IMG/VR virus record: IMGVR_UViG_3300017909_000959
Location: 1-37,486 of that record
From: a virus
Lineage: Duplodnaviria > Caudoviricetes
Direction: 5' to 3' (one strand)
DNA length: 37,486 bases
Shown: positions 1-37,486 of the stretch, one piece after another
How the letters are laid out: every line of letters begins with the position of its first letter
Position numbering within the stretch: position 1 is the stretch's first letter
Position numbers and translations under genes: made by a program
Notes under the pieces: generated by a model
Seen by the model: the letters and a program-made list of their open reading frames with translations, nothing else
Told to the model about the DNA's origin: nothing
Database searches by the model: none

Positions 1-1419
1 TAAAGACCCCCCATAAGCAACCTCGATTGTAGGCAAAGCCCCTGCTTGGCGCATACGTGCCTCAAAGTCGCTTTGAGACGTAGGTTGATTTTTACGGCTA
101 GCAGAAAAAGGATTAGACTTTGATGAAGCTCCGTAGAAGTCCGCCATAGCTTTATCTGATGCTTCTTGTTGCTGTCTGATCGTGCTTCCACTGTACCCTG
201 AACTAGTTGTTCCTCTAGTTGAATTACCATCGTCCCTAACATTATTTGCTGGAGTAGACGGTTTTGGAGTGTTAGCTTTATATTTTTTTAAATCTTCTAA
301 AGAGGATATACCTAAAGAACTTCTATCTAATATCTTTCCTACTGTGTCTGAAGAAAATTGATTTGATGAGTCGTATTTTGCTCCCATACTTCGAATACTT
401 TTAGCGTACGCATCTAACTGCCCCTGAAACGATGTACGCATCATATCATCTACTCTTCGCGTACCCAACATACTACTTGCTCCAGATGTAAGGCTATCTC
501 TAAAGTTTTTAAGACCTAACTCTTCAAGTCTTTTAGCTGCTGCACCGCCAAGTGAGGCACTTTGTAATCGTCTGCCTGTAGCATCTACAAAAACTCCATT
601 TGCTTTCATATACACTGTTGTTTTACCCGAACCACTTATAACTCTAGGATCAACAATATCAATCGCTAGTACATCTCCAGTAAGACCCGCGCCAGCCTGT
701 TTTCTATCTTCTTTATCAGCTCTGTACTGTCCAGCACTGTAGGCTATTCCGACACCTTCACCTATATCTGTTCTTTTTTGAGCTGCTACAATACCATCTA
801 ATTGTCCTGCACTAAGTCCTCCGTGGTTTCCTGTGTAAGTACGCATACCTTTAAAACCAAACGTATTATCATTCCACGTAACAATGTTTCCGTTAACTTT
901 TATGTACTCTCCGGTAGCAGCAATGTTATTAGCGTGTACTCGCATAGATAAATCCCAAGCAGAACCTAGTATTCCATCAGGACGATACGAATTAAGACCT
1001 TTAATGCCTAATACGTCATTTTGCATTTTTCCCGTAAGCGTTTTTGCTAGAGCTGGCGCACCAAAAGAAAGAATAGGATCTATTGTTCCTGTTAATAACC
1101 CTTGAGCAGCAATACTACCCCCTGTCAAGTTTTTTTGAGTTATATATGAGGGAACTCGATCTTTCTTTAATGTTTTTATACCTTCTTCTGCACTAAAATC
1201 CTCAACAGTAAAAAATTCAACATCTCCAGTAAAATCAGATAAATCATCTCTGTCTTCTGTAACTTTGTCCTCAAATATAGGAACAGGCTGTGGGGCAGCA
1301 TCTATGGTTTCTTTTTCTTCTTTTTTAGGTTCGTCTGCTATGTACCCCATCATTGTATCAAAGTTTACATAGTAGGCAGAATCGTAATTATCACTAGTTA
1401 TAGGTACGAGTTTAGCCAT
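1..1419 (-). CDS. Virion-associated protein, 3'-truncated by the window edge (>473 aa)
   Basis: ATG at 1419 (MAKLVPITSDNYDSAYY...) overlaps the end of the upstream 74-aa ORF. The frame appears open to position 1 (...TIEVAYGGSL) and is absent from the ORF track, consistent with no stop in the window. Located downstream of portal. Confidence 0.7.
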   Translation of the reverse strand, partial: MAKLVPITSDNYDSAYYVNFDTMMGYIADEPKKEEKETIDAAPQPVPIFEDKVTEDRDDLSDFTGDVEFFTVEDFSAEEGIKTLKKDRVPSYITQKNLTGGSIAAQGLLTGTIDPILSFGAPALAKTLTGKMQNDVLGIKGLNSYRPDGILGSAWDLSMRVHANNIAATGEYIKVNGNIVTWNDNTFGFKGMRTYTGNHGGLSAGQLDGIVAAQKRTDIGEGVGIAYSAGQYRADKEDRKQAGAGLTGDVLAIDIVDPRVISGSGKTTVYMKANGVFVDATGRRLQSASLGGAAAKRLEELGLKNFRDSLTSGASSMLGTRRVDDMMRTSFQGQLDAYAKSIRSMGAKYDSSNQFSSDTVGKILDRSSLGISSLEDLKKYKANTPKPSTPANNVRDDGNSTRGTTSSGYSGSTIRQQQEASDKAMADFYGASSKSNPFSASRKNQPTSQSDFEARMRQAGALPTIEVAYGGSL

Positions 1420-1636
1420 TATTTTTTACCACCGCTTCATAATTATTCTTCAACTTGAGAAGTGTTTCCAGTAAACCCAGCTTCCCCTGCGCCCGGAGCA
1501 ACTCCGACTCCGATTGTGCCGTTACCACGGCCTGAATCGTCAGTTCCCTGAGATCCGTTAGGTACTCCTCCAGACTGTTCCATTCCGGGTTGTTGATTAG
1601 GGGAGCTAGCATCCGCGCTTGCTTGTTGTTGAGCAT
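1412..1636 (-). CDS. Small post-portal head protein (74 aa), overlapping the portal 3' end
   Basis: Helical protein with LRAQGK motif, AAGGA upstream, stop coupled to the next start; resembles small genes following portal in podoviruses. Confidence 0.65.
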   Translation of the reverse strand: MLNNKQARMLAPLINNPEWNSLEEYLTDLRELTIQAVVTAQSESELLRAQGKLGLLETLLKLKNNYEAVVKNNG

Positions 1637-3542
1637 CTTGCATTAATCCTTGTAACATTTTTGCGTAAACTTGTGCTTCGTTTACATCGTTTACTAAACT
1701 ATCGGGATCGATATCTTGAGATATTGCTAACTCTCTCATCAGATTTGGTAACTTAATAAACGGAGCAAGCATAGGATTAGCAACTGTTTGTAAGAGAGAA
1801 GTAAGACGTTGAGTACGTACTTCTTTTTGCATAACTGCTGCTACACCACGAGGTTTTATTTCTAAATCCCCTTCGACATCTTCTACGTTCTTGTTAAACT
1901 GCATATTCCATTGGAAGTAGGCTTCTCCAAGAGGTTTTAACAGGTGATCATCAATGTTCTTTATTATTGTTTTCATCGACAATCCAGCCGAACCCATCAA
2001 CATTGACAGTCCTGCAGCCGTACGTCCTGTTCCTGTAACCCCTGTTTGTCCGTGCATAATTGAAGGAATGCCTGTCTCTTCGTCAGCCAACTGTCTAGAT
2101 ATTTGATACATCTGTATATTTTCCGGTGCGGTGTTGGGAAACTTTAGTCCGTTGATAGCTGTGCCAGTGACACCTGACTGTCTACGAAATATTTTACCCG
2201 GAAAGATATCCATGTTTTGACCCGGAACAAGACTAGCTTCGTCCACGTCGAATACTAAGTTACCTGCAAGAGCTAGGTTATCAATAGCCATTCGCATGTG
2301 ACCATTCATAAGCATTTGAGCATCTTCCATATTTTCTGCTACGCCAACACCCCAAAGTTGATAGGGGTTTATTTCAAAAGGAAAAGCTTGATAGGGAATA
2401 CGAGCAGGAGTAAACGGATTAAGAACACATCGAAGAACAAACGTACCGCATACCCACGCGTTTATCTGTACTTGATCAAACTCCGACATGCTGTCAGGAA
2501 TGTCCATGCCCACTTCACGAGCAAACTTTGCATCAAGAACACCCCAATACTCTAAAACTTCAAACCTAGTATCTTGATAGTATGCTTCTGTTTCATCTTC
2601 GCGTATTGTATCTTCGTAATACTTATCTTCGTAATTTGGGCCATTTGAGATAGCTTCTTCAATAGCAAACGAATCAAAGTGAGGACGTTTTATTAAAGAA
2701 CGTAATTGTTGCCTGTTCATTCTATGACGTTCTATTACGTACTCTGCATCTTCAACACTTGTCGCGGAAGGATCAGGGTGAAAATCCCAAACAGAAACGG
2801 GTTCTATACGAGGCACTATTTTTTCGTACGGTTCGTAGTTTCGTATTCCTGACTCATCTTTCTTCCAGTTGTGTACCCGTTTATAAAAGTTAAACGGGCC
2901 TTTAATTACCCCTGTTCCAAGTAATGCAGACTCGAATATAGCTTTACGAAAGACGTTTACAGCATTTGTATCAAGCAGTTGATCGTGTATGCACTTTTCC
3001 ATACGACGAGCTTGTTCTTTTGCAGGTTCAAACTGTGGTTCTCCTGCTTTAGCCTTTCCTGCTGCAATTGTATCTCCAAACATTTCTCCGTAAACTCCCA
3101 AGTTCTCTGCTTGGGTAGCTCCCGGATTTAGTTTTCTTCCATCCCCCGGAAATCCATACGGATCTTGTATGTCATCTAAAGGTGTTTTCATATGAGCAAA
3201 TTCCACAATACCTTCCGGCATTGGAGTAGACTCTACAACCAATGGAAACTTCTTGTTTGCAAATAAAATGTCTACTATCTGACCATATGCAGCCAAAACT
3301 TTTGTTTTAGTAATCTTTAAAAATACTTTAGATTTTTCTGAATCACGAAACTGTGTAGTAGAATCGTACACCCCACGAAAGTTTTTGTACGCTTTTAACC
3401 AGCGTTGTTCGTAGGAGTATCTCCCGTTTTCTGCATCTTGAAAACGTGCTTTAATATACCCTGCAAGTCCGGGCATAGTTTCGCTAGGAGATACTACGTC
3501 TACAGCTTCATCCTCATCTGGCTGCAAAAAGTTATCAGACAT
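1443..3542 (-). CDS. Portal (head-tail connector) protein, P22-like
   Basis: 699 aa downstream of terL; portal-type segments (ESALLGTGVIKG, WDFHPDPSA, WGVGVAE, IDNLALAGN, ADEETGIP, RTAAGLSML); Q/G-rich C-terminus. Confidence 0.9.
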   Translation of the reverse strand: MSDNFLQPDEDEAVDVVSPSETMPGLAGYIKARFQDAENGRYSYEQRWLKAYKNFRGVYDSTTQFRDSEKSKVFLKITKTKVLAAYGQIVDILFANKKFPLVVESTPMPEGIVEFAHMKTPLDDIQDPYGFPGDGRKLNPGATQAENLGVYGEMFGDTIAAGKAKAGEPQFEPAKEQARRMEKCIHDQLLDTNAVNVFRKAIFESALLGTGVIKGPFNFYKRVHNWKKDESGIRNYEPYEKIVPRIEPVSVWDFHPDPSATSVEDAEYVIERHRMNRQQLRSLIKRPHFDSFAIEEAISNGPNYEDKYYEDTIREDETEAYYQDTRFEVLEYWGVLDAKFAREVGMDIPDSMSEFDQVQINAWVCGTFVLRCVLNPFTPARIPYQAFPFEINPYQLWGVGVAENMEDAQMLMNGHMRMAIDNLALAGNLVFDVDEASLVPGQNMDIFPGKIFRRQSGVTGTAINGLKFPNTAPENIQMYQISRQLADEETGIPSIMHGQTGVTGTGRTAAGLSMLMGSAGLSMKTIIKNIDDHLLKPLGEAYFQWNMQFNKNVEDVEGDLEIKPRGVAAVMQKEVRTQRLTSLLQTVANPMLAPFIKLPNLMRELAISQDIDPDSLVNDVNEAQVYAKMLQGLMQDAQQQASADASSPNQQPGMEQSGGVPNGSQGTDDSGRGNGTIGVGVAPGAGEAGFTGNTSQVEE

Positions 3543-3544
3543 TT

Positions 3545-3763
3545 TTAGTAATCGCGCTCTTCTGCCATGTTCATTACAGATGCGTCAACTGTTGTTTTAG
3601 TTTGCTTTTTAGGCATATCTTCAGTTAACGTACCTTGTTCTGTTTTAGTATCAAACTCTAAATTCTCACGAGTTAGTTGAGCTTCGCCCATGTTAGCATC
3701 TACTGAAGTTTTATCAGACCCCAATATATAGGATGCACCATAGTTATAGTTATTGCCCGGCAT
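3545..3763 (-). CDS. Small hypothetical late protein (72 aa)
   Basis: AAGGAG RBS; tightly packed between the 617-aa gene and portal. Confidence 0.7.
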   Translation of the reverse strand: MPGNNYNYGASYILGSDKTSVDANMGEAQLTRENLEFDTKTEQGTLTEDMPKKQTKTTVDASVMNMAEERDY

Positions 3764-5603
3764 TTTTTTCTCCTTCTAATTGATTTTTTTGCCTAGTCAT
3801 AAACCCAGCAGAAAGTAAATTGTCTCTTCCTAGCTGGTCTCTTTTTTCTTTCATCGATGGAATTTCTTCCTGAAGTGTGTACGTTTGTGTCATTAGTTGT
3901 TGTTGCGTTGCAGGAGCATCGGGTTGATCAGATCCAGCCCCTGCTTGTTTAGAACCTAACAGTATTCCGGGAACAGCCGCAGCAGGGCCAGCTCCAAGAC
4001 CAATACCTCTAGCTCCTATCTCTAGCCCAGTTTCAAGCGCGGCTTGAGCTGGATCAGATACTATAGAGCCAACTGCAATTCCCCCTACTCCTAATTTAAA
4101 GAAATCAGCTAACCCAAGTTTACGTAGCTTATCTTTTAAACTATCGCCAAACTCTTCGTCAGGCGGATTTATTTTATCAGGTTCTTGTGCTTCTAGATCT
4201 GTCAATGGTGTTACTGTATCGTTTTGTGCTTTTCGTTCTGCTCTTTTTCGTGCAGCCTCAGTTCGTAGTTCACTAACCTCTTGTTCTTTTTTTATGTTAG
4301 CTATCTGCGCGTCAAGCCCTTTTCCCTTTGCTACTTCATTTATTTCAAGTAACTCTCCTTCAGTAAGAGTTCTTCCTTGATTTGATGGAGCAGATAAATT
4401 ACCAGCCGTTTCAAACGTAATCATTTGTTCTGGTGTAGGATAATTTAAGGTATTTGCAAAACCCGTGTTTCTATTTACAAACAAAGTGTTTACACTTGCT
4501 GCTCCTACGTTCCGTGCGTCGTTTCGTATAAGAACATTTGTCATTTCTCCTACACGCTTATCGGGAACTTGACCTGTATAACTGTCTTCTGTTATGTCTC
4601 CTGCTGCGTTTACTCCCGCCCCAGCGTGACCCATCCAAGCTTTAAGCGCATCTGAGGGAAACTCAAACTCTTGTTTTAGCTGTCTAGCTAATATTTTACG
4701 TATTGTAGAGTGACTTCCCTGCTTACTTTTAGGAAGCTGTTCTGAAAATCTCTCTTCTAAAGTAGGACGTATAGTAGCATCCCACAAAGATGTAACTGCT
4801 TTATCACTTGTTTGAAAAAGATTAACTTTGTTTAAGTCTGCATCTGGAGATAAATTTGCTTTTGCTCTGTCTACTTTATCTTTTAAAAACTCCGCAAATT
4901 CACCACTATAAACGACCTCTGGTCGTGTTTTTTGTCCAGACGTTTTACCGCGTACTTCCACCATTTGCTGACCGTTTTTACCCTCGTAAAAATTGAAATC
5001 AGCTATCTTTAAACCGTCAGGGCCAATATTAGATTTTGCTCTTTGTCCTGTATACTTTTCATATATAAGATAGTCCCTAGCCTCAGGGTCAATAATTACA
5101 ATCTTATCTTTACCCGTTTTTGTATCAGAAACAACATAAGACGGATTAGCAAGTGCCTCTTGATATATCTGATCCATTTGAGCAGAAGGAACAAGACCTC
5201 TCATAGGATCTTTAGCTCTTGCCTGTACCCCAGCTAATCCAAAAGTAGCTTGTGCAACTCCACCTTTTCCAGTTAGCTTTTCGTACGGTTCATTTCTCTT
5301 TGATCCTGATACTAGACCACTAAACTGAGTTTCAAAAGCTTGATAGGATTGCCATCTTCGAGTGCCTGTCTTGTTAGTTGTTTCATCTAACGCTTCGTTG
5401 TACTCTTTAGTTTTATACGTATCAAAATAATTACTATTTAGGTCAATGCCTTCTTCAACAATCGCATTTTTTAATGCAGTTATGTTTGTTCTATTACTGT
5501 CTGTAAGTTTTTTAGCTAAAACAGCATCAAACGCTTCACCGACAGTTATTGAGCCATCGCGTATCTTAACATTATAATCTATTGTGGGAGTTTCTTCTGC
5601 CAT
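3750..5603 (-). CDS. Tyrosine recombinase-family protein with a long C-terminal extension (617 aa)
   Basis: Ordered motifs RDYLIYEKYTGQR (R188), LKIADF, VRGKTSGQKTR (K220/K225), NLF, HSTIRKILARQL (H298, R302), KAWMGH (H326), ITEDSY (Y342) match the R-K-H-R-H-Y catalytic set. Confidence 0.75.
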   Translation of the reverse strand: MAEETPTIDYNVKIRDGSITVGEAFDAVLAKKLTDSNRTNITALKNAIVEEGIDLNSNYFDTYKTKEYNEALDETTNKTGTRRWQSYQAFETQFSGLVSGSKRNEPYEKLTGKGGVAQATFGLAGVQARAKDPMRGLVPSAQMDQIYQEALANPSYVVSDTKTGKDKIVIIDPEARDYLIYEKYTGQRAKSNIGPDGLKIADFNFYEGKNGQQMVEVRGKTSGQKTRPEVVYSGEFAEFLKDKVDRAKANLSPDADLNKVNLFQTSDKAVTSLWDATIRPTLEERFSEQLPKSKQGSHSTIRKILARQLKQEFEFPSDALKAWMGHAGAGVNAAGDITEDSYTGQVPDKRVGEMTNVLIRNDARNVGAASVNTLFVNRNTGFANTLNYPTPEQMITFETAGNLSAPSNQGRTLTEGELLEINEVAKGKGLDAQIANIKKEQEVSELRTEAARKRAERKAQNDTVTPLTDLEAQEPDKINPPDEEFGDSLKDKLRKLGLADFFKLGVGGIAVGSIVSDPAQAALETGLEIGARGIGLGAGPAAAVPGILLGSKQAGAGSDQPDAPATQQQLMTQTYTLQEEIPSMKEKRDQLGRDNLLSAGFMTRQKNQLEGEKNAGQ

Positions 5604-7313
5604 CTAGTATCCGAATACTTCATCTTGTACCATGTGTACGTGACTTTTAATGCTGTTAAGCTGTTGGTTTACAGAAACGTACCCGCTTGTACGCGTCATA
5701 ACCATGTATCGTAGTGCGTCGTACGCGTGATCTTCAGCTTTTGTATCTACGTCTTCGCTGTTTGTTTTAGAAAGAGGAATACCTGTCAGTTGTTTAATTA
5801 TATTCTGACAGGTTGAAAATATGCGTAGTCTAGGTTCATTTGAGTAAGGGTCTACTGCTAACCGTCTGTGTACTTCCATTTTTCCTTGAAGACGGTTGCG
5901 ATCTGATGGTGTCCATCGTACACCCCCACGCATCATTGTTTCTGCTATGGATGGCCCAAACCCTGTTTTGTTCCAACACGACGAGTCTAACACTGTATAG
6001 TAAGGAGTTGGGTCAAGTTGTTCTACTTCTAGTATTTTATCGGCAAGCTCTTCGGCTGTCAAGTGTTTTACGTACAGTTCACGATAAACCCAGATATTAC
6101 CGTCCCAATCAATAGCACCCCAAAGAACACAAGAAGGGGACGCATAACCGTAATCTGCTGCTCGTATGCGAGGCCAGTTAGTGGGTAGATCATAGGGTTC
6201 GACAACATGCTTCCCTCTTGCAAACTCTGGAAACGCAGCACCCTCTGCAACATCCCAATCTCCCTCTAATAATCTCTTTCTTTCGACCTCTGGTAACGAA
6301 AGCAACATAGCCTCGTACTGACCGTCTGCCATCAGAAACGGATTGTCTGTCAGTCTTGCAGGTACAAATCTTCTGTAAAATAGTGGCTCTCCTGATTTTT
6401 CATGGTTAGTTGGGTAGGTAAAAGGTTTTTGCGTTTCTAAATCAAACGCTGCAAAAGGTTTATTTGGCTCGACTCCGTCTATGTACATTTTCTTGACCCA
6501 CCAACCTCCTACACCGCCCGGATTGGCTGTGCAGCGCATATACAGGTGCTGCTGCAACTCTGGATCTGTACTACGGAGTCGAGAACGCAAATAGTCCCAA
6601 ACGTACGGAGTGGGATACTGCGTTATCTCGTCTATGCCTATCCAGTTAAACGCTTGACCTTGAAAACGTGTTACGTCTTTGTCTTTGTCTAGGTACGTGA
6701 ACCAGATAGTAGCCCCGGATGGAAAGTGCCAAGTTGATTTAGACTCACGAAACTTTGCACCGGGAAAAGCTTTTGTATAAAGTTGTCTGGACTTGTCTAT
6801 AAGTTCGGTTAGTTCGTCTAATGTGCGACGAAGGAGAAGCCCACGATGATTAGGATTGTGGCAATACCTAAGAGGATCAGCCAGTAGCGCGAAGCTTTTG
6901 CCACCACCTGCTGCCCCACCGTAAAGAACATCTCTTTCAGAAGAAGATAAAAATTCTTCTTGTGGGCCTTCGTTTGGCTTAAATACGACTTCGTACTCGT
7001 CCACCAAATCTTGTACCCCAGAGCGTAATCCAGCCAAATCTCCTTGATCGATGACGCGACTTGACGTACCTTGAAGTCCGGTTTCAACTTTTCCAATCTT
7101 TTCTTCAAGCTTTCTAGCATATCTTCGTTTGTCTTCTGCAGCTTTGGTTGTTTTGGCTGCTCGTTTCTTTGCAGCGTTCAGTTGTTTTTGAGCTGCACGT
7201 CTAGCTCTTTCTTTTCGAGATAGATTGTACACAGCTTTCGGAGCGTTGGGGTCTTTTTTGGGTCTGCCCCGTGGTTTCTTTTCTTCTGGCATCTCTTTAG
7301 GCCATTCAGCCAT
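5604..7313 (-). CDS. terL: Terminase large subunit
   Basis: Walker A GGAAGGGKS, Walker B IGIDE, TANPGG coupling motif, nuclease motifs ADYGY and DHAYDALRY. Confidence 0.95.
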   Translation of the reverse strand: MAEWPKEMPEEKKPRGRPKKDPNAPKAVYNLSRKERARRAAQKQLNAAKKRAAKTTKAAEDKRRYARKLEEKIGKVETGLQGTSSRVIDQGDLAGLRSGVQDLVDEYEVVFKPNEGPQEEFLSSSERDVLYGGAAGGGKSFALLADPLRYCHNPNHRGLLLRRTLDELTELIDKSRQLYTKAFPGAKFRESKSTWHFPSGATIWFTYLDKDKDVTRFQGQAFNWIGIDEITQYPTPYVWDYLRSRLRSTDPELQQHLYMRCTANPGGVGGWWVKKMYIDGVEPNKPFAAFDLETQKPFTYPTNHEKSGEPLFYRRFVPARLTDNPFLMADGQYEAMLLSLPEVERKRLLEGDWDVAEGAAFPEFARGKHVVEPYDLPTNWPRIRAADYGYASPSCVLWGAIDWDGNIWVYRELYVKHLTAEELADKILEVEQLDPTPYYTVLDSSCWNKTGFGPSIAETMMRGGVRWTPSDRNRLQGKMEVHRRLAVDPYSNEPRLRIFSTCQNIIKQLTGIPLSKTNSEDVDTKAEDHAYDALRYMVMTRTSGYVSVNQQLNSIKSHVHMVQDEVFGY

Positions 7314-7749
7314 TCTTTTCCGACGAACGTGATGCGGGTCTGCCTCTATGACTTACTAAACCACCTTTTCTAAAACCTTGCGGGTTTTTTCGTCTTTGTT
7401 CCATGACAGATGTTGCGCGACCAGCACTATCTTTTTTCACAGTATTTACATCGTCACTTTTCTTTGTTGCTACTCCTAGTAAAGAAAGTATTTCTTTTTT
7501 TATGGTTTTATCAGAATAGTCTTTTTCTTTGTAAAGTCTGTCCTTTGTCGGGTCTTGTTTTTCTAAATCTCTATATAATTCTTGCAAAGATTTCATCACT
7601 GCAATATCTAATTGGTCTTTTTTGTTTAGTCTATCAAACAAAGGAGTTATTTCTCTTACGGCAGGGCCATATTTTCTAATAATCCCTGTTCTAGATTTTA
7701 ATTGTTTTACTTTACTTGTGCTAGGTGCTTTTCTATCCATACTAACCAT
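7306..7749 (-). CDS. Basic hypothetical protein (147 aa)
   Basis: Overlaps the terS stop and terL start; Lys-rich; C-terminal FRKGGLV. Confidence 0.7.
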   Translation of the reverse strand: MVSMDRKAPSTSKVKQLKSRTGIIRKYGPAVREITPLFDRLNKKDQLDIAVMKSLQELYRDLEKQDPTKDRLYKEKDYSDKTIKKEILSLLGVATKKSDDVNTVKKDSAGRATSVMEQRRKNPQGFRKGGLVSHRGRPASRSSEKNG

Positions 7750-8143
7750 CTATTACCACTTCTTTCTTTGGTGGTAGCAGGACTACCCCGTGTATTGCTT
7801 GGACGTTGTGGTTAATTTGCTCTTGTTTTGCTACGCCAACCCTGTTTAACAGCGATTCTGCGGCTCGTAGACGCAAATCATCCCCTCTTTCGGGGGTAAG
7901 GTTATCAATCGTACTAACTAGCCTGTTAGCGGCTCTAAACGCGTTTAAAGATAGTACGTCTTTTGTACGTTCGATAATTTCATCTGCCAACGTACGCTTC
8001 AACCAAGCTACACTTCCCTGCGAGTACCCGGCATCTAGGGCTGCTTGGGTGGGGTTTCCACCGTTTTCAAACAGATTTGTAAGAAATAGCTGCTGTTGTT
8101 CAGTCAACTCGCGTTCTTTTCGCTGTTGAGGAAGTAAATTCAT
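7742..8143 (-). CDS. terS: Terminase small subunit
   Basis: LTEQQQLFL...GNPTQAALDAGYS HTH signature and RLRAAESLLNRVG; first gene of the late operon. Confidence 0.85.
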   Translation of the reverse strand: MNLLPQQRKERELTEQQQLFLTNLFENGGNPTQAALDAGYSQGSVAWLKRTLADEIIERTKDVLSLNAFRAANRLVSTIDNLTPERGDDLRLRAAESLLNRVGVAKQEQINHNVQAIHGVVLLPPKKEVVIDG

Positions 8144-8260
8144 CGTACTTTTCTTTGTTTTTAGAGAATTTGGTGAAAATTTAGCCGCGTACTTAGCGTT
8201 TCGTACAAAAAATGTTAAATGTAAGTGACTAAATGTGCAAATTTTCGTACCAATACCTAT

Positions 8261-8289
8261 ATAATATAGGCAAAACTCCTAGATGTCAA
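8261..8289 (-). promoter_or_regulatory. Sigma70 promoter for the terS/late operon
   Basis: TTGACA (8289-8284), 17-nt spacer, TATTAT (8266-8261). Confidence 0.7.
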
Positions 8290-8299
8290 GAAAAAAGGC

Positions 8300-8328
8300 T
8301 TGACACAATACAAATGTACCGGTATACT
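8300..8328 (+). promoter_or_regulatory. Near-consensus sigma70 promoter with no convincing downstream ORF
   Basis: TTGACA (8300-8305), 17-nt spacer, TATACT (8323-8328); back-to-back with the late promoter. Confidence 0.7.
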
Positions 8329-8334
8329 AACGGT

Positions 8335-8444
8335 ATACCCGTTGGGATATATAATAATATCACCCCGTCACCCCGTCTACCTAACAAGTACGCGGGGTTT
8401 TTCTTTGGGACAACCCTACAAGTACGCGGGAAATCCCCTTTTTC
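8335..8444 (+). ncRNA. Candidate small RNA or primer RNA
   Basis: Downstream of the 8300 promoter; hairpin CCCCG...CGGGG followed by TTTTTCTTT; second GGG/CCC hairpins followed by TTTTT; ACAAGTACGCGGG occurs twice. Confidence 0.35.
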
Positions 8445-8806
8445 ATACAAAAAATAAAAATTACACTAAAATATGGCGAGATTGCTAGACAATGTACCCG
8501 TACCCCCCAGTGGCCCATGCGTACGCCCGACGTAAAACATAAATAAATATCATTGATATTTACCAAGGCTGTGATATCGCGGAAATAACCGTTGATTAAA
8601 CCCACACTTTAAACCCCTGAAGCATTCGCGCCCGTGCGCTCGCGTGTTTCGCATTTTGTCATTTGTCATTATCCCCACTGGTTACTTATACCATAAACCC
8701 CGAAAGGGATTGACACGGCCTTAAAAATGCGAGCATCACCCGAACAACGCACCACCGGATAAACCCAACAATTACAAACTGCTGACTATTATTCTAGTTC
8801 GAATAC

Positions 8807-8838
8807 AAAAAAACCCCCGAACGACTAGCGAACGGGGG
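8807..8838 (-). terminator. Rho-independent terminator of the early operon
   Basis: CCCCCG...CGGGGG stem followed by T7 on the minus strand, about 30 nt after the stop at 8867. Confidence 0.8.
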
Positions 8839-8866
8839 CAAGTTTGGGAGGAAATATATTTTTGTT

Positions 8867-9091
8867 TTACATATCGTTGCGGATATCTACTTCAAAGTCT
8901 GCTACGGTGTACGCGTCCTTATTATCGGTATAAGAATAAGGATCAAGGCCGGCATTCTTACAAATGTCTTTTAAATTTTGTGACATTGAAGCAATCTGAC
9001 CAACCATAAAAAGGATTTGTATCTGCTCTTCTTTCGTAAGAATGATATTCTTTTTGTTGGCGAGATCTTTTATAGTTTGCTGTTTTAACAT
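8867..9091 (-). CDS. Hypothetical early protein (74 aa)
   Basis: AGGAG RBS; last gene before the terminator. Confidence 0.7.
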   Translation of the reverse strand: MLKQQTIKDLANKKNIILTKEEQIQILFMVGQIASMSQNLKDICKNAGLDPYSYTDNKDAYTVADFEVDIRNDM

Positions 9092-9103
9092 AGTAGTATA
9101 CTC

Positions 9104-9274
9104 CTATTCTATTGTTGTTGAAAATGTGACATCGCTTATTTTTTCCTCGAACAAGCTGTCGAATTCACTTTCGACTATATGTTTAACATCGTCTTCTGTC
9201 AACACATGTTGCATATTGAGGTCGATATATTCTTTTATAACGTCTTCAATCATTTGGGATAAAGTCTTTTCCAT
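9104..9274 (-). CDS. Small acidic hypothetical protein (56 aa, MEKTLSQMIEDVIKEY...)
   Basis: Read manually (below the track cut-off); AGGAG RBS; fills the gap in the operon. Confidence 0.65.
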   Translation of the reverse strand: MEKTLSQMIEDVIKEYIDLNMQHVLTEDDVKHIVESEFDSLFEEKISDVTFSTTIE

Positions 9275-9285
9275 CTTGTAAGCTC

Positions 9286-9690
9286 CTACGCTGTTAGTTG
9301 AAATTTAACGTTACCGCCTCCAGTAACCTTATTAATTTTATATCCTGCTTTTCTTAATTTGTAAATACAGGTATAAATGCTATTTCTTTTGAGGCCAGTT
9401 CGCCTCTCGATTGTTTTAAGTGTTATTGGGTATTTTCTCGCCTTTAATTCTGCGAGAATGTTAGCGTGTGAACGACTCATCCCTTGAACATTTTTATCAG
9501 TCCGGAACACTGTTTTAAGGAATTTTCTTGTTGCCTCCTCTTGTTTTCTTTCGTGTTCGGAACACGCATTCATGGCCTGTAATAGATGCCTATTTGCTTT
9601 AACCAAGTTTTTATTCGCCTCGACTACATTTACCTGAATATCTTTAAATGTTAGTAATTTTTTCATGGTATTTCCTTTATATAAAAACAA
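9286..9690 (-). CDS. Winged-HTH DNA-binding protein (likely start at the Met of MKKLL)
   Basis: C-terminal ITLKTIERRTGLKRNSIYTCIYKLRKAGYKI wHTH pattern. Confidence 0.7.
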   Translation of the reverse strand: MFLYKGNTMKKLLTFKDIQVNVVEANKNLVKANRHLLQAMNACSEHERKQEEATRKFLKTVFRTDKNVQGMSRSHANILAELKARKYPITLKTIERRTGLKRNSIYTCIYKLRKAGYKINKVTGGGNVKFQLTA

Positions 9691-9765
9691 AATATAAAAT
9701 TGATAATATGATTATTGCAATTGCTAGTCTATAAATTGCAAGTATTATCTCTAAGAAGTTGACCA

Positions 9766-10716
9766 TCACGCAACCAACATATCGCGCCAATTGTCACTCT
9801 CGACCAACTCGCGGACAACGTCCTGTCGTTGTCTCTGGACATCATGGACGCGATGACCTTTTCGTGAACGTGGGCTGTCGAGTGTGTGGGTTGACCAGTG
9901 GGTAAGAACGTTAAACGCATTCCAACCCGTACGCCCACAATCGACAATTTGCTCTTCCCACAATTTCATTAAGTAGTCGTGAAGCCCGTTATTTATCCGG
10001 TTTGGGTGTTTATCGTCGGAAGTATCACACAAAGTAAACTGCAAAAACTTTCCAAAATCACCCTCTGAAACATGGCTATTTTTTAAATGTCGCATGTATT
10101 CGCGTTGATTCAAAAATGTATCCAGTGACACGTTAGCTTTGTTAAGGATAGCTGTTGGCTCTAGATTCCGAGTGTGTTTTCTTTTTTGATGAAATGCCTT
10201 TTCTCCACCAAACACGAGCGTATTTTGACACAAAGAACGGTACGCACCGGAAAACACCTGAAAAGCCCAAGACATATCAATACTATTATAAATGTCTATT
10301 CTTGGTGTTACTGGATCATTTGCTCCAACGTCTACTTTTAAGCCGTCAAAATAAATAGTACGATGGGCCTTTTTACCATTCTCGAAGATGCGATCAACAA
10401 TAGACAAGTCTGTCCGGTGTTCTGGGAATTGCTCTATAAATTGTAGCGCATGTTCTAACAGCATTTTTTCATGTGGAATAAGATTGTAGCTTTTCGGAAC
10501 TGGTCGCATATCAACTATTTTCCGGGTCGCTGTATTGTACACCGCCTGATAGTCGGTAAGCTCGTTAATCATCCCGTCAATTTCAACTAGCGACGGTACG
10601 CGCTCGAACTTGGCCTCGCTATGGTACAAGTCCAAATCAGTAATAGTACTATGTCTATATTCAACTTTATTAGCTGAACGATTTATTTTATTATTTGTTG
10701 TTACAATGTCTAACAT
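9766..10716 (-). CDS. DUF932-family phage/plasmid protein
   Basis: IYNSIDMS...GAYRSLCQNTLV...KRKHT and TGWNAFNVLTHWSTH patterns; GGAGG RBS. Confidence 0.75.
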   Translation of the reverse strand: MLDIVTTNNKINRSANKVEYRHSTITDLDLYHSEAKFERVPSLVEIDGMINELTDYQAVYNTATRKIVDMRPVPKSYNLIPHEKMLLEHALQFIEQFPEHRTDLSIVDRIFENGKKAHRTIYFDGLKVDVGANDPVTPRIDIYNSIDMSWAFQVFSGAYRSLCQNTLVFGGEKAFHQKRKHTRNLEPTAILNKANVSLDTFLNQREYMRHLKNSHVSEGDFGKFLQFTLCDTSDDKHPNRINNGLHDYLMKLWEEQIVDCGRTGWNAFNVLTHWSTHTLDSPRSRKGHRVHDVQRQRQDVVRELVESDNWRDMLVA

Positions 10717-10772
10717 GTTTTAACCTCCTACAGTTTTTATTGCTAGATAAAATAATCCTTACTTTAAGCTGC

Positions 10773-11492
10773 CTAATGTGTCAAGAAAATAATTGGCTCA
10801 GAAGACTGCCAACACAAACAACAAGACGCACAATTAGCAACACGTCCTGTCTGTTCTGGGCATACAGTGGCGCGTTTTTCATAGTCTTTTATTGTGATAG
10901 TGTCGCGCTGTTTGTCACTTGACAACGCAGAGAAGCTTGTATCTCCGGCATCAGAAAAACGGACGTTAAATCGTGGGCTATCTACTACTTCATAGACTGA
11001 ATAAAGCTTGCGTAAATTAGCTATTTCTTTTCCGATTGCGCTAGTTGGCTTGTGGGCCGTATAACCCCAAACAGCTAGATTATCATAAGTCATTAGCAAC
11101 TCATCCCACAACTTCACATAGTCAACAGAATAAAAGTCACCTAACACATGCAAGCGTACTATCACGCCTTTGTAAGTGTCGCAAAGTTTGTCTATTTCTA
11201 CTCTTAGTTTGTTTTCTAGTTCTGGGCCGTGCTGTATCCGGTGAGCAAATGCCATGTTATTTCCATAACAGTCATCCCAGTGGAAGCACTCACGCGGACA
11301 CGTTGCCCGTTCTTCTAAAGTTAAAGTGTAGATTACATAACCTTTAAACCTACCCTTTTTTACTTGTGGCAATCGTTCATCAGATATCTTTTTATTTTTA
11401 GATAACTTTAAAACATTTTTAGCTTGCTCTACAGTACGCCTTGAGTTTACGTACATAGTAGAATTAGGTTTGTTTATGTCTGCTTTTCTCAT
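10773..11492 (-). CDS. GP88-like Cys-rich (radical-SAM-like Fe-S) protein
   Basis: TCPRECFHWDDCYG, VRLHVLGDFY, WGYT, and C-terminal CPEQ...CASCCLC. Confidence 0.65.
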   Translation of the reverse strand: MRKADINKPNSTMYVNSRRTVEQAKNVLKLSKNKKISDERLPQVKKGRFKGYVIYTLTLEERATCPRECFHWDDCYGNNMAFAHRIQHGPELENKLRVEIDKLCDTYKGVIVRLHVLGDFYSVDYVKLWDELLMTYDNLAVWGYTAHKPTSAIGKEIANLRKLYSVYEVVDSPRFNVRFSDAGDTSFSALSSDKQRDTITIKDYEKRATVCPEQTGRVANCASCCLCWQSSEPIIFLTH

Positions 11493-11721
11493 GTTCTGAT
11501 ACTCCTACATTACTATGTAGTTTCTCATACAGTAAACTGCGGGTATTGTCAAGTTTTATTCTACTTTGACTAGCATATCGATCCAACCAACATCGAGCGC
11601 AAAGAAGCTCTCCTCGATCTCCTATTGCGTCCGACGGTCTACCACAACCACATTCTGGTCTAGTAGTGTCAACGTATTTGTCTTGTCTAGAATCTAACAT
11701 AATGTGTCTCGCCTTTGTCAC
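11464..11721 (-). CDS. Small Zn-finger-like protein
   Basis: CGCG...LCARC motif; in operon. Confidence 0.55.
   Translation of the reverse strand: MTKARHIMLDSRQDKYVDTTRPECGCGRPSDAIGDRGELLCARCWLDRYASQSRIKLDNTRSLLYEKLHSNVGVSEHEKSRHKQT
11522..11552 (-). promoter_or_regulatory. Sigma70-type promoter, degenerate third copy of the 31-bp element
   Basis: TTGACA-17-TATGAG; 3' part AGTTTACTGTATGAGAA matches AGTTTGCTGTATGACAA at 15/17. Confidence 0.6.
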
Positions 11722-11923
11722 GTAAAGATTTTATTTCGTTGTACTCTTTCCACAAGTGGTCAGCGTTTTTGCCTTCCCACTCTAAGTCAGTGATTTTGTC
11801 AAGTAAGCGTTTCAGCTCTTTGTTTATGTCGACGATTGCCTCTAATTCTGTTTGTTCGTCATCAGTTGTAAAGTCTATCATTTGTCTTCTCCTAGATAAC
11901 TCAATACGCTTACTTAGTTTCAT
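11687..11923 (-). CDS. Hypothetical early protein (78 aa)
   Basis: ORF track; compact operon. Confidence 0.6.
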   Translation of the reverse strand: MKLSKRIELSRRRQMIDFTTDDEQTELEAIVDINKELKRLLDKITDLEWEGKNADHLWKEYNEIKSLRDKGETHYVRF

Positions 11924-11930
11924 CCGTTTG

Positions 11931-12140
11931 TCAGTCTCGATCAGCTATATGAGTATACAGCTTGCCATCTCCCATCATTTCTGCGTACAGAAAATCGCAC
12001 AACACTCTGCGTGGATCTACCCCATCCTCTAATATCTCTTCAATAACTCGTGTAAGAGTGCCGTAAGCCTCGTGTCTATCTACAACATCCAATATTGCTT
12101 GGACTGTTGCGTCCGGTAATCTGTCTTCTGCTAAAGTCAT
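11931..12140 (-). CDS. Hypothetical early protein (start MTLAEDR)
   Basis: ATGA overlap with the upstream stop. Confidence 0.6.
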   Translation of the reverse strand: MTLAEDRLPDATVQAILDVVDRHEAYGTLTRVIEEILEDGVDPRRVLCDFLYAEMMGDGKLYTHIADRD

Positions 12141-12640
12141 ATCGCTACTTCCATTTCGTCTGTTAAGTACCATTGTTTGTTTGTGTTAGTTGTCCAGTTA
12201 CCGTTAGGTTCTCCATCGTCCCCATCACACGGGTCACATTCATAAACAACACACAAAGGACGATTTGGTTTTGAATCAGACCAAAAGATACAAAGGTCAA
12301 ACATGCGTTCATCAACTTGAACACCAATCCAAAAGTTTTCCTCAATAAGACTCCCGTCTTTATCAAAGGGGTCTGGGTGTTCTTTTCTAAATTCATCTAG
12401 TGCCTCTGTGTAGTAGAAGCTAAACAACATAGCTTTCTCGTGGTCACTGACTTGTAACTCAGTTGTCGTGTCATCCTTCTCAGAAGTTTTTGTTTCAGGA
12501 TGTACGTCGATAGCACAATCTAAAACGTGGTCATCCCAATCGTAATCATCGGTAGCGTTACGTTTAGCAATCACTTCGTCATCTGCCTCAATGTCACGTA
12601 TTAAATAATTTACTGTAATATATGCTTTGTACTTAGGCAT
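12137..12640 (-). CDS. Acidic hypothetical protein (start MPKYKAY)
   Basis: AGGAGA RBS upstream of ATG 12640. Confidence 0.65.
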   Translation of the reverse strand: MPKYKAYITVNYLIRDIEADDEVIAKRNATDDYDWDDHVLDCAIDVHPETKTSEKDDTTTELQVSDHEKAMLFSFYYTEALDEFRKEHPDPFDKDGSLIEENFWIGVQVDERMFDLCIFWSDSKPNRPLCVVYECDPCDGDDGEPNGNWTTNTNKQWYLTDEMEVAI

Positions 12641-12653
12641 CTTCGATAGTCTC

Positions 12654-12833
12654 CTACTCTCTAAGTTTTGACAAATAACTATCAACCTCGAACAGATCAT
12701 TTAGTCCCTGTTCATGTATGAGGGTCACACGTTCAACTGTGTAGCAGTCATCACATAGAATAGCCTTTACGTCAGGGCAGTCGAAATCCTCTCCAAGAAC
12801 CCCACAATTTTTACAGTTCATCATATCAGTCAT
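12654..12833 (-). CDS. Small Zn-finger-like protein
   Basis: CKNC...LCDDC motif. Confidence 0.55.
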   Translation of the reverse strand: MTDMMNCKNCGVLGEDFDCPDVKAILCDDCYTVERVTLIHEQGLNDLFEVDSYLSKLRE

Positions 12834-12972
12834 CACCAATGCCTTCCTGTATTAAATCAATCATCTTTGACTGCAACTCTTCTGGTAACGAATCGATAAA
12901 GTCACCTACACTAAGTTCCATTATGTCCTCGAACTTGCGTTCTAAATATTCCTCGTGACCGTGGTGGCTCAT
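12826..12972 (-). CDS. Small acidic protein (48 aa, MSHHGHEEYLERKFEDIMEL...)
   Basis: Read manually; AGGAG RBS; ATGA overlap with the upstream stop. Confidence 0.55.
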   Translation of the reverse strand: MSHHGHEEYLERKFEDIMELSVGDFIDSLPEELQSKMIDLIQEGIGDD

Positions 12973-13262
12973 GGTAATACTCTCCTATTTGTAAAGTCTG
13001 CTCCATCACCATACTCGTCAGGTATAACCTCACCTTTTACTCTGTCCCAACATTCCACCGTGTCACTGGTTTCTATCCAGACTTTAGCACCACAAGACAG
13101 TGGCTTATCCGGACTGTATACTACTTCAGCAAGACCATCTAACAAAACCCTATCACAATAGATGTTTTGTTTACCTGACTTTACTGTAATGACAGGCTCA
13201 CGCGTATCTTTCTTGTTGTTCGAGCGAATGATGTGCTGATTGACGTGTATTCTTTTAATCAT
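12969..13262 (-). CDS. Conserved-looking phage hypothetical protein (97 aa)
   Basis: IHVNQHIIRSN...EPVITVK...YSPDKPLSCGAKVWIET pattern; AGGAG RBS. Confidence 0.75.
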   Translation of the reverse strand: MIKRIHVNQHIIRSNNKKDTREPVITVKSGKQNIYCDRVLLDGLAEVVYSPDKPLSCGAKVWIETSDTVECWDRVKGEVIPDEYGDGADFTNRRVLP

Positions 13263-13285
13263 GTTGTTTCTCCTACGTTATGATT

Positions 13286-13483
13286 TTATCGTTTGACGTG
13301 ATGAAAAAAGATTACATCCTCACCTAACGGAAGGGCATAATCCCAGTTCTGTACTTTTTGTTTTCCTACGTACTCCCAAGTGTAACCATCTTTATAGTTA
13401 CGCTCCATAGCGTCCATAACTTTGAAGTTGTTATCGTCGTTGGCAAACAAAACAAATGTTATTATTCCAAATATTGTTAGCAT
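13286..13483 (-). CDS. Small protein with an N-terminal hydrophobic segment (65 aa)
   Basis: GAGG RBS; first gene after the promoter at 13511-13541. Confidence 0.65.
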   Translation of the reverse strand: MLTIFGIITFVLFANDDNNFKVMDAMERNYKDGYTWEYVGKQKVQNWDYALPLGEDVIFFHHVKR

Positions 13484-13510
13484 TTTTACCTCACTACTGC
13501 GTTGATTTAT

Positions 13511-13541
13511 TTGTCATACAGCAAACTAAATATTATGTCAA
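13511..13541 (-). promoter_or_regulatory. Leftward early promoter/operator; copy 1 of the 31-bp inverted repeat
   Basis: Reverse complement reads TTGACATAATATTTAGTTTGCTGTATGACAA (TTGACA-17-TATGAC). Confidence 0.8.
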
Positions 13542-13542
13542 G

Positions 13543-13583
13543 AAAAAAAAAGAGGGCAACACTGATACAATGCTACCCTCTTT
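13543..13583 (-). terminator. Rho-independent terminator after the RHH gene
   Basis: AGAGGGUAGCA/UGUUGCCCUCU 11-bp stem (two G-U pairs that form only on the minus strand) plus a U-tract. Confidence 0.8.
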
Positions 13584-13658
13584 GTGACGTAGGAGATTAC
13601 CATGTTTGTTTATCGACATGATTAGTCTATTAATACATCTCATATATTTACTATATTG

Positions 13659-13856
13659 TCAAGTGGTTTCTTCACTTTCTTCATAGGCATCTAGGTAAAC
13701 CTCGATTGACTCTCTCATTAGATCCGCAACGGACACTTGTATACCGTGTATGTTACTTTCTTTGTGAGCTATGTAGGATAGTTTGTCATAGTGTTCTGTT
13801 TTTAGGTTAAGGTTGTATACTTTTGTTGGTTCTAGTATTTTATTTGGTCTTGGCAT
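13659..13856 (-). CDS. Ribbon-helix-helix transcriptional regulator
   Basis: Alternating beta strand KVYNLNL, helix EHYDKLSYIAH, then SVADLMRESIEVYL; GAGGAG RBS. Confidence 0.7.
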   Translation of the reverse strand: MPRPNKILEPTKVYNLNLKTEHYDKLSYIAHKESNIHGIQVSVADLMRESIEVYLDAYEESEETT

Positions 13857-13897
13857 GTTTGTCTCCTCGTGGGTATTCCCAGCGGGTTAGTTCGTGG

Positions 13898-13926
13898 CTT
13901 GTATCACAGATTTAATTTTTCGTCAA
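13898..13926 (-). promoter_or_regulatory. Promoter of the RHH gene
   Basis: TTGACG-17-TACAAG with extended TGn; -35 is 3 nt from the -35 of the rightward promoter. Confidence 0.55.
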
Positions 13927-13929
13927 GTG

Positions 13930-13960
13930 TTGACATAATATTTAGTTTGCTGTATGACAA
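13930..13960 (+). promoter_or_regulatory. Rightward replication-operon promoter/operator; copy 2 of the 31-bp inverted repeat
   Basis: TTGACATAATATTTAGTTTGCTGTATGACAA, identical to the reverse complement of 13511-13541. Confidence 0.8.
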
Positions 13961-13987
13961 TACCACAACGTGACTAGGAGAGCAACG

Positions 13988-14785
13988 ATGAAATCACCTA
14001 ATTGGTTATCATCCCATGTGGAATCACTTGAGATTGCACCGTTTGGCAGATACAGAAGCGACTGCCCCGTGTGTAACAGAAGAAATACGTTCAGTGTAAC
14101 AGACGATGGCGTACAACGTCTTTGGTTTTGTTTTCACGCTGACTGCAATGTAAGTGGACGTACTTCTGTAAAACTATCTCGTGAACACGCTCCGCAAGCT
14201 TTTAAGAAAAGAGTTAGTCCAAGTAACAATACAAGCACAGACTTCGAGATACCTGACACGTTTGTTAGTTTGTCTAGAAGTGTTGAGGCTATGCAATACA
14301 CACGTAAGGTAAACTGCCACTACGCGTACTTGGCGGGCAAAGTTGATTTGCGTTACGATTTTAAAAAGGACAGAGTGGTCTTCCTTGTTAAGGATGGTTC
14401 TAAAGTAATAGATGCGGTTGGTCGTTCACTCACTGATCGCGCACCGAAGTGGTATAGATATGGAAGTAGCGGAAAGCCTTTTGTTTGTGGCGACGGTAGG
14501 ATCGGATTTGTTGTTGAAGATTGTGCTAGTGCTTGTTGTGTTAGTAATCTGGTCAAAGGTGTAGCTTTGCTTGGTACAAATCTACTGGAAGGTCACATAC
14601 AAGAGCTGACTAAATATGAGAAAGTGTTTGTCGCGTTGGATAAAGACGCAACAGACAAAGCAATACAAATGGTACGCGTACTAAGTGGGTACGTTCCTAC
14701 TAGGTTAGCTATCCTAGCAACTGATTTAAAAAACCTTGAAAGGAAGACACGAGATGAGTTCATCACAAAATATATCACACGATAA
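13988..14785 (+). CDS. DNA primase (Zn finger + TOPRIM)
   Basis: CPVC...CFHADC zinc finger; VVEDCASA and VALDKDA TOPRIM motifs; AGGAG RBS. Confidence 0.85.
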   Translation: MKSPNWLSSHVESLEIAPFGRYRSDCPVCNRRNTFSVTDDGVQRLWFCFHADCNVSGRTSVKLSREHAPQAFKKRVSPSNNTSTDFEIPDTFVSLSRSVEAMQYTRKVNCHYAYLAGKVDLRYDFKKDRVVFLVKDGSKVIDAVGRSLTDRAPKWYRYGSSGKPFVCGDGRIGFVVEDCASACCVSNLVKGVALLGTNLLEGHIQELTKYEKVFVALDKDATDKAIQMVRVLSGYVPTRLAILATDLKNLERKTRDEFITKYITR

Positions 14786-15983
14786 CCTCATACTTGGTTT
14801 TTGTCTTGATGTAGACTTTTTTGGTCGTGTTAAGAACATTCTAAATCGTGAAATGTTCACAAGAGAATCACGAGATATATTCGACACGATTGTATACAGT
14901 CACACCAAGTACGAACAAAGTTTGACTGTTTCAGAACTAGAAGCTTTGTTCAACGATAGAAATCCTGCCATGCCAGATAGCACACGACAAAAAGTTGTGG
15001 ATGAAATCCGTAAGCTTGAGGCGGGTAATCCAGAAAATGTAGATTTACACATGGACATCATACATAACTTCTGGTTACGTGATAAAGCTAGGCAGATTGG
15101 AGAGAAAGCAATAGAGATATTCACAGGAGAAAGTGAAGAGTTTGGTGAGTTGCGTAGACTTATAGACAACGTAGAGGACGGACGCATCACTGATAAAACA
15201 ACGTACTCTGTTGTAGAAGAAGGTTTAGAAGAGCTGTTAGAAGAAGATAACGGAGTGCCTGACTTCCCTTTTGACTTTCCCCTGTTGTACGATCAAGTAA
15301 ACGGTTTGGACAGAGGTAATTTAGGCATTATATTTGCCAGACCAGAAGTGGGTAAGACAACATTTTGTTCCTTTTTAAGTGCTGGGTACATACGACAGGG
15401 TTTTAAGGTAGCATACTGGGCCAACGAAGAAGTTGCAAAGAAAATTAAATTACGAATTATACAGTCCTTCTTTGAAATATCTAAAGAGAACATGAGGTCT
15501 AATCCACAAAAGTACATAGAGGACTACAAGTATCAAGTCGCACCGTACTTAAATATCCTAGACTCTGTAGGTACTTCTGTAGAGGAGTTAGATGATTACG
15601 TTAAGTTAAACAAACCTGACATAATCTTCTGTGATCAACTAGACAAGTTTAAAATAGGCGGGGACTTCGGAAGAGGAGACGAACGATTAAAAGCCACATA
15701 CGTGTACGCTCGTGAAATAGCAAAGCGTAATCGCTGTCTTGTCTGGGCCGTGAGCCAAGCAAACTACGAAGGACACGACAGACAGTTCATAGACTATTCT
15801 ATGTTGGACAACTCTCGTACGGGTAAAGCGGGAGAGGCTGACATGATAATAGGTATTGGCAAAACAGGGTCAAGTGATGTAGAGAATACAATGCGACACA
15901 TCTGTGTATCAAAAAATAAAATAAACGGATGGCACGGCATGATAAATTCACACATAGATATACACACGGGGATATACTACTGA
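14754..15983 (+). CDS. SF4 (DnaB/T7 gp4-like) replicative helicase
   Basis: ARPEVGKT Walker A, IIFCDQLDK Walker B, VSQAN, EADMIIG, KNK. Confidence 0.9.
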   Translation: MSSSQNISHDNLILGFCLDVDFFGRVKNILNREMFTRESRDIFDTIVYSHTKYEQSLTVSELEALFNDRNPAMPDSTRQKVVDEIRKLEAGNPENVDLHMDIIHNFWLRDKARQIGEKAIEIFTGESEEFGELRRLIDNVEDGRITDKTTYSVVEEGLEELLEEDNGVPDFPFDFPLLYDQVNGLDRGNLGIIFARPEVGKTTFCSFLSAGYIRQGFKVAYWANEEVAKKIKLRIIQSFFEISKENMRSNPQKYIEDYKYQVAPYLNILDSVGTSVEELDDYVKLNKPDIIFCDQLDKFKIGGDFGRGDERLKATYVYAREIAKRNRCLVWAVSQANYEGHDRQFIDYSMLDNSRTGKAGEADMIIGIGKTGSSDVENTMRHICVSKNKINGWHGMINSHIDIHTGIYY

Positions 15984-16300
15984 TGCGCGTACGTACACCA
16001 GAACAAAAACAAAGAAAAGTTTTGTACGCTGCCAAGCGTAGAAACAGACGTAAACATCATCTAAATAACTACAAGACAAAGAAAGGGTGTGCTGTGTGTG
16101 GATACAACGCACAAGGGTGCGCTCTTGACTTTGATCATTTAGACAGGAAAACTAAACTAGCCTCTGTATCTAGGTTAACGTTGGGTTCGCTGAAGAAATT
16201 ATTTGACGAGATACGCAAGTGCCAAGTTCTATGTAGGAACTGTCATCAAATAAAGTCTACCATAGAGGAGAAGCAGATACATGCGAATACTGGTATTTGA
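15983..16300 (+). CDS. HNH endonuclease-like protein
   Basis: CAVC...LDFDHL...CQVLCRNCH; ATG overlaps the helicase TGA. Confidence 0.8.
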   Translation: MRVRTPEQKQRKVLYAAKRRNRRKHHLNNYKTKKGCAVCGYNAQGCALDFDHLDRKTKLASVSRLTLGSLKKLFDEIRKCQVLCRNCHQIKSTIEEKQIHANTGI

Positions 16301-16829
16301 CGTAGAAACTACACACGTTGCCAAAAAGTCTGGGGGTACAACACCACTGCCGTACTTTGGTAACAGGCTAGTATCGATAGGCTATAAGTGGGTAGGCGGT
16401 CAATCAAACTACATTTGTTTTTATCACTCTACTGAAGAGCCAACTGAAGATGGTTTTAAAACATTCCAAGACGCGCTTGATTTGGCAGATGTTGTTGTAG
16501 GTCAAAACCTGAAGTTTGATCTGTGTTGGATACGCGAGTGTGGATTCAAATACGATGGTCAAATATATGACACTATGGTCGCAGAGTACGTCTTGTCGAA
16601 GTCTCGTGGGTGGCCTTTAAATCTAGAAGCTTTGGCAAAGAAGTACAGCACGATAGAGAAGAAGAAAGATCTAACTAAGGACTATCTGTCCGACGGTAAA
16701 ACGTTTTACGAAATACCGTGGGATATAGTTCGTGAGTACGGAGAAGCAGACGTAGAGTCCACCGAACAAGTTGCACTAGGACAACTTAAAAAATTTGATA
16801 CAACATTCGAGGAGTTGTTCAGTGAGTAG
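16281..16829 (+). CDS. 3'-5' proofreading exonuclease domain of a split PolA
   Basis: DEDDy motifs FDVET, GQNLKFD, YDTMV, YGEADV. Confidence 0.85.
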   Translation: MRILVFDVETTHVAKKSGGTTPLPYFGNRLVSIGYKWVGGQSNYICFYHSTEEPTEDGFKTFQDALDLADVVVGQNLKFDLCWIRECGFKYDGQIYDTMVAEYVLSKSRGWPLNLEALAKKYSTIEKKKDLTKDYLSDGKTFYEIPWDIVREYGEADVESTEQVALGQLKKFDTTFEELFSE

Positions 16830-18360
16830 CACATTAGTACCAACACTTAAATTATCTCTTGAGATGACCCGCGTACTTTCTGATATAGAATACAACGGGT
16901 TACGAATCAATCTTGATACGTTAGATAGGATACGTGAAGAGTATCAAAAAGAGATGGACGAGCTGCAGATAAGATTAGTGACCCTAGCTCGTGATGCAAT
17001 GGGGGATACTCCAATCAATCTGGCTAGTCCTGACGATAGAAGTATGCTCCTTTACTCTCGTAAGGTAAAAGACAAAGCACTGTGGTCGCAAGTATTCAAT
17101 CTAGGACACGAGATGCGAGGGGCAACAAAGAAACCAAAGATGCGTTCGCGCATGTCTCGTAAAGATTTTACAAGAAGTGTACGGGGTATGACAGACGTTG
17201 TGTACAAAACTGTCGGAAGTCAGTGTCACAACTGTCACGGTGAAGGTAGGTACGCCTACATAAAGAAGGACGGGACAGAAAGTTCTATGCGTCGAATATG
17301 TAAAGTGTGTGATGGTAAAGGCATCAAGTATGAACGCACACGCGAGGTTGCCGGATTTAAACTTATACCACGTGGTGTTGCTGATGTAGCATCTGCCGGA
17401 TTTAAAGCAGACAAAGTAACACTAGAGGAACGTAGACAAGATTTGACAGGAGATGCAAGAGAATTTGTAGAGGCGTACGTCAGATACAACGCCCTGCGTA
17501 CTTATCTGAGTACCTTTGTAGAAGGAATGGAAAACAATGTGGATCAATATGGTTTCATACACCCAGAATTTGTTCAGACGATTACAGCGACGGGTCGCCT
17601 TTCGTCTCGCAACCCGAACTTTCAGAATATGCCACGAGGTAATACCTTCGCTATACGTCAGGTGGTGGAGAGTAGGTTTGAGAACGGTAAGATACTTGAG
17701 GGGGATTACTCGCAACTAGAGTTTCGTGTAGCGGGTTTCTTATCGAAAGACGGACAAGCGTACGCGGATGTAATCGATAAGTTAGATGTACACAGTTACA
17801 CCGCAAACATCATTGGTTGTACGCGACAAGAGGCCAAAGCTCACACTTTCAAGCCTTTGTACGGTGGTGTCACGGGAACGGAAGACCAACAACGATACTA
17901 CCGTGCGTTCAAAGAAAAATACTCTGGAGTAACGGAATGGCATGAAAGCCTACAAAAAGAAGCGGTAAAAGAAAAACAAATAACTTTACCATCTGGTAGA
18001 CAGTATGCTTTCCCAGATGCACAGTGGACACGATGGGGTACAGCTACAAACAGAACTGCTATATGTAACTACCCTGTTCAAGGTTTTGCAACGGCAGACC
18101 TACTGCCTATTGCGCTAGTTAAGTTGTATAGTTTAATGAAACAAAATAATTTAAAATCTGTGCTTTGTAACACAGTACACGATTCAATTGTAATCGACGT
18201 GCATCCAGACGAAGAACAGATCTGTGTGGATTTGATGAAGGAAGCCATGCTTTCTTTGCCAAGTGAGACGGCACGACGATATAATGTCGAGTACGACATG
18301 CCTGTTGAAATAGAATTAAAGATGGGTGTGAACTGGCTTGACTTATCTGTGGTTGCCTAG
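16822..18360 (+). CDS. polA: Family A DNA polymerase domain with a DnaJ-like Zn-finger insert
   Basis: TATGRLSS, DYSQLEFR (motif A), RQEAKAHTFKPLYG (motif B), NYPVQG, VHDS (motif C); CHNCHGEG and CKVCDGKG; GTG at 16822 preceded by GAGGAG. Confidence 0.92.
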   Translation: MSSTLVPTLKLSLEMTRVLSDIEYNGLRINLDTLDRIREEYQKEMDELQIRLVTLARDAMGDTPINLASPDDRSMLLYSRKVKDKALWSQVFNLGHEMRGATKKPKMRSRMSRKDFTRSVRGMTDVVYKTVGSQCHNCHGEGRYAYIKKDGTESSMRRICKVCDGKGIKYERTREVAGFKLIPRGVADVASAGFKADKVTLEERRQDLTGDAREFVEAYVRYNALRTYLSTFVEGMENNVDQYGFIHPEFVQTITATGRLSSRNPNFQNMPRGNTFAIRQVVESRFENGKILEGDYSQLEFRVAGFLSKDGQAYADVIDKLDVHSYTANIIGCTRQEAKAHTFKPLYGGVTGTEDQQRYYRAFKEKYSGVTEWHESLQKEAVKEKQITLPSGRQYAFPDAQWTRWGTATNRTAICNYPVQGFATADLLPIALVKLYSLMKQNNLKSVLCNTVHDSIVIDVHPDEEQICVDLMKEAMLSLPSETARRYNVEYDMPVEIELKMGVNWLDLSVVA

Positions 18361-18366
18361 TATAGT
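18338..18366 (+). promoter_or_regulatory. Internal sigma70 promoter upstream of the SSB-like gene
   Basis: TTGACT-17-TATAGT. Confidence 0.65.
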
Positions 18367-18401
18367 ATATCTACGAGCCTTAACGAAAAGGAGTAAAAGT
18401 T

Positions 18402-19253
18402 ATGGACGGAACTGAAATACAAGTAATGGACGATATCGATAACATAGTTGCCGCGTTTCAAAACGACGACGACGCAAAACTTATGGAACTGAGTGGTCAA
18501 GGCGATGCCCCAAAGAAAACTGGGTTGCCAAGATTAAGCATTAACTATGAGACTGACACAGACGATGGGCTTTCACTGCCGCGAGGTGAATGGAAGATAT
18601 TTTTAGACGGTAAGTTTCTGTATGCTTCAAAAGTTTCTTTACGCCCGTTGTTGCGGACGTACGAATACAGCCTTTGGGATCAAGAACAAGAAACCTTTGC
18701 TGCCAAGTCTGTGCAAAAGACAGGGTTGCAAGGAGACTTTCCTGATACCACGGGTACAAGTAAATGTGGACGTTTGACACGAGATGAAGAAAATGCTTTA
18801 TCCGAAGATGACCCCGCCTTTATACACTCACGTAACGTTGTGTGTAATCAAATAATCTACGGACAAATTTCCGGTACGTTTTACGACGCAGAGAAAAATC
18901 CAACTGCTTTGGATAAAGTTCCTGTCGTTGCGTACTTCAAACGATCAGGTTTCAAGCCTGTTGCCGACGCTATTGATTTGCTACGTAGAAATAATAAACT
19001 GATGCAACGAACTTCTTTCGACTTGACCACCAATCGAATGAAGAAAGGTTCAGTAGTTTATTACGTGCCTGTCCTCAAAGAGGGTCAGAATGTAGACATA
19101 ACTGCCAACGATAAAGAGTTGATGGGAATGTTTGCGGAGACAGTAAAGTCTCACAACGAATATGTTATGAAGGAGAACAGAGAGTCACTTAAAAGGACTG
19201 TGTCTGACGAAGATGTAGACCTTGCGGATGATTTCAATGTTGACGCTGCTTAA
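18402..19253 (+). CDS. Putative single-stranded DNA-binding protein
   Basis: Position after pol, LPRLSIN motif, acidic C-terminus (DEDVDLADDF), AAGGAG RBS. Confidence 0.55.
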   Translation: MDGTEIQVMDDIDNIVAAFQNDDDAKLMELSGQGDAPKKTGLPRLSINYETDTDDGLSLPRGEWKIFLDGKFLYASKVSLRPLLRTYEYSLWDQEQETFAAKSVQKTGLQGDFPDTTGTSKCGRLTRDEENALSEDDPAFIHSRNVVCNQIIYGQISGTFYDAEKNPTALDKVPVVAYFKRSGFKPVADAIDLLRRNNKLMQRTSFDLTTNRMKKGSVVYYVPVLKEGQNVDITANDKELMGMFAETVKSHNEYVMKENRESLKRTVSDEDVDLADDFNVDAA

Positions 19254-20118
19254 CATACAGGACTTCTTAGAACGTGCAATAAAGGGGGAGACAAAGCTCT
19301 CCCCCGATTTAATTGAACAGTTCGTAGTTGACTGCCGTACTTCTGTCGAAAAGCAAATGAGAAGACAAGATGGCGAATGGCGCATACGTATGTCCGGACT
19401 AGGCAGACCGTTGTGTCAACAGATGCTTGATAAAGAGAATGTAGAAGAAAGCATGGAGTACAATGCTATTCTTCGTTTTCTTTTTGGAGACATCACAGAA
19501 GCTATTCTTATGTTGGTTATGAGACAGGCAGGAGTAAACGTAATTGATTTCCAAAAACCGTGTACGCTTGAAGTAGCAGGACACACTATTCACGGCACTC
19601 TTGACGTTATAATAGAAGAGAACGGTGAGATAAAAGTGTGGGACATAAAGTCCGCAAGTGATTGGGCGTTTAAAAATAAATACGCACACGGGTACGACAA
19701 ACTACTTGAGGAAGATCCGTTTGGATATGTAATGCAAGGCTACCTATACAGCGAGGCAGCCGGATATCCTTTCGGTGGTTGGATTGTTGTAAATAAATCT
19801 AGTGGAGAGGTGATGCAAGTAGAAGTACCCTCTTGGCGCGATGACAAGCCCGCGTACTTGAAAGATGCAGAGCGTAGGGTAAAGTACCTTGTGAACCCCG
19901 ACTCCAAGTTTATACGCGGTTATACGGCCCAGAATGAGACGGTTAAAACAAAAGGAGAAACTATACCTACAGGAAACAAGCTGATGCCAAAAGAATGTGG
20001 GTTTTGTGGATACAGACAACACTGCTGGCCTAAAGCTGTGTTACACGATAAGGTTACATCACGCGCAAAGTTTCCACCAAAAGTTTGGTACACTAATTTA
20101 AAGACCACGAGTGTGTAA
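19237..20118 (+). CDS. PD-(D/E)xK Cas4/RecB-like exonuclease
   Basis: RMSGLGRPLC, GTLD, WDIKSAS, QGYLY, CGFCGYRQHC Fe-S-type cysteines. Confidence 0.8.
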   Translation: MLTLLNIQDFLERAIKGETKLSPDLIEQFVVDCRTSVEKQMRRQDGEWRIRMSGLGRPLCQQMLDKENVEESMEYNAILRFLFGDITEAILMLVMRQAGVNVIDFQKPCTLEVAGHTIHGTLDVIIEENGEIKVWDIKSASDWAFKNKYAHGYDKLLEEDPFGYVMQGYLYSEAAGYPFGGWIVVNKSSGEVMQVEVPSWRDDKPAYLKDAERRVKYLVNPDSKFIRGYTAQNETVKTKGETIPTGNKLMPKECGFCGYRQHCWPKAVLHDKVTSRAKFPPKVWYTNLKTTSV

Positions 20119-20502
20119 ATGACATACCTCATCGTACCATCTTACAATTTACAATTGATAGAATTAAACGACAGTCTTCGTCACGTGTACGTGGAATCAG
20201 ACAAACGTACGGGCGGTGGCAGAGAAGTAGTTAAGATACGTAACAGCGGTAAAGGTTTTCCTTTAACGTTGAGGGATAACTTTTCTGAAAAAGGATATCT
20301 TACGGTATCTTCGGAAGCAAGTGACATCCGACGTGTGGAGAGTGAAATTGGAAAGATAGCATCGGCAGCAATAGGAATGGGAGTTTTAGTTTGCGTACCA
20401 ATACAGCAATTAGCGCAAGAGATACAACAAATAGAAAAGTCTTCCCCGCGTCTGGCAGGGTACGTTACAAAGAGACTAAAATCTATCCAACTACTCCGGT
20501 GA
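20119..20502 (+). CDS. Hypothetical protein (127 aa)
   Basis: Abuts the upstream stop; GTGA overlap downstream. Confidence 0.65.
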   Translation: MTYLIVPSYNLQLIELNDSLRHVYVESDKRTGGGREVVKIRNSGKGFPLTLRDNFSEKGYLTVSSEASDIRRVESEIGKIASAAIGMGVLVCVPIQQLAQEIQQIEKSSPRLAGYVTKRLKSIQLLR

Positions 20503-20894
20503 AAGCAGTGAAGAAATACGGTGGATACAGATCTCAGTTTGAGTTGAACATAGCACAGACCCTTGCTAAGAAGGGTGTTAAGTTTGAATACGAAAGTAAG
20601 AAGCTTGTGTACATACCTGATCCGCGTACGTACACTCCAGATTTTTATATTGTTTCTACGGATATATACATAGAAGCAAAAGGACATTTAGATAAAGCAG
20701 ACAGGGTAAAATTATTGCTTGTAAAAAAACAATATCCTGATATAGATTTACGTCTGTTGTTTATGAATTGTAGAAATAAAATATACAGAGGTAGTAAGAC
20801 AACGTACGCTATGTGGGCAACGCGTTACAACTTTCAATGGGCAGAGGGTAGCATACCTTCTGAATGGTTAAAAAATGAACGAGTACGAAGATAA
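20499..20894 (+). CDS. T7 endonuclease I-like Holliday junction resolvase
   Basis: YRSQFE, YTPDF, IEAKG, DLRLLF, TTYAMWA; start probably GTG 20499. Confidence 0.88.
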   Translation: MKAVKKYGGYRSQFELNIAQTLAKKGVKFEYESKKLVYIPDPRTYTPDFYIVSTDIYIEAKGHLDKADRVKLLLVKKQYPDIDLRLLFMNCRNKIYRGSKTTYAMWATRYNFQWAEGSIPSEWLKNERVRR

Positions 20895-21225
20895 GTTAGA
20901 AAAAGCGTCGCTTCTACCTGATAGATATTATATAATTTTAAAACAGGGGAATGCCCCTGATATTTTTTCTGTGGTGGCGTACGATACAAACGAACACAAT
21001 GAGGAGTATGACATCGATACAATGCCAGCAGGTATGGCAATACAACACGGGCTTCTGTCTTATTTAAAAGACAGTGTCTCTGATGTTTTTGATAAAGGTG
21101 TAGCAGAGATAGCTTTCAAGTTTGTTGCAGATGATATGGTTTCCGACATACAAGAGGGTAAAGAATTGCTTCCTAAAAATATGACTAACAACGTTATAAA
21201 AGTAGATTTTGGAAAGAAACAATGA
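20875..21225 (+). CDS. Hypothetical protein (116 aa)
   Basis: Operon-coupled ORF; C-terminal NVIKVDFGKKQ. Confidence 0.65.
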   Translation: MNEYEDKLEKASLLPDRYYIILKQGNAPDIFSVVAYDTNEHNEEYDIDTMPAGMAIQHGLLSYLKDSVSDVFDKGVAEIAFKFVADDMVSDIQEGKELLPKNMTNNVIKVDFGKKQ

Positions 21226-21515
21226 CACAAGAACGACACGAAAAATACATGGTAAGAAGAACAAGAGAAGAGCAAGCAAACGCTCAATCAGATGTAATTA
21301 AAAACCCACCTCACTACGAGCGTTGGGATATTGAACCAATTACGTTCATTATGAAAAACGACATGCCCTTCTGGATGGGTAACGTAATAAAGTACGTGGC
21401 TAGAGCAGGGGCAAAAGAGAATACAGATGAGGTAACTGATCTGGAAAAAGCAAAACGATACATTGACATGAGAATAAATCAACTAGAAGGGAGAGAACCT
21501 AATTATGCTGAGTAA
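21222..21515 (+). CDS. DUF3310 protein (T7 gp1.7-like nucleotide kinase family)
   Basis: NPPHY, IEPI, GNVIKYVARAGAK, DLEKAKRYI. Confidence 0.85.
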   Translation: MTQERHEKYMVRRTREEQANAQSDVIKNPPHYERWDIEPITFIMKNDMPFWMGNVIKYVARAGAKENTDEVTDLEKAKRYIDMRINQLEGREPNYAE

Positions 21516-23436
21516 TATGTTACCAACTTCGTACCAACAGTTTATACACAAATCTAGATATGCTCGTTGGATAGATTCCGAACAGCGTCGTGAGAACTGG
21601 GATGAAACAGTAGATCGATACATGAGTTTCATGTCAAATCACGTAAAGACAAAACACGCAGTTGAGTTGTCTAAAACAGATGTGGATGAGATACAAGAGG
21701 CTATACTAAATTTAGATGTAATGCCTTCTATGAGAGCTATGATGACAGCAGGAGCAGCCCTTGCACGTGATAACATTTGTGGATATAATTGTTCTTATAT
21801 TCCTGTTGATAATCCTCGTTCTTTTGATGAGTGTATGTATATACTTATGTGTGGAACGGGAGTAGGATTTAGTGTAGAACGAGAAAACGTAGATAAGTTA
21901 CCTATAATAAGTGACACGTTTAACGAGTCAAACACCGTGTTGAAGGTAGCGGATAGTAAGCCGGGATGGGCAAAAGCATTCAGAGAATTGATTGCCTTGC
22001 TGTACGCAGGACAAATTCCAACTTGGGATGTCAGCGCAATACGTCCTGCAGGGTCACGTTTAAATGTTATGGGTGGACGTGCATCAGGCCCACAACCTTT
22101 GGTAGATCTATTTACCTTTTGTGTAGAGATATTTCAAAAAGCAAAAGGTCGTAGGCTGTACCCAATCGAATGTCACGACATCATGTGTAAGGTGGGAGAA
22201 GTTGTCGTCGTCGGAGGTGTTCGTAGGTCTGCACTAATTAGTTTATCTAACTTAAACGACGATCAAATGGCTCATGCTAAATCAGGCCAGTGGTGGGAGA
22301 ATGAAGGGCAACGAGCCTTGTCTAATAACTCTGTGGCGTACAAAGGTAAGCCAGAGATAGGAACGTTCATGCGTGAGTGGCTAGCTCTGTATGATAGTAA
22401 GTCCGGTGAGCGCGGTATATTCAATCGTGATGCAGCCGACAAACAAGTTGCAAAGAACGGTAGACGTGAAACAGGACACATGTGGGGTACTAACCCGTGT
22501 TCAGAAATAATCTTACGTCCGTATCAGTTCTGTAATCTTAGTGAGGTAGTCGTACGCGCAAGTGATGACCTTAATAGCTTGAAACGTAAAGTTCGTATAG
22601 CCACTATTCTAGGCACACTTCAATCAACTCTTACTGACTTTAAATATCTGAGGAAAGTATGGAAAGACAACACAGAAGAAGAACGTTTGTTAGGCGTATC
22701 ATTAACTGGTATTATGGATCACGCAGTTTTATCGAAAACTGTAGACAGTCCAAAGTGGTTAAACGAGATGAAACAAGAGGCAGTTCGTACAAACAAAGAG
22801 TATGCCCAGATGCTTGGAATCCCACAGAGCGTTGCCATTACTTGTGTAAAGCCGTCGGGTACTGTGTCTCAACTCGTGGACGCAGCTAGTGGTATTCACG
22901 CAAGACACAATGATTACTACGTACGGACTGTACGCGGAGATAACAAAGATCCACTAACACAGTTTCTAATAGAGTCTGGAATACCTTCTGAGCGCGATGT
23001 AATGAAACCTGATTCAACTACTGTATTTAGTTTTGTTATGAAATCTCCTACAGGTGCAGTAACACGAACACAGATGACAGCTATTGAACAGCTAGAGCTT
23101 TGGAAGAATTACGCCTTGAATTGGTGTGAACACAAACCATCTATTACTATATCTGTTAAAGAACACGAGTGGATGGAAGTCGGAGCTTGGGTGTACGAGA
23201 ACTTTGATGTTGCATCAGGTGTGTCTTTCCTGCCACACTCAGATCACACATATCAACAAGCTCCGTATCAAGACATCAATGTAGATGAGTACAAAGAGTG
23301 GATGCAAGTACATGGCAACACGACTATTGATTGGAAGAAGTTGACAGACTTTGAAAGAGAAGACAACACGTCTGGTTCTCGTGAGCTTGCATGTACGGCA
23401 GGAGTTTGTGAAGTTGTAGATTTAAGTGCTGCGTAA
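21505..23436 (+). CDS. nrdJ: Class II (adenosylcobalamin-dependent) ribonucleotide reductase
   Basis: PSMRAM, GYNCS, TNPCSEI, CNLSEV, CVKPSGT, C-terminal CTAGVC; no beta-subunit gene nearby. Confidence 0.9.
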   Translation: MLSNMLPTSYQQFIHKSRYARWIDSEQRRENWDETVDRYMSFMSNHVKTKHAVELSKTDVDEIQEAILNLDVMPSMRAMMTAGAALARDNICGYNCSYIPVDNPRSFDECMYILMCGTGVGFSVERENVDKLPIISDTFNESNTVLKVADSKPGWAKAFRELIALLYAGQIPTWDVSAIRPAGSRLNVMGGRASGPQPLVDLFTFCVEIFQKAKGRRLYPIECHDIMCKVGEVVVVGGVRRSALISLSNLNDDQMAHAKSGQWWENEGQRALSNNSVAYKGKPEIGTFMREWLALYDSKSGERGIFNRDAADKQVAKNGRRETGHMWGTNPCSEIILRPYQFCNLSEVVVRASDDLNSLKRKVRIATILGTLQSTLTDFKYLRKVWKDNTEEERLLGVSLTGIMDHAVLSKTVDSPKWLNEMKQEAVRTNKEYAQMLGIPQSVAITCVKPSGTVSQLVDAASGIHARHNDYYVRTVRGDNKDPLTQFLIESGIPSERDVMKPDSTTVFSFVMKSPTGAVTRTQMTAIEQLELWKNYALNWCEHKPSITISVKEHEWMEVGAWVYENFDVASGVSFLPHSDHTYQQAPYQDINVDEYKEWMQVHGNTTIDWKKLTDFEREDNTSGSRELACTAGVCEVVDLSAA

Positions 23437-23447
23437 AGGAGTAAAGC

Positions 23448-23639
23448 ATGAAGAAGTTAGCATTAGAGAATTATTTGACTAGATTTATAAGGTATGTTAT
23501 AGATTGGCGTAAAACACGTAGAATAATACGACAGTTACAAGAGCTGCCTGATCATACCCTCGAAGATATGGGGATACGTAGACACGAAATAGAAGGTCTA
23601 GCATACACAGAGTTACAACGAAGGAACTATGAAAAGTAA
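23448..23639 (+). CDS. DUF1127 (YjiS/CcaF1-like) small protein
   Basis: WRKTRRIIRQLQELPDHTLEDMGIRRHEI fits the W...RR...L..L.D..L.D.G..R..I pattern; AAGGAG RBS. Confidence 0.8.
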   Translation: MKKLALENYLTRFIRYVIDWRKTRRIIRQLQELPDHTLEDMGIRRHEIEGLAYTELQRRNYEK

Positions 23640-23799
23640 AGCGTGGCGAATCTGGGCGAAGACAATTGGAAGCAAGATATCAAATGATGAACACGAAAGC
23701 GATGTTGCTGCTATGTTGCGTACTTTTTGGGTTCTTACTCATTTGGTAGCTTGTTTCTTTATTATTGCACACAACGGTGTTAAACTGGGATGGTTTTAA
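23629..23799 (+). CDS. Small membrane protein (56 aa, MKSKAWRIWAKTIGSK...)
   Basis: Read manually; AAGGA RBS; hydrophobic C-terminal half; stop abuts the next ATG. Confidence 0.65.
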   Translation: MKSKAWRIWAKTIGSKISNDEHESDVAAMLRTFWVLTHLVACFFIIAHNGVKLGWF

Positions 23800-24024
23800 A
23801 TGGAAGACAAAATAAAAATAAACGATAAAGAATACGATGTAGAGTCTCTTGATGATACGCAGAAGTATTATGTAAAGCAACTGCGAGAGCTGAAACAAAA
23901 AGAAGCAGACTTGCGTTTCGACATGGATCAGGTGCTTGCAGCTCAACAAGTATTTCGTAACATGCTGATTATGTCCACAGAGAAGACAGATGATAAAAGT
24001 ACAGATAACACCTCAAATACGTGA
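23800..24024 (+). CDS. Small coiled-coil protein (74 aa)
   Basis: IKINDKEYDVESL followed by a coiled coil. Confidence 0.7.
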   Translation: MEDKIKINDKEYDVESLDDTQKYYVKQLRELKQKEADLRFDMDQVLAAQQVFRNMLIMSTEKTDDKSTDNTSNT

Positions 24025-24469
24025 AGCTGCTAAAAAGAAAGCTGCCTCTGTAGGTGTGTTACAGGGCAGCATAACTGGAAGTCAAAGCAACGAAGTAGGA
24101 TGTATTGGTGAGATAATTGTAGCAGAATACGCAGGAGCTACAATGGTAAACAATCCAAACTACGATTTAGTTCTAGATAAGAAACGGATTGACGTTAAAA
24201 CAAAACGTTGTAACACGCCCCCGCGTACTTACTATGATTGTTCTGTTTCTGCACACGGTTCAAAACAAAAGTGTGACTCGTACGTTTTTGTACGAATACT
24301 TACTGACTTGTCGTGTGCGTGGATACTTGGAGAGATATCGAAAGAAGACTTCTACAAAAAGGCTACCCGATACAACAGAGGGGATCTGGATGTAGACAAC
24401 GGATACATATTCAAAGCAGACTGTTACAACTTAAAGATAGGTGAGTTAAATGAAGTGTTGGCATTGTAG
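23990..24469 (+). CDS. PD-(D/E)xK nuclease-like protein
   Basis: GCIGE...YDLVL...IDVKTK. Confidence 0.6.
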   Translation: MIKVQITPQIREAAKKKAASVGVLQGSITGSQSNEVGCIGEIIVAEYAGATMVNNPNYDLVLDKKRIDVKTKRCNTPPRTYYDCSVSAHGSKQKCDSYVFVRILTDLSCAWILGEISKEDFYKKATRYNRGDLDVDNGYIFKADCYNLKIGELNEVLAL

Positions 24470-24605
24470 CACTGAGCTAATATGGGGTGGTGATCACGAC
24501 ATTGAAGATGAAGACGACACGTACTCTATGGTAACAAACCTATCGTGTCCTAACTGTCACAGTCACGTAGACGTGTACTACCCGAAAGAAGATGCAGATG
24601 TCTAG
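24450..24605 (+). CDS. Small Zn-ribbon protein (51 aa, MKCWHC...LSCPNC)
   Basis: Read manually; two CxxC motifs and an LIWGGD segment. Confidence 0.7.
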   Translation: MKCWHCSTELIWGGDHDIEDEDDTYSMVTNLSCPNCHSHVDVYYPKEDADV

Positions 24606-24825
24606 AAAACCTAAAAAAACAAAACTGTTTCAACTAAATGTCTTTCTAAGACAAGACGGAAGAATAGAAACAGAATATGAGTCTGTAGATCCAAAAGAGC
24701 TGGCAGAAGTATTCCAGAGTAACATTCCGGAAGAAGACTTGAGCCAGCCCTTTTTTAATTACATAACGTATTTACGACGTGTAGCCGACGACGTACAAAG
24801 AGGTACGCAGGGTTACTTTGTGTGA
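24592..24825 (+). CDS. Hypothetical protein, last gene of the plus-strand operon
   Basis: ORF track; overlaps the preceding gene. Confidence 0.6.
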   Translation: MQMSRKPKKTKLFQLNVFLRQDGRIETEYESVDPKELAEVFQSNIPEEDLSQPFFNYITYLRRVADDVQRGTQGYFV

Positions 24826-25091
24826 ACCTTGCCACCGTGTAACATCTTCTTCTTCATCTGACCACCGTAAGCCATCTTGCCTTTTCCGTCGGCAGCAAAG
24901 AACGGAACTTTCTTTCCATCTTTCTCCACCATCTTTAGCTTACCGCCACCAGCCATCATAGGCATACCTGTCATAGGCTCTTTCTTGGAAGGTTTTGGTG
25001 CGGACATCATCATGCCGCCCATGTTCATTGGTTTGCGTACAACGCTACCGTAAGCCATACTTTTGCGTTGTCCATTATTGTACATCTTCAT
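24813..25091 (-). CDS. Met/Lys/Gly-rich small late protein
   Basis: AAGGAG 7 nt before ATG 25091; repeated MxxGG; KVPFFAADGKGKM. Confidence 0.7.
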   Translation of the reverse strand: MKMYNNGQRKSMAYGSVVRKPMNMGGMMMSAPKPSKKEPMTGMPMMAGGGKLKMVEKDGKKVPFFAADGKGKMAYGGQMKKKMLHGGKVHTK

Positions 25092-28000
25092 CTGTTTGCT
25101 CCTTTTCAGATTCTTGTTCATATCCATCGTGGATAATCGTTTTCACTACAAAAGCTTTTAGTAGTGGGGTTAAGTATCGTACGTCTTTAGTTGTTACGTT
25201 AGATGGATCAACCATCATTTTATATATGATTTCTCCTGCTTCTTTGTCACGGGCTACAAGTTCAAGTACGTTTGTGTCGCCTTGAGAAAGTTTACGTAAA
25301 GCCATTTCTCCAGCAATATACTGGGTGCTTACCATTCCTCTTGACCAGTTGAACATACGACTTAGTACCTCGTTATCTGACATGGGTCGAACACTTCCTT
25401 GAGTAAGTCCAGTAGGAACAGTTCCACCCCCTTGAGTAAACTTCATAAATCTAGCTATGTTTTCCATGTACTCTAAAGAATCGGGATCTATATACTCTTC
25501 AAATAACGCTCTGACATTTGGATTATTTAAATCTTCTACAAGCTGCACGGGATTTATCATAGTTTCTCTAGCTCGTGTTTGACCGTCTAATGTTTTGTAC
25601 GTGTACTTATCGGACGGTGCAACTCCCGCTCTTTCCATCAGTGCTTTAGGAATCATGTATTTCATAGCAGATTCAAATTCTTTAGTAGCTTCTTCAACAC
25701 TTAGCTGACCCCCGGCTGTACGTGCATTTATAAAATCAGCTTCTATTCTGTCAATTCCGCCTCTTCCTTGTGTCATAAGTATCTGATCAAATATTTGCAT
25801 GTAGTTCATACTAGCGTTGCGCTCAAGTTGTTTTACGCTATTTAATTCAAATTTAGCTTCGACTACGTTAGCATCTTGTCCTGTTTTTATAATTTGATCT
25901 GTTTCTTTTATAAAATCGTCTTTTTGTTTAGCAATACTTGCATCTTGTTTTATAAGATCAGATATATCTACTTCTAAGTTTTGCATCTTATCAAAATCTA
26001 AAAGTTGCATCGTTTCAACGCCCCCGTCAGTTTTTACCTTCACAGTAACACTCTCCTGAAGTTGAGCTATTCTACCTGCTCTGCTCCAATCGTATTCCCC
26101 CTGTGTAAGTCTAGCAGATGGAGAACCCTCTGCTAATCCTGCCTGACGAGCTTGTAATAGTCTAGTAGTTTGTTGAGAACCCCACGCTTCGTACACAAGG
26201 GAAGAAAGAACGGTAGATGCACTTGCAAACGCATTTACTCCCTCTTCTGTTGTAAGATCAAATCCAAGACTGTTGTCATCAAGACGTTGCCCCCACACTT
26301 TCGTAACGTCCTCTACTTGTCTAACAACATCATAAAGGTTATCTGGATCGGGTTCGTTTATTGTCTTTATCATAGCGTTACGTAGTGGTTCGTGCCAAGT
26401 TTCTGGTTCAGAACCTTTTTTCCAAACGTTTCGGTATTCTCCTTCTCCTGACAGTCCTGCCTTCTTTTGAAATCCTTTATCAATAGTGTCAGCTAAACCA
26501 CCACTTAAATAAGGGTCAAACTTTATTGCTGAATATTCATTACGTGCTTTTTGTAACGGAGCTGCTAGTTCAGGAATGCTCATAAGAACTTGATTAAAAC
26601 TGTTTGCGTTATCGATGTATTTACTACTCAGGGCAGGATTAGAATTTTCTGTACGCTTCGCCATTCTGTTTAAATGTTTTCTTATCTCATCAACTTCGTA
26701 CGCAGTAGCTTTAAACATGCTAAAGTCGCCACTGCTTGCAGACATAGCTAACCCTATCTCGAAAAAAGATGGATCATCTGACATGCCAACTGCTAACGGA
26801 TTTACTTCACCATTTTCAAAATTCTTTATTGTAAATTGGGCTTTTATTTTTTGTAGTTCTTGTTCGTCAAACTGAGAAAAGAAACGATCTGCCATTCCCT
26901 CGAATGTGTTTAGTAATTGCCTTCCGGATGTGCTTTTAAAAAATTCTTTATCTGCTTGAAACAAACCACGTAAAGCTTGAGCGTCCATACCCTCAACTAC
27001 ACCGAATGTGTCTTTGATGACATCTTGGATGTCTACCTCTTTACCTCTCATCATGGTGTCTACTTCAGCGTACGCAGCTTTAGCTAAACGTTGATGATAG
27101 GCCATTTGAGTTTCGTACGCATCTTCTAATAACAAGCCTAACTCACGTCTGTACCGAACATTGTCTGTGCCTTGTAAAGATTGAATTGCTCTTGCTTTTC
27201 TAGCTATGGCATCGCTTAGTTTATTATGCTCCGTATGTATTATTTGTTTTTGTCTCTCAATACTTTGTAAAGCTTCTTTGTCAATTCCTATACGTGCATC
27301 TATAATTTTATTAAATTCATCAGGGTTGAGAAGAACATCGGGATCTGAAACTTTAGAATCTAAAATACGTGATACATCATCTCTTCTAGCAGATATCTGT
27401 CGGGTTGAGTTTATTGTTGCTTCTTCAAGATTGTCTAACCACATTCTCATGTTATTTAAATCTTCTACGTTTTCTCCCCCGCCCTCTACAAGCATCTCTC
27501 TTAATCTATTTATAGTTTTATTTACACCATCAAGCAGTTGTTCTTGGCTATTTTGATATGTAATCGCAGCTTTAATTTTATCTGTAGCCCCTCTACCTGT
27601 TGCGAGGTTATTTGCTTCAACTGCCTGTAAATAATTTATTTGAGACATTTGAGCAAATGTTAACTCTAAGTTTTTTAAAACTTCAGTTTGTTGCTCCGGT
27701 TTAAAAGCAGCTACAAGATTATCTCGTACCTCTATAGCTTCTGTTATATTAGCCATAACGTTGTTCCGTTGATCTTCTGGAACAAGACGCATCACTTTAG
27801 ATATTCTTTCAATGCCTTTTATTTGTTCTGTAGTTAAAGGCTCTAAACCCTCTTGTCTACGAGCGTTGTTTATTATATCGTATCTTCTATCTACAAGAGT
27901 ACCTAAAGGTATTCTACCACCACTTGTATACGAAATAACATCCTCAAACAGTTTTAAAACGTCTCGACCTGTACCTGCCGACACAGCATCTCCCGCCATT

Positions 28001-29649
28001 AAAACTCCATATTTTGTACCAGATAAAACAGGTCTTCCCCCGATAGCTAGTCCCACAGCTCCAATAAACTGTCCTGTTTCAGGACTTAAATCTAACGCTG
28101 GTGCTAAAACGTCGTACCCAAGTGCTTGACCCATTGCTATTAAACCTTCGTCCATAGCAAACGAAGCTATCATTGGATTGCCTGTAAAAGCTCCTCTTAA
28201 AAGAGTACGAGCGTGATTAGCTTCCATTATTTTTAAGTCTGCCTCTAATCTAGATATCTTTTTAGGTGACTCTCCAAAAAATCTTGCTGCAGCTAGCTCA
28301 TCTTGTGTTTTGATCATTTGAGTTCGTAGTTTCTCAACTGCTTGTTGATTTGTTCTTATCTGAGATACTACTCCTTCGTTACCTTTCATTCCAAATTTTG
28401 TTGCAAGTCTGTCTAAGCTAGCAAAATAATTTCTGGTAAATATGTTATTTGCTTCAGTTTTTTGAATATATCTAAACAGAGTTGATGGGTCAGCTAATCG
28501 CATACGAGCTTTCTGTGCTTCATCAACAGCATTTTTATCTATCCAATCAGATACTCGTTTAAGTTTTTTTGACCCGCTTGCGATACCCATAGCAGTAAAA
28601 CCAACACTTAAAGGAGCGTCAGATAGAGCGTACGTCAGTGCTTTTTCTAATGTTGGTAATCCCTCAAAGCTATATCGCAACAGGCTTCTAGCACCATTTT
28701 CTGTTATGATAGGAGTACGCAGTTTTCCTTCTTCTGTTTCTACAACAGGAAACATCATGTCGTAAGCATCTTGACCGTGTCGTTTTATAAATTCGTTTTC
28801 AAATCTTTGATTTAAATTTTTTGCAAGACTAGCATACCCATCTATGCTGTCCATAGCTCGTTGAACGTACGCCCAGTTATTCTCTCGTTGAGCGCGTGTT
28901 TTCTCCCAAGAATCAGAAAACCCTTCTTCATCTGCATCAGCAAACTCCCCTATTGCCCTAAATACTTGTGGCAAATTTCTTACTAAGCTAGCCGCGTCAG
29001 ACAAGAATGAGGGGAGGTCTGAACCGTACATCTCTCTCATTGACCTCAACACTTCATCAGATAGTTGAGACGTAGAAAACGTGTCTAAAAGAATTTGTTG
29101 TACGTACGAATTGGGTATTTCTTTGACAAGGTAATCTGTAAAAAAATCAGCTCTGTTATTCCGTATCTTTAATTGAGTTTTGCGATCTTTTTCAGAAAGA
29201 TTTCTAAATACTTCATCATCACGTTCCACTCCGGTTAAAGTGATATCCACACCTGCAATGACAGGGGTTGTTGCTTTTTGTGTATTTAAAAAGTATTGAT
29301 CTCCTGTAGCAATAGCAATTTGATTTCTTAAATCAGTTATTGCCTTTTTGTCTCCCTGTTTTGCACTCTCAAGAAGAAAAAGATCAACTTCTTTCTCTCC
29401 TATCCTAGTTGTTTTTCCCTGTAACAAATCATCTATTGTAGAAATAGGTGGAAGTTTTTCTTGAGCTTGTTTCTTTTGTATTTCCCTTGTTATTTGTAAC
29501 TGACGTTTACCCTCTTCTTCTTCTACTATAGTTTTAGGAAGTGATGTCAAAGGAGACGCAAGTCGCCCTGCTCGTGAAGATAACTCTTCTTCCGGACGAA
29601 ATTCAATTGATGCACTTGGTTCTATTTGAGGCTGTAATATTGATACCAT
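25075..29649 (-). CDS. Large internal virion (ejection) protein, 1524 aa
   Basis: Size, helical composition and position at the end of the structural module (T7 gp16-like by analogy only). Confidence 0.65.
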   Translation of the reverse strand: MVSILQPQIEPSASIEFRPEEELSSRAGRLASPLTSLPKTIVEEEEGKRQLQITREIQKKQAQEKLPPISTIDDLLQGKTTRIGEKEVDLFLLESAKQGDKKAITDLRNQIAIATGDQYFLNTQKATTPVIAGVDITLTGVERDDEVFRNLSEKDRKTQLKIRNNRADFFTDYLVKEIPNSYVQQILLDTFSTSQLSDEVLRSMREMYGSDLPSFLSDAASLVRNLPQVFRAIGEFADADEEGFSDSWEKTRAQRENNWAYVQRAMDSIDGYASLAKNLNQRFENEFIKRHGQDAYDMMFPVVETEEGKLRTPIITENGARSLLRYSFEGLPTLEKALTYALSDAPLSVGFTAMGIASGSKKLKRVSDWIDKNAVDEAQKARMRLADPSTLFRYIQKTEANNIFTRNYFASLDRLATKFGMKGNEGVVSQIRTNQQAVEKLRTQMIKTQDELAAARFFGESPKKISRLEADLKIMEANHARTLLRGAFTGNPMIASFAMDEGLIAMGQALGYDVLAPALDLSPETGQFIGAVGLAIGGRPVLSGTKYGVLMAGDAVSAGTGRDVLKLFEDVISYTSGGRIPLGTLVDRRYDIINNARRQEGLEPLTTEQIKGIERISKVMRLVPEDQRNNVMANITEAIEVRDNLVAAFKPEQQTEVLKNLELTFAQMSQINYLQAVEANNLATGRGATDKIKAAITYQNSQEQLLDGVNKTINRLREMLVEGGGENVEDLNNMRMWLDNLEEATINSTRQISARRDDVSRILDSKVSDPDVLLNPDEFNKIIDARIGIDKEALQSIERQKQIIHTEHNKLSDAIARKARAIQSLQGTDNVRYRRELGLLLEDAYETQMAYHQRLAKAAYAEVDTMMRGKEVDIQDVIKDTFGVVEGMDAQALRGLFQADKEFFKSTSGRQLLNTFEGMADRFFSQFDEQELQKIKAQFTIKNFENGEVNPLAVGMSDDPSFFEIGLAMSASSGDFSMFKATAYEVDEIRKHLNRMAKRTENSNPALSSKYIDNANSFNQVLMSIPELAAPLQKARNEYSAIKFDPYLSGGLADTIDKGFQKKAGLSGEGEYRNVWKKGSEPETWHEPLRNAMIKTINEPDPDNLYDVVRQVEDVTKVWGQRLDDNSLGFDLTTEEGVNAFASASTVLSSLVYEAWGSQQTTRLLQARQAGLAEGSPSARLTQGEYDWSRAGRIAQLQESVTVKVKTDGGVETMQLLDFDKMQNLEVDISDLIKQDASIAKQKDDFIKETDQIIKTGQDANVVEAKFELNSVKQLERNASMNYMQIFDQILMTQGRGGIDRIEADFINARTAGGQLSVEEATKEFESAMKYMIPKALMERAGVAPSDKYTYKTLDGQTRARETMINPVQLVEDLNNPNVRALFEEYIDPDSLEYMENIARFMKFTQGGGTVPTGLTQGSVRPMSDNEVLSRMFNWSRGMVSTQYIAGEMALRKLSQGDTNVLELVARDKEAGEIIYKMMVDPSNVTTKDVRYLTPLLKAFVVKTIIHDGYEQESEKEQTDEDVQ

Positions 29650-29653
29650 TTAA

Positions 29654-31774
29654 TTACCTATATACTATATCTTCTGGAGGAATTACATTTCCATCTTTAT
29701 CTGTATAAACAGGCGCACCATTTTTACTTACTCCTCTACCCCCTGTTTTAGGTTGTACTTGGAATACAGCGTTACCATTTTTATCTGTGGCTGTTGTAGA
29801 TTGCATGAAATTGTAGCTATCCTTATCGTACACTGTTAGTTCTGGTGCAGGAAGTGCGTCCGTTCTACCTTGCTGCCTTTGTATCATTCCCTGTTTGTTA
29901 CGTGAAAGATAATCGGCAGTAATCAAACCATCAATTACAAGAAAATCTCGTGTGCTAGCTTGACGAGTAGATGAACCTAATTTTTTTAAAAGCTCTACTT
30001 GATTTCTTTTCTTCTCAAACTCTGCGATAACTATGTCTAGTGCGGGTATTGCATCTTGGGGTGTTCTAAATGGTTTGCCAAGTTTTAAATACTGTAATTC
30101 AATATCTTGGTTAGATAGTCTTCCAGATGGATCAGCAGCACGAGCCATTTCAAATGCTAGCGTGATACGTAACGCCTCTAACTCTGCCACGTTGTTTTCT
30201 CTAGCCTTTTCTATTCTTTCTTTTAATAAATTGTCGTACTCTTCTGTGTAGTTTTCTTTGTTATATACATTCAACTTTCCTTCAGATGTAACGTTTAAAT
30301 CGTACTGACTATCTATTTCGGTTTTCTTTAAATTTAAAGCTTCACCGATTGTTCCCGTAATTCTACCTGCTATAGTAGATATAGCACCCCCCTCAATACC
30401 GAAGATACCCTGTATATCTAGTATAAAACCCTCTATTCCCATAGAACCTTTATTTGCAGCCATATTCTCAATGGTTTTCTGTCTAAACAAAGCTAATTGA
30501 TCAGATGTATTTATAATTGCCTGTGATTGAGTTTCAAAATCAGCAAAGTTCATATCTTTTGCTTTATCCCCGTACAACTTTCTCATTATATAATTTTGAA
30601 TAGTTTCGTTCTTTACTTTTCGTACTTCTCCGAAACCCGTCTCTGATTGAGGAACTGCTTTGTCGTAAGTCATGTGGGGAGCTAAAACGTACGCCATAGC
30701 TTGTACATCATCTCCGGCAATTTTCTCTAGCTTTTGTATAGCTTGTATCAGGGCATTCTCATTTTGTTCTAACCTCAATTGAAAGTTATCCGGATCTAAC
30801 ATTCCAACGTTTCTAATCTCGTTAGGTATTTGTAAACTAGCTAGAAGTAAGTTTTTAGATTTTTGTGCTGTCATACCTAAATCATTTGTTACTTTTGTTT
30901 GCCAAAAATAAAAAAAGTCTTGAGGGTTTACTTCAAACTTATCAGCCATTACAGTTAGATTTGCAGTTTGTATGTCATTTAAAACCATAAAACGACCATC
31001 TTCTACGTCGTAATCGTTGCCTTCTATTCCCGGCACTCCAACTACAATTGTTCCTTGCTGTGCTTTGTTTGGTTTTCTTGCAGCGTACTCATTTAAAGAA
31101 GAATCTATATCTTGTGATTGAGCAGCAGTTAAATTGCTTCTTGGAGTAACTCCTTCTGGAATAGCATTGAGATTAGTTGCATTTTGATCCAACCAGTAAA
31201 GTCCTTGAAATAGTGAGTTTGCATTTTGACCTACATCTATGTCAATTTCTTTGTCGCCTTGAACAGAGGATCTATATGTTTGCCTAGTGACATTCATTTG
31301 ACTAACAAGTGCTGATCTTTCTTGAGGACTCATATTTCTAAATTTATTTTGTACTGTAGGATCTTGCATCAACGCGTTCATTTCACTCATAAGCATAGCG
31401 TGTTGATCATTAGTTCCTGTCCACTCTATATCTTTCAACAAACTTATTTTGTTTACTCCGCTGCCATAAGTAAGACCGTATGTACTTACACTGTTAACCG
31501 TATCACGTAACTTAGTAAAATCTAAATCCATATCTCCAGAGGGTCTTCCGAATAAATCTACGCGACCTCTACCAGCTATCTGTTCTTCACCGCCCTCTAT
31601 TATGTTACTTATAGCATCCCCTAGTTCTACTTTGTCATCAGAGTACGCTTCTATCATAGATGCGCGTAAATCATCTAGCGAGGCTTTATCTGCTTGCCTT
31701 TTAGCTTTCTCTTCTTGTATGTTGTTAGTAAAGCCATTAATTAACCCAATGGCAAATGCAGCACCCATTCCCAT
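29654..31774 (-). CDS. Internal virion protein, 706 aa
   Basis: N-terminal GAAFAIGLINGF segment, GRLSNQD motif, module position. Confidence 0.6.
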   Translation of the reverse strand: MGMGAAFAIGLINGFTNNIQEEKAKRQADKASLDDLRASMIEAYSDDKVELGDAISNIIEGGEEQIAGRGRVDLFGRPSGDMDLDFTKLRDTVNSVSTYGLTYGSGVNKISLLKDIEWTGTNDQHAMLMSEMNALMQDPTVQNKFRNMSPQERSALVSQMNVTRQTYRSSVQGDKEIDIDVGQNANSLFQGLYWLDQNATNLNAIPEGVTPRSNLTAAQSQDIDSSLNEYAARKPNKAQQGTIVVGVPGIEGNDYDVEDGRFMVLNDIQTANLTVMADKFEVNPQDFFYFWQTKVTNDLGMTAQKSKNLLLASLQIPNEIRNVGMLDPDNFQLRLEQNENALIQAIQKLEKIAGDDVQAMAYVLAPHMTYDKAVPQSETGFGEVRKVKNETIQNYIMRKLYGDKAKDMNFADFETQSQAIINTSDQLALFRQKTIENMAANKGSMGIEGFILDIQGIFGIEGGAISTIAGRITGTIGEALNLKKTEIDSQYDLNVTSEGKLNVYNKENYTEEYDNLLKERIEKARENNVAELEALRITLAFEMARAADPSGRLSNQDIELQYLKLGKPFRTPQDAIPALDIVIAEFEKKRNQVELLKKLGSSTRQASTRDFLVIDGLITADYLSRNKQGMIQRQQGRTDALPAPELTVYDKDSYNFMQSTTATDKNGNAVFQVQPKTGGRGVSKNGAPVYTDKDGNVIPPEDIVYR

Positions 31775-31776
31775 TT

Positions 31777-32298
31777 TTATTCATCCTCACTTATAAACGA
31801 TTCCATTTTTTTTGGCGTTTCCCCTCTTCGGATGCCAGCATTTATATTTTCTCGTACGTATTCAAACATTGTAGGATTGTTCTCTTTCATCATACTAAAG
31901 AACGTACGATCATCCATAGTATCTTTTTCAAAGACATCTTCATTTTCAAAAAACTTGTATGGTACTTTCTCTTCTTCGGCAACTCCCGCCACGTACAATC
32001 CTAGTGGCCCTTTTAATAAGATGCCTACGTCTGGATTAAACTTGCCTTTTTGGAAAGCTGCTAGTATGTACCCCTCTACAAGAGTTTCAACAGACACCCC
32101 TACCACAAGTAGTTTTAGCAATTCTGATTTTCGTTTAGGGTTTTCTAGTTGAACTATTGCTTCTTCTAAAGCCTCTTCTGGATCAACTAACTGTGGTGGT
32201 CTTCCCCACGGCCATCTAGAATTATCTTCTGTTAAAGAATGTCCCGGAGTTGCTCCTGCAAACGGGTCTTTATCTTGTATTGTTTTTGGTAGTTCCAT
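31777..32298 (-). CDS. Putative virion protein, 173 aa
   Basis: PGHSLT...WPWGRPP motif; structural operon. Confidence 0.65.
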   Translation of the reverse strand: MELPKTIQDKDPFAGATPGHSLTEDNSRWPWGRPPQLVDPEEALEEAIVQLENPKRKSELLKLLVVGVSVETLVEGYILAAFQKGKFNPDVGILLKGPLGLYVAGVAEEEKVPYKFFENEDVFEKDTMDDRTFFSMMKENNPTMFEYVRENINAGIRRGETPKKMESFISEDE

Positions 32299-32301
32299 AA
32301 T

Positions 32302-32718
32302 TTATGCTTTCGTTGTAGGGGGTGCTAGACCAAGTGTTCGTCTGCCTTGTTGTAACGTAGGAGTTATTCCACTCTGTCGCAGTAACGCTGCTACATCAGG
32401 ATTTATTGAAGAAGTAAGTTTTTGTATTTTATCTTGAAACAAAGAGCTATTTGTTCCTATCTGTCTGACAGGAGTTGCTCCCCCCTGTGTTGTAGGACGT
32501 TTAAGAAATTGTCTGTATACACCTATCTCTGGCAAATCAGGAGCAGAAGGAACTTCTCTAGTTTGTTGATCAATAAATGCTTTTGCACCTTTTTTTATAA
32601 ACCCAGCAGCTAAATCTGAACCTGAATAATCCTCATCCTCTACTTTTGATGGGCCAGCAATTATCTTCTTGCCTGTAGTCATCAAGAAATTTGTTGCTGT
32701 AGTTAAAAAATCAAACAT
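32302..32718 (-). CDS. Putative virion protein, 138 aa
   Basis: GGAG RBS; structural operon. Confidence 0.6.
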   Translation of the reverse strand: MFDFLTTATNFLMTTGKKIIAGPSKVEDEDYSGSDLAAGFIKKGAKAFIDQQTREVPSAPDLPEIGVYRQFLKRPTTQGGATPVRQIGTNSSLFQDKIQKLTSSINPDVAALLRQSGITPTLQQGRRTLGLAPPTTKA

Positions 32719-32721
32719 ATA

Positions 32722-34041
32722 TTAGCTCCCTATCCATGTAGAAATCCACGTACCTATCGCTAAACTTAACTGATCTCTTTGTTGTTTGTTGTACAGACTT
32801 TTTGCATTTGCAAATTCCATAGCCAGCATACCTAGCTCGTGCATTCTTTGTTGTTTGTTTTCTGCTTTTTGAAAATTCCAAGAAGCTTTATCTCTGTAAA
32901 GTTGCCAGTGATTATTTAGATCGTTTTGATCTGCATTAAACTGTAACTGAACATTAAATCTATTAGTTTCATTTTGTTGAGCCGTCTCAAATGTATTAAG
33001 CTCTCTTCTCCAAACTGCGTTAGACTGATCTATCGCAAACTGCATATTAGAGTTAAATCTTTCTCGTGTATCTTGCAAGGTTAGATTGTACTGTTCCATT
33101 GCATTTTGTTCACTTACGTTGAATTGTTCTATTGCTGCAGCACGGTTAGCGTTGCTTGTATCTACTGAAACACCTAGCTCTGCAAAAAACTGTTCAACTT
33201 GTAATTCATTCTTTGCATTGAATTGCAAACGTGCATTCTCCTCTGCTGCATCTTTAAACAACGCTTGATTAAGTGCATTGTATTCTATTTCCGAAGCTTT
33301 TTGACGAGCAGATAAATTAGCAATGTCAACTTGTAAAAGAGCTTGCCCATTTGCTACGGCTGCTTGCATTCGCGCATTTAGATTTGCTCTATCCATAGCA
33401 GCGACCATAGCAGCATTTTGTAGGGCTGCACGATTTTGATTATTTAAATTAGTCAATTGTAATCGTGCGTATTGATCTGCGTCAGATTTAGCAATCGGTA
33501 TGCCGGATTCCATTATAGATTGAATCATTGCTGATGCAGCCATACTAGATTTTCCTAGTCCTCTTGCTTGCATCACTCCTGCAACTTTACGAGCTGCTGG
33601 ACTTGCCCACGGGGGAAGAGGTTTTCCATCTTCAATCCCAGACAGCAGTTGACTTAGTTGATATTGAGTTGTGGCTCGTTCATCTAAATCTCCTGTTATG
33701 GCTTCTGCGTACGCATTGTCAGATACTTTACCTTGTACTGCTTCAACGTACGATTTTCTAGGATCAATCTGTTGAGCATCAAACTCCCCAATTTTACTTG
33801 CAACAGATTCTATTGAATCTACTTGACCTACGTCTGTTGGAGTTTCAGGAGCAGTTGTTTGAAACGTATCTGTAACTTGTTTAGGTTCAAGACTAATTGT
33901 TGTGTCAAGTGGAGTTTGATCACCAAGAAACGTACCTGTGGTATCTACTTTTTCTGTTTCAACTTGAGGTACATCTGGAGTTGTAGGAGGTTTTGGTAAC
34001 TCTACCTTTTCTTCCTCAGTCTTTTTTTCTTCTTCTGCCAT
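32722..34041 (-). CDS. Q/N/A-rich helical virion (ejection/pilot-like) protein, 439 aa
   Basis: Repeated QFN/RFN/QYN units in a long helical region. Confidence 0.6.
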   Translation of the reverse strand: MAEEEKKTEEEKVELPKPPTTPDVPQVETEKVDTTGTFLGDQTPLDTTISLEPKQVTDTFQTTAPETPTDVGQVDSIESVASKIGEFDAQQIDPRKSYVEAVQGKVSDNAYAEAITGDLDERATTQYQLSQLLSGIEDGKPLPPWASPAARKVAGVMQARGLGKSSMAASAMIQSIMESGIPIAKSDADQYARLQLTNLNNQNRAALQNAAMVAAMDRANLNARMQAAVANGQALLQVDIANLSARQKASEIEYNALNQALFKDAAEENARLQFNAKNELQVEQFFAELGVSVDTSNANRAAAIEQFNVSEQNAMEQYNLTLQDTRERFNSNMQFAIDQSNAVWRRELNTFETAQQNETNRFNVQLQFNADQNDLNNHWQLYRDKASWNFQKAENKQQRMHELGMLAMEFANAKSLYNKQQRDQLSLAIGTWISTWIGS

Positions 34042-34043
34042 GA

Positions 34044-34274
34044 TTAATCCTTACTCAAAGCTCTATCTAGCTTATCTTCTAACCTATGCAACGCTTCCAT
34101 AAGTCTGTCCATGTTCTCTCGCACTTCTACGCGTGTTGCGTACTCCTCGCGGGTCTTGTTTAAAAGTATTTGTATTCGTTTTACTTCGGCAAACATCTGA
34201 CGAAATGCCCAGAACGCTGGTGCTACAATCATTGTGAGGATGATATTCCAGAAAAGCATTGCGTCTAGTTCCAT
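34044..34274 (-). CDS. Small membrane-anchored coiled-coil protein (holin-like)
   Basis: One N-terminal TM segment followed by a coiled coil; follows the tail fibre gene. Confidence 0.55.
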   Translation of the reverse strand: MELDAMLFWNIILTMIVAPAFWAFRQMFAEVKRIQILLNKTREEYATRVEVRENMDRLMEALHRLEDKLDRALSKD

Positions 34275-34276
34275 AA

Positions 34277-36208
34277 TTAACTCGTCGCGCTAGGGTTTAA
34301 AGAACGACCTATCTCATACATATTAGTTCCGTCACTTAAAAATACTAAGATACTTCTAGCACTTGCAGTGGATGTTACTACTGGAACTGCTCCAGTAAAC
34401 TTGTATGTGGTATGATAACTCAGGGTGTGACCACCACTACTATCTTGTATAACAGTTAAAATATAAACACCCCCTTGAACTTGATTGGTAGCCTGACCTA
34501 GTGTTCTGTTGGCAGTTATTTCTACTCTTGCAACTTGATTTGCGCTTGCATCCCAAGATATTGTTGCACCGTCAGTCAGGGTAGTTTCATTAAAGTTTTG
34601 TGTCTTTGTATATTCTTGTGCAATAGCTAATCCTGCCAACGTGGTTGTAGCTGTTGGCAAAGTAATCGTACCCGTATTACTAATGCTGGATATTACAGGA
34701 GTTGTTAATGTTTTGTTAGTAAGGGTTTGTGAACCTGTAAGCGTAGTAACCGTACTATCTATTGCAAAAGTAACAGCGTTACCTGACCCACTTGTGTCGA
34801 TGCCTGTACCCCCTGTAAATGTCAGAGTTTCAGTATCTAGGTCAATAGATAACGCACCGCCTGAGTCTGCTTGAAAATCTAAATCGCTATCACCAACAGT
34901 AGAATCAACGTACGCTTTAATTGACTGTTGTGTTGCAAGTGCTGTAGCACTGTCTGTTGACATGTTATCTTCATCTAAGATAGCAGTTACAGTTGCACCA
35001 CTCGCCAGTGTTAAGTTTGTGTTTGCGGTTAAGTTTGTAAACGTACCTGCTGCTGCAGATGAACCCCCTACTATCGTTCCATCTATTGCACCACTATCAA
35101 TATCAACCTTACTAATATCTACTTCACCCGTGCCGTTTGGTGTTAAGGCGATGTTTCCGTCGGTATCCGTACTGGTGATTGCGTTTCCGTTGATGTTGAT
35201 GTTGTCTACGTCTAAGTCACCAGTAATATCTGTTGCGCCTGTAATATTTGTTGCGCCTGTGATTGCAAGAGTAGCTGTATCAATAGTTACGGTAGTAGAT
35301 GCGTCTATATCTACTGTTGGAGCAACAATCTCTATCTCTGTGTCAGCATCGATGTCTAACTGTCCATCTGTGCTTGAAGCAATAGATAGTGCAGAGTCCC
35401 TAAACTGCAGAGCTATAGCCGCATTCAAACGAAGTGCAGTATCCGCAACATGTGTTAAAGTAACGTCGTCATCTGCACCGAAAGATAACACAGAGGAGTC
35501 AGACCGTAATGCTACATCATCTGCCGCAATAATATCGTCGCTCTGTAGCGTCATAGCTAGTGTGAGAGCTTCAGCGTTACCTGTCTTAAAAGTAAGTTTT
35601 ACTTGGTCATCACCACTATCATCTAAGGTATCCACAACCACAGCATCTATCTGTGCAAGGTCAACACCTGACTGTTGTGTATCCAAGCTCTCCCATATAA
35701 TAGACCCTACAATCTCTGTAGCAGTCATATCTGTAGATAAGTTTGTAAGAGTAACTACTGGGGCATCATTCTTGCGAACATTCAGGGCAGTTACAAACGC
35801 TGTGTTGAATGCGTAAGTAGATGAACCTAAATCGTACGTGGCTGTAGTTACTGGCTGTAGGTGTGAGCCTACTCCATCTGCAGACCCGTCAGATGCCGCA
35901 ACCGTTAGCTTATCGATGTAAGCAACGCCATCTAAATACAAGTCTTTAAACTCTGCAGAAGACGTACCTAAGTCCAGATTGTTATCTGCACTTGGCACAA
36001 GAGCAGAAGAAGTTTGTTCTAATTGTCCTGCTGGGCCTAACTTACTTACTGGGCCTCCATCTCCTGTCGTTGAGCCGTCGTGAGTGTGTCCTGATGATAC
36101 GTTGAACGCGGCCTCAATAGCGTTAAACTCGCCATCTAGGGGCGCGGCATTAATAACGTTACCGTCAGCTATGTTATTTGCTGTATCGTTTCGTGTGTAA
36201 CCTGCCAT
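34277..36208 (-). CDS. Tail fibre/spike protein
   Basis: N-terminal anchor (GYTR...GEFNAIEAAF...GHTHDG); DLG..S..F..LY repeats; LATQQSIKAYVD; QTLTNKTLT; C-terminal QDSSGGHTL domain. Confidence 0.85.
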   Translation of the reverse strand: MAGYTRNDTANNIADGNVINAAPLDGEFNAIEAAFNVSSGHTHDGSTTGDGGPVSKLGPAGQLEQTSSALVPSADNNLDLGTSSAEFKDLYLDGVAYIDKLTVAASDGSADGVGSHLQPVTTATYDLGSSTYAFNTAFVTALNVRKNDAPVVTLTNLSTDMTATEIVGSIIWESLDTQQSGVDLAQIDAVVVDTLDDSGDDQVKLTFKTGNAEALTLAMTLQSDDIIAADDVALRSDSSVLSFGADDDVTLTHVADTALRLNAAIALQFRDSALSIASSTDGQLDIDADTEIEIVAPTVDIDASTTVTIDTATLAITGATNITGATDITGDLDVDNININGNAITSTDTDGNIALTPNGTGEVDISKVDIDSGAIDGTIVGGSSAAAGTFTNLTANTNLTLASGATVTAILDEDNMSTDSATALATQQSIKAYVDSTVGDSDLDFQADSGGALSIDLDTETLTFTGGTGIDTSGSGNAVTFAIDSTVTTLTGSQTLTNKTLTTPVISSISNTGTITLPTATTTLAGLAIAQEYTKTQNFNETTLTDGATISWDASANQVARVEITANRTLGQATNQVQGGVYILTVIQDSSGGHTLSYHTTYKFTGAVPVVTSTASARSILVFLSDGTNMYEIGRSLNPSATS

Positions 36209-36213
36209 GTCTG

Positions 36214-37486
36214 TTACCTTCTCCCGTATTGTCCAAATTCAATTACGGCTGAGTCCATTGAAAATGGTGGGCTTGTGCCGCTAGATTCAAATTGTAGTGA
36301 CACTGTAAACCCTGAACCTTGTGTTTGTGTGTCGAAAATCGATTGAAGGGATTCTCCACTGTATCTGGCTGTGCCGTACTTTGCATCTGGACTTCCAAAT
36401 ATAAATGTACCCCCTGAACCTACTGATGTATTACTAAGTGTTATTGTTTCAGGCTCTATAACTCCAGCTTCACTCAAATCGTACTTAACGTTAAAATCTA
36501 AATCTACTGAGCCTTGAGGGTCTGTGTATATCGTAGCACGGTAGATTGTTTTGCGAGTTCGTGGGTCAGTAATAGGAAAGTACGGAGTAGAAAAACTCGC
36601 TGTTATATCATCCCCATCAAAACTATTTCCCGACTCCATTTGATAAACGTACCCGTCGTTGTTTCCAAATAAAACTACTTCTTCTCTGCCTGTGTACGTC
36701 GAATCTGCAACAAATGATTTGATGCCCGTAGTTTCTGCCCAGTTTATTTGTTGACCTTGCGCTCCCTGCAGTTGTGTCCCTATAATCCCTTTAGAGGATG
36801 CTTCTGTTGTGTTTGCATCAAAACCAAAGATACGGTATTGTGACTTTTCTCGTATGGTTACAGAAGAAAAAGTAGTGTTCTGTGTTGTTAGGGAAACCAT
36901 CTCCTTCTGTATAGGTTTGCTTATTGCAGCTAAATCAAAATCTTGATTCTTTTCTGTTCCTGCAAGTGTACGCAACCCGTCTGGGCCTAAGAATATTACG
37001 TCTCCTGCTATCTCTTGTGCGGTATCTTCTGCAACGCAACCTATATCATCTGCTATAGGTTGTAATTGGAAATCAGCTACACTATTTCCTACCAACCTGT
37101 TTATACGAAACTCAGAAAATATAATGAGTTGTTCACGAAAGGGTATTAAAGCAGTAATCGTACTTCCTACGTTGATTATACCAGCCCCGTTAGCTGCTGT
37201 AAAGTCATCGTCTTCAAAAGGCGCAGAAAATATAAGGTTTGAACCTTTTGCAAGAAACATGTGTTCTTTAAATTCTACGACGTGTGTAGCCCCTTCAATG
37301 TCTGTGCTTCCATTGCTTGAACTAAGTTGACTCAAGTTACTTGCTGTTATCCCTGCTAAGATTAACGGATATCCAATCCCATCGGTAATCATCATCTTGT
37401 CCGTACCATCAAAGTTGTACTTTGCAAAACGAACACGAGAAGCGTTGTTTCCAAGAGTTATGCTTGTTGATAAATCAACCCAAGCA
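36214..37486 (-). CDS. Tail tubular/stabilisation (beta-propeller nozzle) protein, 5'-truncated
   Basis: Frame continues to the window edge; ITALIPFREQLIIF, IGCVA, VIFLGPDGLRTL, AISKPIQ patterns. Confidence 0.75.
   Translation of the reverse strand, partial: AWVDLSTSITLGNNASRVRFAKYNFDGTDKMMITDGIGYPLILAGITASNLSQLSSSNGSTDIEGATHVVEFKEHMFLAKGSNLIFSAPFEDDDFTAANGAGIINVGSTITALIPFREQLIIFSEFRINRLVGNSVADFQLQPIADDIGCVAEDTAQEIAGDVIFLGPDGLRTLAGTEKNQDFDLAAISKPIQKEMVSLTTQNTTFSSVTIREKSQYRIFGFDANTTEASSKGIIGTQLQGAQGQQINWAETTGIKSFVADSTYTGREEVVLFGNNDGYVYQMESGNSFDGDDITASFSTPYFPITDPRTRKTIYRATIYTDPQGSVDLDFNVKYDLSEAGVIEPETITLSNTSVGSGGTFIFGSPDAKYGTARYSGESLQSIFDTQTQGSGFTVSLQFESSGTSPPFSMDSAVIEFGQYGRR

What the first reader, a model, noticed from the sequence alone, without database searches (positions are those of the whole stretch)
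3750..5603. Tyrosine recombinase with a virion-like tail, inside the packaging operon between terL and portal
Seen: residues ~175-345 carry the ordered catalytic set (R188, K220/225, H298-xxx-R302, H326, Y342). Spacing is atypical: HxxxR instead of HxxR, and 16 residues from H to Y. About 270 further residues follow (coiled coil, acidic linker, Gly/Ala-rich hydrophobic stretch) that resemble internal virion proteins. The gene abuts terL with no gap, so it should be expressed late. Known: phage integrases normally sit in a lysogeny or early module next to attP, while Cre (P1) and protelomerases (N15 TelN) use the same chemistry for circularisation or end resolution. Inference: a late-made, possibly packaged and ejected recombinase that circularises or resolves the genome, processes concatemers, or integrates on entry. 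This is the best candidate for an undescribed system here.
Basis: partly seen in the sequence, partly recalled or inferred. Interest (0 to 1): 0.85.

Follow-up and report, generated by a model that had tools for sequence, protein, structure and literature searches.

The report
Swappable recombinase in phage packaging operon
A group of uncultured marine phages keeps, between its terminase and portal genes, a tyrosine-recombinase-fold protein with a long tail that comes in dozens of interchangeable, barely related versions; it is likely an active DNA cutter that is possibly loaded into the phage head and likely aimed at DNA other than the phage's own.

Summary
The gene is real (minus strand, 617 aa) and is a very divergent tyrosine recombinase: predicted core-binding plus catalytic fold, with R188, K225, R302, H326, Y342. 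H298 is not catalytic; the HxxR histidine is absent family-wide. The slot terL | recombinase | 72-aa gene | portal is filled in every terL-seeded locus long enough to judge, in an uncultured HMO-2011-related clade. Cultured relatives lack it. The striking feature is polymorphism: 196 full-length genes fall into 30 clusters at 45% identity, both arginines are kept in 175 of 175 distinct proteins, and phages over 99% identical in terL and portal carry unrelated versions, swapped without flanking DNA. A conserved sigma-70-type promoter hidden in terL precedes the gene, so late timing is not shown. The tail ends in a short GF-type motif shared with predicted virion proteins; packaging is inferred, untested. 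No attP, prophage or allele-linked self site was found, and the 31-bp repeat is private to this strain. Best reading (0.38): a polymorphic, probably head-carried enzyme acting on non-self DNA. Rivals: genome-end processing, relocated integrase. This scan found the same gene slot before on two other genomes.

The parts
3750..5603 (-). Slot gene: tyrosine recombinase family protein with C-terminal tail, 617 aa
5229..5576 (-). Predicted core-binding (SAM-like, four-helix) domain, aa ~10-125; no arm-binding domain in front
   Evidence: model; matches to isolated integrase CB domains; coordinates
4554..5216 (-). Catalytic domain aa ~130-350: R188 (5040-5042), K225 (4929-4931), R302 (4698-4700), H326 (4626-4628), Y342 (4578-4580); HxxR His replaced by S299
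4218..4361 (-). Predicted long helix / coiled coil, aa 415-462
   Evidence: pLDDT about 82-91; absent or short in some alleles
3954..4109 (-). Gly/Ala-rich, moderately hydrophobic stretch, aa ~499-550
   Evidence: best 19-residue hydropathy 1.48; family median 1.27 against 0.80 in the core
3798..3806 (-). GF-type end motif (aa 600-602); in this allele just outside the last 16 residues used for the count
5604..7313 (-). Terminase large subunit; its stop abuts the slot gene and marks the left swap boundary
6034..6062 (-). Sigma-70-type promoter (TTGACA-17-TAAAAT) embedded in terL, 431 nt before the slot gene
3545..3763 (-). Conserved 72-aa ORF between slot gene and portal; does not swap with the allele
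1443..3542 (-). Portal protein
7742..8143 (-). Terminase small subunit
8261..8289 (-). Sigma-70-type promoter upstream of terS
   Evidence: such a site in 67 of 68 distinct relatives against 10% of shuffles
8475..8516 (-). Clade-wide conserved G/C-rich motif upstream of terS, candidate packaging or terminal-repeat signal; the same across alleles
   Evidence: contig depth 2-3 times the flanks around 8461-8732 in three of four runs, a hint only

Best explanation
The gene encodes a tyrosine-recombinase-fold protein with a conserved R-K-R-(H/R)-Y set that fills one fixed slot in many interchangeable versions, and it likely works as a polymorphic DNA-cutting effector, possibly loaded into the head by its tail and injected, whose target is likely non-self DNA such as the host chromosome or its islands. 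Shown: fold (predicted), residue conservation, fixed slot, allele exchange, embedded promoter motif, shared end motif. Inferred: (1) the core clamps a specific site and cleaves through a 3'-phosphotyrosine, as the family does; (2) the tail's GF-type motif is a head-loading tag, as it is shared with two predicted internal virion proteins; (3) each allele reads a different site, and since no phage site travels with the allele the site lies outside the phage; (4) rare alleles are favoured because hosts can change or protect the site. The outcome would be breakage, deletion or rearrangement of host DNA early in infection, topped up from the gene's own promoter. Probable origin: the ordinary HMO-2011-type integrase, moved and fused to a tail (weak evidence).
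For: Catalysis kept: R188 175/175, R302 175/175, Y342 173/175, K225 143/175 with 29 alignment gaps. Two alleles without significant blastp similarity both model as CB+CAT recombinases (Z 10.4, rmsd 8.3, 264 aligned to Tn1549 Int; Z 14.2, rmsd 7.8, 243 aligned to archaeal Xer). Polymorphism: 30 clusters at 45% among 196 genes; L015 and L092 are 99.7% (terL) and 99.3% (portal) identical in DNA yet carry different alleles, with boundaries at the terL stop and the gene end; 7 allele lineages need 31 changes on a 65-tip terL tree, minimum 6, shuffled mean 39. No co-swapped DNA: 330-940 nt upstream of terS stay 93-99% alike across different alleles; the conserved motif follows terL (r 0.64) more than allele (r 0.27). 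The second helix of the CB domain, a DNA-reading helix by family knowledge, is the most substituted element among close pairs in both lineages tested (0.24 vs 0.107; 0.187 vs 0.094, no significance test). End motif [GNS]F[LIVM] in the last 16 aa: 70 of 88 distinct slot ends, 5 of 6 g173 ends, 0 of 53 portal, 0 of 52 terL, 0 of 41 DUF932, 22 of 462 other ORFs, 13 of which are post-portal proteins. Post-portal proteins carry swappable muralytic domains in 8 of 26 clade proteins scanned, as virion-carried proteins do.
Against: No direct evidence of packaging, expression, activity or target; the host is unknown. The motif is 3 residues, was defined after seeing the tails, and 18 of 88 slot ends and the window's own post-portal protein lack it. 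g173 and the post-portal protein are themselves only predicted virion proteins. The tail shows no profile homology to other proteins. In phiM6 the same slot holds phoH and a hydrolase, so position alone does not imply a head protein. The gene is present in every locus long enough to judge, which fits an essential self function. The motif upstream of terS shows a small residual same-allele effect (coefficient 0.037, p 0.001 by label shuffling, not corrected for kinship). Other predicted ejection proteins also diverge fast here (21-26% identity for the 1524-aa protein), so fast divergence alone is no proof of an arms race.
Confidence: 0.38

Rival explanations
1. Self-genome processing, like baculovirus VLF-1 or P1 Cre: the enzyme joins the terminal repeats on entry, resolves concatemers, or nicks DNA as a terminase cofactor. 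All alleles would use the same phage site or a DNA structure, and divergence would serve to escape host sensing.
For: Fixed slot next to terL, 106 of 106 adjacent where both were found; 73 of 80 metagenome loci positive and the other 7 cut within 620 nt; a conserved motif and a depth rise upstream of terS hint at a terminal repeat; no arm-binding domain, as in simple recombinases; VLF-1 precedent.
Against: Alleles as far apart as 11-20% identity are swapped with no change of the conserved motif; cultured relatives with 50-58% identical terL package without it; the phage has its own endonuclease I.
Confidence: 0.25
2. A relocated integrase: the phage is temperate, each allele has its own attB, and attP lies inside the swapped gene, so that integration splits the late operon.
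For: HMO-2011 and CRP-1/2/3 carry a tyrosine integrase, and CRP-3 integrates at tRNA-Met; the clade has no other integrase (0 of 5 near-complete genomes); the clade-wide core profile picks HMO-2011 gp09 as its only non-slot hit (E 0.0066 in 2143 ORFs) and gp09 also lacks the HxxR His; the gene has its own host-type promoter.
Against: No member among GTDB species genomes; no host DNA or split gene in 80 metagenome loci; no tRNA T-loop match in any slot gene; no island of synonymous conservation in the core of six allele clusters; the tail is unexplained.
Confidence: 0.2
3. A weapon or selfish element among co-infecting kin: each allele cuts genomes that carry other alleles and spreads by gene conversion, as free-standing homing endonucleases do.
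For: Sharp swap boundaries at the terL stop and many balanced alleles in one population.
Against: Boundaries simply follow the end of homology and vary (one lies at codon 139, others inside the tail); no immunity gene swaps with the allele; no empty-slot target was seen.
Confidence: 0.1
4. A sequence-tolerant topoisomerase IB-like relaxase that relieves torsion during packaging, ejection or transcription.
For: HxxR His missing, Lys at that position in 45 of 117 close homologues; topoisomerase IB appears at Z 8.4 and 9.8.
Against: Both models keep the helical CB domain of site-specific recombinases and rank Xer/Int first; a relaxase gives no reason for 30 allele clusters.
Confidence: 0.07

Closest known systems
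Xer / Tn1549 Int / lambda Int type tyrosine recombinases (PF00589)
   Same: CB + catalytic fold; R, K, R, H, Y in order (XerA E 9.6e-10 for the clade profile).
   Different: Window protein has no Pfam or PHROG hit; HxxR His absent; second His is Arg in 82 of 175; 160-320 aa tail; optional N-terminal modules; packaging-operon position; no site known.
HMO-2011-type integrase (HMO-2011 gp09, CRP-3 Int; PMC6918029, PMC9038755, passages read)
   Same: Same phage lineage; His-less motif before the second Arg; weak profile hit.
   Different: gp09 is 292 aa, lies before primase and has no tail; integration was shown for CRP-3, none is seen for this clade.
Baculovirus VLF-1 and bracovirus VLF-1/INT-1 (PMC11654684, PMC3649998, passages read)
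   Same: Tyrosine recombinase family members found in virions and tied to packaging or excision: the best functional analogy.
   Different: Eukaryotic viruses; conserved single core genes, not swappable alleles; homology beyond the fold was not tested (one nudivirus VLF-1 at Foldseek rank 50, E 0.06).
P1 Cre and protelomerases TelK/TelA/ResT
   Same: Same chemistry; act on phage ends or redundancy (recalled).
   Different: Lower structural scores (Cre Z 7.5 and 9.8; TelA/TelK 4.7-6.5); they have one cognate self site, none was found here.
Podophage internal/cargo proteins (T7 gp6.7, gp7.3, PMC11784390 abstract; crAss001 C1, PMC10172136 passages)
   Same: Proteins stored in the head, some docked on the portal; small genes upstream of portal can encode them (bioRxiv 10.64898/2026.06.25.734500, passages).
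   Different: None is a recombinase; no sequence link was shown.

Membership tests
Tyrosine recombinase superfamily | Catalytic domain fold | tested here: met
   Two independent allele models match Int/Xer; profile hits to XerA, Tn1549 Int, XerD
Tyrosine recombinase superfamily | Helical core-binding domain before the catalytic domain | tested here: met
   Matches to isolated CB domains, Z 5-7.5
Tyrosine recombinase superfamily | Conserved Arg, Lys, Arg, Tyr | tested here: met
   175/175, 143/175 (29 gaps), 175/175, 173/175
Tyrosine recombinase superfamily | His of HxxR | tested here: not met
   His at R-3 in 0 of 175; also missing in HMO-2011 gp09, so not a sign of inactivity by itself
Tyrosine recombinase superfamily | His/Trp before the tyrosine | tested here: inconclusive
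   H326 in the window; column reads R 82, H 75, K 11, T 7 of 175, the K/T rows having His one column earlier
Tyrosine recombinase superfamily | Covalent 3'-phosphotyrosine cleavage and strand exchange | not testable with these tools
   needs purified protein
Phage integrase (lysogeny) | attP matching a host site | tested here: inconclusive
   No T-loop match and no synonymous island in the gene; host unknown, short cores would be missed
Phage integrase (lysogeny) | Prophage or host junction | tested here: inconclusive
   None in GTDB scans or 80 metagenome loci; hosts may be poorly assembled
Phage integrase (lysogeny) | Position in an early/lysogeny module | tested here: not met
   Between terL and portal in all loci judged
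Protelomerase | Long palindromic tel site and hairpin ends | tested here: not met
   No perfect inverted repeat of 16 bp or more within 2.5 kb in five near-complete genomes; one 31-bp pair 388 nt apart in the window only
Topoisomerase IB | TopIB-type N-terminal domain in place of the CB domain | tested here: not met
   N-terminal part matches integrase CB domains; TopIB rows start at model residue ~123-132
Internal virion / ejected protein | Presence in purified virions | not testable with these tools
   no cultured member: no tblastn match in 50,697 phage records for four alleles
Internal virion / ejected protein | Sequence feature shared with head-carried proteins | tested here: inconclusive
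   Shared 3-residue end motif; no profile homology
Polymorphic toxin system | Variable effector domain on a shared delivery module | tested here: met
   Same tail and N-terminal modules on unrelated cores; delivery role inferred
Polymorphic toxin system | Cognate immunity gene next to the effector | tested here: not met
   Downstream 72-aa gene and terL stay the same across swaps

The most novel reading that the evidence does not exclude
A clade of abundant marine podophages loads a site-specific recombinase into its head through a short C-terminal tag shared with its other injected proteins, delivers it with the genome, and shuffles more than 30 specificity variants through one slot like a polymorphic toxin: the first virion-delivered, allele-swapped tyrosine recombinase in a tailed phage, and a natural library of at least 175 compact recombinases with new target sites.
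Probability: 0.3. Interest if true: 0.92.

Novelty: new variant of a known kind. Interest (0 to 1): 0.74.

Why it matters
[quoted passage not shown] Any of the top three readings changes that or changes the view of these phages as purely lytic: published surveys call HMO-2011-type subgroups without a recognisable integrase obligately lytic (PMC9038755), and this gene escapes Pfam and PHROG. The strict conservation of catalytic residues against extreme, swappable divergence is unexplained and testable without a cultured phage, since alleles can be expressed and their sites mapped. The alleles are also a possible source of new site-specific recombinases.

Tried and rejected
Pfam and PHROG: no family for the window protein; weak PF00589 hits below cut-off for four other alleles. 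phmmer and the close-homologue profile against PDB found no recombinase; wider profiles did (74, 92). ESM Atlas listed integrase clusters at 0.89, a lead only. The 31-bp inverted repeat (13511-13541 / 13930-13960) was rejected as the family's site: only the window and L001 have it, and no inversion joint was listed in four runs of contigs. tRNA T-loop scan: none in six genomes, 4 matches in 1.78 Mb of loci, none in a slot gene. Synonymous-conservation islands: not significant in 5 of 6 clusters; the sixth lies in the shared tail end. L273, a shortened copy, has one in-frame stop, not a host junction. Contig ends do not pile up upstream of terS, so the genome end is not located. No RNA holder was listed. 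Complex prediction of a relative's tail with its portal gave no verdict. Literature searches that found no description of this gene; two searches found nothing on the termini; the supplement search of PMC9038755 listed only the early integrase and one two-member recombinase group. Subscription journals are not in the library, and the gene may sit unnamed in orthogroup tables.

Full report
Observation. The ORF 3750-5603 lies on the minus strand and encodes 617 aa. Its ATG directly follows the terL stop, and its end overlaps a 72-aa ORF that precedes portal. The phage has a family A polymerase with a DnaJ-type zinc motif (weak Pfam hit), and its portal and terL are closest to HTVC103P-type and HMO-2011-type phages at about 46-58% identity. 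I call it HMO-2011-related; I did not place it in a published subgroup.

Fold and residues. The protein has no Pfam or PHROG family. An AlphaFold2 model from 117 homologues is confident over about residues 10-460 apart from 321-350. Foldseek gave no match under E 0.001 in PDB, but its top 30 ranks, as listed, are all XerH, Tn1549 Int, XerA, lambda Int and Cre, and viral integrases lead the viral library (best E 3e-5). VIA-align ranks Tn1549 Int (Z 10.4, rmsd 8.3, 264 aligned), archaeal Xer (9.7) and lambda Int (9.3) above topoisomerase IB (8.4), Cre (7.5) and TelA (4.7). Profiles of distant members hit Tn1549 Int (E 1.3e-4) and XerA (E 9.6e-10). The alignment places K225 on the hairpin lysine and S299 on the HxxR histidine. 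HMO-2011's annotated integrase lacks it too, so the loss does not imply a dead enzyme.

Fixed slot. Searches seeded with the protein gave terL-adjacent genes in 106 of 106 loci holding both, and portal within 150-330 nt in 92 of 93. To remove that bias I searched with terL. In metagenomes 73 of the best 80 of 583 hit the core profile, and the other 7 end within 620 nt of terL. The two sets overlap, so they are not independent. The gene is absent between terL and portal in HMO-2011, HTVC103P, phiM6 and an outgroup contig with 59% terL identity, and four alleles found no match in 50,697 phage records. Five near-complete clade genomes have no PF00589 match, and the slot gene is their only strong hit to the clade profile.

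Polymorphism, the main finding. 196 full-length genes (duplicates included) form 30 clusters at 45% core identity; the 73 terL-seeded proteins of 400 aa or more form 20 clusters at 40% and 7 at 30%. Alleles a (window) and b show no significant blastp match over the core, yet are homologous by profile (probability 99.6), and b also models as a CB+catalytic recombinase (Z 14.2). In 82 of 175 the His before the Tyr is Arg. Near-identical phages carry different alleles: L015/L092, L101/L124, L054/L084, L010/L088 are 99% alike in terL and portal DNA, and identity stops within a few bases of the terL stop and resumes in the tail end or after the stop. On a terL tree of 65 tips (quick search; 8 of 73 loci dropped as identical or incomplete) seven lineages need 31 changes, against a minimum of 6 and a shuffled mean of 39. 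The protein is modular: optional N-terminal pieces of about 85-240 aa (27 of 223) and shared tail ends occur on unrelated cores.

Is there a self site? The region upstream of terS holds a clade-wide motif (window 8475-8516) where contig depth is 2-3 times the flanks in three of four runs, a hint of a terminal repeat. It does not swap with the allele, and near-identical copies occur beside alleles a, b, d and e. Against my reading, a small same-allele effect remains after allowing for terL identity (p 0.001, kinship not corrected). No site was detected inside the gene, no prophage in GTDB, and no host genes in the metagenome loci (only 2 ORFs of 170 aa or more lacked a clade homologue). These are absences of limited power, as the host is unknown.

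Timing. A sigma-70-type site lies inside terL, 431 nt before the gene. Its -35 hexamer is kept in 98 of 104 distinct segments and its -10 in 98 of 104. The two codons that spell the -35 are the most fixed of 70 conserved degenerate codons in the last 200 of terL (100% and 99% of 197 sequences; median 47%), and three outgroups without the gene have no site above 9 of 12 there. The gene therefore probably has its own host-polymerase promoter, which may also serve portal and the head genes. Late expression cannot be read from adjacency.

Tail. After the core come a long helix, an acidic linker and Gly/Ala-rich helices of moderate hydrophobicity. No other ORF matches a tail profile. The ends carry one to three short GF/DF/NF motifs. 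Counted afterwards as [GNS]F[LIVM] in the last 16 residues, it is in 70 of 88 slot ends, 5 of 6 g173 ends (gene at 31777-32298 among the predicted ejection genes) and many post-portal proteins, and in none of the portal, terL, terS or replication proteins. Post-portal proteins are themselves variable and carry lysozyme- or hydrolase-type domains in 8 of 26 scanned. A head-loading tag is the simplest reading, and it is inference.

Mechanism. Strict catalytic conservation says the enzyme cuts DNA. Free exchange of unrelated DNA-binding cores, without exchange of any flanking DNA, says the target is probably not a fixed phage site. The most variable element among close pairs is the second CB helix in both lineages (helix naming by order in the model, role recalled). 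I therefore favour a polymorphic effector against non-self DNA, probably head-carried (0.38), over self-genome processing (0.25), a relocated integrase (0.20), kin competition (0.10) and a relaxase (0.07).

Known systems and novelty. It belongs to the tyrosine recombinase superfamily by fold and by R-K-R-Y, and fails the HxxR His and the early-module position. The nearest functional precedent is VLF-1/INT-1 of baculo-like viruses (passages of PMC11654684 and PMC3649998). For PMC9038755 I read passages, section 17 and a supplement search; for PMC6918029, PMC10172136, PMC11288001, PMC12629253 and the Peru-2 preprint, passages; for PMC11784390 the abstract. Cre, protelomerase and homing-endonuclease biology is recalled. 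My searches found no description of such a gene. Two earlier notes of this scan report the same slot on other genomes; I saw them after my own calls had shown it, and they are not independent support. Verdict: new variant of a known kind, interest 0.74.

Noticed in passing
window 13511-13541 and 13930-13960: Perfect 31-bp inverted repeat around a 65-aa ORF, between the divergent early block and primase; each copy starts with a -35-like hexamer and is an imperfect palindrome (promoter or operator pair). Only in the window and L001.
   Followed up: partly
window 6034-6062 (-), inside terL: Promoter motif held by synonymous codon choice across the clade and missing in outgroups without the slot gene.
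   Followed up: yes
window 8461-8732: Contig depth 2-3 times the flanks and a clade-wide G/C-rich motif: candidate terminal repeat or packaging signal; the phiM6 record starts 600 nt before its first gene with a similar-looking stretch.
   Followed up: partly
window 1-1411 (-); L001 14185-16887, L034, L040, L045, L052: Post-portal gene is a second variable slot (585-1127 aa, sometimes split) with exchangeable Pesticin-like lysozyme or Hydrolase_2 domains.
   Followed up: partly
window 31777-32298 (-): Conserved 173-aa gene among predicted ejection genes shares the C-terminal GF/NF/SF motif with the slot protein.
   Followed up: partly
window 8867-13856 (-) against 13970 onward (+): Early block (DUF932, GP88-like) points away from primase and towards terS in this clade, whereas HMO-2011's early genes run into primase with the integrase last.
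   Followed up: partly
window 16281-18360 (+): DNA polymerase is split into an exonuclease ORF and a DnaJ-motif/polymerase ORF, also in G003 and G005; one gene in HMO-2011.
   Followed up: no
L073, L085, L100, L025, L009 (start of slot gene): At least two unrelated optional N-terminal modules of about 125-140 aa, without Pfam match, attached to different recombinase cores.
   Followed up: partly
window 7306-7749 (-): Gene between terS and terL is variable or absent among close relatives, a third swappable position.
   Followed up: no
L208 (15-kb contig in a MAG labelled Acidiferrobacteraceae): Purely phage contig, outgroup without the slot gene; its post-portal proteins end in GGF motifs.
   Followed up: partly
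L273 slot gene: One in-frame stop after the catalytic domain, tail continuing in frame; error or natural variant not resolved.
   Followed up: yes
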